From: Candidatus Woesearchaeota archaeon
Lineage (GTDB): Archaea; Nanobdellota; Nanobdellia; Woesearchaeales; WJKL01
Direction of reading: 5' to 3'
NCBI GenBank assembly: GCA_019322435.1
Contig: JAHWIR010000005.1
Coordinates: 199-64,198, forward strand
Length of the DNA: 64,000 bases
This document shows, piece by piece, positions 1-64,000 of the stretch (the stretch's first letter is position 1; every line of letters starts with the position of its first letter). The translations under genes were made by a program, and so were the position numbers. The notes under the pieces are model-generated. The model made no database searches. It was given only the letters and a program-made list of their open reading frames with translations, and was not told where the DNA came from.

Positions 1-125
1 CCCAGGATAAAATTGATATAAAGCCAGATCTTTGCTCCAGATGTTATTAAGAAGATTACTATAATTATAGCTAATATTGTTATCAGAAGTTTATGCTGTT
101 TTAGCCCCTTTTTCTTTTTTGCCAT
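1..125 (-). CDS. hypothetical small membrane protein, N-terminal fragment (continues past window start)
   Basis: ATG at 125-123, 2 nt after the srp54 stop. MAKKKKGLKQHKLLITILAIIIVIFLITSG: basic N-terminus then a hydrophobic helix. Frame open to position 1. Confidence 0.35.
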   Translation of the reverse strand, partial: MAKKKKGLKQHKLLITILAIIIVIFLITSGAKIWLYINFIL

Positions 126-127
126 GA

Positions 128-1477
128 TTACATACCTGGGATTTTTCCTCCTAGCTTTTTCATCATCTGCTGCATGTTCTTAGGAGATTTTCCTTTCATC
201 ATTTTAACTAACTTTTTGCTCTGCTTGTATTGCTTGATTAATTCTCTAATATCTTTTGCACTGACGCCTGAACCTTTTGCAATCCTGTCAATCCTTGTTG
301 TTGACATTATGTCTGGATTTTCCAGCTCTTCTTTTGTCATTGAGTTCATTGCTATTTTCCATTTTTCTAGTTTTCCTTCCTGAACATCTAATAATTCTTT
401 TGGAAGCTTTAACTGGCCCATTCCTGGAACCATTTCAACTAATTTGCTTAATGAGCCCATTTTTTTCATTGCAGACATCTGCTCGAACAGGTCAAGTAAA
501 TTGAAGTCTCCTTTTAACAGTTTTTTAGACATGTCTTCTGCTTCTTCTTCTGTTATTGCTTCTTTTGCTTTTTCTAATAATGCTTCAATGTCTCCCATTC
601 CTAATAAACGCCCTACAAAGCCTTGCGGGTTGAAGGATTCCAAATCATCAACTTTTTCTCCAACACCTATGAACTTTATTGGGGAAGATGTTGCTGCGCA
701 GGCTGTCAATGCTCCTCCTCCTTTTGCTGTTCCGTCCATCTTTGTTGCAATGACTCCTGTTATAGAAGCATTGTCATGGAAGGTCTGGGCTTGTTTTTGA
801 GCAGCCTGTCCAATGTCTGCTGAGATTACTAATAAATTTTCATCTGGTTTTATCAGGTTATATAATGATTTTATCTCTTTTATCAGATCATCTGACAAAG
901 CATCTCTTCCAGCTGTGTCTATTAATATGATATCAAATTTAGATAGTTCTTTTTCAAATTCTTTGTAGATCTTTTCAGGATTTTTTTCTTTCTTGTTTAT
1001 GAAACAAGGAACATTTATCTGCTTGCACACCTGAGAAAGCTGTTCTGGAGCTGCTGGCCTGTGAACATCTAATCCGATAGCTGCAACTTTTTTTCCTCTT
1101 TTTTGGAAATATTTTGCGAGTTTTCCGATTGTAGTTGTCTTTCCAGAGCCAAAAAGCCCTGTCATCATTATCTTGAACTGTGTTTTTGTTGGCTTTATTT
1201 CTGCTGGCTTGTCTCCTAAGAATTTAACCAGTTCTTCATAGACAATGTTTACTAAATGTTCTTTTTTTGTCAGTCCTGCTGGTGTTTCTTCTTTCTTTAT
1301 CCTTTCTTTTATCTCATTTGTCAGTTTGAAAACTAGCTGGACATTGACATCTGATTGTAATAGAGCTTTTTGTATGTCTTTGACTAATTCGTTTATTAGT
1401 TTTTCATCTACAAAAACACTGGATGCTATCTTCTTTAATGTGTTCTTTAGGCTTGAGCCTAGTTTCTCTAAAACCAT
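128..1477 (-). CDS. srp54: signal recognition particle protein SRP54
   Basis: 449 aa with N domain, GTPase P-loop GLFGSGKTTTIGKLA, DTAGR and TKMDG motifs, and a Met-rich C-terminal M domain. Confidence 0.96.
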   Translation of the reverse strand: MVLEKLGSSLKNTLKKIASSVFVDEKLINELVKDIQKALLQSDVNVQLVFKLTNEIKERIKKEETPAGLTKKEHLVNIVYEELVKFLGDKPAEIKPTKTQFKIMMTGLFGSGKTTTIGKLAKYFQKRGKKVAAIGLDVHRPAAPEQLSQVCKQINVPCFINKKEKNPEKIYKEFEKELSKFDIILIDTAGRDALSDDLIKEIKSLYNLIKPDENLLVISADIGQAAQKQAQTFHDNASITGVIATKMDGTAKGGGALTACAATSSPIKFIGVGEKVDDLESFNPQGFVGRLLGMGDIEALLEKAKEAITEEEAEDMSKKLLKGDFNLLDLFEQMSAMKKMGSLSKLVEMVPGMGQLKLPKELLDVQEGKLEKWKIAMNSMTKEELENPDIMSTTRIDRIAKGSGVSAKDIRELIKQYKQSKKLVKMMKGKSPKNMQQMMKKLGGKIPGM

Positions 1478-1517
1478 ATAATCTCGTATTAGAAATGGTT
1501 ATTTAAATGTTGGGGTT

Positions 1518-1901
1518 TTAATAACCCAATAATATCATTGTCATATCATCTACTTCCTTTTTGTTCTCGGCACAGAAGATCACATTTTCTTGATTTGAAT
1601 AGCAGATATTTTTAACATTTTGAATTGCATTTTCTCCTGAGCATAATAAAATATACGCCTGGTTGCCATTGCATTCTTTTCTTAAGTCTTTAATCTTATC
1701 TTTTGCTTTTTGGTTTTGCTCATATTTTTCAATCAATATATCAAATTCCTCATCTCCAAAGCGAGTGAATTTAAGATCATATCCTTTTTCCTGCAATATT
1801 ACATCAATCTCCTTAGGATTCTCATTCTCATTCTTATCTTCTTCCTCTGTATCGTCTTTTTCTACTATTTTAACTATAACAAGAGTTTGTTCTATTCCCA
1901 T
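1518..1901 (-). CDS. hypothetical protein, possibly a degenerate nucleoside-diphosphate-kinase-like fold
   Basis: 127 aa. EQTLVIVKI, ILQEKGYDLKF, AYILLCSGENAIQNVKNI and NVIFCAENKKEVDDM line up by eye with NDK segments, but the catalytic His position reads Phe and an acidic insert follows strand 1. Confidence 0.5.
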   Translation of the reverse strand: MGIEQTLVIVKIVEKDDTEEEDKNENENPKEIDVILQEKGYDLKFTRFGDEEFDILIEKYEQNQKAKDKIKDLRKECNGNQAYILLCSGENAIQNVKNICYSNQENVIFCAENKKEVDDMTMILLGY

Positions 1902-1961
1902 ATAGGAATTAAGAATGATGTTGTTTTTTAAAAATTTTGTTGAAAAAATAAAAAAAGAAAT

Positions 1962-2828
1962 TTACTGAAATTCCTTAAATAATGCTTCCTCCTCTTCCTC
2001 TGTCATCTTGTATTCAGGATTGTTAATCTTTTTTAGAAGCACCCTAGTATAAGCAGGTTTTGCTACATTAAGGTTCATTTCTTTTGTTGTGTAATCTTCC
2101 TGCTCTGTATCTTCAAATGAATCTGCAACAGGCTTATGAGCCATTCCCATGAAGAAAAGCACCTTAGTATCGTTTCTGTCCCATGCATCTTGCATTAGTT
2201 CTATTCTTTTTTTCATTAATTTGTTTCTATACCTTGCAGATGCAGCAAACTTATCAACAAGGTTTTCAATTTTGTCTTTGCTTGGTTGAGTATTGAAATC
2301 TTCTACTGCAGACATGTAATTCTTTTTTGTTTCCATGAATTTATTATAGTCTTCAGGCTCATATGCCTCAAAAAAACGTACATAGCATTCTAGTTTTGCT
2401 GCTTGGATAACATTCTCAGCTAATATGCGTCCATTCTTATCAAAGAATATTTCTCTAATCCTCTTTCTGTAATCATCATCCCTATGTCCTAGAACATTCT
2501 CATTGTGATTGTTCATATAATCAGTGACAAGGTTATCAAGAAATTGGTTTATCAAAGTACAGTCGTCATATTTCAGAGGGGATTCTACCAGGAATAAGTC
2601 ATATTTCCTTTCTTTTGGTGATGCAAGCTCCTTGTTTATTTGGTCTGCATCATCCATGTTTGCATGTGAGCCAAGAAGGAAAGTTATATCTGTTGGCTTT
2701 TCCTTATAACCTTCTTTTTTTTCTATAGATGTCTCTACTGAAACTTCTTGCTTGTATAGCTTTAAGCTTGCTCCTGCAACAATTGCAGCTAATCCCATGC
2801 CCAAGCCAAGTTTATAGTACCATTTCAT
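1962..2828 (-). CDS. membrane-anchored hypothetical protein
   Basis: 288-aa ORF with a single N-terminal TM helix (YKLGLGMGLAAIVAGASL). No recognisable catalytic motif. Confidence 0.6.
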   Translation of the reverse strand: MKWYYKLGLGMGLAAIVAGASLKLYKQEVSVETSIEKKEGYKEKPTDITFLLGSHANMDDADQINKELASPKERKYDLFLVESPLKYDDCTLINQFLDNLVTDYMNNHNENVLGHRDDDYRKRIREIFFDKNGRILAENVIQAAKLECYVRFFEAYEPEDYNKFMETKKNYMSAVEDFNTQPSKDKIENLVDKFAASARYRNKLMKKRIELMQDAWDRNDTKVLFFMGMAHKPVADSFEDTEQEDYTTKEMNLNVAKPAYTRVLLKKINNPEYKMTEEEEEALFKEFQ

Positions 2829-2908
2829 GCTATAATTTAATAAGAAAGGGTATTTAAATCTTTTGTTTTTGTTACTACTAATAAGTTAAAAAGAAATAAA
2901 AAAACTGT

Positions 2909-3430
2909 TTATTCTTCAGCTGTCTCTTCTTCAGGCTCTTCTGCATACATGAACCTGTACCAAGGTGCTTTCTCTTCTATCTTGCCCTGAGCATTGATGT
3001 TGAATCTTTTTGTTGCTCTGCCTTTGATAAATCCAAAGAATCTTACTTTTTGCCTTGCTCTTATTACTGCTGCTCCTGTTTCATTATCAACATCTTCAAC
3101 AGTTACATTTTCAAATCTCTGAAGCCTTGCCTGATATCTTTCCATCCATCTGTCTAAGTTTCTCTGCAGGACTTCTCTTGCTCTTTCGTTTCTGACTCTT
3201 GTCAAAGCATTTGTCAATCCTTCTTGGATCCTTTCTCTGGCTTCTTCTGCTGTCATGTTTGCTGCCTTGAGCCTTTCTTCGATGTGCTCTCCTGTCATAT
3301 TCCTTGCCTGGGCTCTTTCTTGTATTGCTGCGGCTGCTGCTGCGCAGCCTGTACATGCTGCGAAAGCTGACGGTATTGCACTCAATACAAGCAATGCCAG
3401 AACCAAAATTGCTAGTTTTTTCATTTGCAT
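2909..3430 (-). CDS. secreted helical/charged hypothetical protein
   Basis: Signal peptide MQMKKLAILVLALLVLSAIPSAFA followed by an Ala/Arg/Glu-rich helical region and an acidic tail. Confidence 0.6.
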   Translation of the reverse strand: MQMKKLAILVLALLVLSAIPSAFAACTGCAAAAAAIQERAQARNMTGEHIEERLKAANMTAEEARERIQEGLTNALTRVRNERAREVLQRNLDRWMERYQARLQRFENVTVEDVDNETGAAVIRARQKVRFFGFIKGRATKRFNINAQGKIEEKAPWYRFMYAEEPEEETAEE

Positions 3431-3539
3431 ACCTCCTTATTAGTATAATATGCCTGTTAAGTGGGTTTTGGTATATATAATTTACTGAATAGAAAAGCTT
3501 AAATAGTAACTTATCAGATTTTATCTTAGAGGTGGATAG

Positions 3540-4598
3540 ATGGATTTTGCAGAGATAATCAACAACATACTTGCTAACAGGTATTTAGGAGGGCTGTTCA
3601 TATTTGTAGTATTCTATGTTCTTGCTGAGCTTGTCAAGTTTGTATTAGAAGGTGTTTTCTTGAAGCTTGCCAAAAGAACAAAAACAAAGCTGGATGATTT
3701 CTTGATTAAAAAGACAAAAAGGCCAATATCTTTGTTATTGATGATGATTGGGCTTAAATTAGGATTTAATTATATGCAGCTGGCAGGAAAGACAGGAGAT
3801 GTTATTGATAAAATCGTCAATTCTTTCATCACAATAATTGTCATCTATATTTCTGTGGCAATAATCAAGCTGATTGTGGATTACTGGGGGGAGAGTATTG
3901 CAAAGAAAACGAAAAGTGCAGTTGATGAGCATCTGATCATTGTGCTCAAGAAATCAATGAGTGTTGTGTTCTTTATTGCTATACTTTTAGCAATACTGCA
4001 TGTGTGGGGGATTGAGATTGGTCCTTTGCTTGCTGGATTAGGTATAGGCGGAATTGCTATTGCGTTTGCCCTGCAGAAGAGCCTGGGGAATATATTTGGA
4101 GGGATTAGCCTGATATTGGACAGGAGCGTTGCAGTGGGTGATGTTGTCGTAATGGATGCTGATACAAAAGGAGAGATTGTAGATATTGGATTAAGAAGTA
4201 CAAAGATCAAGACATTTGACAATGAGTTTGTCATTGTGCCGAATGGAAAACTGGAAGAGATGAACATACACAATATTGCAAAGCCTGAGCCTTCAGTCAG
4301 GATTGTTGTTCCATTCAATGTTGCTTACAGAAGCAATGTAGCAAAAGTAAAAAAGATTGTATTGAAAGAGCTTTCTAAAGTAGATGGACTGGACAAGAAA
4401 GAAGACAGAAAGCCATTTGTAAGATTCCTAGAGATGGGAGAATCAGGAATGATGTTCAAGGCCTATTTCTACATCAGAACCTATAAAGATAAGTATAATA
4501 CAATAGACCAGGCAACTACTTTGATCTATAATGCTCTGAACAAGAACAGGATTAGAATACCATTCCCTCAGATGGATGTTCATTTGAAGAAGAGATAA
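3540..4598 (+). CDS. small-conductance mechanosensitive channel (MscS family)
   Basis: 352 aa with N-terminal TM helices. Pore-helix/beta-domain signature GGIAIAFALQKSLGNIFGGISLILDRSVAVGDVV. SD agaggtgga plus BRE/TATA gaaaagcttaaatag at 3492-3506. Confidence 0.9.
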   Translation: MDFAEIINNILANRYLGGLFIFVVFYVLAELVKFVLEGVFLKLAKRTKTKLDDFLIKKTKRPISLLLMMIGLKLGFNYMQLAGKTGDVIDKIVNSFITIIVIYISVAIIKLIVDYWGESIAKKTKSAVDEHLIIVLKKSMSVVFFIAILLAILHVWGIEIGPLLAGLGIGGIAIAFALQKSLGNIFGGISLILDRSVAVGDVVVMDADTKGEIVDIGLRSTKIKTFDNEFVIVPNGKLEEMNIHNIAKPEPSVRIVVPFNVAYRSNVAKVKKIVLKELSKVDGLDKKEDRKPFVRFLEMGESGMMFKAYFYIRTYKDKYNTIDQATTLIYNALNKNRIRIPFPQMDVHLKKR

Positions 4599-4632
4599 AT
4601 TTATAAATAAATCCTTCCTATAATTCTTTAGA

Positions 4633-4851
4633 ATGGATGAAGATTATCAGAATGAAGAAAAGAAATATGATCCTCATAAAAGGCATGATTCTCTTCAGAC
4701 ACATAGGAATTTGATTAAAGGGCATACTCAAGTAAATAGTGAATCAACATTTAAAAATATATCAGATATAGTTATAGAAAAAAAAGACAACTTTGAACAA
4801 GAACAAATAGAAGAAGAAAGAAGAAAAAAAGAAACTTCCCCTACTTCTTAA
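4633..4851 (+). CDS. hypothetical highly charged small protein (doubtful)
   Basis: 72 aa, low-complexity K/E-rich. Supported only by a TATA-like aaatttataaataaa about 25 nt upstream. The 3' end overlaps the convergent small gene. Confidence 0.3.
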   Translation: MDEDYQNEEKKYDPHKRHDSLQTHRNLIKGHTQVNSESTFKNISDIVIEKKDNFEQEQIEEERRKKETSPTS

Positions 4852-5035
4852 TAAACAGACTGAACAAGCCTATTATTATGAATGCTGCTGTGTACCAGCT
4901 TATGTTCCAGAAGTTCCAGATTACTAGGTCTTGCAATAGGAAGCAGACACCTACAATCAGGGCAACTACTGCGCATATTTTGCACAATCCGCTGCCGCAA
5001 ATAGGGCATGTGCAAGCTTCAACTTTCTTTGCCAT
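4841..5035 (-). CDS. small Cys-rich membrane protein (tandem paralog 1)
   Basis: Start re-set to the ATG (MAKKVEACTCPICGSGLCKIC...). The track start is a GTG inside the SD GAGGTGAT. Two hydrophobic helices. Confidence 0.6.
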   Translation of the reverse strand: MAKKVEACTCPICGSGLCKICAVVALIVGVCFLLQDLVIWNFWNISWYTAAFIIIGLFSLFIKK

Positions 5036-5045
5036 GCTTATCACC

Positions 5046-5234
5046 TCACTTTTTTTTACAAGGAAATAGTTTTGCTAATCCTGCTAGGATCAATACAACT
5101 CCAACAAATGTTGCCCAATCCAATACTGAATACATCTGATTTAGTACAACTAGAATTCCAATAATAACCATTGTTGTTCCTTTGGCTTTCATATACATCT
5201 TGTGCATTGCCATCATATCTGGTGCTTTAGCCAT
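5046..5234 (-). CDS. small membrane protein (tandem paralog 2)
   Basis: Start re-set to the ATG (MAKAPDMMAMHKMYMK...). Same SD GAGGTGAT-N4-ATG layout as the neighbouring gene. Same MAK start and two-helix architecture. Confidence 0.6.
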   Translation of the reverse strand: MAKAPDMMAMHKMYMKAKGTTMVIIGILVVLNQMYSVLDWATFVGVVLILAGLAKLFPCKKK

Positions 5235-5365
5235 GAGAATCACCTCTTTTAGTATTTTTAGGGGTTAAAGTATTTAAGTATTTCTGTTTAAAAAAAGCAT
5301 CAGGTTTATAAAGGCCCATATGTATAAAATATACATATTTTAGGGGGTTTCTATGAGGATTTTGA

Positions 5366-5506
5366 ATGAAAAGTTTTACAATAACAAAGAAAGTAGCAAA
5401 GCATGGAAGCCAGGCTGTAATTATAGTACCTAGAGTTCTAGAAGATGAATTAAAACCAGGAACTGTTTTGAAATTAACAATGGATGTTCTGAGGGAGGCA
5501 AAATGA
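5366..5506 (+). CDS. AbrB/SpoVT-like swapped-hairpin small protein (46 aa, below the ORF-track cutoff)
   Basis: MKSFTITKKVAKHGSQAVIIVPRVLEDELKPGTVLKLTMDVLREAK. BRE/TATA aggtttataaagg at about 5303-5315. Its stop overlaps the kinase start as ATGA (5503-5506). Confidence 0.6.
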   Translation: MKSFTITKKVAKHGSQAVIIVPRVLEDELKPGTVLKLTMDVLREAK

Positions 5507-7344
5507 CAGTAAAAGATTTTATAGAGGAAAGTGAATTTATGGAATGCATCTTGTCCTTGGGAGAGAAAGAGGAATTGAAGAGAAGAGGCTATGAAATCCT
5601 GCATAAGCTAAATGAAGGGCAGACAAGAGAGGCTTATCTTGCAAAATATGTGAGTGGTAATGTCAGTAAATTAAGAGTTGTGAAGGTACCTAAGAAAGAG
5701 GTTGATCCTTCATCTATATGTACTTTGATAAATAAAAGCAAAAGAGATGTTGATTTAGCAGAAGTAATTGCTTCTGGAGAAATCCAGCATCCTTATATTG
5801 CAGAGATTTTGGACAGCTTTAATTTAAATGGAAGAACTGTTAATGTAGAGGCGTATCATGAAGGTACTGATTTAGAGGCTCTTGTTAAAAGCGCAGGCCC
5901 TATTAAAGATGAATCAAGATTTGACAAAATATTTACTCAAGCAATTGAGGCATTTGAATATCTTAATGAAGAAAAGAGAATCCTGCATAGAGATATAAAA
6001 CCTTCAAATATTATTATTACAAAATCAGGAGATATTAAGGTAACTGATTTACAAAATGCTGCAAAGATTTTTGGTATAGATAAACTAAGCATGCCAACTA
6101 GAGGAGGAACTCCTTATACACATATTGACTTGCTTAATGCTCTTATTACTGGTAGAGAAACAAGAGCTAGCACAAGAACAGAAGTATATGCTCTTGGTGC
6201 AGCAATGTTCAATGTTCTTACAGGAGAGGATCCTTTTGGATATAAGATTGTAGCAGATGAAAATGGAAAAGAGATAAAGATTGGAAAAGAGATTTATAGA
6301 ATTAAGCTTAAAGATGGAGATAAGGATTTAGAAGAAATAACAAATGAGTATCATGAAGAAAAACTTAAGAAAATAATTAAGAAAGTGCCAAAAAAATACA
6401 AAGATGTAATCTATAGATGTTTAACAACTAATGATAAAAAAGCAATCAAGGATATGTATAGATTAAAACAAGAGTTTAGCGAGATTGTTCTTGATTACAA
6501 AGGAAGATTCAAAGAATCTCTTATTAGAGGAGCAAAAATAGCGCTGCCTACTGCTGTTGTTCTTGGTTTAACTATATTTGGAATTATAGGCGGTATAAGA
6601 GAATCAAAAAGGGAACATAAACCAACCCTGCAGGAGATAATGCAGCATAAGGATTACAGCAAATTTAGTTTAGAAACTCTGGATGATCAATCTAGGAAAT
6701 ATAGCCTTGATATACTTGTCCCTTATATGAAAGATGTTCAAGAAAGATTACCTGGATTTAGCGAAAAATTACAAAGCAGAATTGAATTTTATAGTTCACA
6801 TGCAGGAAAGATTAATCTTATGCCTGTGAGACTTACTAGTTCATGGCTAAGAGCATGTTATCTTAATAAAGGATATGATGAAGTATATAAACAGAAAGGA
6901 GAAAAGAGATGTTCTCCAAGCCTTGTTCCACTAAACTTTGTTTTAAAAACAGACTTAGCTAGTAGACAATGGCATGTTGATGATAATGAAGCAATTGCTA
7001 GAGGCCTAACATATCTTAAGCACTGTTTAGGCCCTGATGCAAATGTAGCAGATGTTTATACAAACTATTTCTCTACAAGAGAAGATGTAAATACTGCTAT
7101 GGTTAAAACAAAAAGCATAACATATCTTCCAAGATTTGTACCTGAAGAAAATAATCCTAATATTGGCAGCATAGAGCCAGGATATGGGCAGGCCATACCT
7201 TATCATCAAAGACAATTGATTAACACAGCAATATCACTGTATATGATTACAGATGAAGAGGGTAAAGTAGATTTTAGCAAGATTCCAAAATTAAGTTTTA
7301 TAGAAGGAACATTCAAAAATCAGCTTAATTCTGCTGTAAAGTAA
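5503..7344 (+). CDS. membrane-spanning Hanks-type Ser/Thr protein kinase with unknown C-terminal domain
   Basis: Catalytic loop HRDIKPSNIII, beta3 Lys LRVVKVPKK and VTDLQ in the DFG position. One TM helix (IALPTAVVLGLTIFGIIGGI), then about 245 aa of unknown domain. Confidence 0.85.
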   Translation: MTVKDFIEESEFMECILSLGEKEELKRRGYEILHKLNEGQTREAYLAKYVSGNVSKLRVVKVPKKEVDPSSICTLINKSKRDVDLAEVIASGEIQHPYIAEILDSFNLNGRTVNVEAYHEGTDLEALVKSAGPIKDESRFDKIFTQAIEAFEYLNEEKRILHRDIKPSNIIITKSGDIKVTDLQNAAKIFGIDKLSMPTRGGTPYTHIDLLNALITGRETRASTRTEVYALGAAMFNVLTGEDPFGYKIVADENGKEIKIGKEIYRIKLKDGDKDLEEITNEYHEEKLKKIIKKVPKKYKDVIYRCLTTNDKKAIKDMYRLKQEFSEIVLDYKGRFKESLIRGAKIALPTAVVLGLTIFGIIGGIRESKREHKPTLQEIMQHKDYSKFSLETLDDQSRKYSLDILVPYMKDVQERLPGFSEKLQSRIEFYSSHAGKINLMPVRLTSSWLRACYLNKGYDEVYKQKGEKRCSPSLVPLNFVLKTDLASRQWHVDDNEAIARGLTYLKHCLGPDANVADVYTNYFSTREDVNTAMVKTKSITYLPRFVPEENNPNIGSIEPGYGQAIPYHQRQLINTAISLYMITDEEGKVDFSKIPKLSFIEGTFKNQLNSAVK

Positions 7345-8227
7345 TTCCCATTAATGGTGAAGAAGCTAAATAGAAATTTCTTATTGCATTCATGATATGA
7401 TGCAGTATGATAGTATTTTTGCCTTTCTTTAGCAAAGGATATGCTTTATTGTAAATTATATCTTTTTCCATGTCATGAATTTTTTCTATTAATGTTATAT
7501 CTTTCTTAAGATAAGCTTGTTTTAAAGATTCAAACATTGTTTTGCATTCTTCAAAGAATTGCAGTACTTCTTTAGGTTCTTTGATTTTAGACAGATGTTT
7601 TAAGCCTAAGTAGACCTCTCTTTGTCCGTGTATTGTTAATGTTAAGAATGCCCAGAATAATTGAGCGTTTTTTTCTGCTATTTGTTTCTTTGCAATAACT
7701 CTTCTGCAGAAATTATCATACTGCTGTATCTTTTCTTCTATTTCTTCAAAATCTTCAATTGGCTCTTCTTTATTTATTACCTGCTCTGCAATAGTTAGTA
7801 ATTCTGATATGTTGTATAATATCTTTTGAAGCAATATGTTAAACTGTTCTGCAGATGGTTCTGTTATGTTCTCTATTTTGCATGAGTTTTTTTCTTTTTT
7901 TATTATTTCAAAACCTAAGAGACGGGTATTTACAATATCTTTTATAACCTTGAATTGGGTTTGGTGTTCAAAGAAAACATCAACTTTATCATAACCTAAC
8001 CTGTAAGCATTTGTTAATGCTGTTCTTATTGCTGACTCTGTAAATCCTGTTAGTTTGATTTCTGTCCTTTTTTTTGCTTTAATTCCTTTTGCTGAAATCA
8101 AAAGATTGTTCTCTATCTGTTCTATATTAACTTCATCCCCTTTCTTGAATTCAAATTCCTTTACCCACTTAGCAGGCAGACTAATCATCATAGTTGCTGC
8201 TCCTTGTTTTACTAGTTTTCTTTTCAT
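7325..8227 (-). CDS. AbrB-domain / PhoU-domain regulator (archaeal PhoU-like)
   Basis: Start re-set to the ATG at 8227 (the track start is TTG). MKRKLVKQGAATMMISLPAKWVKEFEFKKGDEV is an AbrB-like N-terminus followed by helical PhoU-like repeats. TATA ggtttatatat lies 25-35 nt upstream. Confidence 0.75.
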   Translation of the reverse strand: MKRKLVKQGAATMMISLPAKWVKEFEFKKGDEVNIEQIENNLLISAKGIKAKKRTEIKLTGFTESAIRTALTNAYRLGYDKVDVFFEHQTQFKVIKDIVNTRLLGFEIIKKEKNSCKIENITEPSAEQFNILLQKILYNISELLTIAEQVINKEEPIEDFEEIEEKIQQYDNFCRRVIAKKQIAEKNAQLFWAFLTLTIHGQREVYLGLKHLSKIKEPKEVLQFFEECKTMFESLKQAYLKKDITLIEKIHDMEKDIIYNKAYPLLKKGKNTIILHHIMNAIRNFYLASSPLMGITLQQN

Positions 8228-8381
8228 CTTGATTTTGGGAAATTTAAGCAATATATAAACCTTATGGATTTGTTTATAGATTTATACTAGTATATATACT
8301 TTAAACTGAATGTTTATATTTTAAGATTTTTATGAATTTACTAAAGAGCGTGTTCTAGATAAGTTATTGGAGGATAAAAAA

Positions 8382-9455
8382 ATGAAAAACATAATAAAAT
8401 TATTACTTTGCGGAGCACTTGGAGTTGGAGGAGCGCAAGCTCTGAAAGCTGATGATGGTTTATTCTTAGAGGAAACAATATCACACCAGGATGAGAATTC
8501 AACATTCTATCACTTCTTAGGATTATCAAATGATAAAGGCTCTTATGCTAAAATATTATTCACAGATAATGAAGACCCTGATTCTGATTCAATAAGTTAT
8601 AGCGGAAGAGGAGGCTTTGACTTGTTTGGAATAAAAGGACTTGCAGATTTGATTGGCTTTAATTCTGGAGATGACTTTGGATATGGAGTTAATGCAAGAG
8701 GAGATGTTAATGATTTTGTAAAGCTTGGGTTAGCTCTTGAAAAGAAAGTTGAGAGTGGTTTAGAAACCAAGATGAACATGGCTTATACTAGCTTAAATCT
8801 TGATAATTTTAAACTTAATTTTGGTTTAAGCAATACAGATGTTGAAGGAGATGAAACAGGAAGAGGAACAGCAACTCTTGCTTATACTCAAGGGCAAAAT
8901 ATGTATGGTTTTGGAATAACTTCTGATGGCTTTGACAAAGAAGCAGAAGGATTTGCAACAGCAATGGTTGGAAGATTTGGCAAAAAAGCAGGAGATTTTG
9001 GATATAGAGCATGGGTTAAATCAGACTTTGAAGGAAACTACACAATTGACTTATTATTAAGCACAAATACAACTATTAGCGCAGGAACTATCAATGCAAT
9101 AACATCTATGGATGATGGTCTGCAGGATCAAAAACTATTTTCAAACAGATTTGATACAGCTACTTACTTGTGGGAAAGAGCAAAACAAGGCGGAATAATA
9201 GGACATGCAAGCCAGTCTGAATTTGAAGATACTTTAACTAGAACAATAGAAGGATTATATAAATTCCATAAAAAAGGAGCAATAGCTCCAATGGCAGGAT
9301 TAGGTTTCTCTAGTGTAGATAATGGAATTGATACTACTGATTCTATATACGGAATGGTTGGAGCAGAGCTTGATAAAGGATATATTGAATTAAAAATAAC
9401 TGGCACAGAAGGCCAGAAGCCTAGCTTCAATCTTGTTGCTGGGTATGGATTCTAG
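8382..9455 (+). CDS. secreted beta-rich protein with an OMP-like C-terminal signature
   Basis: Start re-set to the ATG after SD ggagga. Signal peptide MKNIIKLLLCGALGVGGAQA. Gly/Asp/aromatic-rich alternating pattern. Ends ...SFNLVAGYGF. Confidence 0.7.
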   Translation: MKNIIKLLLCGALGVGGAQALKADDGLFLEETISHQDENSTFYHFLGLSNDKGSYAKILFTDNEDPDSDSISYSGRGGFDLFGIKGLADLIGFNSGDDFGYGVNARGDVNDFVKLGLALEKKVESGLETKMNMAYTSLNLDNFKLNFGLSNTDVEGDETGRGTATLAYTQGQNMYGFGITSDGFDKEAEGFATAMVGRFGKKAGDFGYRAWVKSDFEGNYTIDLLLSTNTTISAGTINAITSMDDGLQDQKLFSNRFDTATYLWERAKQGGIIGHASQSEFEDTLTRTIEGLYKFHKKGAIAPMAGLGFSSVDNGIDTTDSIYGMVGAELDKGYIELKITGTEGQKPSFNLVAGYGF

Positions 9456-9464
9456 GAGGAGAAA

Positions 9465-9779
9465 ATGGTAAACAAAAAATTCTGGATTGGATATTCTGTA
9501 GGGGCAATACTAGGTGTTTTGGTGAGTGGGACATGTAATACTATACAAGAATATAATGGGAGTTTAGTAGATATTATTCCTATTGAAAGAGACCTAAATA
9601 AAGATGGTATACCAGATGCAATAATTAGGCAACATAATTGTCATGAAACTCCAATGTATGGGGTTAAAGATACTGATTCTAAAACTATTCATTATGTTCC
9701 AAAATATGAAATGCTGAGAAGAAACCCAAAAGACATAATTGACTATGATAAAATTGAAGAAATGATGAATGAGGAGTAA
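9465..9779 (+). CDS. small membrane-anchored protein with DxNxDGxxD Ca-binding-like loop
   Basis: 104 aa with an N-terminal TM helix and the motif DLNKDGIPD. SD aggagga lies 9 nt after the upstream stop. Confidence 0.6.
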   Translation: MVNKKFWIGYSVGAILGVLVSGTCNTIQEYNGSLVDIIPIERDLNKDGIPDAIIRQHNCHETPMYGVKDTDSKTIHYVPKYEMLRRNPKDIIDYDKIEEMMNEE

Positions 9780-9784
9780 GGAAA

Positions 9785-10078
9785 ATGACTAAACTAAAAC
9801 CAATAAAACGATTTGCAGAAGATGTTAAAGAAGGAGATCTAGTTAGGTTAGTAGGAACTCAATTATATTCAAAAGACAAGCCCATTGAAATTACAGGATA
9901 CTTTCAAAAGTTTGGAGTAAGGAAAGAATATGCTTATGCTATCTTTGGATATCGTCCTGAAGGAAACGCTTTTTCTGTCAGGATAAAGGATGGGTATTGT
10001 ATAGATTTTGGAAGAGATAATTCTTTCCAAGAACATATGCATGAATACGAAATTCTAAGGAGGTTAAAGAATGACTGA
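9785..10078 (+). CDS. hypothetical small protein
   Basis: 97 aa, 5-nt gap from the upstream gene, SD ggagtaagga. Confidence 0.55.
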   Translation: MTKLKPIKRFAEDVKEGDLVRLVGTQLYSKDKPIEITGYFQKFGVRKEYAYAIFGYRPEGNAFSVRIKDGYCIDFGRDNSFQEHMHEYEILRRLKND

Positions 10079-10565
10079 TGATTACAAACCAAACTTAGCA
10101 GATATAGTAAAACAAATGGGAAAAGATTCGAGGTACATACCAGCCATAGCGCTTGCTGCAGGAGTAGGACTAGGCATATTCGCATACGAATCAATAAGGG
10201 ATTTTGGAAAAAGTTTTTTGGATAGGTTTTTTTCACCATATGCACTTCCTACAGTTGTTCGCCATCTTAATGAGGACGTAGGAAATTTTGAAATAGAGGA
10301 AGGAATCTTAGGCAGGAAGCTTGTAGATAAAAAAAATTTAAGTATGAGTGCTCAGGCAGGCGACCTTGCAGGCATAGTAGGATTAGTTATTCAAGGGGTA
10401 GGAAGTGTTGGTTTTGCATTAGATAATGATTGTCCAGAAGTATTTCTTATACCTTTAGCAACTAATGTTCTTTCTGGAGTGTATGAATGGGGAAGAAAAA
10501 CTCGAAATGATCTAATTACATATCATAATTGTCTAAGTTCATTAGAAAAGGAGGAAGGAAAATGA
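10071..10565 (+). CDS. small membrane protein, paralog of 20797..21174
   Basis: Shares N-terminal L.DIVKQMGKD and C-terminal FLIPLATNVLSGVYEWGRK with the 20.8-kb gene. Overlaps both neighbours (8 nt and ATGA). Confidence 0.65.
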   Translation: MTDDYKPNLADIVKQMGKDSRYIPAIALAAGVGLGIFAYESIRDFGKSFLDRFFSPYALPTVVRHLNEDVGNFEIEEGILGRKLVDKKNLSMSAQAGDLAGIVGLVIQGVGSVGFALDNDCPEVFLIPLATNVLSGVYEWGRKTRNDLITYHNCLSSLEKEEGK

Positions 10566-12058
10566 AACTCCTACTAATCTATCCAGAATGTGAATGTAGT
10601 GTTACAAACACCCACACTTATTCATTACCTTTAGGTCTAGGTTCAATTGCAACTTATTGTAAAGAGCGGATGAGTGATTTGGAAGTAAAGATATTAGATG
10701 GCTCTGTAATGACTCATGAAGAGCAGAGAAAAATAGTTGAAGAATTTGAACCAGATGTAACTGGGCTGTCTCCAACAATTGGAAGCATGCATAATGCTTA
10801 TGATATTGGAGAGTTAGCAAAAAGACAGGACTCAAGAGTTGTTCTTGGAGGAGTTCATGCAACTGCATTATGGCCAAATATCCTAAGAAATAGGGATTTT
10901 GTAGATGGAGTTGTACTTTATGATGGAGAAAAAGCAATACATTCTTATTTAGAAAGGATTGAAAAATATGATGGTCTTCTTGAGGGTAAGACTGGCCATG
11001 ATTTATTTATGGCAAAGGTTGCTATGGGTTGGGTATCTAATCCCTTAGATAATTTTGCATTCAAATATAATTCAAAACCAGATATAGAATCATTAAATCT
11101 AAGAGAGATTCTGGATATAAACTATTCATTATTTGACTTAGAAAGACATTTTGAACAAACAGAAAAAAGGGGCTTTGGAAGAGCAGTTTCTTATTCTCCT
11201 GGAAGAGGGTGTCCAAAAAGAGGGCATGTGGAACTAATGAAGAGATACACATATGAAGAATACCAAAAATTAGTTGATGCCATGGACACATGCACTTTCT
11301 GCGGAAGAAATGAATTAGGTGTTAGAGAAGGTGAGGAAGCTAGAGAAGGAAGAATACTAACATATCTACATGATGAATTAGGGGTGAGATTTTATTTTAA
11401 TACTCAAGACAAAGCAAATGTAAAAAGCAAAGAACAGGTTGGACATGATGATTCTATATATAGATTATTTATGGGTACAGAAGATGTGACTCTTAACAAT
11501 ATTGCTAATGCAAAACACAAGTATAGCCCAAATATAACCTACCAAGTAGGAATCGAAACAGCAACTCCTGAAATGAGAGAAGCGTATGGTAAAAAACCAA
11601 TAAACGCAAAGGAAATATTTGAAAAAGTTCAACTAATGGAAGATGAAGGAGTACAGCTCCACGCAAGTTTCATCTTAGGAGGAAAAGGAGAAACAAAAGA
11701 TTCTGTACTTATGACAACTGATTTGATAGCTGGCTTAGCACAATATAACAATGTTAGCTGGATATTAGTTAGTCCTCAGTTAATTCTTCCTGGCTCAAAA
11801 GACTATAAAGCATTACTGCAGATGCCAGAGATGATGAAAAAATGGGGAAATGAAGACTTGATTGATATTCCTGAAATCAACAGAGATTTTTTGAGATGGT
11901 TTGCACCAGAAACATCGAGAGATTATATTCTAGGAGAAATCAAAGACACATTTGATGATATCAAAACAATAAGCTCAAACATAGTCCTAGATGTAAAAGG
12001 AGTTGTTGGAGAAGAAGAGAAGTATGTTGGGCCGTATAGGCCTTATAGTGAATCATAA
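10562..12058 (+). CDS. B12-binding-domain radical SAM family protein with a split Cys motif
   Basis: Start set to MKLLLIYPE (ATGA overlap). The N-terminus looks like a class B rSAM cobalamin-binding domain. GRGCPKR...(26 aa)...CTFCG replaces the usual CxxxCxxC. Confidence 0.75.
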   Translation: MKLLLIYPECECSVTNTHTYSLPLGLGSIATYCKERMSDLEVKILDGSVMTHEEQRKIVEEFEPDVTGLSPTIGSMHNAYDIGELAKRQDSRVVLGGVHATALWPNILRNRDFVDGVVLYDGEKAIHSYLERIEKYDGLLEGKTGHDLFMAKVAMGWVSNPLDNFAFKYNSKPDIESLNLREILDINYSLFDLERHFEQTEKRGFGRAVSYSPGRGCPKRGHVELMKRYTYEEYQKLVDAMDTCTFCGRNELGVREGEEAREGRILTYLHDELGVRFYFNTQDKANVKSKEQVGHDDSIYRLFMGTEDVTLNNIANAKHKYSPNITYQVGIETATPEMREAYGKKPINAKEIFEKVQLMEDEGVQLHASFILGGKGETKDSVLMTTDLIAGLAQYNNVSWILVSPQLILPGSKDYKALLQMPEMMKKWGNEDLIDIPEINRDFLRWFAPETSRDYILGEIKDTFDDIKTISSNIVLDVKGVVGEEEKYVGPYRPYSES

Positions 12059-13960
12059 ATTAAACTCAATCTCTTTTTTCTCAACATTCTCTTTTATTTT
12101 TTTGATTAAAGAACTTAATTTAACTCCAAACTTGACTTTGCCATCAGAATTTGTTCTTACTGCAACTGTTTCTGCTTTTTGCTCCTTTTCGCCAACATTA
12201 ATAACAATAGGAATCTTTGCTATTTGAGAATCTCTTATTTTCTTTCCAGTTGTTTCTTTGCTGTCGTCAAAGTCAACTCTGATTCCATTTTCTTTTAATT
12301 CTTTTACAATTTCTCTGGCATATTTGTTGAATTTGTCAGAGACAGAGATCACTCTTGCCTGCAGTGGATTCAGCCAGAGTGGGAACCAGCCTGCGAAATG
12401 CTCTATTAAAATACCCATGAATCTTTCCATGCTTCCGTAGATTGCTCTGTGCAGCATAACTGGCTGATGTCTTTTGCCGTCTTTGCCTTCGTAGGTTAGG
12501 TTGAACTTTTCAGGCATTGAAAAGTCTAATTGTATTGTTCCGCACTGCCAACTTCTACCAATTGCATCTTTTACATGGAAGTCAATCTTTGGGCCGTAGA
12601 AAGCGCCTTCTCCTGGATTTAGTTTATATTTGATTTTTCTAGTATCCAAGGCTTCTGCCAGTGCTTTTTCTGCTTTATCCCAGAGCTTAGGGTCGCCCAT
12701 TGCTTTTGGAGGCTTAGTGCTTAATTCAATATGATATTCAAAGCCAAAGGTGGAGTAGATTCTTTTGACTAAGTCAAGCAATTCGATTATTTGGTCTTTT
12801 ATTTGAGATTCTTCGCAGAAGACATGAGCATCATCTTGTGTAAAAACTCTTACTCTGAATAATCCTGATAGAACTCCTGATAGTTCATGCCTATGCACTA
12901 GTCCAAATTCTCCTGCTTTGATTGGAAGCTCTCTGTAGGAATGCAGTCTTGTTTTGAAGATTAAGATATTTCCAGGGCAGTTCATTGGCTTTACTGCATA
13001 ATCTGCCTGATCTATCTTTGTAAAATACATGTTATCTTTGTAATGGTCCCAATGCCCTGACTTCAGCCATAATGCTTTGTTCAAGATAATAGGTGTTTTG
13101 TTTAGTTCATAACCTAATTCTCTCATTTCAGAAATCATGTAATCTTTTAGTTTTTCCCAGATAAAGTTTCCTTTGTCATGGAAGAACGGCATTCCTGGAG
13201 CTTCATCATGGATTGAGAACAGTTCCATTTGCTTTCCAATAACCCTGTGGTCCCGTTTCTCTGCTTCTTCTAGTAATTTTAGATATTTATTCAAATCCTT
13301 TTTTTCTGGGAATGCAACTCCGTAGATTCTTTGAAGCATTTTGTTTTTAGCATCTCCTTTCCAGTATGCTCCTGCTATTTTTGTCAGCTTAAATGCTTTT
13401 ATCTTTCCACTGCTAATAACATGGGGGCCTTTGCATAGATCAGTAAATTTTCCTAATGTATAGATAGAAGGCTTTTCAACTTCTTCTAACAGCTCTAGTT
13501 TGTATGGCTGGTCTTTGAACAGTGTCTTTGCCTGGGCTTTTGTTATTTCTTTTCTTTCAAAAGGCAGGTCTTTTTCAATTATCTTCTGCATCTCTTTTTC
13601 TATTTTCTCTAAATCTTCTGGTGTAAATGGGGCTGTATCAAAATCATAGTAAAAGCCGTCTTCAATTGCAGGGCCAATACCAAATTTAACTTTTGGAAAG
13701 AGGTTTTGGACTGCTGCTGCCAGAACATGAGAAGCAGAATGTTTAAAGATATCTTGTCCTTCGTCATCATCAAAGGTGATTATCCTGATTTCAGAATTTT
13801 TCTTGATTGGATAGTTTAAATCAACCAGCTCATCATTGACTTTTGCAGCTATAGCTGCTTTTGCCAATCCAATTCCAATGTCTTCTGCAATTTCAGCTGG
13901 TGTGATTGATTTCTTCTTGTAATTTACAGCTGAACCGTCTGGAAAAGTTATTGCAATCAT
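12053..13960 (-). CDS. thrS: threonyl-tRNA synthetase
   Basis: 635 aa with N-terminal TGS domain (MIAITFPDGS), editing-domain HxxxH (HSASHVL), class II core (FRVRVFTQDDAH, GTIQLDF) and an anticodon-binding domain. Confidence 0.95.
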   Translation of the reverse strand: MIAITFPDGSAVNYKKKSITPAEIAEDIGIGLAKAAIAAKVNDELVDLNYPIKKNSEIRIITFDDDEGQDIFKHSASHVLAAAVQNLFPKVKFGIGPAIEDGFYYDFDTAPFTPEDLEKIEKEMQKIIEKDLPFERKEITKAQAKTLFKDQPYKLELLEEVEKPSIYTLGKFTDLCKGPHVISSGKIKAFKLTKIAGAYWKGDAKNKMLQRIYGVAFPEKKDLNKYLKLLEEAEKRDHRVIGKQMELFSIHDEAPGMPFFHDKGNFIWEKLKDYMISEMRELGYELNKTPIILNKALWLKSGHWDHYKDNMYFTKIDQADYAVKPMNCPGNILIFKTRLHSYRELPIKAGEFGLVHRHELSGVLSGLFRVRVFTQDDAHVFCEESQIKDQIIELLDLVKRIYSTFGFEYHIELSTKPPKAMGDPKLWDKAEKALAEALDTRKIKYKLNPGEGAFYGPKIDFHVKDAIGRSWQCGTIQLDFSMPEKFNLTYEGKDGKRHQPVMLHRAIYGSMERFMGILIEHFAGWFPLWLNPLQARVISVSDKFNKYAREIVKELKENGIRVDFDDSKETTGKKIRDSQIAKIPIVINVGEKEQKAETVAVRTNSDGKVKFGVKLSSLIKKIKENVEKKEIEFNL

Positions 13961-14014
13961 ATTATTGATTTTAGCAATTTTGTATATAAACTTTGTGATT
14001 TTGTCTGATTTCTA

Positions 14015-14030
14015 AGCAAACCTTTATAAA
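14015..14030 (+). promoter_or_regulatory. BRE/TATA promoter element
   Basis: gcaaacctttataaat, 26 nt upstream of the ATG at 14056. Confidence 0.6.
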
Positions 14031-14055
14031 TTACCTTAATTTTCAAAAAAATAAG

Positions 14056-15126
14056 ATGCATGCGAAAGAACACCTGCAGTGGCTGGAAGAGAACGGACTG
14101 ATAGAACTTGCAAAGAATAATTCTGATGTTTTCAAGAAAGTGCTGCAGCAGTGCCTGGATGTTCAGAAAGACGAGCGAATTTTGATAGTCACTGACCAAG
14201 GCTATGAAGGAAGAAGGCTGGCTGGAATCTTAGGAGCTGGTTATTACTTGGCTGCAAGAGAGCTTGGATTAGAGGTAACTATGATTATTCAGGATCCTAA
14301 GATGAAGGGAGATAATGCTGATGACAATGTCTTGATTGGGCTGGAAGAATTAGGATTAAATAATATTCTTGTTTTGAGCCTGTCTGGGAAATTGGGGAGC
14401 ATCAGAACATTGAGCCACAGCTATAGGAATTATATCAGGGAGAATCACCATAGATTTGTATCTGCTACTAGCCTGGGGAAATTGGGGGAAGAAAATTATC
14501 AGGCTGTGATTGACACTATTAATATAGATTATAGGAAACTGCAGGAAAAAGCAGAATTGATAAAGAATGAGCTGGATAATGGAAATGAACTGAGGATTAC
14601 AACTGATTCTGGAACTGACTTGAAGATGGAGCTGAAGAACAGGGCTGTTTTGAATACAGGAAATTATAAAAAGGTTGGAACAGGCGGAAATATTCCTGCT
14701 GGCGAGGTCTATCTTGCGCCTAGATGGAAGACAGCTGAAGGAAAGATTGTTGTTGATGGAAGTTCTGCTTATCGCGGCGGAACCCAGCTGATTGAAGAGC
14801 CTATTGTCATGGATGTCAAAAGAGGAGAGATAGTTGATATTGACGGAGCTGAGGAAGCTGACAATCTAAGAAGCACACTGGACTGGGCTTTTAAGAAAGC
14901 AAAGCATCCGTGGGGTATAAGAAGGATTGGAGAATTAGGTATTGGAATAAATCCAAATGCCAAGATCATAGGAGCTACTATAGTTGATGAAAAAGTAAAA
15001 GGAACTGCTCATGTTGGTATTGGTTCTAATTACTGGTTTGGCGGAACAATCTATGCTATTATTCATTTGGACCAGGTTTTTAAAAACCCTAAACTTTATA
15101 TAGATAATAAGTTGCTAAAGATTTAA
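14056..15126 (+). CDS. M29-family (AmpS/aminopeptidase T-like) metallopeptidase, copy 1
   Basis: GGNIPAGEVYLAP, ELGIGINPNA and DEKVKGTAHVGIG. Paralogous to 16886..17833. Confidence 0.75.
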   Translation: MHAKEHLQWLEENGLIELAKNNSDVFKKVLQQCLDVQKDERILIVTDQGYEGRRLAGILGAGYYLAARELGLEVTMIIQDPKMKGDNADDNVLIGLEELGLNNILVLSLSGKLGSIRTLSHSYRNYIRENHHRFVSATSLGKLGEENYQAVIDTINIDYRKLQEKAELIKNELDNGNELRITTDSGTDLKMELKNRAVLNTGNYKKVGTGGNIPAGEVYLAPRWKTAEGKIVVDGSSAYRGGTQLIEEPIVMDVKRGEIVDIDGAEEADNLRSTLDWAFKKAKHPWGIRRIGELGIGINPNAKIIGATIVDEKVKGTAHVGIGSNYWFGGTIYAIIHLDQVFKNPKLYIDNKLLKI

Positions 15127-15722
15127 TGATGGAGCTTGAAAGACTAACAAGCAAAAAATTAGAAAAATTAGATCGTTCTTTGGTTATGATAATCCCTACT
15201 GGAGCTACAGAAGCTCATGATGAATTTCTTCCTTTGAATACAGATAATCTTATTGCTCAGAAAATTGCAAAGGAAGTTGCAGAGAAAAGTGGAAATATCT
15301 GCGGAGTTCCAATAACAAAAGGGAGCAGTGAAAGCACACTAACTGAGCAAGGAACAATCGGGATAATGCCAGATACACTACAGAAGTCTGTTGAAGAGAT
15401 TTGCAAGATTTACATTGATTATGGATTTAAGAAGATATTCTTGTTAAATGGGCATGGAAAGAATACAAAACCAATGCAAGCTGCAATTGAGAAATTGAAA
15501 GCAGATAATTCTGATTTGCATATTGAAACATTGGGTTGGTGGAAGTTTGGCAGTAAAAAAGTTCCTCATACAGGAAAAGAAGAGACAGAGATGGCATTAG
15601 CAGTTGATCCTTCAATTGGAGAGCCTTCTGATTCTCCAAATAATCCAGATATTGAAGAGGGTAAAAGATATTATAATAAGGTTGTTGAAAGTATTGTTAG
15701 TTGGTTAAAAGAAAAATGGTAA
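15126..15722 (+). CDS. creatininase-family amidohydrolase
   Basis: IIPTGATEAHDEFLPLNTDN, LLNGHGKN and HTGKEETEMALAV. Short form (198 aa). TAATG junction with the upstream gene. Confidence 0.7.
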   Translation: MMELERLTSKKLEKLDRSLVMIIPTGATEAHDEFLPLNTDNLIAQKIAKEVAEKSGNICGVPITKGSSESTLTEQGTIGIMPDTLQKSVEEICKIYIDYGFKKIFLLNGHGKNTKPMQAAIEKLKADNSDLHIETLGWWKFGSKKVPHTGKEETEMALAVDPSIGEPSDSPNNPDIEEGKRYYNKVVESIVSWLKEKW

Positions 15723-16813
15723 ATGTTCCAAATAGACCAACTCTTTCTCCTTTATTTTTCTTGAAAAGAAAAAAAAATGTTGATTTTGATTTCAAAAGAG
15801 TTGTTTTTTATCCTTATGCAAGGAATGCATTGTATACTGCATTTAAATTAATGGAGATAGAGAAAAAGGATAATGTGTTGTTTCCTTCTTTTATCTGCAG
15901 AACAGCAATTACTCCTTTATTGCCTTTTACAAAGGATGTAAGACTATATAAAACAAAGAAGAATTTGGATTTAGATATTAATGATTTGAAAAAAAAGATT
16001 GATTCTAATACAAAGGCAATTGTTGTTATGCATTATTTTGGTTTTGCCAGGAATCTGGATGAGATAAAGAAAATATGTGAAGAAAAAGGGATTTATTTGA
16101 TTGAGGATTGTGCTCTGGCTCTGTTTAGCAGGCATAAAGGAAAATTAGTTGGTAGTTATGGAGATTTTGCTGTTTTTAGTTTAAGAAAAACACTTCCTTT
16201 GTTTGAAGGCGGTGTTTTGGTTGTTAATAATGAAAAGTTTGAATTGCCTGTTAATAAGAGAAGGGCTTTGAAATTAAGTTATATGTTTTATAGATTGGGA
16301 AGGACTTTGGAATATTTGAAAAAAGGAATTTATTTTAGATTAGGGAAGGCTGCAACAAAGTATGAGAAAAGGACTAAGAAGAAAGATAAGGAGAGAGAAT
16401 TATTTGGAGATGCTTCTGTTTTTTTCAAATCAATGTGGTTATCTAGATTTGTTTTGAAACATTGTGACAGCCAGAAGATAATAAAACAAAGAAGAGAAAA
16501 TTTCTTGTTTTTATTAAATGCTTTGAAAGGAAGCAAGGTTGAGGCATTGATTAAGGAACTGCCTGCTGGTGTTTGTCCTTTGTTTTTTCCTGTTCTCCAT
16601 GAAAATAAATTAGAGATTAGAGAGAAACTATGGAGAGATGGTATTGAAACATTGCTTCATTGGAATAAGATTCTTCCTGAGCAGTTAGAGCTGAATAAAT
16701 ATCCTGATACAAAATATCTAGCTGATAGGCAGTTTAGCATTCCTATACATCAAGATTTAAAGAAAAAACACATGGAATATATTGCTGAGAAATTAAAAGA
16801 AATTATTGGTTAA
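15701..16813 (+). CDS. DegT/DnrJ/EryC1/StrS-family PLP-dependent aminotransferase-like protein
   Basis: LIEDCALALFS..KGKLVGSYGDFAVFSLRKTLPLFEGG (PLP Lys context). An alternative ATG at 15716 gives an ATGGTAA overlap. Confidence 0.7.
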   Translation: MVKRKMVNVPNRPTLSPLFFLKRKKNVDFDFKRVVFYPYARNALYTAFKLMEIEKKDNVLFPSFICRTAITPLLPFTKDVRLYKTKKNLDLDINDLKKKIDSNTKAIVVMHYFGFARNLDEIKKICEEKGIYLIEDCALALFSRHKGKLVGSYGDFAVFSLRKTLPLFEGGVLVVNNEKFELPVNKRRALKLSYMFYRLGRTLEYLKKGIYFRLGKAATKYEKRTKKKDKERELFGDASVFFKSMWLSRFVLKHCDSQKIIKQRRENFLFLLNALKGSKVEALIKELPAGVCPLFFPVLHENKLEIREKLWRDGIETLLHWNKILPEQLELNKYPDTKYLADRQFSIPIHQDLKKKHMEYIAEKLKEIIG

Positions 16814-16885
16814 GATACTTATTAACTACTGCTGCGTCTTCTATGCTTCGTTAAATTTTTATACTATCTATTAATAGAGGACTCT

Positions 16886-17833
16886 ATGGCAACAATAGAA
16901 CAAGCAGCAGACATTGCAATACAGAAATGCTTGGAAGTCAAGGAAGGAGAAAAGGTTTTAGTTATTACTGATGAGAATCTGAAGTCAATAGGAGTGGTTC
17001 TTTTAGCAGCTGCAAAAAAGATTACTGAAGCTAAGCTTATTGAGATTCCGATTGGTGTTGTGAGCGGAGCAGAGCCTCCTAAGTGGGTTAAGGAAGAAGC
17101 TGATAAAGCAGATGTTTTATTGATTCCAACAACAAAGTCATTGACGCATACTTCATTGGTTAAGGATGCTTGTGAGAGGAATGCAAGGGTGGCAACATTG
17201 CCAGGAATTACAAAAGAGACAATGGAAAGATGTATTGATGTTGATTATGATGAGATGGCTAAGAGAAGCAATAAGCTGAAAGAGATTTTGGATAAAGGAA
17301 AAGAGGTCAGGGTTGTTACTGCTGCTGGAACTGATATCAGGATGTCAATTGATGGGAGAGAAGCAGAAGCGAGTTATGGAAGATTGAGGGTAAAAGGAAG
17401 GTTTGGGAATCTGCCATCTGGCGAGACATTTATTTCTCCGATTGAAGAGACTGCTGACGGAATCTATGTTGTTGATGGAAGTATTTTGAAGAAGATGGTT
17501 GATGAGCCAATCAGGATTATTGTTGAGAATGGTTTTGCTGTCAGGATTGATGGGGGAGAGGTTGCTGAGGAATTGAGGGAAGTTCTTGATAAGGTCAAGG
17601 ATAAGAATGCTTTTAATTTTGCTGAATTAGGGATTGGAACAAATGACAAGGCTGAAGTGATTGGCAATGTTTTGGAAGATGAAAAAGTGATGGGGACATG
17701 CCATATTGCTTTGGGAAAGAATTCTAGTTTTGGCGGAAAAGTTGATGTGCCAATACATCTCGACGGAATTTTGTTCAAGCCAACAATCTATGTTGATGGT
17801 GTCAAGATCATTGAAGACGGGAAAATTCTGTAA
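16886..17833 (+). CDS. M29-family (AmpS-like) metallopeptidase, copy 2
   Basis: FGNLPSGETFISP, ELGIGTNDKA and DEKVMGTCHIALG. Confidence 0.75.
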   Translation: MATIEQAADIAIQKCLEVKEGEKVLVITDENLKSIGVVLLAAAKKITEAKLIEIPIGVVSGAEPPKWVKEEADKADVLLIPTTKSLTHTSLVKDACERNARVATLPGITKETMERCIDVDYDEMAKRSNKLKEILDKGKEVRVVTAAGTDIRMSIDGREAEASYGRLRVKGRFGNLPSGETFISPIEETADGIYVVDGSILKKMVDEPIRIIVENGFAVRIDGGEVAEELREVLDKVKDKNAFNFAELGIGTNDKAEVIGNVLEDEKVMGTCHIALGKNSSFGGKVDVPIHLDGILFKPTIYVDGVKIIEDGKIL

Positions 17834-17877
17834 AATACCAAAAGGTTTAAAAAGAAACGAGGGAATGGAGTAATACT

Positions 17878-18891
17878 ATGCTCGATTACAGCAAACCAGG
17901 AGTAGGTATTTTGTTTACAAGCAGTGCAAAAAGAAACAGAACAATACCATTTAAGAAAAAGAATTTGAGTAGAGTTCATTCTATTTTTTCTAAGAAATGT
18001 TCTAAGCATGGGATGAATGCTTTTTTTGCATATCATAAGGAATACAAGGACGGAAAATTGATGCGTGCTTGGTGTAAATATAATAATAGATGGAAATTGG
18101 TCAAGAATGTTGAAGTTGATGCCATCTATTCAAGGTTTGCAGGAAGCATATACAAGAAGAATGAGAAGGATGCGGCAAAAGCAAGATTCAAATACAAGAT
18201 GGCTAAACAGGTTAGCCTGATTAATCATCCTATTATTGACGAGTTCTGCTGGGATAAAAGGCTTGTTGCAGAGATGTTTCCAGAGCTCTGCCCAAGGACA
18301 TTTCTTGTTAATACAGTAAGGGGCTTGAAATTAGTGCTGGGAAAGATTAGAACTGAAAAGATTGTGCTTAAGCCAAGATATGGAACTCTTGGAAGGGATG
18401 TAATAATAACTGACAAAGACAAGCTGCCTGAGATTATTGAGAAGAATACTATTGTCCAGGAATTTATTGATACATCAAAAGGCATTAAAGGAGTTACAAG
18501 GGGAATGCATGATATGAGGCTGTTTATGATTAATGGGAAAGTAGATCATGCTCATATTAGAATACCTAAGAAAGGAACTTTAACTGCAAATATTGCATTA
18601 GGCGGGAAGAAGGTGTTTATACCTAACAGGTTGATTCCTAAGAGAGCAGTAACTATTGCAAGGAAAGTGGACAGGCTGTTCAAGAAATTCAATCCAAGAA
18701 TATTCTCAGTTGATTTTGTATTAAATTCAAAAGGCAAGCCATTCATTGTTGAGTGCAATTCCCAGCCAATGATTGACAAATATGCATTTGGACCATATGC
18801 AAGGATTACTTTCTATGACAGGGTTATTGAAGCAATCAAGAGTGGAATAAAGATAAAAGTTACTGCTCAAAGATGGAATACAAACAAGTAA
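17878..18891 (+). CDS. ATP-grasp family ligase
   Basis: KIVLKPRYGTLGRDVII, IVQEFID, HDMRLFMINGKV and FSVDFVLNSKGKPFIVECNSQP. BRE/TATA aaaaggtttaaaaag upstream. Confidence 0.7.
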   Translation: MLDYSKPGVGILFTSSAKRNRTIPFKKKNLSRVHSIFSKKCSKHGMNAFFAYHKEYKDGKLMRAWCKYNNRWKLVKNVEVDAIYSRFAGSIYKKNEKDAAKARFKYKMAKQVSLINHPIIDEFCWDKRLVAEMFPELCPRTFLVNTVRGLKLVLGKIRTEKIVLKPRYGTLGRDVIITDKDKLPEIIEKNTIVQEFIDTSKGIKGVTRGMHDMRLFMINGKVDHAHIRIPKKGTLTANIALGGKKVFIPNRLIPKRAVTIARKVDRLFKKFNPRIFSVDFVLNSKGKPFIVECNSQPMIDKYAFGPYARITFYDRVIEAIKSGIKIKVTAQRWNTNK

Positions 18892-19217
18892 TTCTAGTTA
18901 GAAAAGATTTAAAACTGCCAAAAGGTAAATTAGCTGCTCAATGTGCACATGCTTCTGTTGAAGCTGTTTTTAATTCTGACAAAAATAAAGTTGCTGCTTG
19001 GAGAAGTCAAGGGCAGAAAAAGGTTGTTTTGAAAGTTAAAGATGATAAAGAGTTAATTGAGTTTTTGAATTTGGCAAAAGCAGCTAAATTGAAGACAGCA
19101 TTGATAACTGATGCTGGCAGGACAGTAATTGCTCCTGGAACCAAGACTTGCTTAGGAATTGGACCTGATTCTGAAGAGAAGATTGATGCAATTACTGGAA
19201 AGCTTAAAATGCTTTAA
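18873..19217 (+). CDS. pth2: peptidyl-tRNA hydrolase, archaeal type
   Basis: 114 aa, KQVILVRKDLKLPKGKLAAQCAHASVEA. Confidence 0.9.
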   Translation: MEYKQVILVRKDLKLPKGKLAAQCAHASVEAVFNSDKNKVAAWRSQGQKKVVLKVKDDKELIEFLNLAKAAKLKTALITDAGRTVIAPGTKTCLGIGPDSEEKIDAITGKLKML

Positions 19218-19218
19218 T

Positions 19219-19866
19219 ATGATAGACAAGATAATAAAAGGCAGAAGAAGCATATCTCATTTTAAGAAAAAAGAGGTTAGTGCTAAGCTTATAGATTCAA
19301 TTATAGATGCTGCAAGCTATGCGCCTTCTAGCTGCAATACACAGCCATGGTATTTTCTTATAGTTAATACTGAAGAGTCTAAGAAGAAATTAAATGCATT
19401 TATCGAATTAGGCTATGATTATACTGCTCGCGAGCTTAAGAAGAAAAGATTTGGAAAGGTTTATGCAAGATTTCTGGATTTCTTTTCTAAATACGGCAAA
19501 TTTGATGAAGCTCCTGTGTATATACTTGTTTTCTCGCGTCCGTATGATGCAAAGCCTTTGGCTCAGGCAGTGAAGATGTCTAAAGACAAAAGGATTTCAG
19601 AGATTGCTGATGAGAGTGTCAAGACCAGCACTGCAATGGCAATGCAGAATCTGTTATTGGCATCATATTCAAAAGGATTAGGGACAAGAGTCAAAGATGG
19701 AATAAAGTTTTTACTGAATTTCAAGAAGTTGAAAGAGAAATTCTATAAAGAATTCAGGATTCCTTTGGATTACAAATTGATATCTGGAATTCAGATGGGC
19801 TGGCCTGCTGAATCAAAAACTGCAAAGAAAAGGTTTACACTTAGTAAGATTAGGAAGTATGTTTAG
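19219..19866 (+). CDS. nitroreductase-family protein
   Basis: Start re-set to MIDKIIKGRRSISHF (TAATATG junction). RRSI..F and SYAPSSCNTQPWYFLIV. Confidence 0.8.
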   Translation: MIDKIIKGRRSISHFKKKEVSAKLIDSIIDAASYAPSSCNTQPWYFLIVNTEESKKKLNAFIELGYDYTARELKKKRFGKVYARFLDFFSKYGKFDEAPVYILVFSRPYDAKPLAQAVKMSKDKRISEIADESVKTSTAMAMQNLLLASYSKGLGTRVKDGIKFLLNFKKLKEKFYKEFRIPLDYKLISGIQMGWPAESKTAKKRFTLSKIRKYV

Positions 19867-19906
19867 ATAAGTTTTTAAAGAAAATTCTAATTCTCTAGTT
19901 TACTAT

Positions 19907-20020
19907 GGGCTCATAGCTCAGCCTGGTTAGAGCGACGGCCTCTTATTGAACTTTGTTCAATCCTTCAGAACGAGTTCTGAAGTAAGCCGTAGGTCACGGG
20001 TTCGAATCCCGCTGAGCCCG
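19907..20020 (+). tRNA. tRNA-Lys(CUU) with a 39-nt intron at the canonical 37/38 position
   Basis: Acceptor GGGCTCA/TGAGCCC, D arm GCTC..GAGC, anticodon stem ACGGC/GCCGT, loop CT-CTT-A|intron 19946-19984|A, T arm with TTCGAAT. No encoded CCA. TATA gtttttaaag lies about 30 nt upstream. One A-C mismatch at the base of the T stem. Confidence 0.85.
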
Positions 20021-20680
20021 TTATATTATATTTTCAGTCAAGAAAGGAATCAGTTTTTTCTCTGCAGCTCTTAAGTGCTGCTGAACTGTCTGTTTTGTTA
20101 ATTTTAATTCTTTAGCTAGATCGTCTAAGTTTGCTTTTCTTGGAAATTCAAAATAGCCTCTGTCAACTGCTAGTTTGATTACTCTGTTTTGTTTTTCTGT
20201 TAAATTCGGCCTGATATGGGGCAAGAAGATATCATCTAATTTAGTTTGTTGAATTGATTTTATTTTGATTTCAAATTCAGGTGGAAGTCTTTCTAAAATA
20301 TGAGCTAAAGGTTCTTTGTCCCAGCAAGCCATTTCCCATAATTCAGTTCCATCTGTTCTTTGAACAACTGGCTTAACTTGTATTATTCTTTTATCCCAAA
20401 GAGGCATGTATATTGCCATCCATCCAGGACGCTTGTTTAGTGTGACAATGAAATTTCCTTTTTGCTCTAGCTTTAATACTGTCTTGTCTTTTTTAAGATC
20501 TTTTAGAAATGCTTTTTTATTTGCTTCATCTCCTTCTAGAATATGTGCTTCGCTGTAATAGAATTCATTGTTTTCTTCCCAAGCATTGACTAAGTAAACA
20601 AAGTCTGTTACTTTATGTTTTTTACATAAAGGAGCTAGGATACAGGTCTTATGTTTTCCTTCAAATATTGCTTTCCACAT
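20021..20680 (-). CDS. HTH_10 (bacterio-opsin-activator-type HTH) transcriptional regulator
   Basis: C-terminal LTEKQNRVIKLAVDRGYFEFPRKANLDDLAKELKLTKQTVQQHLRAAEKKL. BRE/TATA gaaacctttatataaa upstream. The stop abuts the tRNA 3' end. Confidence 0.8.
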   Translation of the reverse strand: MWKAIFEGKHKTCILAPLCKKHKVTDFVYLVNAWEENNEFYYSEAHILEGDEANKKAFLKDLKKDKTVLKLEQKGNFIVTLNKRPGWMAIYMPLWDKRIIQVKPVVQRTDGTELWEMACWDKEPLAHILERLPPEFEIKIKSIQQTKLDDIFLPHIRPNLTEKQNRVIKLAVDRGYFEFPRKANLDDLAKELKLTKQTVQQHLRAAEKKLIPFLTENII

Positions 20681-20796
20681 TTTATACTTATATATGGGGT
20701 AATTTATATAAAGGTTTCTGTTTTTGGTGTTAAAATACTTATATGTAAGGTAAAAGCTTAATATCTTACCATTATGTAGTGGTTTATATGATAAAA

Positions 20797-21174
20797 ATGA
20801 AAGAAGAACCAGGATTAGGAAGCATTGTAAAGCAGATGGCTAAAGATGTTTTTGATAGCTGTGCTCCTTTTCTTATTGGGCTTTCAGGTGCAACTGGCAT
20901 GCATGTTTTGCCTACTTATTACAGATTAGGTAAGAAATTAGATGAGAAAATGGAGAATTATGAACCAAAAACAGAAGGTCTGGAAATGACTCTTCCTCAT
21001 GGTGCTGTGATTGGTGCGTTTCCTTATTTGATGTTTTATGGATATCAAATAATGGAAAAACGCGATTTTAAAGTGTTGTTAATACCTGTTGCAACTAATG
21101 CTGTTTCAGGATTATATGAATGGTATAGGGGAGCTAAGAACAGGTGTAAGTTAGAAGAGGAAGAAAATGAGTAA
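20797..21174 (+). CDS. small membrane protein, paralog of 10071..10565
   Basis: MKEEPGLGSIVKQMAKD... and ...VLLIPVATNAVSGLYEWYRG. The start was chosen by alignment to the paralog; in-frame alternatives are GTG 20779 and ATG 20788. Confidence 0.6.
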   Translation: MKEEPGLGSIVKQMAKDVFDSCAPFLIGLSGATGMHVLPTYYRLGKKLDEKMENYEPKTEGLEMTLPHGAVIGAFPYLMFYGYQIMEKRDFKVLLIPVATNAVSGLYEWYRGAKNRCKLEEEENE

Positions 21175-21493
21175 AACAATATTCATGAATGAAAATACCC
21201 GTCTATTTAGATATGAAATAGATGAAGAATTTTGGGCTGAAAAAAGGAGAAGAAACAAAAAAGGGTTGCTGTGTAAAGAATATGAAACAATCTGCTCTAA
21301 AATATCTGATTTAGCTAAAAAAATATTTGAGAATAGATTTGACTTTATATACTCTGATAGGGAGGACTTATTCAAGGAATTTATTATTTCTGCTGAAACA
21401 AGTTCTGATACTAAAATAGAGATGAAACTCCGTGAAATCTTAAAAGAAATGGAACTACCTTATAAACTTAAACAGACATATAGCATTTATTAG
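21167..21493 (+). CDS. hypothetical protein
   Basis: 108 aa. The start overlaps the upstream stop by 8 nt. Confidence 0.55.
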   Translation: MSKTIFMNENTRLFRYEIDEEFWAEKRRRNKKGLLCKEYETICSKISDLAKKIFENRFDFIYSDREDLFKEFIISAETSSDTKIEMKLREILKEMELPYKLKQTYSIY

Positions 21494-21525
21494 AATCAAT
21501 AAGAAATATCAAGGAGATAAATAAA

Positions 21526-22338
21526 ATGGAAAAATCAAATATAAGTAGTGTAGTTGCTACAGAAGAGAATAGAACCTTAAGGTATTATAAGGGAATTGTT
21601 CACTTAAAAGGCGATCCTAGAGAAGCAACTCATTATGGTCCTTATAATACAGAAGAAGAAGTAAAAGAAGCTGTTTTAGGATGTATAAACAATCCCTTTA
21701 AGGAAATGGGTTTTGCTTATAAAATAGGTGCGCTTATGAGTGGTGAAGATATTGGGGATCTTGTATTAGGAACAAAAGAAAAAAAGGTTAACTCAAATTT
21801 AGATGTCATGATTATTTGTTATGAGCAGGGTGTTTCAGAGGGATTTAAGATTAATCTTAAGGAATTTGAAAAATTAGATGAATGTATTTATGATGGAATG
21901 AGGTGTCCTATTTTAAAAGGCATGGCTGGATTTTATATCAACAATAGAGAGATTGATATCTATGTTTGTGGGTTTGATTCAGTAGAAAAGAAACCAAATC
22001 CTTACCATAGTTGGGATAATATTATTCATTCGATGCATTCCAATCATTTTGGTTTATCTGAGAATGATTTACTAGGCCTTATGTTGATTAAATACATTAG
22101 GGAAACAGGGAAGTATGGAGATTATAGTGATGCCAAAAGAATCGACACTTGTTCTCATCCTTCTGGTGGCGTGCCAAAAATAGTAACTTATCTATCTAAT
22201 GAATTAATCGAACCAGTGATTCGCAATAGGGGTTTAGAAGTAAAAGAATTAGTTAATTTAGAAAACTGGCATTTTGGAAATTGTGATAACTGGAAAGAAG
22301 TAGGTTGGAAAGTTGAGAGTAGAAAAATAGATATTTAA
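21526..22338 (+). CDS. hypothetical protein
   Basis: 270 aa, SD aaggaga, no recognisable motif. Confidence 0.6.
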   Translation: MEKSNISSVVATEENRTLRYYKGIVHLKGDPREATHYGPYNTEEEVKEAVLGCINNPFKEMGFAYKIGALMSGEDIGDLVLGTKEKKVNSNLDVMIICYEQGVSEGFKINLKEFEKLDECIYDGMRCPILKGMAGFYINNREIDIYVCGFDSVEKKPNPYHSWDNIIHSMHSNHFGLSENDLLGLMLIKYIRETGKYGDYSDAKRIDTCSHPSGGVPKIVTYLSNELIEPVIRNRGLEVKELVNLENWHFGNCDNWKEVGWKVESRKIDI

Positions 22339-22454
22339 GCTGTATGAATATTCCAATAACATTTATATATCTCCAATTTAAACTATTTCTTATGGCAAAA
22401 CTTTTAACTATGTTAAAAGGTTTGACATTTTTAACAAATTTATAGATATTAAAA

Positions 22455-24005
22455 ATGGCAAAAGAAATAATGCACTGGGCTGATTCAACAGCAAAGAGGA
22501 TTGTGCAGCAGAGAGGAAAGAAGGCAAAGTATACATTAGCTGCTGGCATAACTCCATCTGGAACAATACATCTTGGTAATTTCAGGGAAATCATCACAGT
22601 TGATCTTATTGATAAGGCTTTGAAGGACTTAGGGCATAAGACCAGATTTATCTATTCTTGGGATGATTATGATGTTTTCAGGAAGGTTCCTAAGAATATG
22701 CCTCAGCAGGATATGCTGAAGGAGAATCTGAGAAGAGCATTGGTGTCTATTCCTGATCCTTTTGGATGCCATGATAATTATGCAATGCATAATGAGAAAG
22801 AGGTTGAGGAAGAGCTGCCTGTTTTGGGAATCAAGCCAGAGTTCATCTATCAGGGTGAGATGAACAGGAAATGCGCTTATGCAGAAGAGATGAAGACAGC
22901 ACTAGAGAATGTTGAGAAGATAAAAGAGATTTTGAATGAGCACAGGAAAGAAGAGCTAGGGGAAGAGTGGCTGCCTGTTTCTGTCTATTGCGAGAAATGC
23001 GGAAAAGAAGCCAATGTTATCCATTATACTGGCGGATATACTTTAGAATATGAATGTGATTGCAAAGAAAAATCTTCTTTTGATTTCAGGAAAAAAGGAT
23101 TTGCAAAGCTGAAATGGAGAGTTGACTGGCCTGCAAGATGGAAATATGAAAAAGTTGATTTTGAATCTGGAGGAAAGGATCATTTTGCAGCTGGCGGAAG
23201 CTTCTGGACAGGGGAGCATATTCTGGAAAAGGTGTTTGAAACAAAAAAGTTTGCTTCAATGAGGTATGAATGGATCTCTCTCAAAGGGCAAGGGCAGTTT
23301 GCAAGCTCTTCAGGAGTTGTGATAACACTGAAAGAGATGGAAGAGGTTTATGAGCCTGTTATTATCAGATGGCTGTTTGCATCAACAAGGCCTGATGCTG
23401 AGTTTGCTATCAGCTTTGATCTGGATGTTTTAACAATATATGAGAATTTTGACAGATGTGAGAGAATCTATTTTAATGAGGAAGAAGTAGAAGAGAAAGA
23501 AAGATTAAAGCAGAAAAGGATATATGAGCTGAGTGCTGTCAATATCCCTAAAAACCTGCCTTATCAGCCAAGTTTCAGGCATCTGACAACTGTATTGCAG
23601 ATTTATGATAAAGACTTGAAAAAAGCAGCTGAGGCTTTTTATGTTAAAAAAGAAGACAAAGAGAAATTAGAGTTAAGATTGAATTGTGCATTGAACTGGC
23701 TGGAGAAATATGCTCCTGATGATTTTAAATTTAGTGTGCAGGAAAAAGTTCCTAAAAATATTAAGATAGATGACAGGCAAAGAAAAGCTTTGAATAAAGT
23801 TGCAGCTCTTTTAGATAAGAAGCTAAGTGATGAAGAATTACATAATAGGTTCTATGAAATCTGCACTAATCTTGGTCTGGAACCCAGAGATTTCTTTAAA
23901 GCAGCTTATTTAGTATTAGTCAACAAGGAGAAAGGTCCGAGGTTAGCTCATTTTATTCTGACTATTGGAAAGGATAAGGTAAAGAAATTGTTTGAAGGGG
24001 TTTAA
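22455..24005 (+). CDS. lysK: lysyl-tRNA synthetase, class I
   Basis: 516 aa with HWADSTAKRI, HIGH-type motif TIHLGNFRE, a Zn-type CEKCGK..CDC and SSSGVV (KMSKS region). Confidence 0.93.
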   Translation: MAKEIMHWADSTAKRIVQQRGKKAKYTLAAGITPSGTIHLGNFREIITVDLIDKALKDLGHKTRFIYSWDDYDVFRKVPKNMPQQDMLKENLRRALVSIPDPFGCHDNYAMHNEKEVEEELPVLGIKPEFIYQGEMNRKCAYAEEMKTALENVEKIKEILNEHRKEELGEEWLPVSVYCEKCGKEANVIHYTGGYTLEYECDCKEKSSFDFRKKGFAKLKWRVDWPARWKYEKVDFESGGKDHFAAGGSFWTGEHILEKVFETKKFASMRYEWISLKGQGQFASSSGVVITLKEMEEVYEPVIIRWLFASTRPDAEFAISFDLDVLTIYENFDRCERIYFNEEEVEEKERLKQKRIYELSAVNIPKNLPYQPSFRHLTTVLQIYDKDLKKAAEAFYVKKEDKEKLELRLNCALNWLEKYAPDDFKFSVQEKVPKNIKIDDRQRKALNKVAALLDKKLSDEELHNRFYEICTNLGLEPRDFFKAAYLVLVNKEKGPRLAHFILTIGKDKVKKLFEGV

Positions 24006-24454
24006 TTCTCCATTCCAGGCAAATCAAAATAGTCATGATCAAATATATAATCTGAGCCTTGCGTTTCTTGCTGGAATTCATATCCTATGTCTTTGATTGA
24101 TGCAACTGCTTCTCTAGCTGAATCATTAACAATTATTTCCAGATCATCTCCTAAACTATAGAATTTGGGTTTTTCTCCGAGAGAAATTTCTGTTGCCCCT
24201 GTTGCTCTATAGACTTTATTAAGGTCAGTCGCTAATATGATGTGATTCAAACCATTTTTCTCATAATCTTTATCTTGAGGATCAAATTTTAGCACTGCTG
24301 AAACAACTTCTCCGTCATTCATAAATCCGAAGATGTTTCTGATATCGAATTTTTTGCCTTTGTAATCTGCTATTAGATAAATACCTAGTTCAGGTTTAAG
24401 GTTAGCATTGAGTATGCAGCTTTTTCTTCCTTCGATTTTTAATATATTTGACAT
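24002..24454 (-). CDS. hypothetical protein
   Basis: 150 aa. Convergent 4-nt overlap with lysK. Has its own promoter module (24476-24494). Confidence 0.55.
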   Translation of the reverse strand: MSNILKIEGRKSCILNANLKPELGIYLIADYKGKKFDIRNIFGFMNDGEVVSAVLKFDPQDKDYEKNGLNHIILATDLNKVYRATGATEISLGEKPKFYSLGDDLEIIVNDSAREAVASIKDIGYEFQQETQGSDYIFDHDYFDLPGMEN

Positions 24455-24475
24455 AGAAAAAAGGAGTTAGAATAC

Positions 24476-24494
24476 TTTAAAAACCTTCGTGATT
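24476..24494 (-). promoter_or_regulatory. BRE/TATA promoter, CACGAAGGTTTTTAAA variant
   Basis: The minus strand reads aatcacgaaggtttttaaa, 22 nt upstream of the ATG at 24454. Confidence 0.6.
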
Positions 24495-24563
24495 TTCTTT
24501 ATAAATAATTTATAAAGGGTTTTTCGTAATCTTTAAATACCCTTTAATTCTTAGGTTAGCAAG

Positions 24564-24923
24564 ATGGGATTCAGAAATCCAAAGAACAAGACGCTTATAG
24601 GGCTTACAGAGAGTGTTACATTCATAGGCTCTGAGAAAAAGAAAAGAATAAGGGCTAGAATAGATACAGGAGCAGATATATGCTCTTTGGACCAGAAAAT
24701 GGCTAAAAAGCTGGATATCGGGCCGATAGAGAAGATGAAGAAGATTAAATCAGCATCTGGGACAAAACGAAGGCCTATTGTAAGAGGAAGGATAGAGATA
24801 GCTGGAAGAAAGTTTGCAAAAGTGAGATTAACCTTGGCTGATAGAAGCAATCTGAAATACAAAGCATTAATTGGGAAAAATATATTAAAGAGGGGCTTTT
24901 TAATAGACCCTAGTAAGAAGTGA
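24564..24923 (+). CDS. retropepsin-like aspartic protease (DUF785/RimB-like, RimK-associated)
   Basis: IRARIDTGADICSLD, directly upstream of and overlapping the rimK-like gene. Confidence 0.7.
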   Translation: MGFRNPKNKTLIGLTESVTFIGSEKKKRIRARIDTGADICSLDQKMAKKLDIGPIEKMKKIKSASGTKRRPIVRGRIEIAGRKFAKVRLTLADRSNLKYKALIGKNILKRGFLIDPSKK

Positions 24924-24943
24924 GAGAGCGAAGAGGAAAAACC

Positions 24944-26047
24944 ATGCCAGTAACATCTGCAATCATATCATTGGGGAGCACGAGCTCAAAATGGACAGCG
25001 AAAGCTATGAAGAATTATTTTAGAGTAGTTGATGAGCTGGATATAAGGGATATTGAGGTTAACTTAGGGCCAAAAGGAGCTGTTGTTCTGTATCAGGGAA
25101 AGCCGATGGATAAGTATGACTGCATCTTTGCAAAAGGAAGCTTTAGATATGCTCCATTGCTGAGCGCGATAACAAATAATCTTTCCAAGAACAGCTATAT
25201 GCCTATTACTGCTGATGCATTTACAATTGTTCATGACAAGCTGTTAACACAATTAGCTTTGCAGCAAAATGGTATTCCAATGCCTGCAACATTCTTGGCT
25301 GCAACACCAGAAGCTGCTAAGAAGATACTCGAGAAGATGCATTATCCTATTATTATGAAGTTTCCGCAGGGAACACAAGGCAAAGGAGTGATGTTTGCAG
25401 ACAGTTTTGCATCTGCGAATTCCATGCTTGATGCTTTGACAGCATTGAGGCAGCCTTTCCTGATCCAGGAGTATATTGAGACAGAAGGCGCTGACTTGAG
25501 GATGATTGTTGTAGGAGATAAGGTTGTGGCGGCAATGCAGAGGCAGGCAGAGATTGGAGAGAAAAGAGCAAATATCCATGCAGGAGGCAAAGGCAAATCA
25601 ATCAAGGTTGATCCTGTAACTGCAAAGATTGCCATAAAAGCTGCAAGAGTGCTAGGAGCTGAGATCTGCGCTGTTGATGTTCTTGAAGGGCATAAAGGGC
25701 CTTTGGTTATTGAGGCGAATATCTCTCCTGGACTGCAGGGAATAACAGAAGCTACAGGAGTCAATGTCGCTGACCATATTGCAAAGTATCTGCACAAGAA
25801 GACAAAAGAGTATGTTGAAACACACAAGAAAAAAGGCGCAGAGGAGATAATGAAAGATATAGGCAAGGTTGGAGGAGAGCCTGCAAAGCAGATCATAACA
25901 GGCCTGGATTTCAGAGGAGAAAGAGTATTGATACCTGAACCAATCATAAAAGAAGCTGGATTCACAGAGAAAGATGAGGTTGTGATGAAGGTGTTGAAAG
26001 GAAAACTAGTTCTTGAGAAGTTTGATATTAAAGAGAAGAAGAAATAA
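24944..26047 (+). CDS. rimK: RimK-family ATP-grasp alpha-L-glutamate ligase with an AbrB-like C-terminal extension
   Basis: LTQLALQQNGIPMPATF, YPIIMKFPQGTQGKGVMF, LIQEYIE, DLRMIVVGDKVV and VIEANISPG. The tail RGERVLIPEPIIKEAGFTEKDEVVMKVLKGKLVLEKF is AbrB-like. An alternative GTG start at 24920 gives a GTGA overlap. Confidence 0.8.
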   Translation: MPVTSAIISLGSTSSKWTAKAMKNYFRVVDELDIRDIEVNLGPKGAVVLYQGKPMDKYDCIFAKGSFRYAPLLSAITNNLSKNSYMPITADAFTIVHDKLLTQLALQQNGIPMPATFLAATPEAAKKILEKMHYPIIMKFPQGTQGKGVMFADSFASANSMLDALTALRQPFLIQEYIETEGADLRMIVVGDKVVAAMQRQAEIGEKRANIHAGGKGKSIKVDPVTAKIAIKAARVLGAEICAVDVLEGHKGPLVIEANISPGLQGITEATGVNVADHIAKYLHKKTKEYVETHKKKGAEEIMKDIGKVGGEPAKQIITGLDFRGERVLIPEPIIKEAGFTEKDEVVMKVLKGKLVLEKFDIKEKKK

Positions 26048-26452
26048 TTAACTATGGCAGCGTTCTTCTTGTTCAGCGTATAAAAAATTTGTAATTTCTA
26101 CTAGTCTCTTTTCATATTGCGGATTTTTTCTGTGTTGTCTTTGTCTATAGAGCTTAATAGCTTTTTGGACTTGTTTTTCTGCTCTTCTAAAATCAACACG
26201 CTTTTCAGAAGGACTAGATTCATATAATGCTAGTTTTATATATATTCCACTTAATTGGAATGGGATTCTATCCAACTGAGACCTTATTTCACTTGGGAGA
26301 GAGTTAATTTCACCTTCATCAAGAGGGTCTTTGTTTAATTTAAATTGTTTTTCTAACTTTTCTAAGTCAAGACGGCTACTAAGATCAGTATCTGCTTCTC
26401 GTCTTTCGAGTAAATCTAAATATTGGTCAAATGGAATTGCTTGTTTTACCAT
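26048..26452 (-). CDS. hypothetical helical protein
   Basis: 134 aa, last gene of a three-gene minus-strand unit. Confidence 0.5.
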   Translation of the reverse strand: MVKQAIPFDQYLDLLERREADTDLSSRLDLEKLEKQFKLNKDPLDEGEINSLPSEIRSQLDRIPFQLSGIYIKLALYESSPSEKRVDFRRAEKQVQKAIKLYRQRQHRKNPQYEKRLVEITNFLYAEQEERCHS

Positions 26453-26475
26453 TTTATTTATTAAGTTTATTCGGT

Positions 26476-27411
26476 TTAAAAACCTTTTTGTTTTTTTGCA
26501 AATTTCCTCCTGCTTGTTTTGCTTTTGCTTTTTAGTGCATTTACTACATCTATATCACAAATCCAGCTTCCTATTTCAGCATCTCCTAATCTAAAATGAC
26601 AGTCACTTCCTTTGGAGCCGTCTACTAGTTTTCCTTTATGCTTCTGAACCAATCTAGAGGGTTTTATGTTTAGTTTAGAGCAAAAATCATTAAGTGTTTC
26701 TGTCTCTTCATCTGAATAACCTTTATTAGTATAATTATAGATATCAAATCCATCTATGCCTTCTTGTATAGCTATAGCTGCTATTTCCTCAAGATTTTCT
26801 GGATTTTCATCAATAATACCGATGTGAGCAAATATTGGAGTGCCTCCTGCTTGTTTGATGCAGGTAATTATTTTTCTTATGCCTTTTCTCTTTTTTGGGA
26901 TATAATGAGGAGATTTCTTGCCAACGTATTTGTCAAAGGCTTTTTTAAAATCCTTGATTTTAGTAATACCATTATCCATCATAAAGTAGATTATGTCGTT
27001 TCTGCAGATTAGATTTCTTTTCCTTGTATCTTTTACATAATCTTTCACATCTTCTACAGTAAAGCTGTGTGAGTGACCTAATTTTTTGGCAATTTTTTCA
27101 TCTCTTTTTTGAGTGGCTCTTAAATTTACTGCAATAGGCCTGAGTAAATGAACTGATTTTGGGTTAATAAAATAAGCTAGAATCTCTCCATCAATATCTT
27201 TGTAATTAAAACTAAATTCTCCTCCAGGAATAACCTGAAATCCTGGATAGTTTTTTGCTTCCTGCATGGCTTCCTCAATTCCTTCTACTGTGTCGTGGTC
27301 TGTTATTGCAATGCCTTCCAGTCCTTTTTCAACAGCCAATCTTACTGCTTCTGCAGGGGTCTCATAGGCATGAAGAGAATACGTAGTATGTACATGTAGG
27401 TCAAATGCCAT
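26476..27411 (-). CDS. PHP-domain metal-dependent phosphoesterase
   Basis: MAFDLHVHTTYS, GIAITDHDTVEG, FAHIG; 311 aa with a basic C-terminal tail. Confidence 0.8.
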   Translation of the reverse strand: MAFDLHVHTTYSLHAYETPAEAVRLAVEKGLEGIAITDHDTVEGIEEAMQEAKNYPGFQVIPGGEFSFNYKDIDGEILAYFINPKSVHLLRPIAVNLRATQKRDEKIAKKLGHSHSFTVEDVKDYVKDTRKRNLICRNDIIYFMMDNGITKIKDFKKAFDKYVGKKSPHYIPKKRKGIRKIITCIKQAGGTPIFAHIGIIDENPENLEEIAAIAIQEGIDGFDIYNYTNKGYSDEETETLNDFCSKLNIKPSRLVQKHKGKLVDGSKGSDCHFRLGDAEIGSWICDIDVVNALKSKSKTSRRKFAKKQKGF

Positions 27412-27439
27412 TTTCCTTATCCTATCACCTTTAATTGAT

Positions 27440-28750
27440 TTATAATGAATCTACAGCTTTATTTACTAATTCAAGCTTTTTAGTAGCACAATCATCTAAA
27501 TTGCAAAAATAAGTTAAGTTTTGACTTACAAAACTTTCAGGAACATACAAGTCGTTTCGTTTAACAAATCCTTCTACTTTGTCTGCATATTGAGGATTAT
27601 TACAAAGATGTGTTATGAATTTTGTATTACGCAGTAATGCAAATCTAGAAGCAGCTGCATATTCTTTTTCAAACGGATTCATTATGTCTCTTTTTGGGAT
27701 ATTATCATATGGAATAGATTCTCCTGTTTGCAGTTTATACTGCTGTTCTAGAACATGTTTTTTTAATTCAACCATTCTTTCCTCAGCAAAGAGCCTGAAG
27801 ACAGCCGGATGATTGATTAGGATTGCAATCATTGCATTTGATCCTCTTCCTATCTTATTGTTGTCAGTAACAGCAAAACCCTGATACTGGACTGTGCTTC
27901 TCTCTCCACCTTCTCTAAATTCAAGTATTGCGTCTGAATCATAATGTCCTATTTTTTCATGTTTTAACAAGATATTTCCTACATTAGGATCATAATTTAC
28001 AATACCTCTTTGCTCAACATTTTCTCCAAGAGGCTTTGCTATGTGCGTGTAAAGTAATTCTAAGAAATCAGTAAGCTTGTTTTCAACAAGCCATCTGAAA
28101 CGGTTTCTGCTTGTGCTTCTTTCATTATCTTTGTATTTGAATTGAAGCAGCTCTTCTACAAAAATATTGATCTCACTTTGAAGTTTTCTGTGGTCATATT
28201 CATAGATTGTTACACCATTGAATACATCATGATCTTTGTACTCTTCAGTAGAGGCGATATAGTTGTTGATTAAAACAACATCAGCTGCCCGCTTCATATA
28301 TCCAAAAGCCTGGTCTTCAATCTTTTGTTTTGCATGGGGAAGCTGTTCAATCTCCCGCATCTTGTAAAAATCTTTAAGTTTGTCTTCAAGAGACTCTGTA
28401 TACTGCTCCATAAAAAGTATTGTTCTTCCTTCGTGCTCTTTATGCGCTATATACATTGGAGTAAATGTATTTTTTTGGTTGCCAAATTCTAGGAATCTTA
28501 CCTCATTCATGTCAAGCTCTCTGTTTCTTTCCTGCTCTCCAGAAGAGTCTGTACCTGGCCAGAAGTCTTTTGCAAAAATTGTAAAAGGGTTTCCTTCTTT
28601 AGGCTTGATAGTGAATTCGTACAGTTCAGCCCTGAGAAGAGAACCTTTTTCAACAGGATTTATATCATAGTCCTTTATAGGCTGTTCAAATATCTCTGAG
28701 AAATAGTCTTTATCAATACCTGCTTTTTTAAAGTCGCTTTTATTCATCAT
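27440..28750 (-). CDS. hypothetical protein, possible protein-kinase-like (APH/choline-kinase-type) fold
   Basis: 436 aa. By-eye matches: FTIFAKDF (beta3 Lys), ILFMEQY (hinge), VNYDPNVGNILLK (D-x4-N catalytic loop), AVTDNNKIG (metal-binding Asp). BRE/TATA cagaaaggtttataaag upstream. Confidence 0.4.
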   Translation of the reverse strand: MMNKSDFKKAGIDKDYFSEIFEQPIKDYDINPVEKGSLLRAELYEFTIKPKEGNPFTIFAKDFWPGTDSSGEQERNRELDMNEVRFLEFGNQKNTFTPMYIAHKEHEGRTILFMEQYTESLEDKLKDFYKMREIEQLPHAKQKIEDQAFGYMKRAADVVLINNYIASTEEYKDHDVFNGVTIYEYDHRKLQSEINIFVEELLQFKYKDNERSTSRNRFRWLVENKLTDFLELLYTHIAKPLGENVEQRGIVNYDPNVGNILLKHEKIGHYDSDAILEFREGGERSTVQYQGFAVTDNNKIGRGSNAMIAILINHPAVFRLFAEERMVELKKHVLEQQYKLQTGESIPYDNIPKRDIMNPFEKEYAAASRFALLRNTKFITHLCNNPQYADKVEGFVKRNDLYVPESFVSQNLTYFCNLDDCATKKLELVNKAVDSL

Positions 28751-28845
28751 TTTGATAGATTACCATAATTAAATCATTTATTCTATGAAATCTAAGAATA
28801 ACTATCTTTATAAACCTTTCTGTTTTTACTATTGGTAAGTAGCAA

Positions 28846-29799
28846 TTAAGTATATATAACTCTTCCTATGTTGTGGATATCTACTGTCATCATCTTCATT
28901 TTCTCTATTATGTTTGGGATGAATTTTTCCTGCCAATTCTGGTTGTAGTATCTGTCGCATTTATTGATTAGGTCAATCTTTTTTGATGCGGTTTTGTATG
29001 CTAATTTTGAGTCATCAGTGTGGTATGCTTTCATTGTATCTAAATAGAGCTTTCTTATTTCTTCATAAATCTCAATCAGCTGCTTTTCTTTTTGCGGAGT
29101 TATTTTTGCTTGCCTAAGGAATCTTGCTATCCTCTTTGCTTCATCTGCAATCTTTTCAATGTATTCTGTGATACGCAAGATGCTGTACATTTTTTCTGGA
29201 GTTAATTTGTATGCTCTTGCAACTTCGGTGTTTTCCAAGGCAAATTTTATTGCACGGAAAATCAGATAATTAAGCCTGTTGACATCTTCGTCTCTGTGGT
29301 TGATGTTTTCATACTTGTCTTCTTTGAATGTGTCCTTTGAATCAGAAATCATGTCTCTTGTGATTATATCCATCCTTCTGATAAGGTTAGAGATAGATAT
29401 CTTCTCCATGTTAAGAAATTCTCTTGCGACAATCTTAGTGGATGTCTGCTCAACAATCTCCAAGGCCATCAGGTTCTGCAGAACGTCTCTTACTTCTTTT
29501 GCCTTGTCTTTCAATTCCTCTCCTATGATTGTTATCTTGTTGTTGTTGTTGATATAGGCAGGGATTATCTCCCTCTTGATCTGGTCGATGTTTTTTCCGT
29601 CTATTGAGATTACAATCTCTTTTGGCTCTATTTTGCCTTTTTCAATCTTAGGGGACAAGTACAATTCGTCATCTCTTTCCTCTAAACTGATTAAATCGCC
29701 TTTTTTAAGCTTATTTTTGACAACCCAGCTCTTTGGAAGACTCATTACAAAAGAAGTCTTTCCAAATCTTATTAATTTTCTAAATTCCATATATTCCAC
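28846..29799 (-). CDS. AbrB-domain / PhoU-domain regulator, second copy
   Basis: FRKLIRFGKTSFVMSLPKSWVVKNKLKKGDLISLEE followed by PhoU-like helices (HRDEDVNRLNYLIFRAI). Confidence 0.75.
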   Translation of the reverse strand: MEYMEFRKLIRFGKTSFVMSLPKSWVVKNKLKKGDLISLEERDDELYLSPKIEKGKIEPKEIVISIDGKNIDQIKREIIPAYINNNNKITIIGEELKDKAKEVRDVLQNLMALEIVEQTSTKIVAREFLNMEKISISNLIRRMDIITRDMISDSKDTFKEDKYENINHRDEDVNRLNYLIFRAIKFALENTEVARAYKLTPEKMYSILRITEYIEKIADEAKRIARFLRQAKITPQKEKQLIEIYEEIRKLYLDTMKAYHTDDSKLAYKTASKKIDLINKCDRYYNQNWQEKFIPNIIEKMKMMTVDIHNIGRVIYT

Positions 29800-29950
29800 C
29801 CCGAAATGTTTTATTAAGTATAGTATAACCGTAAAATCTACGATTAGGCATATATCTTTTGTTAGATATATATGTTATATGGAAAAAGTATATATATTTA
29901 AACCTTACTACTATTATACATATAGGTTAAAATATGTGAGGTGGGGGAGT

Positions 29951-30091
29951 ATGAAAGAACTTGATGAGGATGAGTATTTTGAGGATGATGAGAACATCTA
30001 TTCTGAAGATGTTCGAGAACTGCTGTTAGAAGATGGGGAGTTGAGCCCTGAAGAAGCTGGCTTTATGCAAGGCTATGACGAGGCTGCTTAA
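29951..30091 (+). CDS. small acidic protein (46 aa)
   Basis: MKELDEDEYFEDDENIYSEDVRELLLEDGELSPEEAGFMQGYDEAA, with a strong SD gaggtggggga. The long track ORF 29576..30091 is otherwise antisense to the PhoU-like gene. Confidence 0.5.
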   Translation: MKELDEDEYFEDDENIYSEDVRELLLEDGELSPEEAGFMQGYDEAA

Positions 30092-30142
30092 GTAATCAGT
30101 GATTAAAATCATAGTTTCTATTAGAGAAAGGTATTGACTAAA

Positions 30143-30325
30143 ATGTCGTTAAAACAACTGCTTGGACTGGATGGAATTTCTGACTTTGAGATAATGATGA
30201 AACTAATGGATGCCCAGAAGCAGGATCTAGATGAAGTTGATTTTGTCAAAGAGGACGGCTCTGTTGTAAAGGTCCGTCTTCCTCATCTAAAGTTTGATCC
30301 GTTTATGTTTGTTGAAAAGTCTTGA
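30143..30325 (+). CDS. hypothetical small protein
   Basis: Start re-set from TTG to the ATG (MSLKQLLGLDG...). SD agagaaaggt. Confidence 0.45.
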   Translation: MSLKQLLGLDGISDFEIMMKLMDAQKQDLDEVDFVKEDGSVVKVRLPHLKFDPFMFVEKS

Positions 30326-30380
30326 TTTTTGAATTCTTATAGTACAGGGCCTGAGAAGGCTGAATTTGAGGGTTTAGAAG

Positions 30381-30396
30381 CGAAAGGTTTATAAAG
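30381..30396 (+). promoter_or_regulatory. BRE/TATA promoter element
   Basis: cgaaaggtttataaag upstream of gyrB (ATG 30459). Confidence 0.6.
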
Positions 30397-30458
30397 AAAG
30401 ATAGGTTAATTTTCTTAGTGGAAGAGTTAAAATTCTACTAAATTTTTACATGAATTAG

Positions 30459-32728
<2,270 letters not shown>

Positions 32729-32767
32729 TATTATAACCTTTTATGTAAAAAAAACAAATTTTAGTTA

Positions 32768-32787
32768 TTTAAAAACCTTCGTGAATT
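32768..32787 (-). promoter_or_regulatory. BRE/TATA promoter, CACGAAGGTTTTTAAA variant
   Basis: The minus strand reads aattcacgaaggtttttaaa, 40 nt upstream of the ATG at 32728. Confidence 0.55.
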
Positions 32788-32805
32788 TTTAGAAAAGTAA
32801 AACTA

Positions 32806-33435
32806 TTACTGAGAATCTTCTTTAAATTGTTTTATTTTATCTAATTGCTCTCTAATCATGGATTCTTCTTCTTGATACTCTTCAAGAAAATCATCATTTG
32901 ATAGAGTTATTAATGCAGAATAACAAGCATCAAGGTCTATTTCAATATCGCCTTTCCATTCTTCCCATTCCATGATTCTCTCAAAATTATCACCAAAATA
33001 GTTTAAACTATTGTCTTCTTTGATATTCCCTTTAGCAATTCTAACTATATTTTCTAGTTTTTCTATAAAATAATCACTTCCTTTCTCTAAGGCATTAGTC
33101 AAATCATTATATGATCTTGATAATCTTTTATAAGAATTATATGTAGGAGAATGTTCTTCAAACAAAAATTGAAAATTATCATCAGTTAAAACCAATCCTT
33201 TCTCTAAAGCTATTTTTTTAAAGTCTGCTTCCATAAGTTTTCTTACTAAAGGAAGATCATTTGTCTTAATCTCTTCTGCAGATGCTATATTTCCAGCATC
33301 TCTGAAAAGATTCTCTGCAACATAAAAATAATACATAGCAGAACCTAAGTCTTTTTTTCCAAGCATATCAAGAGCAAAACCTTGATACATCTCGGCTCCT
33401 GATCGATATGGTTCCTTTTCTTTAGCTGTTGTCAT
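32806..33435 (-). CDS. hypothetical helical protein
   Basis: 209 aa with an acidic C-terminus and its own promoter module. Confidence 0.55.
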   Translation of the reverse strand: MTTAKEKEPYRSGAEMYQGFALDMLGKKDLGSAMYYFYVAENLFRDAGNIASAEEIKTNDLPLVRKLMEADFKKIALEKGLVLTDDNFQFLFEEHSPTYNSYKRLSRSYNDLTNALEKGSDYFIEKLENIVRIAKGNIKEDNSLNYFGDNFERIMEWEEWKGDIEIDLDACYSALITLSNDDFLEEYQEEESMIREQLDKIKQFKEDSQ

Positions 33436-33457
33436 ATAAATTTTTAATTTTGAGTAG

Positions 33458-33477
33458 TTTAAAAACCTTCGTGAATT
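33458..33477 (-). promoter_or_regulatory. BRE/TATA promoter, CACGAAGGTTTTTAAA variant
   Basis: The minus strand reads aattcacgaaggtttttaaa, 23 nt upstream of the ATG at 33435. Confidence 0.6.
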
Positions 33478-33490
33478 CTTAAAATATTTA

Positions 33491-33505
33491 GAAACCTTTA
33501 TAAAC
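33491..33505 (+). promoter_or_regulatory. BRE/TATA promoter element
   Basis: gaaacctttataaac, 23 nt upstream of the rps3ae ATG. Confidence 0.6.
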
Positions 33506-33527
33506 AGCCTCTTAATTCTGAAAGTAT

Positions 33528-34148
33528 ATGGCTAAAGCAAAAAGGAAGACATCAAGGACTGCTGTTAAGAAGACGTGGTTTCAGATTACAGCGCCTGCTA
33601 TGTTCAATAAGCAGACTATTGGGGAGATTCCTCTGGTGGAAGCGTCTAAGGGAATGGGGAGGACTGTTCCAGTCAATCTGATGAATCTTACAGGAGATAT
33701 GAGAAAGCAGAATATCAATGTTATATTTGAGATAAATAATATCAGCGGAAGCAAGCTGTATACAGAGCTTGTCGGGTTTAAGATGGTTGCTTCTTCAATC
33801 AAGAGAATGGTCAGGAGAGGCAAAAGGAAGGTTGATTATTCTTTTACAGCCAAAACAGCTGATGGTTATAAATTAAAGGTTAAGGTCATAATGGTGACAC
33901 TTGGACTGACTTACCTGTCTTCTCTTACTGGGCTGAGGAAGGCATGCGATGAAGAGATGGTCAAAATGCTTAGCAAGATGAAATATGAGAATTTTGTTGA
34001 AGAGCTTGTCAATCATAGAGTGCAGACCAATGTGAAGAAACTATTAAGCAAAGTATATCCTTTAAGGATGTTTGAGGTAAGGGATATGCAAGTTATGAAG
34101 AAAGGCAGTGAAGCGCCTAAGAAAAAGGCTGTTAAGAAAAAAGAATAA
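33528..34148 (+). CDS. rps3ae: 30S ribosomal protein S3Ae (eS1)
   Basis: 206 aa, KKTWFQITAPAMFN... and a basic C-terminus. Confidence 0.9.
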   Translation: MAKAKRKTSRTAVKKTWFQITAPAMFNKQTIGEIPLVEASKGMGRTVPVNLMNLTGDMRKQNINVIFEINNISGSKLYTELVGFKMVASSIKRMVRRGKRKVDYSFTAKTADGYKLKVKVIMVTLGLTYLSSLTGLRKACDEEMVKMLSKMKYENFVEELVNHRVQTNVKKLLSKVYPLRMFEVRDMQVMKKGSEAPKKKAVKKKE

Positions 34149-34150
34149 TT

Positions 34151-34564
34151 CTATTCAAGTTGAATTTCTTCAAAAAGTGTTTCTGCTAAAGAATCAAGGT
34201 TATCTTCTTCGCCAGTTATTATATATGAAGTGACTCCAGCATTTATGCCTGAGTATGTTCCTTTTACAGAACTAAGAATCTCCTCTTTTTTTTCTGAGAC
34301 TTCATCTGGTTTTTGATAGATTCCTAAGAAACAGTAATCTTTTTTATCATATCTGCAGATCCTTATGAAATGACTCTTTAATATATTTGCTACTCCTTTA
34401 ACCCTTTCTTCATAAGTATCTTCGCCTAATTTAAGCATTACTAGTGCTTTTGGTTTTTTATGATGTTGTACTAGTTGGACAATATGAGAGAACTCGTCCT
34501 TGAATACTATATAATCCTCTAATCCAGTCAGTTCATCTGTTAAAACATGTTCGTCTTTTGTCAT
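34151..34564 (-). CDS. degenerate GGDEF-like domain protein
   Basis: Start re-set to MTKDEHVLTDELTGLEDY. ALVMLKLGED and RYDKKDYCFL occupy the positions of the DxD and GGDEF motifs. The track N-terminal extension overlaps the upstream gene. TATA-like ctttataaa lies about 25-30 nt upstream. Confidence 0.55.
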   Translation of the reverse strand: MTKDEHVLTDELTGLEDYIVFKDEFSHIVQLVQHHKKPKALVMLKLGEDTYEERVKGVANILKSHFIRICRYDKKDYCFLGIYQKPDEVSEKKEEILSSVKGTYSGINAGVTSYIITGEEDNLDSLAETLFEEIQLE

Positions 34565-34598
34565 TTTATATATAGTAATTGTTCTGGATTTATAAAGA

Positions 34599-35261
34599 TT
34601 ATTCGAATTTTTGGCTTGCAACCATGTTTCTGCCTTGTTTCTTTGCTTCGTATAATAGTGTGTCTGCTGCTGTAAACAGACCTTCGCTGGACTTATACTT
34701 ATCAGTATGCTGAACAACACCTAGAGAGAGCGTAACCTTTAATTCATGGCCTTTATAATCAAATTTTTGTTTTTCAACTAATTTTCTATATTCTTCAGCT
34801 GCTTTTGCTGCATCTTCTATAATTGTATCAGGCATTATTACTGTAAACTCGTCTCCACCATATCTGCAAAATAAATCCTCTCCTGTAAAATACTCTTTGC
34901 CTAATTCTGTTATCCTAACTAGAATATCATCTCCTATAGGATGGCCGTATGTATCATTAATATGTTTAAAATTATCAATATCAAATGCAATAAGAGAAAC
35001 TGGAACATTATCTTCATCTGATTTTTTAACTTCTTTTTCAAGCTGTTCTTTAAAATAACTGTGGTTATAGGCTTTTGTCAGGCCGTCTTCTATAGCTTTT
35101 GGACCAAGTATAGCTATTTTTTTCTCCTTTTTCTCATTATCTTTTTTTAGAGCAATATAATCCTGCCTTAATTCTGTTAATTTTTGGTATTCCATAGAGT
35201 CAGGACTAAGTGAAGCTGCTATTTCATCATAAAGTTTAACTGTATCTTCAAGATTTTCCAT
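34599..35261 (-). CDS. GGDEF-domain diguanylate cyclase
   Basis: DGLTKAYNHSYF, IAFDIDNFKHINDTYGHPIGDDIL, RYGGDEFTVIM (codons at 34845-34859) and LLYEAKKQGRN. Short coiled-coil-like N-terminus. The RxxD position reads TGED. Confidence 0.85.
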   Translation of the reverse strand: MENLEDTVKLYDEIAASLSPDSMEYQKLTELRQDYIALKKDNEKKEKKIAILGPKAIEDGLTKAYNHSYFKEQLEKEVKKSDEDNVPVSLIAFDIDNFKHINDTYGHPIGDDILVRITELGKEYFTGEDLFCRYGGDEFTVIMPDTIIEDAAKAAEEYRKLVEKQKFDYKGHELKVTLSLGVVQHTDKYKSSEGLFTAADTLLYEAKKQGRNMVASQKFE

Positions 35262-35283
35262 TTTAATATTTTGGATAAATTTG

Positions 35284-35297
35284 CCTTTATAAACCTT
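35284..35297 (-). promoter_or_regulatory. BRE/TATA promoter of the GGDEF gene
   Basis: The minus strand reads aaggtttataaagg, about 25 nt upstream of the ATG at 35261. Confidence 0.6.
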
Positions 35298-35328
35298 ACT
35301 CTTTTCACTACTACATAGGGGCTATAAC

Positions 35329-35344
35329 CGAAAGGTTTATAAAG
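35329..35344 (+). promoter_or_regulatory. BRE/TATA promoter element
   Basis: cgaaaggtttataaag, 29 nt upstream of the ATG at 35373. Confidence 0.6.
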
Positions 35345-35372
35345 AAGCATCATATATAAAATTTAGATTAAA

Positions 35373-35990
35373 ATGGTATTGAAAGGGTTTAAGCGGTTGG
35401 CAGTGTCTTTAATGGCATACTTAGCAATACCAAAGTTGGAAGATAATTCTAAAAGTACTGAGTATGATCCATCAGTTCAGAATGATGATGGTATTGGTTT
35501 TGGTTCTATAGAAGAAGGAGAATATGACCCATTGCAGTTAGGGCATGGTTTTTATAAACAGGAGGTGGATAGGCCTGCAGCTGTTGGTCCATTGATTCCT
35601 GGTGTTGATGACTTTGAGATTGTAGAGGAATATAATGGTGAACCAGACATTGATTTTTTTAATTTACCAAGACCAAAAGAAAGAAGCGAAGAAGATGGAG
35701 AGTATCTAGATTGGTTGGAAGGGCTTAATTTTGAATTGAATCCTACAATGTATGATTTAAGCGATGCAATTTATTGTATGCAAGGAGATAATATGCCAAA
35801 AAGAAAACCAATAGATGTTGGAGTTGGAATAAGCTTTAAGGTTGGTATACCAAAACAAGAGTTGCTAGTTCAAAAGTATGCTAATCAATATAGAGAAATG
35901 AGTTTGTCTGAAATATTAGAAGCTGAAAGGGAAAATGCAGCAAAGGCTGAGGCTACTAAGATTGTTCTGAAAGAAAAGGGATTGTTATGA
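35373..35990 (+). CDS. hypothetical protein with N-terminal hydrophobic anchor
   Basis: 205 aa, no recognisable motif. Confidence 0.55.
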   Translation: MVLKGFKRLAVSLMAYLAIPKLEDNSKSTEYDPSVQNDDGIGFGSIEEGEYDPLQLGHGFYKQEVDRPAAVGPLIPGVDDFEIVEEYNGEPDIDFFNLPRPKERSEEDGEYLDWLEGLNFELNPTMYDLSDAIYCMQGDNMPKRKPIDVGVGISFKVGIPKQELLVQKYANQYREMSLSEILEAERENAAKAEATKIVLKEKGLL

Positions 35991-36023
35991 ATGAATGTTT
36001 TAACTTAGATTAAAGGTGTAAAT

Positions 36024-36620
36024 ATGGAAAAACATCAAATAAAAGATATAACACAATATCCAATTGTTGGGACTGACACCGAGATATGGCTTATTAAGCC
36101 TGAAAATCATCAAAGATTAAGATTAGCCCAGTCAAAAAGTGGAATTTTTGACTTATTTATTTCTGAAAAATTAATATACCATGCTTCAGAATCTATTGAA
36201 GAGCTTACAAAACAGATTAAGAAAGGCAGACACAGATATCCTAAATCTTTTGAATATAATTATGTTACTATCTATGATACAATTTCTGGAAAAGATATAA
36301 GAAATGTACATCCAAAAGGTCAGGAACAACTGCCTATAGAAGATAGGTTGGTTGATATTGATTTCTCATTTACAAGAGATGGAAGATCGTTAGGTTATTT
36401 GCTTAATGGAGAGGAGCATTTTTTATTTGACTCAATCCGTGAACCTGTAAAGCAAGATGGAGCATACAGTTTTAGTGGTGATAGGGTTTATTTTGACGGA
36501 AAGAGAGTAGCAAAGATGGATAATGAGATTAAATATTTTGGTGTTGTTGATGCTCGTGAATTACAGAAAATGCTGAAAAGAAAAAATAGGGGTCTTCTTC
36601 ATAGATGGAAGAAGTTATGA
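36024..36620 (+). CDS. hypothetical protein
   Basis: 198 aa, SD aaaggtg. Confidence 0.55.
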   Translation: MEKHQIKDITQYPIVGTDTEIWLIKPENHQRLRLAQSKSGIFDLFISEKLIYHASESIEELTKQIKKGRHRYPKSFEYNYVTIYDTISGKDIRNVHPKGQEQLPIEDRLVDIDFSFTRDGRSLGYLLNGEEHFLFDSIREPVKQDGAYSFSGDRVYFDGKRVAKMDNEIKYFGVVDARELQKMLKRKNRGLLHRWKKL

Positions 36621-36648
36621 AAATATTTAATTTCCTTTAGGGCAAATA

Positions 36649-36912
36649 TCAACGAGCGCATTGATCTCTTGGACAGATATCTACACCAGGATATTCTCTG
36701 CACATCTTTGGTCTTATTGAATATATTTTGCAGTTGTTGTTTTCCAAAAAAAAGCATTTGTTGTCTGGCAATTTAATGCATCTTTGTTTTCTTGCGTTTT
36801 TTTCAGTGAAATTTCTGTATCCTTTCAGAAGAATTCTTAAGTATTCTAATAATGATAATTTTACTCTTAGAGTGCAGCAGTAAGCGCATCTTGTGCAGTT
36901 TGAAGGCATCAT
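36649..36912 (-). CDS. YkgJ-family (UPF0153) Cys-cluster protein
   Basis: CTRCAYCC ... CFFLENNNCKIYSIRPKMCREYP. Confidence 0.75.
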   Translation of the reverse strand: MMPSNCTRCAYCCTLRVKLSLLEYLRILLKGYRNFTEKNARKQRCIKLPDNKCFFLENNNCKIYSIRPKMCREYPGVDICPRDQCAR

Positions 36913-36945
36913 AATGAGAAATTAGAAGTTGGGGTATTTAAATAT

Positions 36946-37782
36946 TTATAATGTAACTAGGTCTTTTAAGAATAACCTTAACAAATCTCTTGTGGTTACA
37001 ATTCCAACTGGTTTTTTGCCTTCTACAACAACTATTGAAGAGATATCAAATCTTTCCATCTTGTCCAAAACCCTTGATAAAGTGTCATCAGGGGAGGCTG
37101 TTATCATCACAGAGGTTGCGATGTTGTTCACTGAGTAGGCATCGTAGTGTGTCTTGTCTTTGAATGCTCTTATTGTTCTTGGGCCGAATTGTGTTAAAGT
37201 GCCTCTGCCTCTTCTGTCTGTCTTGGACTGCTGCCTTAGAATAAATTTGTCAAGGAAGTCTTTTAAGCAGGCAATGTTGATTATCTCTCCTTTTTCATCT
37301 ACAATTGGGATTCTTGAGATGTTTTTCTCTTTCATTATGTATATTGCTTTTCCGATTCTCTCGTTTTCATGGACTGTTATTGGCGTCAAGGACATTATCT
37401 TGGTTATTTTGTCATTTGCAAATTTTGTTTTATTCAGCTCCTGAATCAGGTCTTTAGAAGCCACAATGCCAATAACCATGCTGTTCTGGATTACAGGAAG
37501 TATTCTTGTTTCTGCTGTGAACATTAATCTTACTGTCTCTTCTATTGATTCTTTTCCAGTTAGAGGCGGGACTGGTTTTACTATTTTAGCTATTTTCATT
37601 TCAGTTGGATCTAGTTTTGTCCTTACAAGAAGATGCGTGTCAGCAACACCTAAGAATTTTTTTTTGTCAAACACCAAAGCTGCTTTTGCATTATGAAGAT
37701 CTAACTGCCCAATCAGCTTAGAAACAGAATCTTTTTTATCTACAGCAACATACCCCTTCTTTATTAGATGTTTTTCAACCAT
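36946..37782 (-). CDS. CBS-domain protein (four CBS repeats)
   Basis: Repeated hydrophobic-GIV(T/A)..D(L/F) modules (VGIVTTRDLL, GIVASKDLI, IACLKDF, LGVADTHLL). Confidence 0.8.
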   Translation of the reverse strand: MVEKHLIKKGYVAVDKKDSVSKLIGQLDLHNAKAALVFDKKKFLGVADTHLLVRTKLDPTEMKIAKIVKPVPPLTGKESIEETVRLMFTAETRILPVIQNSMVIGIVASKDLIQELNKTKFANDKITKIMSLTPITVHENERIGKAIYIMKEKNISRIPIVDEKGEIINIACLKDFLDKFILRQQSKTDRRGRGTLTQFGPRTIRAFKDKTHYDAYSVNNIATSVMITASPDDTLSRVLDKMERFDISSIVVVEGKKPVGIVTTRDLLRLFLKDLVTL

Positions 37783-37813
37783 AGCTGGAAATTAGAGAAC
37801 AAAAGTATTTAAA

Positions 37814-37830
37814 CTTTGCCCTTGGCAAAG
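37814..37830 (-). terminator. hairpin downstream of the TPR gene
   Basis: ctttgcc-ctt-ggcaaag, a 7-bp stem, 38 nt past the stop at 37868. Its function as a terminator is unproven. Confidence 0.3.
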
Positions 37831-37867
37831 AGAGTTTAAAAATCTTCGATTTTAAAACTAAAAGTTT

Positions 37868-38344
37868 CTATAAGTCAATTTCACTTAGCATATCAAAAAA
37901 ATAGGAAGCATCTTCACGCCTATCATTATCATTACAGAATTGAATTACATCTTCAAGGAATCCTTCTGCTTCTTCTGGTTGGTGGCTGCGCTTAATATAT
38001 CCTAATTCTACTGCTTTTTCAGCTGCATTTATTGCTTCTTCTACTCTGTATGGTTGTTGAGGAGATAATCCTTTGCAGGCTAGGTAAAGATGTATGAGGT
38101 AGATATCTATTTTTGGGCTTAATCTTACTGCTCTTTTGAAATTTGCTACAGCTGCAGAATAGTTTTCCTGAAATAAATAAGCCCATCCTCTCACATCATA
38201 AAGATAGGGAGCTAGTTCTGAACCTGTTTCCTCATATTTATCAATTACTTTTGCAGCTTTTTCAAATTCTCCAACATCTATTAGTTTGCGTGATTCTCTA
38301 TATTTATGCCACATCTTATCATCTTGTGTTAAATGTTTTACCAT
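37868..38344 (-). CDS. TPR-like repeat protein
   Basis: AYLFQENYSAAVANFKRAVRLSPK and flanking helical repeats. Confidence 0.65.
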   Translation of the reverse strand: MVKHLTQDDKMWHKYRESRKLIDVGEFEKAAKVIDKYEETGSELAPYLYDVRGWAYLFQENYSAAVANFKRAVRLSPKIDIYLIHLYLACKGLSPQQPYRVEEAINAAEKAVELGYIKRSHQPEEAEGFLEDVIQFCNDNDRREDASYFFDMLSEIDL

Positions 38345-38367
38345 AGCTGTTATAATATTCCTTAAAA

Positions 38368-38387
38368 TTTAAAAACCTTCGGGTATT
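38368..38387 (-). promoter_or_regulatory. BRE/TATA promoter, variant
   Basis: The minus strand reads aatacccgaaggtttttaaa, 24 nt upstream of the ATG at 38344. Confidence 0.6.
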
Positions 38388-38461
38388 TTTATGTTTAATA
38401 TGAAGAAAATAAAGAAATTAGCTACGCAATTTCAGACTTTCATTTTCACTAGAGGTGAAAA

Positions 38462-38827
38462 ATGAAAGTAATGGTGTTTGGAACATTTGATATCTTGCAT
38501 AAAGGCCATTTGAGTTATTTTAAGCAGGCAAGGAAATATGGAGATTTTCTTATTGCAGTTATTGCAAGGGATAAAACAGTGAAAAAACTTAGAGGAAGGC
38601 TGCCTAGAAATAATGAAAAGAAAAGAGTTAAAGAAGTAAATAAATATGCTGATAAAGCTGTTTTAGGTTATGTTTATGACAAGATGAAGGTTGTCAAGAA
38701 GTACAAGCCTGATGTAATTTGCTTGGGATATGACCAGGATTCAAATGGATTGAAGAAGTTTAAGAGGATGAAAGCGTATAAAGCGCATAAGTATAAAACT
38801 TCTAAACTAAAAACCAGTTCCATATAA
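38462..38827 (+). CDS. cytidylyltransferase-family nucleotidyltransferase (RibL/FAD-synthase-like)
   Basis: VFGTFDILHKGHLSYFKQA, GDFLIAVIARD and PDVICLGYDQ. Confidence 0.7.
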   Translation: MKVMVFGTFDILHKGHLSYFKQARKYGDFLIAVIARDKTVKKLRGRLPRNNEKKRVKEVNKYADKAVLGYVYDKMKVVKKYKPDVICLGYDQDSNGLKKFKRMKAYKAHKYKTSKLKTSSI

Positions 38828-39364
38828 GACAAAACCTCCAGGGAGGTTCATCAACCTGTCTTGTTTTTTTACAAAAGAAGTCAATTCTTTTAATGCTGCC
38901 CTTTCATTGGACTTAAGGCACTTGTTCTGCATATCTGCAATTTTTGCATCTTTGATAATTTGGGTTATGCCTAAAGTCAAGAAGTTATAAGCGTCAGCTA
39001 TATTGCTGTGCTCTAAAAGGTCAAAATAAGCGCTTACCAAACCATTTTTCAATTCTTCAAAGTCATTATATTTGTCATAGCCCATAGATGCGTAAGCTCT
39101 TGCATCATTTAATACAGATAATTCTTCAAGCATTAAAACCAAGCTATTCTTTTGAGAATCATTTAAGTTTTTTCCAGGATTAACACGAATTAAGTCTCCT
39201 GCATCTTCTAATGTAACTCCCTGTGATTCTAAAGCAGAAACAACTGTTTCATGATGGGTATTAATCCTGCCAATATCATATCTTAGGCAGTACATCAACC
39301 CGCCGCCTTGAGCAGGATGCGTTTCTCCAAGATTAAATTCATGCCATAATGATTTTTCTTCCAT
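38807..39364 (-). CDS. hypothetical protein
   Basis: 185 aa with its own promoter module. Convergent 21-nt overlap with the upstream gene. Confidence 0.55.
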   Translation of the reverse strand: MEEKSLWHEFNLGETHPAQGGGLMYCLRYDIGRINTHHETVVSALESQGVTLEDAGDLIRVNPGKNLNDSQKNSLVLMLEELSVLNDARAYASMGYDKYNDFEELKNGLVSAYFDLLEHSNIADAYNFLTLGITQIIKDAKIADMQNKCLKSNERAALKELTSFVKKQDRLMNLPGGFVLYGTGF

Positions 39365-39386
39365 ATGCCAACAGGAAAGGGGGTAG

Positions 39387-39406
39387 TTTAAAAAGCTTCG
39401 TGAATT
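39387..39406 (-). promoter_or_regulatory. BRE/TATA promoter, variant
   Basis: The minus strand reads aattcacgaagctttttaaa, 23 nt upstream of the ATG at 39364 and directly after the stop of the AsnB-like gene. Confidence 0.6.
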
Positions 39407-40240
39407 TTATAATGTCTCTAAATAATCTTTCTTAAATTTGATTCTGTTTCTATGGGCCAATCTGTAGATTGCCCTGTCAAACTTGCTTCCGTATTGTGCT
39501 GCTTGTTTTTTTCTCCAGGCTATCTCTTTTGGCAGGCCTAGTTCTTGAGAAATCTTTCTTAGAATAACTTTTTTATATTTTTTGTTGATTTTTTCTTTTC
39601 CATCTATTTTCATTGCTGTTTTTATTAAGTTATCATCTAGAAATGGTGTTGCAATTTTGATTCTTAGTTTTTCAGCTAATGCAACATCTCGAGTCAGATC
39701 TCTTTTCCACATTGCTTTAAGCCCTTTCCAGCATTCTTTGTTTATGTCTGCTGCTGACAGATGACGTTCATAGCCTGCAAAGATCTCTTCTGAGCCTAGG
39801 CCAGAGAATAAGCAAGAAATCTTGTCTTTTTTTGCTAAAGTTGCTGCTGCATAGACAACAGAGCCAACACCGACTTTCATTGTATCAGGTCCTACTATCT
39901 TAGTTACTTTTTTTATTATTTTTTCAGCTTCTTTTAGTGTAAAAATCTTATATTTTAATGGGATTTTCAATAATCTTGCTGCTTTTTTTGCTGCTTCAAT
40001 GTCTGCTGCTCCTTTGATTCCAACTGCATAGCATATGAAATCAGCATTATTTTGCTTTGCAATCAATGCAATTAAACTGGAATCAACACCGCCAGAGAAC
40101 ATTATTCCAAATTTTTTCTTAGGCAGCCTTGAAGTTATTGAACTAACTAAAGATTCTTTTAATTCCTGCTTTGTAGCTGGTTTTCTTGATTTAAGGCTGT
40201 CGATATAGACTTTCCAGCCTTGTTCTGAGATTAAGGGCAT
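39407..40240 (-). CDS. PP-loop ATP pyrophosphatase, asparagine-synthetase C-terminal-domain-like
   Basis: FGIMFSGGVDSSLIA (SGGxDS) and LFSGLGSEEIFAGYERH. No glutaminase domain. Confidence 0.75.
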   Translation of the reverse strand: MPLISEQGWKVYIDSLKSRKPATKQELKESLVSSITSRLPKKKFGIMFSGGVDSSLIALIAKQNNADFICYAVGIKGAADIEAAKKAARLLKIPLKYKIFTLKEAEKIIKKVTKIVGPDTMKVGVGSVVYAAATLAKKDKISCLFSGLGSEEIFAGYERHLSAADINKECWKGLKAMWKRDLTRDVALAEKLRIKIATPFLDDNLIKTAMKIDGKEKINKKYKKVILRKISQELGLPKEIAWRKKQAAQYGSKFDRAIYRLAHRNRIKFKKDYLETL

Positions 40241-40362
40241 AATAATGGGATTCAGGTTTTATTTATAAAGCATTTGGTTTTGTTCAGAAGGGCTGTGGTG
40301 CTTGAATCTTGGTGTTTCAGGGCTTTAAATGGCATTTATACTACCATTTAGTAGTTAAAAAG

Positions 40363-40378
40363 CGAAAGGTTTATAAAG
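40363..40378 (+). promoter_or_regulatory. BRE/TATA promoter element
   Basis: cgaaaggtttataaag, 83 nt upstream of the tfb ATG, implying a leader of roughly 55 nt with SD gtgaggt. Confidence 0.55.
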
Positions 40379-40460
40379 GGCTAAGTATACATAAATACAA
40401 GTAAAAAGTGGGTTTTCTCGAGTTGTATAGAATATATCATAATGCTGTGAGGTTAGAAAA

Positions 40461-41369
40461 ATGGCTGTTGAAACAATCACAAAATGTCCGGAATGTGGAG
40501 ATGGAAAGTTTTTTGCTAATAAGAAGAAGGGAGAAGTTATCTGCAAAAGCTGCGGATTTGTTATAGACGATTCTATGGTTGATTTTGGAAGAGACAGAGC
40601 GTTTGATACTGAAGATTTTATAAAGAAATCCAGAACAGGAGCTCCATTTGATCCAAGAGTTGCAAATGGTTTGATGACTGAAGTTGGAAGTAATGCTGAT
40701 TTGAAGAATCTAAGCAAGAAACAAAGACAATTAATGAATAGAATTAGGCAAAAGAACAGATGGACAAGCTCTGCATTAGAGCATAATTTGAATACTAACT
40801 TGGCTAATCTGAAATTAGTTGCTTCTCAATTAAAAGTTCCTGATACTATTGAGAAAGAAGCAGCTAGAATCTACAGAGAATGCGCTGAAAAAGGCGTTAC
40901 AAGAGCCAGAGCTAATGACAGCATTATAGCAGCTGTTGTATATCTTGCATCTAAGCTTCATGGAATGCCAAAGACACTGACTGAGGTTGCTCAGGCTTCT
41001 AAACTGGATAAATTTGACATTGCAAGAACTTACAAGATGGTAATAAGGAGATTAAATATCAAAGTAATGCAGTCTAATCCAATTGATTTCATAGCAAGAT
41101 TTGCTTCTGAACTAAATCTAGGAGCGCAAGTACAGACAAAAGCAGTAAAATTACTTGAAAGAGTACAGAAGGATGGAATGGATTCTGGAAAATCCCCAAC
41201 ATCTTTAGCTGCAACAACTTTGTACATTGCTGCATTGACTAACAAGACAAAAGTAACTCAGAAAGCAATAGCTGAAACAGCTGGAATTACTGAAACAACT
41301 CTTAGACAGAGAACTAAAGAGATGCTTAAGAAGTTAGGAATTAAGAAGTCTGATATCAAGAAGAAATAG
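40461..41369 (+). CDS. tfb: transcription initiation factor IIB
   Basis: Zn ribbon CPECG..CKSCG, B-reader/linker and two cyclin-like repeats. Confidence 0.95.
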   Translation: MAVETITKCPECGDGKFFANKKKGEVICKSCGFVIDDSMVDFGRDRAFDTEDFIKKSRTGAPFDPRVANGLMTEVGSNADLKNLSKKQRQLMNRIRQKNRWTSSALEHNLNTNLANLKLVASQLKVPDTIEKEAARIYRECAEKGVTRARANDSIIAAVVYLASKLHGMPKTLTEVAQASKLDKFDIARTYKMVIRRLNIKVMQSNPIDFIARFASELNLGAQVQTKAVKLLERVQKDGMDSGKSPTSLAATTLYIAALTNKTKVTQKAIAETAGITETTLRQRTKEMLKKLGIKKSDIKKK

Positions 41370-41379
41370 GTGGGAGAAA

Positions 41380-41745
41380 ATGACAGAAAATCCATACTTA
41401 GATGCTAATGGAGACCTTTTAAGAGAAGGATTTTATGAATTTGATGCTTCTGAAGAAGAATATCAACATCTAATAGTGTATGTAAGGAAAATATCCGATG
41501 AAGATGGAAAAAATCTTGATTTTTTTACATTAAGTGGACAAATGGATCATTTAGGTGCTAGAATAGAGAAGGATTTTGGTGGAAAGGATGATGATGCTAA
41601 TCTGGATTTAGCAAAAAGATTAATACCTTTTGATATTAATGATTTCGCAGAATGGGTTGAATGGGTTCAAGGAGACTTATGTGAAAGGGTTAATGAACCC
41701 CTATATAAACATCTTGAAAGAGTTAAAAAAGAAAAAGGTAAATAA
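41380..41745 (+). CDS. hypothetical acidic protein
   Basis: 121 aa, SD ggtgggaga, 10 nt after the tfb stop. Confidence 0.55.
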   Translation: MTENPYLDANGDLLREGFYEFDASEEEYQHLIVYVRKISDEDGKNLDFFTLSGQMDHLGARIEKDFGGKDDDANLDLAKRLIPFDINDFAEWVEWVQGDLCERVNEPLYKHLERVKKEKGK

Positions 41746-41750
41746 AAAAA

Positions 41751-42056
41751 ATGAAAAAAGAATGCATTGAGGAAATGATCAGATATAATGGTCATATGAG
41801 GAAGATGAATATTTTGAATGATCCTGAGAGAAGGAAAACAGATATTTTTTGTAATTTCTCACTTGGAATTTATACTGGACCTGAAACTGATTTTGGTGAA
41901 ATTGGAAGCTCTTCAGAAGGTATGTTATCATTATATCTAGGAAATATTGGATTTGAATGTTTTTATCAGGAAGATATTGGTCTTAGTGCAAGACTAAAGT
42001 TTATTTCTGGACTCAAAGATAGGCCTTTTGGCGATGATGGTCCATCTGGTGCTTAA
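41751..42056 (+). CDS. hypothetical protein
   Basis: 101 aa, conserved junction motif upstream. Confidence 0.5.
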   Translation: MKKECIEEMIRYNGHMRKMNILNDPERRKTDIFCNFSLGIYTGPETDFGEIGSSSEGMLSLYLGNIGFECFYQEDIGLSARLKFISGLKDRPFGDDGPSGA

Positions 42057-42073
42057 AAAAGGTAAATAGAAAA

Positions 42074-42373
42074 ATGACAAAAATAGGTATAACAGACGTT
42101 CCAAAACCAGGAGAAAGAATACCTGGAGAACATGATCTTGTGATAGGATGGTTTCCTGAACCTCTAGTACCATTAGAACAAAGATTCTTAGCTGATAATG
42201 TAGGAGGACGTCAGGATATAATTGCTGGTCAAGAAGGATGGTATATCGAAGGTTCACTTGGAACTTTACCTTATGATACTAAAAAACAGCTCATAAAAGA
42301 GACTTTAGAGGAGATAAGACAAAATCCTCATGAAAGATATCTTAATTTTTGGAAGCAGATAAAAGGTGAATAG
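42074..42373 (+). CDS. hypothetical protein
   Basis: 99 aa, conserved junction motif upstream. Confidence 0.5.
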   Translation: MTKIGITDVPKPGERIPGEHDLVIGWFPEPLVPLEQRFLADNVGGRQDIIAGQEGWYIEGSLGTLPYDTKKQLIKETLEEIRQNPHERYLNFWKQIKGE

Positions 42374-42376
42374 AAA

Positions 42377-42721
42377 ATGGATGAAAATAATGAAGGAATT
42401 GATAAAGTTGTGAAGGAAACATATCCTGGAGAATTTAAAGCAAAATTAGATTTAGTAGAATACGAGGAATGTGGTGAAGATGGGAATTTAAATTATAATT
42501 ATCATCTAGGATCAATACTGCAAGCAGCAAGTATACTTGGTGGAGTAAGTGGTATGGTAGCTGATGATTGTACTTTCATTAAAGGCGTAATTCTTTGCAC
42601 AATAGCTACTGGTGTATATACACTAGGATCATACATGAAAAAGAAAGTAAAAGAGCATATAGATAATAAAAAGTACCAATTATTAAAAAGAGATATTTTG
42701 AAAGAATTAAAAGGTAAATAA
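42377..42721 (+). CDS. hypothetical membrane protein
   Basis: 114 aa with two hydrophobic segments (ILQAASILGGVSGMV, GVILCTIATGVYTLGSY). Confidence 0.5.
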   Translation: MDENNEGIDKVVKETYPGEFKAKLDLVEYEECGEDGNLNYNYHLGSILQAASILGGVSGMVADDCTFIKGVILCTIATGVYTLGSYMKKKVKEHIDNKKYQLLKRDILKELKGK

Positions 42722-42724
42722 AAA

Positions 42725-42901
42725 ATGGAAGAAACCCAAAAACAAAATATTGATGAAGTAATCAAACAGGATAATCAAAAGAAAGAAGAGAATAAGCCTG
42801 AGGAAAAGATAATAGATATCTACAGAAAAAAAATAAAAAAGTATGAAGAATCAGGAATATTTTTAGGTGTTGAATTTCCTTATGACGGTAATTTGATTTG
42901 A
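42725..42901 (+). CDS. hypothetical small charged protein (58 aa, below the ORF-track cutoff)
   Basis: MEETQKQNIDEVIKQDNQKKEENKPEEKIIDIYRKKIKKYEESGIFLGVEFPYDGNLI. Has the same junction motif as its neighbours. Confidence 0.4.
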   Translation: MEETQKQNIDEVIKQDNQKKEENKPEEKIIDIYRKKIKKYEESGIFLGVEFPYDGNLI

Positions 42902-42910
42902 GGATAAAAA

Positions 42911-43186
42911 ATGGCAGAATACAAAACAATAAATTTAGACAATATAGCTATTGAGCGCAGAGCTTATGCAACCTGCTCTAAAGAGGTTGTAAAAGGATTT
43001 TATATTATGCCTATTAAATTTTTAGATGATAATACAATAGTAGTTGCTGTAAGAGACAATCTAAAAGAAGAGAAATTAGAAACTTTAGTTAAAGAGCTAA
43101 GCTTTCATCTAAAAAAAGATGTTTGCCCTGTTCTTGCCACTAAAAAACAGATTAAAAAAGCACATAAAAGATATTATAAGAAATAA
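42911..43186 (+). CDS. stand-alone T2SSE_N (GspE/PilB N-terminal)-like domain protein
   Basis: INLDNIAIERRAYATCSKEVVKGFYIMPIKFLDDNTIVVAVRDNLKEEKLETLVKELSFHLKKDVCPVLATKKQIKKAHKRYY follows the T2SSE_N pattern by eye. Confidence 0.55.
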   Translation: MAEYKTINLDNIAIERRAYATCSKEVVKGFYIMPIKFLDDNTIVVAVRDNLKEEKLETLVKELSFHLKKDVCPVLATKKQIKKAHKRYYKK

Positions 43187-43235
43187 TTATTTCTTCACAA
43201 GCTTTTTAAATAACCCAGGAATTCTTTTTTCTAAT

Positions 43236-44282
43236 ATGAGTAAATACGGCGGCAGATTTGAAATTAGCAGAAAAGAACATAAGAAAAACCTAAGGAAGGT
43301 TTACAAAGAAGGGAAAAGCAAGGTTATACAAGCTATTCCAAGCAGACCTTCTAAGAAAGAAGATAAAGAAGCTCCTATTGAGGTTAAGCCTTTTACAGGG
43401 ATTGGAAATGTTAATCCTATAAACATTGCAGATTACAGCAATTTATCAGAATTTATATTAAAAAGATTAAATCCTTCTGAAGATCTTAAAAAGCCTGTTG
43501 TTGATATAATGGTTAGCATGTTTTTGAATATTTCTGATGTTTATGAAAAAGGCAAATATCCTCCAAAGAGAGTAAGAGATTATGCGAAAGAGCAATTTAG
43601 GGTTTTTCAAGATTCTTTATCAGTATTGGAAGTAAGTTCTTATCCAGCAAACCTGATATTAAGAAAGGGAAGGATTGGAGATTTTTCTAATAAGGAAAAA
43701 TATAGAATACGTGATAATAAAGAGCTTGTTAAAAGTGATTTATTTAAGGGAGAGTCATCTTATCATATAGTTTACTTAGGAGGTCCTTCTAATATGAAGT
43801 GCTATGAAGCAGCTGATGTTGCAGAGGGGGTTGTAAGAGACAAATACTCTAAAATATATAATGAACAGGCAAAAGTAATTGAATCTTATATTGAGAAGGA
43901 AGAAATTGTTGAATTAGAGAAAAAAATTAGGGGATTTGTAGAAGGGGCTGAAGATAGTGAACTTTTTAAAAAAGTAAGAGAGGTTTTAGAAACTAGAACT
44001 GATTTGACAGAGCTGCAAATAGAATTTCTTAATGAAACACTTAAAATTGAAGGACCATATGAAAGAGCAATGCGAGAATCAAAAGAGATAGAGCCGAGAA
44101 TCCCTGTTAATACACAGGATATTCTAAATTTGATAGGCAAGAGTGTATTGCCTGGCGGTGTTTTAATTACAGATGCGTCTGATATGAAAGATTTTCCTGA
44201 AGGATTTGGTATTATTGATTGTTATGATCAGTTTTCTTGGTATCAAAAAGCTATTTCTTCAGAAGTTGGATCTCCTCAATAA
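43236..44282 (+). CDS. hypothetical protein
   Basis: Start re-set to MSKYGGRFEI. TATA gctttttaaataa lies about 25 nt upstream. The track start at 43119 overlaps the preceding gene. Confidence 0.6.
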   Translation: MSKYGGRFEISRKEHKKNLRKVYKEGKSKVIQAIPSRPSKKEDKEAPIEVKPFTGIGNVNPINIADYSNLSEFILKRLNPSEDLKKPVVDIMVSMFLNISDVYEKGKYPPKRVRDYAKEQFRVFQDSLSVLEVSSYPANLILRKGRIGDFSNKEKYRIRDNKELVKSDLFKGESSYHIVYLGGPSNMKCYEAADVAEGVVRDKYSKIYNEQAKVIESYIEKEEIVELEKKIRGFVEGAEDSELFKKVREVLETRTDLTELQIEFLNETLKIEGPYERAMRESKEIEPRIPVNTQDILNLIGKSVLPGGVLITDASDMKDFPEGFGIIDCYDQFSWYQKAISSEVGSPQ

Positions 44283-44925
44283 CTAATTTTCCTGTGTTTT
44301 CTGATTCCATATGATTGTAGGATTTCCAGATTTCTAATCTTTTCTTGAACAAAGGGCAATCAAGAACAAAGGTTTCATATTCTCCGCCTTCTCCGCCTAA
44401 ATGAACTTGCGTTTTTTTCAAATCTTCAATCAAGGTTTTGTCTATTTTTCTTCCTAAATAGCTTTCATCCAGGCCTTCTGCTGCAACTCCTACAATGATC
44501 ACTTCAAAATTATCCAATATCAATGTTCTTAAGTATTGTTCTGGGTCTATTCCCCACATCGGAGATATGCATTTTAAGTCCAGTTCATCGCAGATTGCTT
44601 CTACACGCTCTTTTTGGTATTGAGAAGCTAATGCTCCTGCGCAGACACCATCTATCTTATGTGATTGTTTTGCTAAATTAATAGCTTCTTTCAAGTCTCT
44701 TAGCTCTTCTTCTTTTACACCTTCTGTTGGAAGCATTATTAATGGGAGAGAAGCTGCTTCTGCCTGTTTTGGAACTAATTCAATGTTAGGAACATGAAAC
44801 ATCCAGGAATCCTCTTTTTCAGGTTTTAATGTTATTAAGCAGACTATCTCATGGTTCAGCTTTGATGCTGCATAAGCTGCATACCATGAATCCTTTCCTC
44901 CTGATATAAGTGCTGCTAGCTTCAT
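44251..44925 (-). CDS. Dph6-like ATP pyrophosphatase (diphthine-ammonia ligase / DUF71 family)
   Basis: MKLAALISGGKDS and GGEGGEYETFVLDCPLF. Confidence 0.8.
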   Translation of the reverse strand: MKLAALISGGKDSWYAAYAASKLNHEIVCLITLKPEKEDSWMFHVPNIELVPKQAEAASLPLIMLPTEGVKEEELRDLKEAINLAKQSHKIDGVCAGALASQYQKERVEAICDELDLKCISPMWGIDPEQYLRTLILDNFEVIIVGVAAEGLDESYLGRKIDKTLIEDLKKTQVHLGGEGGEYETFVLDCPLFKKRLEIWKSYNHMESENTGKLVIEEIQLLKK

Positions 44926-45005
44926 ATTCAGTAGATTTATTTAATGATTTAAAAAGGTTTATATAGTACTAGAATTATATTTGTTGATATAGTGGGGTGC
45001 ATAAT

Positions 45006-45731
45006 ATGAAAAAGATATTGTTTGCGTTATTAGTGATTGCTATTTTAGTCAGCGGCTGCGGAGGAGAAGGAGAGGTTGTTGACAGAAAAACAGGAGTAAC
45101 TGTTAGGGAGAGTGATCTAGGAACAGAAACAAGAAAAAGCTATTCTACGCCTAAGGCAACAGGCCCTGTATTGACAAGTGAAATAAATACATTGCTTGCA
45201 AAAGCAGACTCAGTGAGTTCTCTAGAATATTCCCATAATGAGTTTGTTCTAGGAGAAGCTGGTTATCATGCAGAAGTCTGGTTAAAAGGAAACAAGATGA
45301 AGCATAAGATAAGTCTTCAAGCAGGAACTTCTCAAGGAGTAAGATATGACACTATTTATTTTGATTTAGCAAAGAGAGAAGCAATAGGTTACTGTGAAGA
45401 GCTTTCAAGGTGTGAAGAAAAACTGAACATACCATCTACTCTAAGTATTGATTCATTTACAACAGAAACACCATTTGATGTAGCTGATCAAATTACAGTT
45501 GGAAGCAAGATAGGAAGCGCAATGTTTGATAAGAGAGAAGTAATGATTGTTGAATATGAACAAGGCGGAAATCAGGTAAGAGTGTACTTATGGGACTATA
45601 AAGGACTTCCATTAAAATATGAAGTTAGAGACGGCGAGGAACTGCTTAAGAAAGTTGAATATCTTGGATTAGTAATCAATGGAGTCAAGGATGATGACTT
45701 TGTTTATCATGAGCTAAAATTGCCAACTTAA
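45006..45731 (+). CDS. lipoprotein, unknown function
   Basis: Start re-set from GTG to the ATG. MKKILFALLVIAILVSGCGGEG has a lipobox-like Cys. Confidence 0.65.
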   Translation: MKKILFALLVIAILVSGCGGEGEVVDRKTGVTVRESDLGTETRKSYSTPKATGPVLTSEINTLLAKADSVSSLEYSHNEFVLGEAGYHAEVWLKGNKMKHKISLQAGTSQGVRYDTIYFDLAKREAIGYCEELSRCEEKLNIPSTLSIDSFTTETPFDVADQITVGSKIGSAMFDKREVMIVEYEQGGNQVRVYLWDYKGLPLKYEVRDGEELLKKVEYLGLVINGVKDDDFVYHELKLPT

Positions 45732-46825
45732 AAGAGTTTACCAAGTAAACTCTTTTTCTTTATTGTTTTATTAAATTGTTTTAACAAATCTTTTTGTTTT
45801 GCTGTTAATTTTTTAGGTGTTTTTAGAATTACTTTTACCAGCTGGTCTCCTGAGCCTGAGCCATGCAGATGTGGAATACCTTTGCTTCTCATCTTGAAGA
45901 TTGTATGAGATTGAGTTCCTGCTGGAATCTTTAGTTCTGCTTTGCCTTTCAGGGTTGGAACTTCTATCTTAGCTCCTAATGCTGCCTGCGTGAATGTGAC
46001 TGGAATCTCTAGATAGATATCATCTCCGTGCCTTTCAAAGAGATTGTGCTCTTTGACATGGAGTATAATGTATAAATCTCCTGCTGGAGCTCCCCTCTCT
46101 CCTGCTTCTCCTGCTCCTGTTATCCTCAAGTTTGTTCCTGTCTCTGAGCCTGCTGGTATCTTTACTTCTAATTCAGATGTTTTCTTTGTATTTCCAGAGC
46201 CATGGCATGTTTTGCAGGGATTTTTTATTGATGTCCCTTCTCCCCTGCATCTTGGGCAGGATGATTGTGTTGAGAACATTCCAAATGGTGTTCTTGCTGT
46301 TCTTTTTATGAATCCAGAGCCATCGCATTGAGGGCATTCAATTATATCTTCTCTTGTTTTTGCTCCTGTTCCTTTGCATTCAGGGCATTTCACTGTATGG
46401 GGTATTTTTATTGTTTTTTCTGTTCCTTCTGCTGCTGCTTCTAAAGTAATTTCCATATCATATCTCAAGTCAGAGCCTCTTCTTGGACCTCTTCTTCTTC
46501 TGCCAAATATATTTCCTCCAAAGAAAGATTCAAAGATAGAATCAAAATCAAAGCCGCCCATGATGTCTTCAAAATTAAATCCGCCTGCTCCTCCGAATGG
46601 TGATTCAGCTGTTCCAAACTGGTCATATTGAGAACGTTTTTCATCATCAGCTAAGATTGCTGCTGCTTCGTTTATCTCTTTAAATTTATCTTCGTATTCT
46701 GATTTTTTTTCTTCTGGAGCCCTGTCTGGATGAAACTTCATAGCTAGTTTTTTGTAAGCTTTCTTTATTTCTTCTTTTGTTGCGTTCTTATCAACGCCTA
46801 GGATTTTATAGTAGTCTTTTGTCAT
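45728..46825 (-). CDS. dnaJ: chaperone DnaJ
   Basis: J domain with HPD (KFHPDR), a G/F region and four CxxCxG motifs. Confidence 0.95.
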   Translation of the reverse strand: MTKDYYKILGVDKNATKEEIKKAYKKLAMKFHPDRAPEEKKSEYEDKFKEINEAAAILADDEKRSQYDQFGTAESPFGGAGGFNFEDIMGGFDFDSIFESFFGGNIFGRRRRGPRRGSDLRYDMEITLEAAAEGTEKTIKIPHTVKCPECKGTGAKTREDIIECPQCDGSGFIKRTARTPFGMFSTQSSCPRCRGEGTSIKNPCKTCHGSGNTKKTSELEVKIPAGSETGTNLRITGAGEAGERGAPAGDLYIILHVKEHNLFERHGDDIYLEIPVTFTQAALGAKIEVPTLKGKAELKIPAGTQSHTIFKMRSKGIPHLHGSGSGDQLVKVILKTPKKLTAKQKDLLKQFNKTIKKKSLLGKLF

Positions 46826-47346
46826 TTTATATCCTCAGGTTTAATATCCAAGTTCTTAAAGATTTCTTTTTCCAGTTGTTTTGTTGCTTCAATTGAATCT
46901 AAGATAAGCTGCCTTACTTCTGGAAAGTAATCTGGCCACCTGTGCATCCTTTCATCTAAAGAGACTATTCTTACTTCATGAGAATTAACTCTTTTGTCTG
47001 CATAGAAGACTAATTTTTCTTCCCATGTCTCTAAAGGATCTTCAATTATTGCAGATAATAGATGTTTTCTTACAATTGTAATTAATTTTTGATCAAAATT
47101 TAATTTTTCTAAGATTTTTTCTCCTGCTTTAGCATGCTCTGCTTTATCTTTTTCTTCTACAGTTCCAACATCGTGCAATAATCCGGCAATTTCAACTAAA
47201 TTTACATCTATTTTCTCTCCTTTTTCAATTAGTTTTTTTGCTAAGAATACAGCAATCTCTGATACTTTTTCGCAATGCTTTATTTTAATATCATCAAGTC
47301 CATGCTTTTTTAATAACTCTATTGATTCTTCTCTTGTTGGTATCAT
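46822..47346 (-). CDS. HD-domain phosphohydrolase (tandem copy 2)
   Basis: IKHCEKVSEIAVFLA...GLLHDVG. ATGA-type 4-nt overlaps on both sides. Confidence 0.75.
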   Translation of the reverse strand: MIPTREESIELLKKHGLDDIKIKHCEKVSEIAVFLAKKLIEKGEKIDVNLVEIAGLLHDVGTVEEKDKAEHAKAGEKILEKLNFDQKLITIVRKHLLSAIIEDPLETWEEKLVFYADKRVNSHEVRIVSLDERMHRWPDYFPEVRQLILDSIEATKQLEKEIFKNLDIKPEDIK

Positions 47347-47852
47347 TTTATGTCTTCTGGCTGGATGTCTAATTTGTCAAATATTTCTTTTTCTAATCTA
47401 TATGCAAAATCTTCATGCTCTTGTTTAAAGGTTGTGTATTTTTTTCTTATAAATTCATATCTTTGCTTTATGCTGACTACTTTGTTGAACTGCACTCTTT
47501 TGTCTGCATAGCTAACAATCTTTGATTCCCATGCTAAATTATCATCTGGGATTCCGTGATTCTCTGCAATCTCTCCTACTTTTGAATACTGTTTTTCTGA
47601 GAGCCATTTTTTGCTGAGCTTTCCATGGTTTTTGATATCATTCAATGTTGGGATTTTATCTAAATCATGCAGTAAAGAGCCTGCATTTACTAAATCTAAG
47701 TCAAGTTTGATTCCTGCCTGCTTAAGTGCTATTCCTATTTCCATCGCAACCCTGTTTACTGTCCTGGAATGCTCTCTTACATTTTCAGGAAGCTTGAATT
47801 CATCCATTATCTTTATGCATTCTTCTGTTGTTGGTATCTCAGTCATGTTCAA
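47343..47852 (-). CDS. HD-domain phosphohydrolase (tandem copy 1)
   Basis: REHSRTVNRVAMEIG...SLLHDLDK. Both copies end ...(K/F)(N/D)LDI(K/Q)PEDIK. Confidence 0.75.
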   Translation of the reverse strand: MNMTEIPTTEECIKIMDEFKLPENVREHSRTVNRVAMEIGIALKQAGIKLDLDLVNAGSLLHDLDKIPTLNDIKNHGKLSKKWLSEKQYSKVGEIAENHGIPDDNLAWESKIVSYADKRVQFNKVVSIKQRYEFIRKKYTTFKQEHEDFAYRLEKEIFDKLDIQPEDIK

Positions 47853-48456
47853 TTATCTCTATCAGCTTGTTTAGATTAGGAATCATGAAATCAGGATGGT
47901 ATTTCTTTATGTACATCCTCTTGAAAACACCTGTCGGAACTATCACTGCTTTGATCCCTGCTTTGTGTGCCTCTATAACATCATTTATATGGTCTCCGAC
48001 ATAGACTGCTTCTGAAGATTTTAATGATTTCATTGCTTTTTTTATTATGTCATGCTTTTTTTCATCTTTTTTCATGTCTTCGCTTGCAACCAAGAGATTG
48101 TATCTTATCTTGAAATGCCTGCATGCCTTGATTACAGATTTTCTGTGGTTGTTTGTGAGGATTATTATCTTGATTCCTTTCAGTTTTGGTAAAAGTGTTT
48201 TTCCATAGAATTTCATCTTTGGGATGTTGGCTGCATAGACTTCTTCATAGACATTGATCAGCTTCTGCTTTGGGATTCCTGATTTTTTATGCAGTGAATT
48301 TATCATATCTGAGAATTTTGAACCGACATATTTCTGGAATCCTCTTTTAGAAGTTTTTTGATTGGTTAATTTCCATAAAGCTCTGTAAGTTGCTTTTGCT
48401 CCTGCTCTTGAATTTACTAAAGTTAGGTCAAAATCGAAAAAAATTGTTTTAATCAT
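47839..48456 (-). CDS. HAD-superfamily hydrolase
   Basis: IFFDFDLTLVNS (DxDxT) and VGDHINDVIEAHKAG. Confidence 0.8.
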   Translation of the reverse strand: MIKTIFFDFDLTLVNSRAGAKATYRALWKLTNQKTSKRGFQKYVGSKFSDMINSLHKKSGIPKQKLINVYEEVYAANIPKMKFYGKTLLPKLKGIKIIILTNNHRKSVIKACRHFKIRYNLLVASEDMKKDEKKHDIIKKAMKSLKSSEAVYVGDHINDVIEAHKAGIKAVIVPTGVFKRMYIKKYHPDFMIPNLNKLIEIIEHD

Positions 48457-48725
48457 TTTAGGTATTCCCTGATAAAATCATTAATGATTTTTTCGTCTAC
48501 ATTAGCTATGTCGCATGAAGTATGGTGGTCTGGATTTTCAGGGATTTGCATTCCAGGGCAGTATTTTTCTAGCCTAAGATCCCAGCCGCAACGAATGTTT
48601 TCTTTTCCTGGAGCTAATTCCTCTTTTTTCATATAATAGCATTCCCCTGTTATCTTATGTTGTTCTAGAGCTTCTGCTATCCTTTCTTTTATTGTCCTTG
48701 TATTATAATCCATAGTTTTGCTCAT
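48453..48725 (-). CDS. hypothetical Cys-containing small protein
   Basis: 90 aa with 4-nt overlaps to dnaK and the HAD gene. Confidence 0.55.
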
Positions 48726-50587
48726 TTCTTCTCCTTCTCCTTAAACTCTGCATCAACTACATCTTCATCTTTCTTTTCTTCTTTAGCTTCTTCTGGTTTA
48801 GGACCAGCTTTTGCCTGCTTTTTTGCCTGCTCTTGCTGAACTTTTTGATATAATTCAGTTGCAGCTTCTTGAGCTATTTTCTCAACTTCATCTAGTTTTG
48901 CTTTGATTTTTGCAACATCTTTTTTCTCTGGCTCCATCAGTTTCTTCAGCTCATCAACGTGTTTTGTTATCTCTTTTAGTTTCTTTTCATCAACTTTTCC
49001 TTTCAGGTCCTTCATTGTTTTTTCTGTTGTATAAATTAAAGTATCTGCTTTGTTGATTGTCTCAATCTCTTCTCTTTTCTTCTTGTCCTCTTCTGCATGC
49101 GCTTCTGCTTCTTTCTGCATCTTCTCAACATCTTTCTCATCCAGTCTTTGAGCTCCTGTGACTGTGATTTTCTGCTCTTTTCCTGTTCCTAAATCCTTTG
49201 CAGAGACATTTACAATTCCGTTTGCATCAATGTCAAATGTAACCTCAATCTGCGGAACTCCTCTTGGAGCTGCTGGTATGCCTACTAGATCAAATCTTCC
49301 TAGAGTCTTGTTGTCAGCTGACATTGAACGCTCTCCTTGCAGAACATGGATTGTTACAGCTGGCTGGTTGTCTGCTGCTGTTGAGAATATCTGGGATTTC
49401 TTTGTTGGAACGGTTGTATTACGCTCTATCAATCTTGTGGAAACTCCTCCTAGTGTTTCAATACCTAATGATAATGGAGTTACATCTAACAGCAATACAT
49501 CTTTAACATCTCCTGCCAATACACCACCTTGGATTGCTGCGCCTAATGCAACTGCTTCATCAGGATTGACTGATTTGTTTGGGTCTTTACCTGTCAAATC
49601 TTTAACCAAAGACTGCACTGCCGGAATTCTTGTTGAGCCTCCTACAAAGATGACTTCTTTCAGGTCTCCTTCTGAAAGCTTTGCATCTTTTAATGCCTGC
49701 TGTGTTGGTATTTTTAGTTTTTCTAGAATCTCTTCAATCATCTTTTCAAATTCTGCTCTTGTCAGTTCATAATTCAGATGTTTAGGGCCAGAATCTGTTG
49801 CAGTTACAAACGGCAGATTTATAGCTGTTTTTTGTGCAGAAGACAGTTCAATCTTGGCTTTTTCAGCTGCTTCTTTTAGTCTTTGCAATGCAACCTTGTC
49901 TTCTCTCAGGTCAACTCCTTCGTCTTTTTTGAATTTGTTTGCCATCCAGTCAATCAGGATTTCATCAATATCATCTCCTCCTAGATGGTTGTTTCCAGAA
50001 GTTGATTTTACTTCAAAAACACCTTCTGATAATTCTAAGATAGAGACATCAAAGGTTCCTCCTCCAAAGTCAAACACTAAAACTATCTCTTCTTTTTTCT
50101 TCTCTAAACCATAAGCTAATGCTGCTGCTGTCGGCTCATTGATGATTCTTAGAACATTCAATCCAGCGATTTTTCCAGCATCTTTTGTTGCCTGCCTCTG
50201 GGCATCTTCAAAATAAGCAGGGACTGTGATGACTGCATTGTTCACTGGCTGCCCTAGGTAAGCTTCTGCATCTGCTTTTAGCTTTTGCAGGATTGCTGCA
50301 GATATTTCTTGAGGAGTATAGTCTTTTCCATCTATTGTAACATTTTCATCAGAGCCCATTAATCTTTTAATTGACCTTACAGTATGCTCTGGATTAACAA
50401 TAGCCTGATTTCTAGCTACTTTTCCAACCAATCTTTCATTATCTTTTATTGTAACAACAGATGGAGTTGTGTTGTCTCCTTCTGCATTTGGAATTATTTT
50501 TCCTTTTCCAGCTTCTAGAATAGCAACAGCTGAGAAAGTTGTTCCTAAGTCAATTCCAATGACTTTTCCTTTTGTTTTTTCTGGCAT
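48722..50587 (-). CDS. dnaK: chaperone DnaK (Hsp70)
   Basis: [28 protein letters not shown] and a charged C-terminal lid. 621 aa. Confidence 0.97.
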
Positions 50588-50606
50588 TTTTATACCTCCG
50601 TGATTA

Positions 50607-50963
50607 TTAACCTAAGTATGATGGTGCTTTTGTCTCTTCGGTTGTTTCTTTTTGCTGTTTTTGTGCTTCTTTCAGATGCTTTTTGACTGCTTTTGGCTGC
50701 TCTATTTTGCCGTATTTCTCCTCGTATTTGTTGACAACATTTGATAATACTCTCAGGATTTCCTTTGCATGCCATGGCTCAACCATAACAACATTGTGCT
50801 TCATTGAAACGTATGGAGCTTCTTTTGTCCTTGGGTCTGTCCTTGGAGTTACGCATCTGAAATCAAAGATAAACTGGGTTGGATTGAAATTCAGGCTCAT
50901 TTCGTGAGCAAAGAATTCTTTTCCATCATCAATTCCCATGTTGATTTGTTTTTTTTCTGACAT
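50607..50963 (-). CDS. DUF3467-like protein
   Basis: [19 protein letters not shown] resembles the DUF3467 core as recalled from memory. 118 aa, immediately upstream of dnaK. Confidence 0.5.
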
Positions 50964-50964
50964 T

Positions 50965-51588
50965 TTATTTTACCTCTAATTTGTTTATTGCTTGTTTTAG
51001 TTCTTCCAATCTTTCTCCTTCTATGATTGGACCGTGTCCTGGAATAATTACATCTGCTATTTCTACTATCTTTTTTGCGCTGTCAATATAATCTTGATTT
51101 TGGGGAACACCCCACAATCCTTTTTTGATGGATTCTTCCTGGATTGCATCTCCTGATATCACATATGTTTTATCGCTTTCTACCACTACAGAAATATGTT
51201 TTTCCTTGTGTCCGGGAGTTTCTATTAATTTAAATCCCGGTCTTTCTATAAGTTTATCATATACATCTAATGATTTATTGTAAAATAAAATTGGTCCCCA
51301 CAATATCTCTGCATTTTTAAAAAGATGGTTATTAAATACATGATCTGGGTGAAGATGTGTGATTATTACTTGTTTTATGTCTTCTGGCTTGAGCCCTTGT
51401 TTATCTAATGCTGCTATTATTTCGTCTTCATAACCACGATTGCCTGTATCTACAAGGGTGTGTTCTTCTTCTTTTTCTGCTTTTAATAAGACTACTGCAC
51501 TACATATCTCTTTACATGTATTGATTAATCCTTCTCCTGTTGAGCCTAAATCTTCATGCACTCCTTGTTTTAGTAGAATAACTTTCAT
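50965..51588 (-). CDS. MBL-fold metallo-hydrolase
   Basis: Start re-set to MKVILLKQG (ATGA overlap with the GNAT stop, SD ggaaggtg). HLHPDH motif and GHG near the C-terminus. Confidence 0.8.
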   Translation of the reverse strand: MKVILLKQGVHEDLGSTGEGLINTCKEICSAVVLLKAEKEEEHTLVDTGNRGYEDEIIAALDKQGLKPEDIKQVIITHLHPDHVFNNHLFKNAEILWGPILFYNKSLDVYDKLIERPGFKLIETPGHKEKHISVVVESDKTYVISGDAIQEESIKKGLWGVPQNQDYIDSAKKIVEIADVIIPGHGPIIEGERLEELKQAINKLEVK

Positions 51589-52043
51589 TCCAACACCTTC
51601 CCCAAGATATAACATTTTTCTCCTGGTCTGTAGTGTGATTTAAGTTGTCCTTCTACTTCATAGCCGTTTCTCTTGTAGAAATCAAGAGCATTTTTTTCAT
51701 TTTCAGAAACATGGATCTCTATTTTTCCTTTGCCGACGATTTCATCTGCTTTTTTCAGCAATTCAGAGCCAACTCCTTTGCTCTGGAAGTCTTTTGTGAC
51801 TGCTAGATGTTTTACTCTTGCTCTTGTGTGTCCTGGAATCTGCTCTTCGTATGTAACTAATAATCCTCCAGCTACTCTGTCGTCTTCAACTGCTACAAGA
51901 AGTTCTCCTTCAACACCTACTGTTTCTAGATAACTAACAACTTCATCTTCTGGCTTTTGGAAGATGTTGTGTATTTCAAAGACTTCTTTGTATATTTTAA
52001 CTAACTGTTTTAGTTCTTCGGTATTTGGTTTGTCTATTTTCAT
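51585..52043 (-). CDS. GNAT-family N-acetyltransferase
   Basis: VTKDFQSKGVGSELLKKA and FYKRNGYEV. Confidence 0.8.
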   Translation of the reverse strand: MKIDKPNTEELKQLVKIYKEVFEIHNIFQKPEDEVVSYLETVGVEGELLVAVEDDRVAGGLLVTYEEQIPGHTRARVKHLAVTKDFQSKGVGSELLKKADEIVGKGKIEIHVSENEKNALDFYKRNGYEVEGQLKSHYRPGEKCYILGKVLE

Positions 52044-52552
52044 TTTAACACCTCATAGTTGAGTATTTTTTTCAAAACTTTTTTGTCTGGAACTAAGGAT
52101 TCTAGTTCACCTCCTGGAATGTTCTTTCCTCCTGAGTCCAGATACAGTTTCCATTCTCTTATTGAAACTGGGTCTGTTGGATTGACAAAATAATTAAGGT
52201 CAAACCAGATTGACAACTCCTGTCCATGCTCATTGCAAGTTGCAATCTTGCACTGCAAAGGCTTTACTTCATGGATTGTGCAGCCTTTTTTTGCATTGAA
52301 AAACATGCATGTTCCATATGGCTTGCCTTTTTTGATTGTTAATGGTCTGTATAATGTTGTGTTGAATTTCTTTACTGGCTCTAATGCTGTTTTCTTCAAT
52401 CCTTCTTCTGTTAATTTTAATTTTCTTGCAATGGATGTTATGTCTGCTTTTGTCAGGAAGCCTGAGCCGTAGGTGCAGCATTTGCCGCATCTATTGCAGC
52501 TATTGCCCATCCGTATTGTTTCTGCAATCGTAGTTGCTTTTTTGATCTTCAT
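52040..52552 (-). CDS. YkgJ-family (UPF0153) Cys-cluster protein
   Basis: CNRCGKCCTYG ... CMFFNAKKGCTIHEVKPLQCK. The start is uncertain (alternative M15 at 52510). Confidence 0.7.
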   Translation of the reverse strand: MKIKKATTIAETIRMGNSCNRCGKCCTYGSGFLTKADITSIARKLKLTEEGLKKTALEPVKKFNTTLYRPLTIKKGKPYGTCMFFNAKKGCTIHEVKPLQCKIATCNEHGQELSIWFDLNYFVNPTDPVSIREWKLYLDSGGKNIPGGELESLVPDKKVLKKILNYEVLK

Positions 52553-52678
52553 GTTGTTTTATTGGATATTGTTTTGGTCTTGCTCCTGGTATTACTCTGG
52601 TTTGATTCATCAATCTTGCTTCTAATTCTCTTTGCTGCTCATGCCATTGAGCTCTGATTCCTGCTGGTTTTTCTCCTC

Positions 52679-53089
52679 TCATTTTTTGCTCACCTTTACC
52701 TTTGTTGGTCTTATAACATTGTCTTTGAACTTGTATCCTGCCTGCAATTCTTCAATCACAGTGCCTTCTTCTTTGTCTGAAGCTTCCTGCATCAATGCTT
52801 CATGCAGAAAAGGGTCGAATTTTTGGTCTAAGGCCTTGATTTTCTCTAATCCTTTTGATTCCAGCACCTGCCAGAGCTGATCATACAGTGCTTTGATGTC
52901 TTTATTGCCCAATGCTCTCTCAAATGAATCTAAAACAGGCAGTAATTCTTTGATTATTTCCTGAGAAGAATATTCTATGAAATCTTTTTTCTCTTTTTCA
53001 GCTCTTTTTTGATAGTTTTCAAAATCAGCCTGGACCTTTTTTAGCAGAGCTGTGATTTCTTTAGAGTCTTGTTTCTTTGGTTTTTTCAT
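52679..53089 (-). CDS. grpE: nucleotide exchange factor GrpE (short form)
   Basis: DFENYQKRAEKE, LLPVLDSFERAL, FDPFLHEAL and VIRPTKVKV. Confidence 0.9.
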   Translation of the reverse strand: MKKPKKQDSKEITALLKKVQADFENYQKRAEKEKKDFIEYSSQEIIKELLPVLDSFERALGNKDIKALYDQLWQVLESKGLEKIKALDQKFDPFLHEALMQEASDKEEGTVIEELQAGYKFKDNVIRPTKVKVSKK

Positions 53090-53105
53090 TTTTCCTAAAC
53101 ACCCC

Positions 53106-53137
53106 TGTTGATTTTAGGTCAACTATGTTGATTTTAG
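53106..53137. promoter_or_regulatory. putative operator: two copies of TGTTGATTTTAG 20 nt apart, the first inside the palindrome GTTGA-N7-TCAAC
   Basis: 53106-53117 and 53126-53137 are identical 12-mers. They lie between the TATA (about 53147-53160, minus strand) and the grpE ATG, in the divergent region shared with the wHTH gene. Confidence 0.5.
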
Positions 53138-53211
53138 ATAAACAACTAGTATATAAATATTATGGTAATCCATGCAATAAATTTATATATCACAAAGTTA
53201 TTTTATGAAAT

Positions 53212-53616
53212 ATGCTAGGGGAAAAGAGGGTTACTATAGTCAAACTTAGCAAACCAGATGACAAGGATCTGAACAAGAACTTGCAATGGTTTGGTAACTC
53301 ATTAGGGTTGTTTAGTATAAGAGATAAAGATAGAAGCTGCTTTCGAATCTTTATTGAGCTTGTTAAGGCAACAAAAACACAAAATCCCCTGACTTCTGAT
53401 GAGATTGCATCAAGATTAGAGCTGAGCAGAGGCACTGTGGTGCATCATGTGAATAAAATGATGGGTTCTGGGATTGTTGTAAGAGAAGGAAGCAGGTATT
53501 TGATGAGAGTTGGTTCCTTGACAACACTGATTGAGGAATTACACAAGGATGTTTCTAAGACCTGCAAAGAATTAAGAGATGCTGCGCAGGAGATTGATGC
53601 TTGTTTGGGGCTTTAA
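53212..53616 (+). CDS. winged-helix transcriptional regulator, divergent from grpE
   Basis: LTSDEIASRLELSRGTVVHHVNKMMGSGIVVREGSRY is an HTH plus wing. 134 aa. Confidence 0.7.
   Translation: MLGEKRVTIVKLSKPDDKDLNKNLQWFGNSLGLFSIRDKDRSCFRIFIELVKATKTQNPLTSDEIASRLELSRGTVVHHVNKMMGSGIVVREGSRYLMRVGSLTTLIEELHKDVSKTCKELRDAAQEIDACLGL
53595..53616 (+). repeat. 22-bp direct repeat, copy A (last codons plus stop of the wHTH gene)
   Basis: tgatgcttgtttggggctttaa, 22/22 identical to 58025-58046. Confidence 0.9.
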
Positions 53617-53705
53617 GCTATTAAATCAACTATTCTCTTATATAGAGAGGTCTATTCAATTTTGAAACCAACAATTTTATAAATGCACGAGAACTACACA
53701 TTAAT

Positions 53706-53885
53706 ATGGATATCATATTGGGTTTAGTGATTATAGATCTTGTACTTATTGTTCTATATTCAACACTATCCTTTTTCTCAGAGAAATTAAAGATTAAAAA
53801 AGAATTAATCTTACCTTTAATCCATATAATTGAAATTGTAACAGCAGGATTAGTAGGATATATTGCTGGGAAAGGCGGTATATGA
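53706..53885 (+). CDS. small two-helix membrane protein (59 aa, below the ORF-track cutoff)
   Basis: MDIILGLVIIDLVLIVLYSTLSFF...IIEIVTAGLVGYIAGKGGI. TATA ttttataaatg lies about 25 nt upstream. ATGA overlap with the next ORF. Confidence 0.5.
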   Translation: MDIILGLVIIDLVLIVLYSTLSFFSEKLKIKKELILPLIHIIEIVTAGLVGYIAGKGGI

Positions 53886-54076
53886 TGGCAAGATCAAATA
53901 TTGATGATGCAATTAAATTTGGAGGAGTGCTTATTGCTTTACTTGTAAGTGTCCTTGCAATATCTACTGTAACAATCAATTTAGATGCTGCTCCTCAGAT
54001 TTTAGAATTTTTAATTGTTTTAATGGTAATCCTAAGTATAATTACTGCAATTGGTAATTTTCTCAAGAAAATTTAA
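53882..54076 (+). CDS. small two-helix membrane protein
   Basis: 64 aa, GGVLIALLVSVLAISTV and ILEFLIVLMVILSIITAIG. Confidence 0.5.
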   Translation: MMARSNIDDAIKFGGVLIALLVSVLAISTVTINLDAAPQILEFLIVLMVILSIITAIGNFLKKI

Positions 54077-54107
54077 TTGTTGATTCCAAAATTTCTCCGT
54101 CCACTTA

Positions 54108-54767
54108 TCATAGCCTAATTGCTCTAGCATTTTGATTTAATGTTCGTGCTAAAGTAATCTTTAATCTTTTCTTAATCTTATCAAGTTCTTTTCTCATTCT
54201 TCGAGTTTTTACTGCGTCTTTATCAAGTTCCTTAACCATTTGATGTTGTCTTCTCTTCATTGATTTTATAAGTCTATTGATCCTTCTGATATTCATCTTT
54301 TTAGGATCTTTGTCATCTAAATCCAGATGACAATCATGACAAATCCAAAACAAATTAGCTCTATGGAACTTAAATGCAGAATACTTTCTATGGATTCCTC
54401 TGAAATTATGTTTTTCTATAATATGGGCTTCTTCTAAGTGTTTAGGTTTTCTACAAGCTTCACAAGTCTTTCCCCTTACCTTTTTAATCATTTCTGTATT
54501 TGGTTTTTTACTTGCTTCTGGGTTTACGACCAGTAGACTTTTTCTATACTTGACAAATAATTTTTCTAGCTTAGAAATAAAAGGTACTTTGATATTAAAT
54601 CTGTCCCTTACAAATTTGATGTCGTGCCTTATCCTCAAATAATCTTTTTCTACTCTATCATAAGCGTCATCTTCTCTATCAAGTTTATTTAGAATTTTTT
54701 TGTTAAAATTATCCTTTAGTCTGGAATCTGAAAAATGTTTTGCTTGTGGAAATGTCATATTAAACAC
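54108..54767 (-). CDS. HNH endonuclease-like protein with basic C-terminal tail
   Basis: CEAC...LEEAHII...RANLFWICHDCH, i.e. CxxC / His / Asn / CxxCH. SD agaggtg. Confidence 0.7.
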   Translation of the reverse strand: MFNMTFPQAKHFSDSRLKDNFNKKILNKLDREDDAYDRVEKDYLRIRHDIKFVRDRFNIKVPFISKLEKLFVKYRKSLLVVNPEASKKPNTEMIKKVRGKTCEACRKPKHLEEAHIIEKHNFRGIHRKYSAFKFHRANLFWICHDCHLDLDDKDPKKMNIRRINRLIKSMKRRQHQMVKELDKDAVKTRRMRKELDKIKKRLKITLARTLNQNARAIRL

Positions 54768-54811
54768 CTCTTTTTACATCATTATTCAGAACAAATATAA
54801 AAATTTATCTC

Positions 54812-54836
54812 AAACCTTCGTGAATATTAAAGAAAA
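54812..54836 (-). promoter_or_regulatory. terminator/promoter module, 25-nt exact repeat copy 1
   Basis: aaaccttcgtgaatattaaagaaaa on the plus strand. The minus strand reads TTTTCTTTAATATTCACGAAGGTTT. Lies between the 391-aa gene stop and the HNH gene. Confidence 0.55.
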
Positions 54837-54844
54837 TCATTTAA

Positions 54845-56020
54845 TTACTCAACATCATAATTTCTTAACATCTCTTGTTCTCTTAGAAGTTTTTCAGCAA
54901 GCACCTGATATCTTTGATTTGCGAATGGTGCATCAGGAGGTCCTCTTACATGAGGACTTACCCAAGTAGTCATACGAAGAGTACCATCCTTGTTTTTATA
55001 TTCTCTATTGTGCCCTCTTACATAAATCCTCTCTGTAAGTTCCCATGCCTTATCTTTCCTAGGTTCATATTCTTGAACAACATTATCTTTTACTACAACC
55101 AGATGAAAGGGCTTCTTCTTTCTTTTTTCACCGCTAGCCTCTCTTCGTTTTATAGGGCCTTCCCTAGGAACAACAGTGGTATTATGTGAATTGATGTAAT
55201 TTATTAAATTGATACATAAACTAGGAATTTGATAGAAAAAATCTGGATCAGAAAGATTCTCAGGAGATACTTTATTCTTAGTCCTCTTGAGGCCTGATTT
55301 TGTACTAAACCAACCTTTTTTAGAATGTATATCTATTTCAAAGGATAGGTCTTTGTAATTTGGGTCAATATATTTCTGCCTGTTTACCTTTCTTAACATT
55401 CTTTTCATATTTTTAACACAACGTTTATGAGATCTAAGTCTATTTGATGAATCTAGTAGATAACCTCCAAATACTCTTTGCTCTTTTTCTGGTTCAATTT
55501 CAATAGCTGCTGTAACCAAGTCATCTAGATTATTAGAGTAATGAACATTTATTCCATAATGCCATAACCCTTCTCTATCTTCTCCACCTTCAAGATATAT
55601 CCCGCACATATTCTTAACATTATCACTTAAAGGAAGGGCCATTGGAATAGGTTCAGCTAATTCGAAAAATATTGGATTAAATGGCAATTGGCCTCTCCAA
55701 ACATACCCGTAAGAAGCGGGCTGGGTATTGACTAAACTATCTATAGTAGCAGGCCCAATTAAAAAAGGTTTAGCCTCTAATAGCAAGTCTAATATGCTTT
55801 TATATTCCTCACAATATCCCCTTGATTCTTCAATAACTGTACTGGACCAAAAATCCAATCTAGAATCAGATATACCTAAATCAGTAGGAAGCTTCTTACA
55901 AACTTCTTCTGTCTCCCTATTAACACGGATAGTTTCTTTATAAAAATTGATTAACCTATCATAAAACCAGGATTCGGATGTTATTTTGTTTTTTGATTTA
56001 TTTTTTTTCTTTTTACTCAT
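54845..56020 (-). CDS. hypothetical protein (391 aa orphan)
   Basis: Lys-rich N-terminus, internal basic patches (RREASGEKRKKK) and C-terminal RIYVRGHNREYKNKDGTLRMTTWVSPHVRG. No family recognised. Confidence 0.6.
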   Translation of the reverse strand: MSKKKKNKSKNKITSESWFYDRLINFYKETIRVNRETEEVCKKLPTDLGISDSRLDFWSSTVIEESRGYCEEYKSILDLLLEAKPFLIGPATIDSLVNTQPASYGYVWRGQLPFNPIFFELAEPIPMALPLSDNVKNMCGIYLEGGEDREGLWHYGINVHYSNNLDDLVTAAIEIEPEKEQRVFGGYLLDSSNRLRSHKRCVKNMKRMLRKVNRQKYIDPNYKDLSFEIDIHSKKGWFSTKSGLKRTKNKVSPENLSDPDFFYQIPSLCINLINYINSHNTTVVPREGPIKRREASGEKRKKKPFHLVVVKDNVVQEYEPRKDKAWELTERIYVRGHNREYKNKDGTLRMTTWVSPHVRGPPDAPFANQRYQVLAEKLLREQEMLRNYDVE

Positions 56021-56094
56021 AATAAATCTTCCATAAATCTCTCAGAAAATATCTGAGGCTACAACACCTCTTTAGATAGTCATAAAGTTACTGA

Positions 56095-56125
56095 TTTTAT
56101 AAACCTTCGTGAATATTAAAGAAAA
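56095..56125 (-). promoter_or_regulatory. terminator/promoter module, 25-nt exact repeat copy 2 plus TATA
   Basis: The minus strand reads TTTTCTTTAATATTCACGAAGGTTTATAAAA. Positions 56101-56125 are identical to 54812-54836. About 75 nt upstream of the ATG at 56020. Confidence 0.55.
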
Positions 56126-56140
56126 AACTAAGGATTGATT

Positions 56141-56539
56141 TTATTTTACCCTAGTAAGTTTGAATGGTAAACTGTATGTACTTTTTCCAGGGGTTGCTTC
56201 AATATACCATTTTCCATTAAATTCATTAGGATTGTCATAATTTCTTTTTCCTTTTTCATAGACTATATTTCCTTTTACTCTAGAACCTGATTCTCTAGAA
56301 ATGTATTTTTTTGTAAAATTAATCTCATCATTTGTTAATGTTCCTTCAACTCTTGCTTTACCATGCTTATCTGTTGTTGTTCCTGTAAATGTTCCATCTG
56401 GTTTTAAACAAATTTCCATAGTAAATTTTCCAGAATCAGTCGTAGGATAGGTAATTCCTATAGGACTGCTACCTCCTCCCCCTTTCCACTTTCCCTCAAA
56501 TTTCAAAATTTTTCCTTCAAGAGTTTCTTGTTCAGTCAT
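56141..56539 (-). CDS. hypothetical beta-rich protein
   Basis: 132 aa with a G-rich loop GKWKGGGGSSP and a repeated F.G.W / G.F.G pattern. Confidence 0.55.
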   Translation of the reverse strand: MTEQETLEGKILKFEGKWKGGGGSSPIGITYPTTDSGKFTMEICLKPDGTFTGTTTDKHGKARVEGTLTNDEINFTKKYISRESGSRVKGNIVYEKGKRNYDNPNEFNGKWYIEATPGKSTYSLPFKLTRVK

Positions 56540-56595
56540 ATCTATGTAAATATTATTTAAATGTATAAATATTTTTTCTAAATTAAAGAAAAAAA

Positions 56596-57042
56596 CTAAT
56601 CATAGCCAAAGAAAGTGGCGTCTTTTTTAGGACACCTTCCATCCTCTAATGGTATATCCAATAGAAATTCCCTTATCTTCTCAAAGTCTTTACTAGATTT
56701 TGCATAATAAGTTACTAAAACAGTTAAATCAATTTTTGTAAATTGCATTTTTTCTTTTAATTTATTTAATTCTGAATCTAAATACTCCATCTTAGCCTTT
56801 ATTTCCTGAGGAGGTATACGCACTTCAGATTTATCTCTAACTTCTACTTCATATCTTTTTTTATCTAAAAGTGCACCAAGAACCATAGAAGCTCCGTCAG
56901 CAACATTTGCATGAACATAATATTCATTAGAAAAAACTCCCATTCTAAAACAATACTCTACTTTCTTTGATTCTGGATCAATCTGTGCAAATTGAGGATC
57001 AATTTTCTCATCAGCATGCAGTCTTTCTATTAGGTCTTTCAT
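56596..57042 (-). CDS. hypothetical protein
   Basis: 148 aa with a 4-nt overlap to the upstream gene. Confidence 0.55.
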   Translation of the reverse strand: MKDLIERLHADEKIDPQFAQIDPESKKVEYCFRMGVFSNEYYVHANVADGASMVLGALLDKKRYEVEVRDKSEVRIPPQEIKAKMEYLDSELNKLKEKMQFTKIDLTVLVTYYAKSSKDFEKIREFLLDIPLEDGRCPKKDATFFGYD

Positions 57043-57434
57043 TTTTGCACCACCTTTTCTCTATAGTTTTCAATAAGCCTGCTTGTTTCAGGAGTTTTCT
57101 CTATACTAAAATCTTCTGCACCCCAAGGAGGATCACTCCAAAGAATATTATCTGATGAATAGTCTTTTAGTGCCATTTGCATAGTAATACTCATTATTGC
57201 GTGTATGAAAAATGATTTAAGATCTCCAGATAATTTAATATCTTGTTTTTCAGAGTCTGCTACAATAATATCTACTAGATTTTTTTTGCCTTTATGTTGG
57301 TCTAATCTTGTATCTATTGGGTCTGTTTTATACTCAAATTGAAAATAGAATTCAACATCATCTATTTTTACATCTCCATAATAATGTCTCAAATCTCTTT
57401 GAAAGACTGATGACCTTCCTTTATGATATTCCAT
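57039..57434 (-). CDS. hypothetical protein
   Basis: 131 aa, SD gggggat. Confidence 0.55.
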   Translation of the reverse strand: MEYHKGRSSVFQRDLRHYYGDVKIDDVEFYFQFEYKTDPIDTRLDQHKGKKNLVDIIVADSEKQDIKLSGDLKSFFIHAIMSITMQMALKDYSSDNILWSDPPWGAEDFSIEKTPETSRLIENYREKVVQK

Positions 57435-57471
57435 TTAGTTGTATCCCCCCAATTAGAAAAAGTGAATCTTC

Positions 57472-57511
57472 TGGTTTTTAAAAAGTTTGTGATGCTTGCT
57501 TAGGGCTTTGA
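57472..57511 (-). repeat. intergenic module copy (promoter-like AAACTTTTTAAAAACCA plus a degenerate copy of the 22-bp repeat)
   Basis: tggtttttaaaaagtttgtg is identical to 58004-58023. 57490-57511 matches the 22-mer at 19/22 positions. Confidence 0.8.
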
Positions 57512-57985
57512 TTTGTATTTAATAGAAAAAAAGATATCTTCTAACTTTCTTGCATATTTCGGATTATTCATGCATGCGAATGCATACTCATCGCCTTTTT
57601 GAACTCTGTATGCTTTGGAATCTATTACAGCAAAACTTAAACCTAGATGGCGGGGAACTGTATAAGAAGGAGACATATTATACTCCTTAAGCAAAGATAT
57701 AAACTCTGTATCTTCTTCCTGTTTAAGCAAAACATCTATTGAAACACCTCTTGCTACAGCAGATTTTACTGAATCCAGAATCAAAGGAGAATCCAGCAAT
57801 TCTGAATTCTCATGCTCATTAAAAATTATCATATTATCAACTGCATGTCTGAAAAGAGTTTGATACAATGCTAGAATGTTCTCTGGTTTGATATTACTAA
57901 AAACACGGCCAGAACTAAGTGATATAAGTCTGTTTACTCCCTCTTTGTATATAGGATCTATTTTCAAATACTCTTGTAAGTTCAT
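57500..57985 (-). CDS. hypothetical protein (weak resemblance to a PLD-like fold lacking HKD)
   Basis: 161 aa. NMIIFNEH...LDSVKSAVARGVSIDVLL...SFAVIDSKAYRV resembles the PLD layout by eye, but the His of HxK is absent. Confidence 0.5.
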   Translation of the reverse strand: MNLQEYLKIDPIYKEGVNRLISLSSGRVFSNIKPENILALYQTLFRHAVDNMIIFNEHENSELLDSPLILDSVKSAVARGVSIDVLLKQEEDTEFISLLKEYNMSPSYTVPRHLGLSFAVIDSKAYRVQKGDEYAFACMNNPKYARKLEDIFFSIKYKSKP

Positions 57986-58003
57986 AATATTATTAGAGAA
58001 GCT

Positions 58004-58046
58004 TGGTTTTTAAAAAGTTTGTGCTGATGCTTGTTTGGGGCTTTAA
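58004..58046 (-). repeat. intergenic module copy plus 22-bp direct repeat copy B
   Basis: 58025-58046 (tgatgcttgtttggggctttaa) is 22/22 identical to 53595-53616 and contains the stop codon of the 290-aa minus-strand gene. Confidence 0.9.
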
Positions 58047-58915
58047 TTATCTTCAACTAGAACTTTTTTTTCATTGATTAAAAAACCACCTTCGTCATTT
58101 GATCTAAGAAATTCTTTTTTTTCTAAAGAAACTAATTTATAAAATATATCTTGTTCTGCTAAATCATCAGATTGGCATGGGCAAACGCATCCATCCTCTG
58201 CTAAATCATCGATAATATTATACGGATAAATATAATCGTCTGCATCACAAGGATCATAAGATTCCATTACTGAAAGAATACGCCATGTTAATAAATCAGC
58301 GTTTGCTAAAGCTTCTAATCCACTTAACCTCTCTTTTAAATCTGAATTGATTCCTTCTATTAATTCTTTTTCATAATTTTCATGCCATTCGTCTACTATC
58401 TTCCCATCATCTTTAAACTCCTTTGGTGTTGGAGCATCAGGTGTTGCAACATATTCTAATATTAATTCTTCTGCTCCAGGAAAAATATCCCTAACTTTGG
58501 TGCGTTTGGATATTTTCTTGTTATTAAAAAATACAAGTCTTTTGTTTCCGATATTTGATACGTTGCGATAGCTAAATCTCTGATAATCTTCAGATGAGCC
58601 AGCCCTAACAAAAAAATCAAAATCTCCAATAGCTATTGATTCTATATCTGCATCTAATTCATCACTATCTGGATAAAGAAGATTTATTCTTTCTGTTGTT
58701 TCTAACGGAGGATTATGATCACTTGAATCATCAACTGTCATCCTTCCAATCAGTCTTCTAAGATAAGGCGCTAATGGTCTTCCAGGATTAACCTTTATTT
58801 CTGGAATCCCTAATTCAGAATGACCTCCTAAAAGAGTATAATGCTGGAAACCATCAGAACATTCATAAAAAGGACCATAAAGATCACTTCCCCCAACCCT
58901 AACTAATTCAGCCAT
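58043..58915 (-). CDS. hypothetical acidic protein
   Basis: 290 aa with a C-terminal Cys cluster (DGCVCPCQSDD). Promoter-like aaactttttaaaatc upstream. Confidence 0.6.
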   Translation of the reverse strand: MAELVRVGGSDLYGPFYECSDGFQHYTLLGGHSELGIPEIKVNPGRPLAPYLRRLIGRMTVDDSSDHNPPLETTERINLLYPDSDELDADIESIAIGDFDFFVRAGSSEDYQRFSYRNVSNIGNKRLVFFNNKKISKRTKVRDIFPGAEELILEYVATPDAPTPKEFKDDGKIVDEWHENYEKELIEGINSDLKERLSGLEALANADLLTWRILSVMESYDPCDADDYIYPYNIIDDLAEDGCVCPCQSDDLAEQDIFYKLVSLEKKEFLRSNDEGGFLINEKKVLVEDN

Positions 58916-59009
58916 AGTAATCCAAAAATAATTAGATTTTAAAAAGTTTATTAATTCTTAATATAAAAATATTTAAAGAATAAATTGTTTCTTTAGGTGG
59001 GTGGATAAA

Positions 59010-59456
59010 ATGGCAGTGAATATTGATGAGTTGGTTAAGGAGATTGTAGATAAGAAGACAATTGGATTAAGCGATGTGATGGATTATGTTACAGATGAAC
59101 AAATAGAAGCTGTTAAGAAGTATCAATGTCCTTTTTGTGAAACAAAGCTGGAAAAAGGCAAGGGAACATTGCATAGTGATCTTGGAAGGGGATTTCAGGG
59201 AGCACAACAGGGTTATTATGAATGCGGAGATAAGGAATGCAGATATGCAATAAAGTTCATATGGGTTGATGGAAAAAGTTATTTTCTGCCAGATTCAATT
59301 AGGACACCAGGCTTAGCAGGAGGAAATCCTGCTGATTTTATCAAAACAATTAACTTCAATATTGAAGAAGGGAATACAACAAAAGACAAATTAATAAAGC
59401 AGGCAATTGCAGAGTACTTAACACATAAAATTGATAACCATATTCTTTCATCATAG
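59010..59456 (+). CDS. hypothetical Zn-ribbon-containing protein
   Basis: Start re-set from a GTG (inside SD aggtgggtgg) to the ATG. CPFC...CGDKEC. Confidence 0.55.
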   Translation: MAVNIDELVKEIVDKKTIGLSDVMDYVTDEQIEAVKKYQCPFCETKLEKGKGTLHSDLGRGFQGAQQGYYECGDKECRYAIKFIWVDGKSYFLPDSIRTPGLAGGNPADFIKTINFNIEEGNTTKDKLIKQAIAEYLTHKIDNHILSS

Positions 59457-59491
59457 AAACGTTTATATACATTAGTTAAGAATTATTTCTT

Positions 59492-60367
59492 ATGGTTGAA
59501 CATATCGGCGGGCAGGCTATTATTGAAGGAGTTATGATGAGATCTCCTACAAAGATGGCTATTTCTGTCAGGCTGCCTAATAAGAAGATTAAGACAAAGA
59601 AGGAGAAGTGCAAGAAACTGAAGATTGCAAAGTTTGCTTTTATCAGAGGAGGGTTTGTTCTGATTGATACATTGGTTAAAGGGGTTAAGGCATTGCTGTG
59701 GAGTGCTGACCAGCAGCTGGAAAAACATGAGAAGATAACTAAAAAAGATGTGTTCTGGACATTGGGGCTGACAATTGCTCTTGTTGTTGGGTTTTTTATT
59801 GTGCTGCCTTATGCTGTTACGCACTGGATTGGGATTGAGGAGGAAGTGAATCCAATTTTGTTTAATCTTGTTGATGGAATCATAAAGATTGCATTGTTTC
59901 TGGGTTATCTGGGAGTTATCTCTATGTGGAAAGAGGTCAGAAGGGTTTTTGAATATCATGGAGCAGAGCACAAGGCTGTTAATTGTTTTGAAGCAGGAAA
60001 ATCATTAACAGTTGCAAATGTAAAGAAATATGGAAAAGAGCATGCAAGATGCGGAACAAGTTTTTTGATTATTGTCTTGATAATCAGTGTCTTGTTGTTT
60101 TCACTGCTGCCTGTTATTGTAAGTGCATTAGGTATTGGTTTGAGTTTTTGGCTGCAGAGGATTTTATTATTAGGATTAAGGATATTGATCATCCCTGTTA
60201 TTGCAGCTATTTCATATGAGGTTTTAAGGTTTGGTGATAAATTCAAGAGATTTAAATTAATCTCATGGATCACTCTGCCTGGGATGTGGGTGCAGAAGAT
60301 CACAACAAAAGAGCCTGACTCAAAACAAATAGAAGTTGCTATTGAGGCTTTAAAAAGCGTGACATAA
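59492..60367 (+). CDS. DUF1385 (YqhQ-like) membrane protein
   Basis: IGGQAIIEGVMMRSP, YHGAEHKAVN and several TM helices. TATA gtttatatac lies about 25 nt upstream. Confidence 0.75.
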   Translation: MVEHIGGQAIIEGVMMRSPTKMAISVRLPNKKIKTKKEKCKKLKIAKFAFIRGGFVLIDTLVKGVKALLWSADQQLEKHEKITKKDVFWTLGLTIALVVGFFIVLPYAVTHWIGIEEEVNPILFNLVDGIIKIALFLGYLGVISMWKEVRRVFEYHGAEHKAVNCFEAGKSLTVANVKKYGKEHARCGTSFLIIVLIISVLLFSLLPVIVSALGIGLSFWLQRILLLGLRILIIPVIAAISYEVLRFGDKFKRFKLISWITLPGMWVQKITTKEPDSKQIEVAIEALKSVT

Positions 60368-60399
60368 AATTTTTAAAAGAAACTTAATTTTCTTTTTAT

Positions 60400-60945
60400 A
60401 TGGGGGAACATAAATTTATTCTTACTGAAGGAACTGATGCTGTTGGTAAATCAAGTACTGCAAAGAATCTAGCAGAGAGAATAGATGGGATTTATTATGC
60501 GTGCCCTCCAGAAGTTATCAGCCCTATAAGAAGAGCTGTTGGAGCATATTCTCCAGAAGCTAATTATTATTTTTATCTAGCTGGGAATCATATTGCTGCT
60601 GAAGAGATAGAAGACTTCATGCAAGACCATCATGTTGTGGCTGACAGATATATTTACTCAACGTTAGTCCATCATTCTATAACAATGGGCAGGGACTTGC
60701 CTGTTCCTGAGCTTCCATTAATGCCAGACCACATAGTCTATGTAACAGCTCCAATGGAGACAATTATTGAGAGATTAGGTGGAAGGGATAATTTAAAATC
60801 TCATGAAAAACCAGAATTTATGGGAGAAATGCAGAGAAGATTCTTAGAATATTTTGCTAACTTAGACAATGTATTGACTGTTGATACTTCTGAGTTAAAT
60901 AAAGAAGAAGTTGTTGACTTTATTCTTGAAAATATTGAGCTTTAG
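60400..60945 (+). CDS. thymidylate-kinase-family P-loop kinase
   Basis: FILTEGTDAVGKSSTAKNL and VADRYIYSTLVH. Confidence 0.6.
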   Translation: MGEHKFILTEGTDAVGKSSTAKNLAERIDGIYYACPPEVISPIRRAVGAYSPEANYYFYLAGNHIAAEEIEDFMQDHHVVADRYIYSTLVHHSITMGRDLPVPELPLMPDHIVYVTAPMETIIERLGGRDNLKSHEKPEFMGEMQRRFLEYFANLDNVLTVDTSELNKEEVVDFILENIEL

Positions 60946-60968
60946 ACTTCAACTCAATTTGTACTCTT

Positions 60969-60986
60969 CGAAAGGTATTTATAAAG
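60969..60986 (+). promoter_or_regulatory. BRE/TATA promoter element
   Basis: cgaaaggtatttataaag, 42 nt upstream of the serpin ATG, followed by SD ggaga. Confidence 0.55.
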
Positions 60987-61027
60987 GTATATCTTAACTT
61001 CAAATACCTATATATGGAGATAATAAG

Positions 61028-62293
61028 ATGAAAAAAATAATAATAAGCATGTTGCTTATATCACTTTTGATAATATCAGGATGCAAAGAACCTGTTGTAA
61101 TTGATGATTCCCAAGCAACAGCTGAAGGAGTTAAACAAGTAGTTGATGCAAACAATGAATTTGCTTTTGATCTGTACAAAGAGCTGGATCAGGAGGGAAA
61201 AAATGTGTTTTTTTCTCCATATTCTATATCAACAGCAGTGGCAATGACATATGAAGGGGCAAAAGGAGATACTGCAAAAGAGATAGCTGATGTTTTTCAT
61301 TTTCCAGAAAAAAGCATATTAAGGATGAATACAGCAAAGATATATAATGAAATAAACAAAAAAGACAAAGCGTATAAACTTCACACAGCAAATGCATTAT
61401 GGGCAGAGAAAACCTATCCGTTTTTAGCTGATTATTTAAGCACTATTGAAAGATATTACGGCGGAAAGACAACCAATCTAGATTTCATAAATCAGGCAGA
61501 GGCTTCAAGAAAGATAATAAATGATTGGGTTGAAGACCAGACAAATGACAAGATAAAGGATTTAATTCCAGCAGGGGTTCTTAATCCGTTGACAAGGCTG
61601 GTTCTTACAAATGCAATCTATTTCAAAGGAAGATGGGAATGGGAATTTGACAAGTCTGATACCCGCGAGCAGGATTTCAGAATAACTCCAGAAAATACAG
61701 TAAAAGTTCAGATGATGTATATGGACCCTGACAAGGCAAGATTTAATTATGCTTCTTTGGAAAAGCTGCAAATCCTAGAGCTGCCTTATAAGGGAGAAGA
61801 AATTTCAATGCTGATTTTGCTGCCAAAACAAGGGAAAGAGTTTAATTATGAAACAGGTGAGAGGATTACCTATGATTATACTCTTGAAGACATTGAATTG
61901 TCAAAACTTGATGAATATAAAAGCAAAATGCAGGAAACAAAGATGGATGCAATCTATCTTCCTAAATTCAAGTTTGAGACAAAATATCTGATGGCAGATA
62001 CACTGGCAGAGATGGGAATGCCAACTGCTTTCAAGACAGACGGCTCAGCAGATTTCTCAGGCATGGATGGAACAAGAGATCTTTTTATCAGCAGTGTCAT
62101 CCACCAGGCTTTTGTTGAGGTTAATGAAGAAGGAACAGAGGCAGCAGCTGCAACAGCTATTGTTGTTGGAATAACAGCTGTCATGCCAACAAACATCTTC
62201 AGAGCAGACCATCCATTTATCTTCCTGATACAGGAAAAAGGAACAGGAAACATCTTATTCATGGGAAAAGTAGTTAACCCTACTGCAAACTAA
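61028..62293 (+). CDS. serpin-family protease inhibitor, lipoprotein-type signal
   Basis: FSPYSISTAVAMTYEGAKGDT, NAIYFKGRWEWEF, hinge EEGTEAAAATA and FRADHPFIFLI. N-terminal LLIISGC. Confidence 0.9.
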   Translation: MKKIIISMLLISLLIISGCKEPVVIDDSQATAEGVKQVVDANNEFAFDLYKELDQEGKNVFFSPYSISTAVAMTYEGAKGDTAKEIADVFHFPEKSILRMNTAKIYNEINKKDKAYKLHTANALWAEKTYPFLADYLSTIERYYGGKTTNLDFINQAEASRKIINDWVEDQTNDKIKDLIPAGVLNPLTRLVLTNAIYFKGRWEWEFDKSDTREQDFRITPENTVKVQMMYMDPDKARFNYASLEKLQILELPYKGEEISMLILLPKQGKEFNYETGERITYDYTLEDIELSKLDEYKSKMQETKMDAIYLPKFKFETKYLMADTLAEMGMPTAFKTDGSADFSGMDGTRDLFISSVIHQAFVEVNEEGTEAAAATAIVVGITAVMPTNIFRADHPFIFLIQEKGTGNILFMGKVVNPTAN

Positions 62294-62308
62294 GGAGGAA
62301 TGATAAAA

Positions 62309-62998
62309 ATGAAAATAATAATAGCATTTTTGATGACAGCTTTGCTGTTAATAGCAGGCTGTGGAGAAGGAAACACAATAAATGTCTCTGGAAATTCAGA
62401 GATAACTGTTGATCCTGATGAAGCTGAGGTATGGGCTGGAATCTCAATTGTTAAATTGACTGCTGAGGATGCTCAGAATGAAGCAAACAAAGTGATTAAT
62501 GCAATAATTGATGGATTGAGGTATAAAGGGATATCAGAAGATGATATTGCTACTGAAAGGCTAAGCCTTAGGGAAGAGAGAAGATGGGAAGCTGGAAAAT
62601 CAACTGTTGTTGGATGGAGAGCAACACAGACACTGAAGATAAGCACAACTGACCTGAACAAAGTAGGGCCTATTGTTGATGTTTGCGTTAATAATGGAGC
62701 AAACCAGATTCAAAACATCAATTTCGGGCTGAGTGAAGAGAAAGAGCAGGAGATCAAGAAAGAAGCTATTGCAAAGGCAACTACAAATGCCAAAGACAAG
62801 GCAGAAGCTATCGCAGACAGCCTGGATGTTAGATTAGGCAAAGTAAAGTCTGTTTCAGAAGCAAGCCATTATTACATGCCTTACAGGTTTGGAATGGCTG
62901 AAGTTGCTATGGATAAAGCTGTTGAAGAATCTGCTGCTATAATGCCTGACAAAGTGACTGTGACAGGACAAATCTCTCTTGTTTATAATGTAAGATAA
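62309..62998 (+). CDS. SIMPL/DUF541-family lipoprotein
   Basis: Start re-set to MKIIIAFLMTALLLIAGCGEG. INVSGNSEITVDPDEAEV and GWRATQTLKIS. Confidence 0.7.
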   Translation: MKIIIAFLMTALLLIAGCGEGNTINVSGNSEITVDPDEAEVWAGISIVKLTAEDAQNEANKVINAIIDGLRYKGISEDDIATERLSLREERRWEAGKSTVVGWRATQTLKISTTDLNKVGPIVDVCVNNGANQIQNINFGLSEEKEQEIKKEAIAKATTNAKDKAEAIADSLDVRLGKVKSVSEASHYYMPYRFGMAEVAMDKAVEESAAIMPDKVTVTGQISLVYNVR

Positions 62999-63074
62999 TC
63001 TTACATTATTTTTTTATTCTTATTTTGGGTTGATAGAATAGATTTATAAATTCTCTTTTTCTTCTTTTTTCCTT

Positions 63075-63332
63075 ATGGGAAAGAAAAAAATTCCAAAGCT
63101 TGTTATATGGGACGGCAAACAAGAGATTAAACAAAAGAAAAAGGCAGTCTCTGAAAAAAAGCCTGATTTAATAGATATATGTCATGAGTGCGAGGAATCT
63201 GTTTCTGAAGAAGAGAAAAAGGTGTATAAAGGGCGTGTTTACTGCCTTGTTTGCTATCCTGGAGAAAAAGAAGAGTATGATCCTTTTATCCAAAACATTT
63301 ATGATAAGATTGAAGAAGAATTAGAAGAATAA
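63075..63332 (+). CDS. small Zn-ribbon-like charged protein
   Basis: CHEC...CLVC, 85 aa. TATA agatttataaatt lies about 25 nt upstream. Confidence 0.5.
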   Translation: MGKKKIPKLVIWDGKQEIKQKKKAVSEKKPDLIDICHECEESVSEEEKKVYKGRVYCLVCYPGEKEEYDPFIQNIYDKIEEELEE

Positions 63333-63341
63333 AAAAATAAA

Positions 63342-64000
63342 TTATTTCTTTTTTCCTTCAATAGCTCTTAAGATTTCTAAAGGAATACCTATTACTACTG
63401 TATTAGATTTGTCAGAGCTTAAGTCATTCAAGGTCTGCAATGTTCTTAAATGCAAAGCTCCAGGCGCTTTTGCCAGAGTAAATGCTGCTTTTGACATGTT
63501 ATCAGCTGCAATCACTTCTCCTGATGCTTTGATTATGACAGCTCTTTTCTCTCTTTCTGCTTCTGCTTCTTTTCCAATTGTCCTTTTTAATTGCTCTGGA
63601 AGCTCAACATGCTTCAGCTCAACAGAATCTACTTTTATTCCCCATGGGTCTGTTGCTTTATCTACAATCTCTCTTATCTTTTTGCTGATTGTATCTCTTT
63701 TCTGCAGTAAATCATCTAAAGAAACTTCTCCAACCACGTCTCTCATTGTTGTCTGGGCTAATTGAGAAACAGCATAGTTGAAATGCTCAACTTCAATTAT
63801 TGCTTTTTTTGAGTCTGCAACTTTATAGTATAAAACTGCATTTACTTTTATTGAAACATTATCTCTTGTGATTGCATCCTGGTCAGGGACATCAATTGCT
63901 TTAACTCTTATGTCAACACGCTCCCAAGTCTGCAATAATGGAATAACTAATCTCAATCCAGGATTCATTGTTCCTGAAAATTTTCCTAGTGTGAATTTAA
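63342..64000 (-). CDS. SPFH/band-7 (stomatin/prohibitin-like) protein, N-terminus beyond window end
   Basis: The frame stays open upstream of the listed Met (..KFTLGKFSGTMNPGLRLVIPLLQ..), which is the typical SPFH start region. RDNVSIKVNAVLYYKV and a coiled-coil tail. Confidence 0.8.
   Translation of the reverse strand, partial: KFTLGKFSGTMNPGLRLVIPLLQTWERVDIRVKAIDVPDQDAITRDNVSIKVNAVLYYKVADSKKAIIEVEHFNYAVSQLAQTTMRDVVGEVSLDDLLQKRDTISKKIREIVDKATDPWGIKVDSVELKHVELPEQLKRTIGKEAEAEREKRAVIIKASGEVIAADNMSKAAFTLAKAPGALHLRTLQTLNDLSSDKSNTVVIGIPLEILRAIEGKKK

What the first reader, a model, noticed from the sequence alone, without database searches (positions are those of the whole stretch)
34151..35297. 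Intact GGDEF diguanylate cyclase plus an adjacent degenerate GGDEF-like gene, both behind archaeal-type promoters
Seen: ORF 34599..35261 (-) carries every hallmark of a competent GGDEF domain: DGLTKAYNHSYF, IAFDIDNFKHINDTYGHPIGDDIL, RYGGDEFTVIM (codons 34845-34859) and LLYEAKKQGRN. It follows a roughly 55-aa coiled-coil-like N-terminus. The allosteric RxxD position reads TGED. A second ORF (34151..34564) starts 35 nt downstream behind its own TATA-like box. It aligns by eye to the same fold with the motifs replaced (DELTGLEDY; ALVMLKLGED for IAFDIDNF; RYDKKDYCFL for RYGGDEFTVI). The cyclase has a BRE/TATA (35284-35297) about 25 nt from its ATG, like the housekeeping genes here, and sits next to rps3ae. 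Known: GGDEF domains synthesise c-di-GMP. This signalling system is regarded as essentially bacterial. Degenerate GGDEF domains often act as receptors or scaffolds. Inference: a minimal cyclic-dinucleotide writer/reader pair native to an archaeon. A stand-alone receiver (32345..32728) and a T2SSE_N-like protein (42911..43186) lie in the same window, but no link between them is shown.
Basis: partly seen in the sequence, partly recalled or inferred. Interest (0 to 1): 0.8.

Follow-up and report, generated by a model that had tools for sequence, protein, structure and literature searches.

The report
Archaeal diguanylate cyclase with dead partner
A clade of tiny DPANN archaea (Woesearchaeota) carries, at one fixed chromosomal spot, an apparently working copy of the bacterial enzyme that makes the signal molecule c-di-GMP, together with a shrunken, catalytically dead copy of the same fold. 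This matters because c-di-GMP signalling has never been shown in archaea.

Summary
ORF 34599..35261(-) is a full GGDEF domain (Pfam E 5.7e-43, TIGR00254 E 3.7e-49). All catalytic and guanine-binding residues are present behind a helical stalk. The best structural match is Caulobacter DgcB (coiled coil plus GGDEF, TM 0.83). ORF 34151..34564(-) has no Pfam hit above threshold. It is nevertheless a truncated GGDEF fold: hhalign gives 96% probability (E 5e-9), and an AF2 model (pLDDT 91) has only GGDEF domains as its top 37 PDB matches. It lacks the metal/phosphate loop, the GGDEF hairpin and the RxxD I-site.

The host is a Woesearchaeon (GyrB 83% identical to a Woesearchaeota MAG; TFB, S3Ae, class-I LysRS and an intron-bearing tRNA are present). 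The same cyclase-partner-rps3ae-gyrB arrangement recurs in at least eight other independent contigs, so chimeric assembly is excluded. Both genes sit behind TATA boxes at -32, the position typical of genes in this window.

The "native archaeal writer" reading is supported. The "reader" role of the partner is not, because its I-site is deleted. The REC-like and MshEN-like genes are not linked to the pair. GenBank already auto-annotates some orthologues as GGDEF or diguanylate cyclase. I found no paper describing the pair, its synteny or the partner family.

The parts
34599..35261 (-). Diguanylate cyclase gene (220 aa): two N-terminal helices plus a GGDEF domain
   Evidence: Pfam PF00990 E 5.7e-43. 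TIGR00254 E 3.7e-49. PleD is the best PDB sequence hit, E 3e-29. AF2 pLDDT 93. Foldseek best full-length match 6ttr_B, DgcB coiled coil plus GGDEF, TMq 0.83, rmsd 1.4.
35091..35261 (-). N-terminal stalk (residues 1-57): helix 4-16, a loop, then a long helix 23-57 running straight into the GGDEF domain. Presumed dimerising coiled coil.
   Evidence: AF2 secondary structure. Superposes on the coiled coil of DgcB and on the WspR stalk. Hydrophobic residues at 28/31/35/38 and 49/52/56 (read by eye) would fit a heptad pattern. Dimerisation itself is inferred.
34626..35093 (-). GGDEF catalytic domain (residues 57-212). PleD equivalents: N102 = N335 and D111 = D344 (guanine); D94 = D327 and D137 = E370 (metal); K99 = K332, K207 = K442, R211 = R446.
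   Evidence: Alignment to PleD 1w25, ungapped across the catalytic motifs up to residue 169, with PleD residue numbers taken from prior knowledge. These are invariant or near-invariant columns in alignments A4, A6 and A7.
34845..34859 (-). GGDEF signature codons (G135-F139)
   Evidence: Regex on the six-frame translation. Sequence read.
34878..34889 (-). Former allosteric I-site, reads TGED (residues 125-128) in place of RxxD. The secondary I-site Arg (PleD R390) is Glu here.
   Evidence: Eleven of 13 cluster representatives have R[ED][TS]D or RHED plus AAERLR (AAEHFR in one); only this copy and P0127 (L161) have lost them.
35286..35297 (-). BRE/TATA promoter of the cyclase gene (AAGG-TTTATAAA). 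The TATA starts 32 nt upstream of the ATG, implying a leaderless or near-leaderless mRNA.
   Evidence: Twelve-fold positional enrichment of such boxes at -40..-24 in this window. The same box lies at about -33 in the closest orthologous locus, L161.
34151..34564 (-). Partner gene (137 aa): stand-alone, truncated, catalytically dead GGDEF-fold protein. Member of a small family with no Pfam hit above threshold.
   Evidence: hhalign against GGDEF: probability 95.95%, E 5e-9, 95 columns. AF2 pLDDT 90.8, pTM 0.84. The top 37 Foldseek PDB hits are all GGDEF domains; 3qyy_A E 7e-6, TMq 0.72. Pfam GGDEF reaches only E 0.06. Eight true relatives among 1.84 billion representatives. Every relative whose upstream DNA is visible follows a GGDEF gene, except L168.
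34589..34596 (-). TATA box of the partner gene (TTTATAAA, starting 32 nt upstream of its ATG), immediately after the cyclase stop codon
   Evidence: TATA-like boxes at about -32 to -35 in L161, L002, L162, L164 and L167, with the flanking word AATAATCTTT shared by the window, L002 and L167 (positions read by eye).
33528..34148 (+). rps3ae, the convergent housekeeping neighbour that anchors the cassette in every locus (context, not a functional part)
   Evidence: Pfam Ribosomal_S3Ae E 5e-45. Adjacent to the partner gene in L002, L161, L162/163, L164-166 (the truncated flanking ORF matches S3Ae in L164), L169, L170 and L171.
36649..37782 (-). Co-oriented upstream neighbours: a CxxCxxCC protein (36649..36912) and a CBS-domain protein (36946..37782). 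Conserved context; functional link unproven.
   Evidence: Pfam. CBS lies upstream of the cassette in L002, L161, L169 and L170; CxxC in L002, L169 and L170.

Best explanation
This is a two-gene cassette of bacterial origin that has become a resident, vertically inherited part of the chromosome in one clade of Woesearchaeota (DPANN archaea).

Gene 1 encodes a sensor-less diguanylate cyclase. A long N-terminal helix presumably zips two subunits into a parallel coiled coil. That would bring two GTP-loaded GGDEF domains together to make c-di-GMP. Its guanine-reading residues (Asn102, Asp111) predict c-di-GMP as the product, not cGAMP. Most family members keep the RxxD feedback site; this copy and its nearest relative have lost it.

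Gene 2, transcribed from its own conserved archaeal promoter, encodes a 137-aa GGDEF-fold protein. It has lost the metal/phosphate loop, the GGDEF hairpin and the I-site, so it cannot make c-di-GMP and is unlikely to bind it in the classical way. Because it is always paired with the cyclase, it most likely works through protein-protein contact with it. It could act as a regulatory subunit (a pseudo-substrate-like GGDEF domain that modulates productive dimer formation) or as the adaptor that passes the signal on.

Shown here: fold, residues, promoters, synteny and archaeal host. Inferred: dimerisation, product, and the role of the partner.
For: Cyclase identity and residues:
- Pfam and TIGRFAM matches.
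- Alignment to PleD with N335, D344, D327, E370, K332, K442 and R446 equivalents all present.
- These residues are invariant across 13 archaeal cluster representatives.
- AF2 pLDDT 93, with helix 23-57 continuous with the domain. The best full-length PDB match is DgcB coiled coil plus GGDEF, TMq 0.83 / TMt 0.93.

Partner fold:
- hhalign probability 96%, E 5e-9.
- AF2 pLDDT 90.8, with the top 37 PDB matches all GGDEF domains.
- A 10-residue deletion removes DxDxFK..ND..GH and a 3-residue deletion removes the I-site.

Archaeal host:
- GyrB is 83/76/74% identical to Woesearchaeota MAGs.
- TFB, S3Ae, class-I LysRS, diphthamide synthase, PTH2 and SRP54 are present, as is an intron-bearing tRNA.

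Residency:
- The same GGDEF-partner-rps3ae(-gyrB) arrangement occurs in L002, L161, L162/163, L164-166, L169, L170 and L171. L167 shows the GGDEF-partner pair before its short contig ends. These come from different samples and assemblers.
- GC and codon usage are within the window's range.
- TATA boxes lie at -32.
- A profile search gives 13 cluster representatives scoring 280-381 bits, then a gap to 231 bits or less for bacteria. Two are named Candidatus Woesearchaeota by NCBI.

Bacterial origin:
- The nearest non-archaeal hits are bacterial FHA-GGDEF and GAF-GGDEF proteins at 42-45% identity over the domain only.
- Only 1 of 26 informative Woesearchaeota/Nanoarchaeota species representatives with the gyrB-rps3ae linkage carries the cassette.
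Against: - No enzyme activity or c-di-GMP measurement exists for any archaeon (PMC10249747, PMC8646023).
- No phosphodiesterase (EAL, HD-GYP) and no known receptor (PilZ, MshEN motif) was found in the 64 kb. The pathway is therefore incomplete as far as can be seen. The rest of the genome was not available.
- The cassette evolves much faster than its neighbours in this sub-lineage. Against L161, the cyclase is 40% identical and the partner 35%, compared with 62-77% for GyrB, PhoU, S3Ae and CBS. L161 has unusual substitutions (DGSTGIL, NDGISH). This could mean relaxed constraint.
- Monophyly of the archaeal cyclases has only 26% NJ bootstrap support.
- Physical interaction between cyclase and partner is inferred from gene pairing alone.
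- The partner has its own promoter, so the two genes need not be co-expressed.
Confidence: 0.7

Rival explanations
1. Writer/reader pair. The partner is a c-di-GMP receptor (a new, I-site-less binding mode) that carries the cyclase's signal to a target. Together the two genes would be a self-contained archaeal c-di-GMP pathway.
For: - Degenerate GGDEF domains are a known receptor class (established knowledge: PelD, PopA, CdgA).
- The partner is the only gene strictly co-inherited with the cyclase. All loci with visible upstream DNA show this except L168.
- A small DPANN genome keeping a cyclase implies that some receptor exists.
- The partner family has invariant K56, F66, C70 and R71 and near-invariant Y72, which could form a ligand site.
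- Its best structural match is a c-di-GMP-bound GGDEF domain, 3qyy.
Against: - The RxxD I-site, the feature that defines such receptors, is deleted.
- The nucleotide/metal loop is deleted too.
- The 3qyy match reflects fold only (17% identity).
- No binding data exist.
Confidence: 0.2
2. Bacterial contamination or chimeric assembly. The GGDEF genes would belong to a bacterium and would have been mis-joined to an archaeal contig.
For: - GGDEF is overwhelmingly bacterial. Earlier authors raised exactly this doubt for archaeal contigs (PMC5847659, PMC10086821).
- The first database search found only bacterial relatives, at 45% identity or less.
Against: - The same junctions (partner next to rps3ae; cyclase next to CxxC/CBS) recur in at least eight other contigs from different samples, up to 478 kb long.
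- Archaeal genes flank the cassette on both sides within 0.5-5 kb.
- Both genes have archaeal TATA boxes at the genome-typical position.
- GC and codon usage are within the window's range.
Confidence: 0.01
3. Anti-virus defence module. The cyclase would make a nucleotide alarm signal on infection and the partner would be its effector or sensor, by analogy with CBASS, Pycsar or Cas10-palm systems.
For: - The GGDEF domain is homologous to the Cas10 palm (weak Pfam PF22335 hit, E 3e-6).
- The cassette is small, patchily distributed, fast-evolving and horizontally acquired.
Against: - Neither protein nor its neighbours hit any PADLOC model.
- The partner has no effector-type domain (nuclease, TIR, pore or protease); it is only a dead GGDEF fold.
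- The cassette sits at one fixed housekeeping position in all lineages, not in a variable island.
- Feedback I-sites, as kept in 11 of 13 members, are typical of housekeeping signalling cyclases.
Confidence: 0.04
4. Decaying or repurposed relic. The cyclase would no longer make c-di-GMP in this lineage (the I-site is lost and evolution is fast), and both proteins would serve a structural or unrelated role, or none.
For: - Window versus L161: cyclase 40% and partner 35% identity, against 62-77% for neighbours.
- The I-site is lost in exactly these two lineages.
- No turnover or receptor genes are in view.
Against: - Every catalytic, metal-binding and guanine-binding residue is retained in all 13 cluster representatives, despite divergence as deep as S3Ae at 39-44% identity.
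- The reading frames are intact and the promoters conserved.
- Losing feedback inhibition does not impair catalysis.
Confidence: 0.08

Closest known systems
Caulobacter crescentus DgcB (coiled coil plus GGDEF; PDB 6ttr) and the WspR/PleD class of GGDEF diguanylate cyclases
   Same: - Same catalytic domain with all active-site residues (41% identity to the PleD domain in structural alignment).
- Same arrangement of a long helix running into the GGDEF domain (TMq 0.83, TMt 0.93, rmsd 1.4 to 6ttr_B).
- Most orthologues keep the RxxD product-inhibition site.
   Different: - The host is an archaeon, and transcription is from BRE/TATA promoters.
- There is no receiver or other sensor domain at all.
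- This copy has lost the I-site.
- It is always paired with a separately encoded dead GGDEF protein.
Degenerate GGDEF c-di-GMP receptors and scaffolds (PelD, PopA, CdgA, and the GGDEF domains of LapD, FimX and CsrD)
   Same: The partner has a GGDEF fold without the catalytic signature. As in those proteins, a non-enzymatic role is implied.
   Different: - Those receptors bind c-di-GMP through a retained RxxD I-site, or are fused to EAL, TM or REC domains.
- The partner here is a stand-alone 126-145 aa mini-domain. Its I-site loop and its P-loop/metal loop are both deleted, and it lacks the last beta-strand.
- It scores below Pfam threshold (E 0.06).
SiaD-SiaC of Pseudomonas aeruginosa (PDB 7e6g): a stalk-GGDEF cyclase controlled by a small, separately encoded protein
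   Same: A stalk-plus-GGDEF cyclase with no sensor domain of its own, accompanied by a small partner protein. 7e6g is among the structural matches. This serves as a working analogy for regulation by a partner.
   Different: SiaC is not a GGDEF-fold protein, and it acts within a phosphorylation switch (SiaA/SiaB) that has no counterpart here. The analogy rests on my knowledge of that system and was not tested.
Previously noted archaeal GGDEF proteins: Methanocella arvoryzae CAJ37382 and REC-inactive-GGDEF in Candidatus Micrarchaeum (Galperin et al. 2018, PMC5847659)
   Same: GGDEF domains in archaeal sequence data, including a DPANN lineage.
   Different: Those were isolated cases, and their authors said they might be contamination. 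Here the catalytic motif is intact, and the gene is syntenic in at least nine independent contigs and paired with a new partner family.

Membership tests
GGDEF diguanylate cyclase (PF00990 / TIGR00254), ORF 34599..35261 | Significant match to the family profile over the whole domain, above the curated cut-off | tested here: met
   Pfam 146.9 bits against 23.8, profile 2-160/161. TIGR00254 166.7 bits against 37.4.
GGDEF diguanylate cyclase (PF00990 / TIGR00254), ORF 34599..35261 | GG[DE]EF active-site hairpin preceded by R-Y/F | tested here: met
   RYGGDEF at residues 133-139. Invariant in 13 archaeal cluster representatives.
GGDEF diguanylate cyclase (PF00990 / TIGR00254), ORF 34599..35261 | Metal-binding and phosphate/transition-state residues (PleD D327, E370, K332, K442, R446) | tested here: met
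   D94, D137, K99, K207 and R211 by alignment to 1w25.
GGDEF diguanylate cyclase (PF00990 / TIGR00254), ORF 34599..35261 | Guanine-specifying Asn335 and Asp344. A Ser at position 344 would indicate a Hypr cGAMP synthase. | tested here: met
   N102 and D111 (INDTYGHPIGDD). Both are invariant in A6 and A7. It is therefore not a Hypr variant.
GGDEF diguanylate cyclase (PF00990 / TIGR00254), ORF 34599..35261 | A device that dimerises two GGDEF domains | tested here: inconclusive
   A 35-residue helix (23-57) leads into the domain and superposes on the DgcB coiled coil. Oligomeric state cannot be predicted with the single-chain tool.
GGDEF diguanylate cyclase (PF00990 / TIGR00254), ORF 34599..35261 | RxxD allosteric I-site (typical of the family, not obligatory) | tested here: not met
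   TGED in this copy. RxxD is kept in 11 of 13 cluster representatives.
GGDEF diguanylate cyclase (PF00990 / TIGR00254), ORF 34599..35261 | Converts 2 GTP into c-di-GMP | not testable with these tools
   Needs an enzyme assay.
Degenerate-GGDEF c-di-GMP receptor (PelD/PopA type), ORF 34151..34564 | GGDEF fold | tested here: met
   hhalign probability 95.95%, E 5e-9. Foldseek top 37 hits are all GGDEF domains, TMq 0.62-0.75.
Degenerate-GGDEF c-di-GMP receptor (PelD/PopA type), ORF 34151..34564 | Retained RxxD I-site five residues before the degenerate signature | tested here: not met
   FIRI---CRYDK aligns to FTGEDLFCRYGG. There is a 3-residue deletion and no RxxD in any of the 10 family members.
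Degenerate-GGDEF c-di-GMP receptor (PelD/PopA type), ORF 34151..34564 | Binds c-di-GMP | not testable with these tools
   Needs a binding assay.
MshEN c-di-GMP receptor, ORF 42911..43186 | Match to PF05157 | tested here: met
   E 1.7e-7, 31.5 bits against 23.1.
MshEN c-di-GMP receptor, ORF 42911..43186 | The 24-residue motif RLGxx[LVI][LVI]xxG[LVI][LVI]xxxxLxxxLxxQ that contacts c-di-GMP | tested here: not met
   No match in any frame of the window. The gene is absent from orthologous cassette loci.
Cyclic-nucleotide anti-phage defence systems (PADLOC models) | Match of the cyclase or partner to a defence-system protein model, with an effector domain nearby | tested here: not met
   No PADLOC hit at E <= 0.01 for 8 proteins. 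The partner has no effector domain.

The most novel reading that the evidence does not exclude
A clade of Woesearchaeota runs a genuine, vertically inherited c-di-GMP pathway, which would be the first in Archaea. In this pathway the mini-GGDEF partner would be a new class of c-di-GMP effector or cyclase regulator working without the I-site. Because these DPANN cells are thought to live attached to other microbes, the signal might control attachment, or might even act on the bacterial or archaeal host.
Probability: 0.2. Interest if true: 0.85.

Novelty: new variant of a known kind. Interest (0 to 1): 0.62.

Why it matters
Reviews state that c-di-GMP has never been detected in archaea and that diguanylate cyclases are almost exclusively bacterial (PMC10249747). 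In 2018 only one archaeal GGDEF domain was accepted, and others were suspected contamination (PMC5847659). In 2022 the presence of GGDEF proteins on archaeal contigs was still described as needing confirmation (PMC10086821).

The synteny found here supplies that confirmation for one DPANN clade. A catalytically intact cyclase has been kept at the same housekeeping locus, under archaeal promoters, across lineages whose S3Ae proteins are only about 40% identical. This turns the question 'do any archaea use c-di-GMP?' into a testable one, with a defined 220-aa enzyme and a defined 137-aa candidate partner.

It also adds a previously unrecognised family: a stand-alone GGDEF fold shortened to about 135 aa that no Pfam model detects. 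Studying it could show how dead cyclase domains regulate live ones.

Tried and rejected
- The look-up of encoding contigs on the window's own cyclase returned nothing on record.
- A genome-contig scan with S3Ae found no relative. A repeat with GyrB worked.
- A metagenome scan with the two-sequence partner alignment found nothing. The scan with the cyclase alignment returned only bacterial GGDEF loci at 30-44% identity, none with a partner homologue.
- The word-indexed search with the partner alone found only itself. The exhaustive phmmer search was needed to find the family. One of its hits, P0122, is a spurious repeat protein and was discarded.
It was redone with P-id members only.
- A profile of the partner family against PDB sequences gave only insignificant hits (best E 0.099; the diguanylate cyclase 4urs_A, E 0.72, among them). 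Pfam scans of the family members gave GGDEF at E 0.013 at best. The fold assignment therefore rests on hhalign and Foldseek.
- Hypr (cGAMP) GGDEF was rejected because Asp111 occupies the selectivity position.
- A defence-system reading was rejected.
- HD-GYP was rejected for the two small HD proteins at 46822..47852: there is no GYP motif and only generic HD hits.
- A link to the REC-like gene (Pfam E 7.7e-5, below cut-off) and to the MshEN-like gene was rejected for lack of co-occurrence and of the binding motif.
- The NJ phylogeny recovered archaeal monophyly but with only 26% bootstrap support, so single origin rests on synteny and not on the tree.
- The partner profile matches a mixed GGDEF profile (E 5e-9) no worse than the cognate archaeal cyclase profile (E 1.2e-6). 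This gives no evidence for or against origin by local tandem duplication.
Full report

Yes. ORF 34599..35261(-) encodes 220 aa carrying DGLTKAYNHSYF, IAFDIDNFKHINDTYGHPIGDD, RYGGDEF (codons 34859..34845) and YEAKKQGRN. It matches Pfam GGDEF at E 5.7e-43 over profile positions 2-160 of 161. It matches TIGR00254 at E 3.7e-49. ORF 34151..34564(-) encodes 137 aa and begins 34 nt after the cyclase stop codon. rps3ae (33528..34148, +) is convergent with it.

**2. What organism is this?**

The window is archaeal throughout.
- It encodes TFB (40461..41369), S3Ae, class-I LysRS (22455..24005), diphthamide synthase, PTH2 and SRP54.
- It carries a 114-nt intron-bearing tRNA that Rfam finds and ARAGORN misses.
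- GyrB (30459..32348) is 83%, 76% and 74% identical to GyrB of three Candidatus Woesearchaeota MAGs. The next tens of hits are also Woesearchaeota or Nanoarchaeota.
- GC content is 31-39% along the window, with no discontinuity at the cassette.
- The GC, GC3 and codon usage of the two genes lie within the spread of the other genes.

**3. Is the cassette native or an assembly artefact?**

It is native.

The first word-indexed search found only bacterial GGDEF proteins, at 45% identity or less and over the domain only. The partner looked like an orphan.

However, the GyrB-anchored locus L002 (Woesearchaeota MAG Yap200.bin9.104) has gyrB, rps3ae, a 134-aa homologue of the partner, a 264-aa GGDEF protein, a CxxCxxCC protein and a CBS protein, in the same order and orientation as the window.

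An exhaustive phmmer search of 1.84 billion representatives with the partner found eight true relatives. Their contigs show the following.
- In L161, L162/163 and L164-166 a GGDEF gene lies immediately upstream of the partner and rps3ae immediately downstream.
- L167 is a short contig. It shows the GGDEF-partner pair and then ends.
- L161 is a 59-kb contig that is collinear with the window from RimK to DnaJ.
- L168 is the one exception. It has no GGDEF gene upstream.

A profile built from the archaeal cyclases then retrieved 13 cluster representatives scoring 280-381 bits. After that there is a gap to 231 bits or less for bacterial proteins. Two of the 13 are named Candidatus Woesearchaeota by NCBI.

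Three further loci repeat the arrangement: L169 (on a 478-kb contig), L170 and L171.

Different samples and assemblers therefore give the same junctions. This excludes chimerism.

The cassette is rare. The gyrB-rps3ae linkage is present in 30 of the 80 GyrB loci. Only 1 of the 26 informative loci has the cassette. L003, a fairly close relative, goes straight from rps3ae to the CxxC gene.

**4. The promoters**

In this window, an octamer TT[TA]A[TA]A[TA]A begins 24-40 nt upstream of the start codon in 21 of 74 genes, against 2.3% of random positions. There is a sharp peak at -29 to -33. Genes without such a box often have a GGAGG/GGTG-like word just before the start.
- The cyclase has AAGG-TTTATAAA starting at -32 (35293..35286).
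- The partner has TTTATAAA at -32 (34596..34589).
- The partner's TATA box recurs at about -32 to -35 in all five orthologous loci examined (positions read by eye from the printed sequence). The flanking word AATAATCTTT is shared by the window, L002 and L167.
- The cyclase's box is at about -33 in L161. In L002 and L162 it lies at about -50, with an AGGTG or TGTGA word before the ATG.

Both genes are therefore read by the archaeal transcription machinery, and the partner appears to have its own promoter.

**5. The cyclase**

Alignment to PleD (1w25) is ungapped across the catalytic motifs, up to residue 169. The PleD residue numbers below come from my knowledge of the PleD literature.

| Role | Window residue | PleD residue |
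|---|---|---|
| Guanine binding | N102 | N335 |
| Guanine binding | D111 | D344 |
| Metal binding | D94 | D327 |
| Metal binding | D137 | E370 |
| Phosphate / transition state | K99 | K332 |
| Phosphate / transition state | K207 | K442 |
| Phosphate / transition state | R211 | R446 |

Asp at the 344 position argues for c-di-GMP and against a Hypr cGAMP synthase.

The I-site R359xxD362 reads TGED, and the secondary Arg390 is Glu. Among the 13 cluster representatives, 11 have R[ED][TS]D or RHED followed by AAERLR (AAEHFR in one). Only the window copy and its nearest relative, P0127 (L161), have lost both. The loss is therefore secondary.

The AF2 model (pLDDT 93) has a helix at 4-16, a loop, and a 35-residue helix at 23-57 running into the domain. 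The best full-length PDB match is the coiled coil plus GGDEF construct of Caulobacter DgcB (6ttr_B; TMq 0.83, TMt 0.93, rmsd 1.4). WspR and SiaD are also matched through the stalk. There is no sensor domain.

I infer a stalk-mediated homodimer that is constitutively competent. It would be limited by product inhibition in most lineages. In this lineage, control would come from expression or from the partner.

**6. The partner**

Pfam sees only a sub-threshold GGDEF match (E 0.06, residues 8-46). Three further lines of evidence give the fold.
- The ten-member family profile aligns to a GGDEF profile with 95.95% probability and E 5e-9 over 95 columns.
- AF2 with a nine-sequence alignment gives pLDDT 90.8 and pTM 0.84.
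- The 37 best Foldseek matches in the PDB are all GGDEF domains (3qyy_A E 7e-6, TMq 0.72; also PleD, DgcZ, DgcR and others).

The alignment shows what is missing.
- A 10-residue deletion removes DxDxFK..ND..GH, the metal, phosphate and guanine contacts.
- GGDEF is replaced by [DE]-K-x-D-Y.
- A 3-residue deletion removes the I-site loop.
- The C-terminal GRN strand is absent.

What is conserved is hDELTGL at the start, together with invariant K56, F66, C70 and R71 and near-invariant Y72.

The protein cannot be a cyclase. It also fails the defining feature of I-site receptors. I therefore favour a protein-protein role with its cognate cyclase, as regulator or adaptor. An unconventional ligand site remains possible.

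**7. Other c-di-GMP components**

Pfam scans of 68 ORFs of the window, plus motif scans of all six frames, found no EAL, HD-GYP or PilZ domain and no MshEN binding motif.
- The MshEN-like ORF (42911..43186; PF05157 E 1.7e-7) lacks the RLGxx..Q motif.
- The REC-like ORF (32345..32728) scores below Pfam's cut-off.
- Both of these, along with p205, p198 and p209, are absent from the orthologous cassette loci.
- Two small tandem HD proteins (46822..47852) are generic HD hydrolases.
- PADLOC gives nothing.
- The only conserved neighbours besides rps3ae are a co-oriented CBS-domain protein and a CxxCxxCC protein upstream.

**8. Evolution**

The nearest non-archaeal relatives are bacterial FHA-GGDEF and GAF-GGDEF proteins. 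The NJ tree recovers archaeal monophyly, but with only 26% bootstrap support. The L002-type subgroup has 99%. Single acquisition from bacteria is therefore argued mainly from the shared insertion site and the shared partner.

Between the window and L161, the cyclase (40% identity) and the partner (35%) have diverged far more than GyrB (77%), PhoU (74%), S3Ae (65%) and CBS (62%). Even so, every catalytic residue is kept.

**9. Comparison with the literature**

- A 2023 review states that c-di-GMP has not been detected in any archaeon and that diguanylate cyclases are almost exclusively bacterial (PMC10249747).
- The 2018 census accepted one archaeal GGDEF domain (Methanocella arvoryzae). It questioned whether the bacterial-type response regulators found on archaeal contigs, including a REC-inactive-GGDEF protein in Micrarchaeum, were genuine archaeal proteins (PMC5847659).
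- A 2022 essay says that the presence of GGDEF proteins on archaeal contigs needs to be confirmed (PMC10086821).
- One groundwater study counted more diguanylate cyclase genes in sediment-attached ultra-small MAGs, without separating archaea from bacteria (PMC9938205).
- Four full-text searches returned no paper describing a Woesearchaeal cyclase. The exact phrase 'archaeal diguanylate cyclase' returned nothing.
- GenBank does already carry automatic 'GGDEF domain-containing protein' and 'diguanylate cyclase' names for two orthologues. The bare existence of such ORFs is therefore public. The conserved cassette, the archaeal promoters and the partner family are what is new here.

**10. Verdict**

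The cassette is a new variant of a known kind: a GGDEF cyclase of ordinary bacterial design, resident in an unexpected domain of life, with a new mini-GGDEF companion. Interest is moderately high. The finding does not show that archaea use c-di-GMP, but it provides the cleanest genomic case and a directly testable pair of small proteins.

Noticed in passing
window 24476-24492, 32768-32784, 33458-33474, 38368-38384, 39387-39403, 56096-56112 (all - strand): A 17-nt word, TCACGAAGGTTTTTAAA, occurs six times with up to 2 mismatches, against 0.02 expected. It looks like an extended BRE plus TATA. Its TATA part lies roughly 20-45 nt upstream of the starts of five genes: 24002..24454, the REC-like gene, p209, the TPR gene and 38807..39364. 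It could mark a co-regulated set or simply the strongest promoter consensus.
   Followed up: partly
window 19907-20020 (+): A tRNA gene of 114 nt, presumably intron-containing, is found by Rfam (54.1 bits) but missed by ARAGORN.
   Followed up: no
window 36649-37782 (-); L002 10080-11411; L161 6363-7190; L169 7452-8582; L170 2-664: A CBS-domain protein, usually with a small CxxCxxCC protein, lies co-oriented just upstream of the cyclase cassette in every locus where that side is visible. CBS modules bind nucleotides, so this is a candidate functional neighbour. The evidence is only conserved position.
   Followed up: partly
window 35373-36620 (+): Two ORFs of 205 and 198 aa have no family match. 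They are inserted between the cassette and the CxxC gene in this window only, and no orthologous locus has them. Their promoter is divergent from, and nearly palindromic with, the cyclase promoter.
   Followed up: partly
window 34151-35261 compared with L161 7317-8429: The cassette evolves much faster than its neighbours in this sub-lineage. The cyclase is 40% identical and the partner 35%, against 62-77% for GyrB, PhoU, S3Ae and CBS. This coincides with loss of the RxxD feedback site in exactly these two lineages.
   Followed up: partly
window 46822-47852 (-): Two tandem paralogous small HD-domain proteins (174 and 169 aa) share a C-terminal EKEIF.[KN]LDI.PEDIK tail. They are not HD-GYP.
   Followed up: partly
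window 42911-43186 (+) and 43119-44282 (+): A stand-alone 91-aa protein matches the MshEN/T2SSE_N domain (E 1.7e-7) but lacks the c-di-GMP-binding motif. It overlaps the start of a 387-aa ORF with no family. A stand-alone domain of this bacterial secretion-ATPase type in an archaeon seems unusual to me.
   Followed up: partly
window 61028-62293 (+), 5503-7344 (+), 45728-50587 (-): The window also encodes a full-length serpin (Pfam E 1e-119), a eukaryote-type Ser/Thr protein kinase of 613 aa, and a DnaK-DnaJ gene group. These would fit a DPANN genome that has acquired many foreign genes.
   Followed up: no
L171 2630-6055: GyrB of this related Woesearchaeon is 1141 aa and carries an intein with a LAGLIDADG domain.
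   Followed up: no
L168 358-693: One member of the partner family (P0118, 111 aa, lacking the DELTGL start) is not preceded by a GGDEF gene on its 1-kb contig. It may be a decoupled or truncated copy.
   Followed up: no

What the first reader, a model, noticed from the sequence alone, without database searches (positions are those of the whole stretch)
53595..58046. 4.4-kb island of orphan genes bounded by a perfect 22-bp direct repeat starting at the 3' end of a wHTH gene
Seen: tgatgcttgtttggggctttaa occurs at 53595-53616, where it encodes the last residues DACLGL plus the stop of the wHTH gene. It recurs 22/22 at 58025-58046, where it contains the stop of the convergent 290-aa gene. Removing 53617-58046 would leave the wHTH gene and the 290-aa gene as convergent neighbours with overlapping stops. 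That arrangement is seen elsewhere in this window (gyrB/receiver, lysK/24002). The intervening segment encodes two ATGA-coupled small membrane proteins, an HNH nuclease, a 391-aa basic orphan and four more orphans. Most of these are separate transcription units, each with its own T-tract plus BRE/TATA module. Known: integrative elements duplicate their target or att site, often rebuilding the 3' end of the target gene. HNH nucleases are common cargo of viruses and mobile or defence islands. Inference: an integrated element, provirus remnant or defence island. No integrase or transposase is recognisable, so either the mobility function is novel or lost, or the 391-aa protein supplies it.
Basis: partly seen in the sequence, partly recalled or inferred. 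Interest (0 to 1): 0.75.

Follow-up and report, generated by a model that had tools for sequence, protein, structure and literature searches.

The report
Gene cassettes inserted behind archaeal regulator gene
A 4.4-kb block of foreign orphan genes sits in a Woesearchaeota (DPANN archaeon) genome exactly at the stop codon of a conserved regulator gene, flanked by copies of that gene's last 22 bases, and related species carry other small integrase-less cassettes (mostly toxin-antitoxin pairs) at the same spot.

Summary
The 22-mer occurs perfectly at 53595-53616 (the end of the wHTH gene) and at 58025-58046, against 0 expected by chance.

There is also a third copy at 57490-57511. Its three mismatches are all synonymous in the wHTH frame (P≈0.011). 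It shares 20 further bases on its left with the right-hand copy. The island is therefore best read as two tandem units: A (53617-57489, seven ORFs) and B (57512-58024, one ORFan).

Relatives show the empty site, with wHTH followed within 48 nt by DUF1385. None of them carries any island gene. The island is the most compositionally deviant 4.4 kb of the window.

Four other species among 85 Woesearchaeota loci also duplicate their own wHTH tail (37-60 nt, ending at the stop) around small inserts: VapBC, HicAB, HEPN-MNT and an LMW-phosphatase-like gene. One VapBC cassette is 91-96% identical between two species whose flanks are only 60-85% identical, so cassettes move between species.

No integrase was found in the island, among the ten window ORFs of integrase-like size that were scanned, or in about 30 proteins at occupied sites.

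Best reading: integrase-less cassettes inserted by reciprocal recombination within the wHTH tail, at a phylum-wide hotspot. The enzyme is unknown. A provirus or defence island is not shown.

The parts
53212..53616 (+). Target gene: a conserved 134-aa winged-helix regulator next to grpE
   Evidence: Pfam HTH_20/MarR_2/HTH_5. 674 homologues, named Woesearchaeota where named. Syntenic with dnaJ-dnaK-grpE in relatives.
53595..53616 (+). Left copy of the 22-bp repeat (attL-like). It forms the functional end of wHTH (DACLGL plus stop).
53617..57489 (.). Unit A: a 3.9-kb insert with seven ORFs and no relatives at this site in other genomes
   Evidence: Composition.
53706..54076 (+). Two ATGA-coupled small hydrophobic proteins (59 and 64 aa)
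   Evidence: ORFs. Kyte-Doolittle 19-residue windows above 2.4. No family hits.
54108..54767 (-). Probable HNH endonuclease (219 aa; the start may be the ATG at 54755)
   Evidence: CEAC...EEAH...N...CHDCH motif in the sequence. Weak phrog_8048 HNH hit, E 8.8e-4. No Pfam, NCBIfam or PDB hit.
54845..56020 (-). 391-aa protein of a small DPANN family with a phage-like fold; function unknown
   Evidence: 16 proteins in 5.8e9 sequences. phrog_15934 hit, E 6.6e-7. Full-length BFVD matches to uncharacterised phage proteins, E 3e-5. No PDB fold or Pfam match.
56141..57434 (-). Three orphan ORFs: 132 aa, then an ATGA-coupled pair of 148 and 131 aa
54812..54836 (-). 25-nt terminator-plus-promoter module. 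A second perfect copy lies at 56101-56125, so the two flank the 391-aa gene.
   Evidence: Its core motif AACCTTCGTGAAT also precedes four host genes in the window, with 6 copies against 0.05 expected. It is therefore a regulatory module, not a target duplication.
57472..57491 (-). 20-nt BRE/TATA-type promoter module of the 131-aa gene, abutting the middle repeat copy. An identical module lies at 58004-58023.
57490..57511 (+). Middle copy of the repeat, TGATGCTTGCTTAGGGCTTTGA. Its three mismatches are all synonymous, so it still reads DACLGL plus stop.
   Evidence: P=0.011 that three substitutions are all silent.
57512..58024 (-). Unit B: a single 161-aa ORFan (57500-57985) with its own promoter (58004-58023)
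   Evidence: Only a self-hit in 5.8e9 proteins. Weak DrmC/PLD-like hints only.
58025..58046 (+). Right copy of the 22-bp repeat (attR-like), overlapping the stop of the 290-aa gene
58043..58915 (-). 290-aa accessory gene outside the repeats but inside the variable region. It shares the AAACTTTTTAAAA promoter with the 131-aa and 161-aa genes.
   Evidence: Absent from relatives. 22 representatives only. AF2 pLDDT 90 with no overall PDB match and a C-terminal winged-helix-like part. Promoter.
59001..59456 (+). 151-aa clade-specific gene between the variable block and DUF1385
   Evidence: 44% homologue in the closest relative L002
59492..60367 (+). DUF1385 gene: the conserved right-hand neighbour of wHTH in relatives, marking the far edge of the hotspot

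Best explanation
The island is a tandem array of two integrase-less gene cassettes, A (53617-57489) and B (57512-58024). Each was inserted by reciprocal, Campbell-type recombination between a circular DNA carrying a copy of the wHTH gene's last codons and the chromosomal wHTH tail.

Each insertion leaves the regulator gene intact and adds one more copy of the tail downstream. That gives three copies here:
- left, the functional gene end;
- middle, a foreign allele of the same seven codons;
- right, the displaced copy.

The wHTH stop codon is a recurrent insertion hotspot across Woesearchaeota.

**Shown:** the insertion, the repeats, the hotspot and cassette transfer between species.

**Inferred:** the circular intermediate and the recombination chemistry.

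The enzyme is not encoded in the cassettes. I consider a recombinase supplied in trans (by the host or a helper element) slightly more likely than host homologous recombination on the 22-60 nt of tail homology.
For: 1. **The repeat is real.** 22/22 match, 0 expected.
2. **The third copy behaves as a coding allele.** It has only silent changes. The identical 20-nt left flank and the same -22 boundary in the middle and right copies are what two related units inserted at one site would leave.
3. **Empty site in relatives.** L005 has wHTH, then 48 nt, then DUF1385. L004 has 272 nt. The gap to the conserved neighbour is bimodal: 28 of 46 loci have at most 300 nt and 17 have more than 500 nt. The window's 5875 nt is the largest in its clade.
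4. **The island genes are foreign.** They are absent from about 85 related loci. Composition is the most deviant in the window.
5. **Other species duplicate their own tail.** Four of the other 84 wHTH loci carry a same-strand downstream copy of their own wHTH tail that ends at the stop codon:
   - L052: 37 nt, around VapB plus PIN;
   - L045: 38 nt, around HicA plus HicB;
   - L044: 50 nt, around HEPN plus MNT;
   - L016: 60 nt, around an LMWPc-like gene.

   This compares with about 2-4 of 1911 other gene tails (Fisher p about 1e-5).
6. **The displaced copies are alleles, not decay.** In L016 and L044 the copies differ from the resident tails mainly by silent or allele-like changes and keep both frame and stop. 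They are other alleles carried in, not in-situ decay.
7. **A cassette has moved between species.** The L052 VapBC cassette is 91-96% identical in nucleotides to that of L038. The flanks are 70-85% identical on the left and 60-70% on the right. The edges are sharp at the wHTH stop and at the tail copy.
8. **No integrase found.** There is none in the island, none among ten window ORFs of integrase size, and none in about 30 proteins from occupied sites.
Against: - No circular junction, empty-site read or recombinase has been seen. The only other assembly with this wHTH allele shows the same left junction.
- L038 carries the VapBC cassette without a second tail copy. Either the copy can be lost or insertion does not always duplicate the tail.
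- Repeat lengths vary (22-60 nt) and the cassette ends share no motif, which is unusual for a single site-specific recombinase.
- 22 nt is short for efficient homologous recombination.
- The wHTH tail shows no excess synonymous-site conservation across 83 genes. No phylum-wide fixed DNA site exists.
- Only 5 of 17 occupied sites retain a detectable duplicate.
Confidence: 0.62

Rival explanations
1. This is a decayed self-integrating element (provirus or plasmid). It once encoded its own tyrosine integrase, integrated at an att site in the wHTH tail, and later lost the integrase by deletion.
For: The att-like direct repeats, the tandem arrangement and the compositional deviation fit classical archaeal integrated elements. 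Those elements often target 3'-distal parts of protein genes and form arrays (PMC6563490, read). An HNH gene and a phage-like 391-aa protein are present.
Against: - The island is fully coding, with no room for an integrase pseudogene.
- None of about 30 proteins at 17 occupied sites in other species is an integrase.
- Inserts in relatives are neat one- or two-gene modules, not random remnants.
- There are no viral hallmark genes and no relatives in IMG/VR or GenBank phages.
Confidence: 0.15
2. The tail copies are pseudogene stumps left by homology-facilitated illegitimate recombination. Incoming DNA from a relative (wHTH plus its downstream genes) was anchored in the conserved dnaK-grpE-wHTH region. 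It joined illegitimately inside the resident wHTH, leaving the resident's last 22-60 nt downstream.
For: This explains the variable stump lengths, the end of similarity exactly at the stop codon, the allele-like differences in L016 and L044 and the absence of any recombinase. Similar tail stumps occur behind two unrelated genes, in L047 and L090.
Against: - Two independent illegitimate joins at the same -22 position with the same 20-nt left flank in the window are not expected.
- The L052/L038 cassette has a sharp left edge at the stop codon, and wHTH itself is only 73-87% identical. The incoming DNA therefore did not include wHTH.
- The L052 and window copies are identical to the resident allele.
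- There is strong enrichment at wHTH.
Confidence: 0.12
3. The island mobilises itself with a novel enzyme that it encodes: either the 391-aa protein acting as an unrecognised recombinase, or the HNH nuclease driving homing-like spread.
For: Both are the only sizeable nucleic-acid-related candidates. The 391-aa family has invariant R-G-H-x-R and N-Y-I-N motifs and an unmatched fold in the PDB.
Against: - The 391-aa homologues in L006, L009, L010 and L013 have no flanking direct repeats and lie at unrelated sites.
- Cassettes at the wHTH site in other species contain neither protein.
- Unit B has neither protein.
- Homing by a nuclease does not create tail duplications.
Confidence: 0.06
4. The repeat is not an insertion scar. 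It could be a regulatory operator reused upstream of island promoters, a chance match, or a metagenome assembly artefact.
For: The middle and right copies both sit directly upstream of a promoter. The source is a metagenome-assembled contig.
Against: - 0 matches are expected by chance.
- The left copy is coding sequence whose peptide is conserved in relatives, and the changes in the middle copy are all silent.
- The same pattern recurs in four independent assemblies from other species.
- A k=31 Logan contig confirms the left junction.
- The region has no hairpin or dyad symmetry.
Confidence: 0.03

Closest known systems
[quoted passage not shown] 2019, PMC6563490)
   Same: Direct repeats that duplicate the gene end. 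The gene is kept intact. An empty site is seen in relatives. Tandem re-use of the same site. Mostly orphan cargo.
   Different: Those elements were defined by, and carry, an integrase (or Cas1). Here neither the island nor any insert at the same site in about 17 other genomes encodes one. Many of these inserts are single one- or two-gene modules.
Xer-dependent modules: IMEX elements and the pdif/dif modules of Acinetobacter plasmids
   Same: Small integrase-less modules, often toxin-antitoxin pairs. They are bounded by repeated recombination sites, moved by a recombinase supplied by the host, and found in arrays.
   Different: dif-type sites are 28-bp imperfect palindromes. The wHTH tail has no dyad symmetry or hairpin, and it varies freely at synonymous sites between species.
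Integron gene cassettes
   Same: An array of promoter-bearing or promoterless one-gene cassettes at one chromosomal site. Toxin-antitoxin cargo is common. Each cassette ends in a recombination-site copy.
   Different: No IntI-type integrase was found among the island ORFs and the ten window ORFs of integrase-like size that I scanned. The repeat does not fold as an attC-like hairpin. The site is the coding end of a gene.
tRNA-flanked genomic islands and tycheposon-type arrays in marine cyanobacteria (from my own knowledge)
   Same: A hotspot at the 3' end of a conserved gene. Partial gene-end repeats inside the island. Cargo-only units lacking integrases sit next to mobile ones.
   Different: The target here is a protein gene in a DPANN archaeon. 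No integrase-bearing partner element has been found.
Family 1/2 casposons inserted in tandem at the 3' end of ef-2
   Same: Tandem insertions at the end of a conserved protein gene with duplicated target sequence (PMC6563490).
   Different: There is no Cas1 and no terminal inverted repeats. The duplication is 22-60 nt and allele-bearing, rather than a 14-15 bp target-site duplication.

Membership tests
Site-specifically integrated mobile element (att-flanked iMGE) | Direct repeats at both ends that duplicate the target sequence | tested here: met
   22/22 repeat at 53595 and 58025, plus a diverged copy at 57490
Site-specifically integrated mobile element (att-flanked iMGE) | Empty site in related genomes | tested here: met
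   L005 has wHTH, 48 nt, then DUF1385. 28 of 46 loci have a gap of at most 300 nt.
Site-specifically integrated mobile element (att-flanked iMGE) | Element-encoded integrase or recombinase | tested here: not met
   No integrase, transposase or Cas1 hit for any island ORF in Pfam, PHROGs, PADLOC or NCBIfam
Site-specifically integrated mobile element (att-flanked iMGE) | Excision: a circular junction or a restored attB in the population | not testable with these tools
   No read data. The metagenome scan for the 22-mer gave only a chance hit.
Provirus | Virus hallmark genes (capsid, portal, terminase, replication) | tested here: not met
   PHROGs gave only a weak HNH hit and one unknown-function family. 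No IMG/VR or GenBank phage relatives.
Defence island | Known or candidate defence genes | tested here: not met
   PADLOC gave no hit better than E 0.0068 for island ORFs
Toxin-antitoxin cassette | Adjacent small toxin and antitoxin genes of known families | tested here: not met
   The window ORFs have no TA domains. The feature is met for inserts at the same site in L052, L044 and L045.
Casposon / DNA transposon | Terminal inverted repeats, a short fixed-length target duplication, and Cas1 or a transposase | tested here: not met
   No inverted repeat joins the island ends. The duplication is 22-60 nt and variable. No Cas1 or transposase.
Integron | attC-like folded recombination sites and an adjacent IntI | tested here: not met
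   The repeat regions fold no better than shuffles (z +0.9 to +2.0). No integrase among ten window ORFs of 270-340 aa.
Xer/dif-dependent module (IMEX, pdif module) | 28-bp dif-like imperfect palindrome conserved at module borders | tested here: not met
   The 22-mer has no dyad symmetry. Tails vary at synonymous sites as much as the rest of the gene does.

The most novel reading that the evidence does not exclude
Woesearchaeota have a previously undescribed cassette-exchange system. Small integrase-less modules (toxin-antitoxin pairs, orphan genes, multi-gene blocks such as this one) carry a copy of the last 7-20 codons of a conserved heat-shock-locus regulator gene. They use that homology to insert behind the gene's stop codon and to hop between species. 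The system would be functionally analogous to integrons or pdif modules, but guided by a coding gene tail rather than a dedicated structured site.
Probability: 0.3. Interest if true: 0.8.

Novelty: new variant of a known kind. Interest (0 to 1): 0.6.

Why it matters
DPANN archaea have tiny genomes and almost no described mobile elements, and how they acquire accessory genes is poorly understood.

This case shows one specific, conserved chromosomal address where foreign genes are repeatedly added across the phylum. It also gives direct evidence that a cassette moved between species, without any cassette-encoded recombinase.

If the mechanism is homology-guided, or uses a trans-acting recombinase, it would be a new route of gene flow in uncultured archaea. 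It would also give a practical handle: searching behind wHTH could harvest their accessory, toxin-antitoxin and possibly anti-virus genes.

Tried and rejected
**Searches that led nowhere**
- A metagenome scan for the 22-mer, allowing the synonymous variants, gave only an unrelated microsatellite-rich contig, L014.
- Exact-protein look-ups found only a 1.4-kb Logan contig identical to the window for wHTH, and nothing for the 290-aa protein.
- Seven IMG/VR scans (391-aa family, HNH, 290, 161, 132, 148 and 131 aa) and a tblastn of the 391-aa protein against GenBank phages gave no relatives.
- PDB sequence searches gave nothing meaningful.
- PDB fold searches of the 391-aa and 290-aa models gave no significant match.
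- Literature searches gave no description of this hotspot.

**Ideas considered and rejected**
- I asked whether the 391-aa gene is a nested single-gene mobile element, because a perfect 25-nt repeat flanks it. Rejected on two grounds. Its homologues have no flanking repeats. The repeat is a terminator-plus-promoter module whose core also precedes four host genes.
- I looked for further hidden tail copies inside unit A. None scored above shuffled background.
- I looked for an integrase elsewhere in the window among ten ORFs of 270-340 aa. None was found.
- I looked for a copy of the wHTH tail upstream of the 290-aa promoter. None was found.
- I tested dif-like and attC-like readings of the repeat. 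It has no symmetry and no fold.

Full report
**1. Observation**

The 22-mer TGATGCTTGTTTGGGGCTTTAA occurs perfectly at 53595-53616 and 58025-58046. No match was seen in 100 dinucleotide-preserving shuffles.
- The first copy is the last seven codons (DACLGL plus stop) of a 134-aa winged-helix gene, 53212-53616 on the + strand.
- The second copy overlaps the stop of a convergent 290-aa ORF.

The same search revealed a third copy at 57490-57511 with three mismatches. In the wHTH reading frame these are TGT>TGC, TTG>TTA and TAA>TGA, so the copy still reads DACLGL plus stop. The probability that three substitutions are all silent is 0.011.

The middle and right copies are each preceded by the identical 20-nt string TGGTTTTTAAAAAGTTTGTG. 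On the minus strand this string is the BRE/TATA-type promoter of the 131-aa and 161-aa genes. Its 13-nt core, AAACTTTTTAAAA, occurs only three times in the 64 kb. The third occurrence is the promoter of the 290-aa gene.

**2. Organism and synteny**

The wHTH protein has 674 homologues. Those that carry names are named Woesearchaeota (DPANN).

In relatives the gene lies downstream of dnaJ-dnaK-grpE. What follows it varies:
- L005 (76% identical wHTH): DUF1385, the homologue of window 59492-60367, follows after 48 nt.
- L004: one 66-aa gene intervenes.
- L003 (83% identical) and L002 (89% identical): other, unrelated small genes.

None of the island ORFs, nor the 290-aa ORF, has a homologue in these loci or in 80 further Woesearchaeota species loci fetched with a wHTH profile.

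I measured the gap from the wHTH stop to the conserved downstream neighbour, which is DUF1385 in one clade and a 493-aa protein in another. The distribution is bimodal. 28 of 46 loci have at most 300 nt and 17 have more than 500 nt. The window's 5875 nt is the largest in its clade.

The island is the most atypical 4.4-kb stretch of the window. Its tetranucleotide distance has z=5.1 and exceeds all 124 background windows. Its GC is 31.2% against 34.8%.

**3. The duplication recurs in other species**

I searched each locus for a second copy of its own wHTH tail. Four more cases emerged. All are on the same strand, downstream, and end at the stop codon:

| Locus | Copy length | Distance | Match quality |
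|---|---|---|---|
| L052 | 37 nt | 703 nt | 33 nt perfect |
| L045 | 38 nt | 525 nt | degenerate |
| L044 | 50 nt | 1090 nt | 4 mismatches |
| L016 | 60 nt | 780 nt | 8 mismatches |

Pfam identifies the DNA between the copies:
- L052: VapB plus a PIN toxin.
- L045: HicA plus HicB.
- L044: HEPN plus a nucleotidyltransferase.
- L016: an LMW-phosphatase-like gene.

In L016 and L044 the second copy keeps both frame and stop. It differs by silent changes or by residues found in other lineages' wHTH, for example DNCLGL against DGCLGL. The copies are therefore other alleles, not in-situ decay.

Among 1911 other gene tails in the same 1.2 Mb, only about two to four comparable cases exist, notably in L047 and L090. 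Enrichment at wHTH has Fisher p of about 1e-5.

**4. Direct evidence that cassettes move**

L038 and L052 have 87% identical wHTH proteins and carry the same VapBC module behind wHTH. A sliding identity profile between them shows three zones:
- grpE-wHTH: 70-85% nucleotide identity.
- The cassette: 91-96%.
- Downstream: 60-70%.

The steps are sharp. One falls at the wHTH stop and the other where L052 has its tail copy. L038 lacks that 36-nt copy. The cassette was therefore exchanged after the species diverged, as a discrete unit, into the same address.

**5. No recombinase found**

- Island ORFs have no integrase, transposase or Cas1 hits in Pfam, PHROGs, PADLOC or NCBIfam.
- Ten window ORFs of integrase-like size are ordinary host genes or have no Pfam hit.
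- About 30 proteins from occupied sites in other species include none.

The 391-aa protein belongs to a family of only 16 proteins. Its relatives sit at unrelated DPANN chromosomal sites without flanking repeats.

Its AlphaFold model has pLDDT 65 and matches no PDB fold. It aligns over its full length with uncharacterised tailed-phage proteins (E 3e-5), which is consistent with a phrog_15934 hit.

The perfect 25-nt repeat on either side of the 391-aa gene is a terminator-plus-promoter module. Its core also precedes four host genes, with 6 copies in the window against 0.05 expected. It is not an insertion scar.

**6. Mechanism**

The three-copy anatomy is what two successive Campbell-type insertions of related circular DNAs into the wHTH tail would leave. 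The features that fit are:
- the shared boundary and left flank of the middle and right copies;
- the allele-like displaced tails;
- the sharp cassette edges;
- the intact target gene.

This much is inference from anatomy. No circular or empty-site molecules were observable.

The catalyst is open. Features arguing for homology-guided recombination, or for co-evolving specificities, rather than one fixed-site recombinase:
- The tail has no dyad symmetry or fold.
- It shows no excess synonymous conservation across 83 genes.
- Cassette ends share no motif.

Features arguing against ordinary homologous or illegitimate recombination:
- 22 nt is short for homologous recombination.
- The cassette edges are sharp.
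- The window junctions are identical.

I therefore split the best explanation into two variants. A recombinase supplied in trans is slightly favoured. Host homologous recombination comes second. The rivals are a decayed self-integrating element, pseudogene stumps from homology-facilitated illegitimate recombination, a cassette-encoded novel enzyme, and artefact or operator readings.

**7. Comparison with known systems**

In kind this is an att-flanked insertion at the 3'-distal end of a protein gene. That is well documented in archaea, including tandem arrays (PMC6563490).

It fails the integrase criterion for membership. It also fails the hallmark tests for provirus, defence island, casposon, integron and Xer/dif module.

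Functionally it most resembles trans-mobilised module systems such as pdif modules, integron cassettes and cargo-only units at tRNA hotspots. Here, however, a coding gene tail serves as the address.

**8. Verdict**

Its provirus or defence-island label and its 391-aa integrase suggestion are not.

The added findings make this a new variant of a known kind, of moderate to good interest:
- the tandem structure;
- the phylum-wide hotspot;
- toxin-antitoxin cassettes at the same site;
- inter-species transfer;
- consistent absence of an integrase.

Noticed in passing
window 24482, 32774, 33464, 39393, 54813, 56102 (+ strand coordinates; functional on the - strand): The motif AACCTTCGTGAAT (minus-strand view ATTCACGAAGGTTTTTAAA, BRE/TATA-like) occurs 6 times against 0.05 expected. 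At three of the four host sites an ATG lies 25-35 nt downstream on the minus strand; two of these coincide with listed ORF starts (33435, 39364). It looks like a specific promoter class shared by host genes and two island genes.
   Followed up: partly
L052 4131-4833 versus L038 10394-11260: The same VapBC cassette sits behind wHTH in two species at 91-96% nucleotide identity, while the flanks are 60-85% identical. L052 has a 36-nt wHTH-tail copy at the cassette's right end that L038 lacks.
   Followed up: yes
L047 (minus strand; reverse-complement coordinates 17546 and 17908) and L090 (reverse-complement coordinates 14547 and 14987): Two unrelated genes (485 aa and 364 aa) also have their last 40-57 nt duplicated 360-440 nt downstream, with a single small ORF (83 or 112 aa) in between. 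Tail-duplicating insertions are therefore not strictly limited to wHTH.
   Followed up: partly
window 54845-56020; L006, L009, L010, L013: The 391-aa protein defines a family of only 16 proteins in 5.8 billion. They occur in contigs with archaeal/DPANN-like gene content (taxonomy not checked), in variable regions. In L010 the homologue lies next to GmrSD_N and HEPN genes, and in L006 downstream of a DUF7557 gene. Invariant NLINYIN and VRGHxR motifs are present. The fold matches uncharacterised phage proteins only.
   Followed up: partly
window 58043-58915: The 290-aa protein gives a confident AlphaFold model (pLDDT 90) with no significant PDB match overall. Its C-terminal part resembles winged-helix domains (MotA, Z-alpha, MarR). 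The family has only 22 representatives at 50% clustering.
   Followed up: partly
L045 1985-2589; L003 1444-2441: Further toxin-antitoxin-type pairs sit in the same hotspot without detectable tail copies: MazE-like plus PIN in L045, and a nucleotidyltransferase plus a 150-aa partner in L003.
   Followed up: partly
window 7325-8251 (-): A 308-aa ORF has an N-terminal MazE/AbrB-type antitoxin domain. It lies in the second-lowest-GC stretch of the window (about 4.4-10 kb), which may be another accessory region.
   Followed up: no
L001 (Logan SRR14699983 contig, 1435 nt): A separately assembled contig is 100% identical to window 52476-53910. It spans the left junction from wHTH into the 59-aa gene. 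It is the only other occurrence of this wHTH allele on record.
   Followed up: yes
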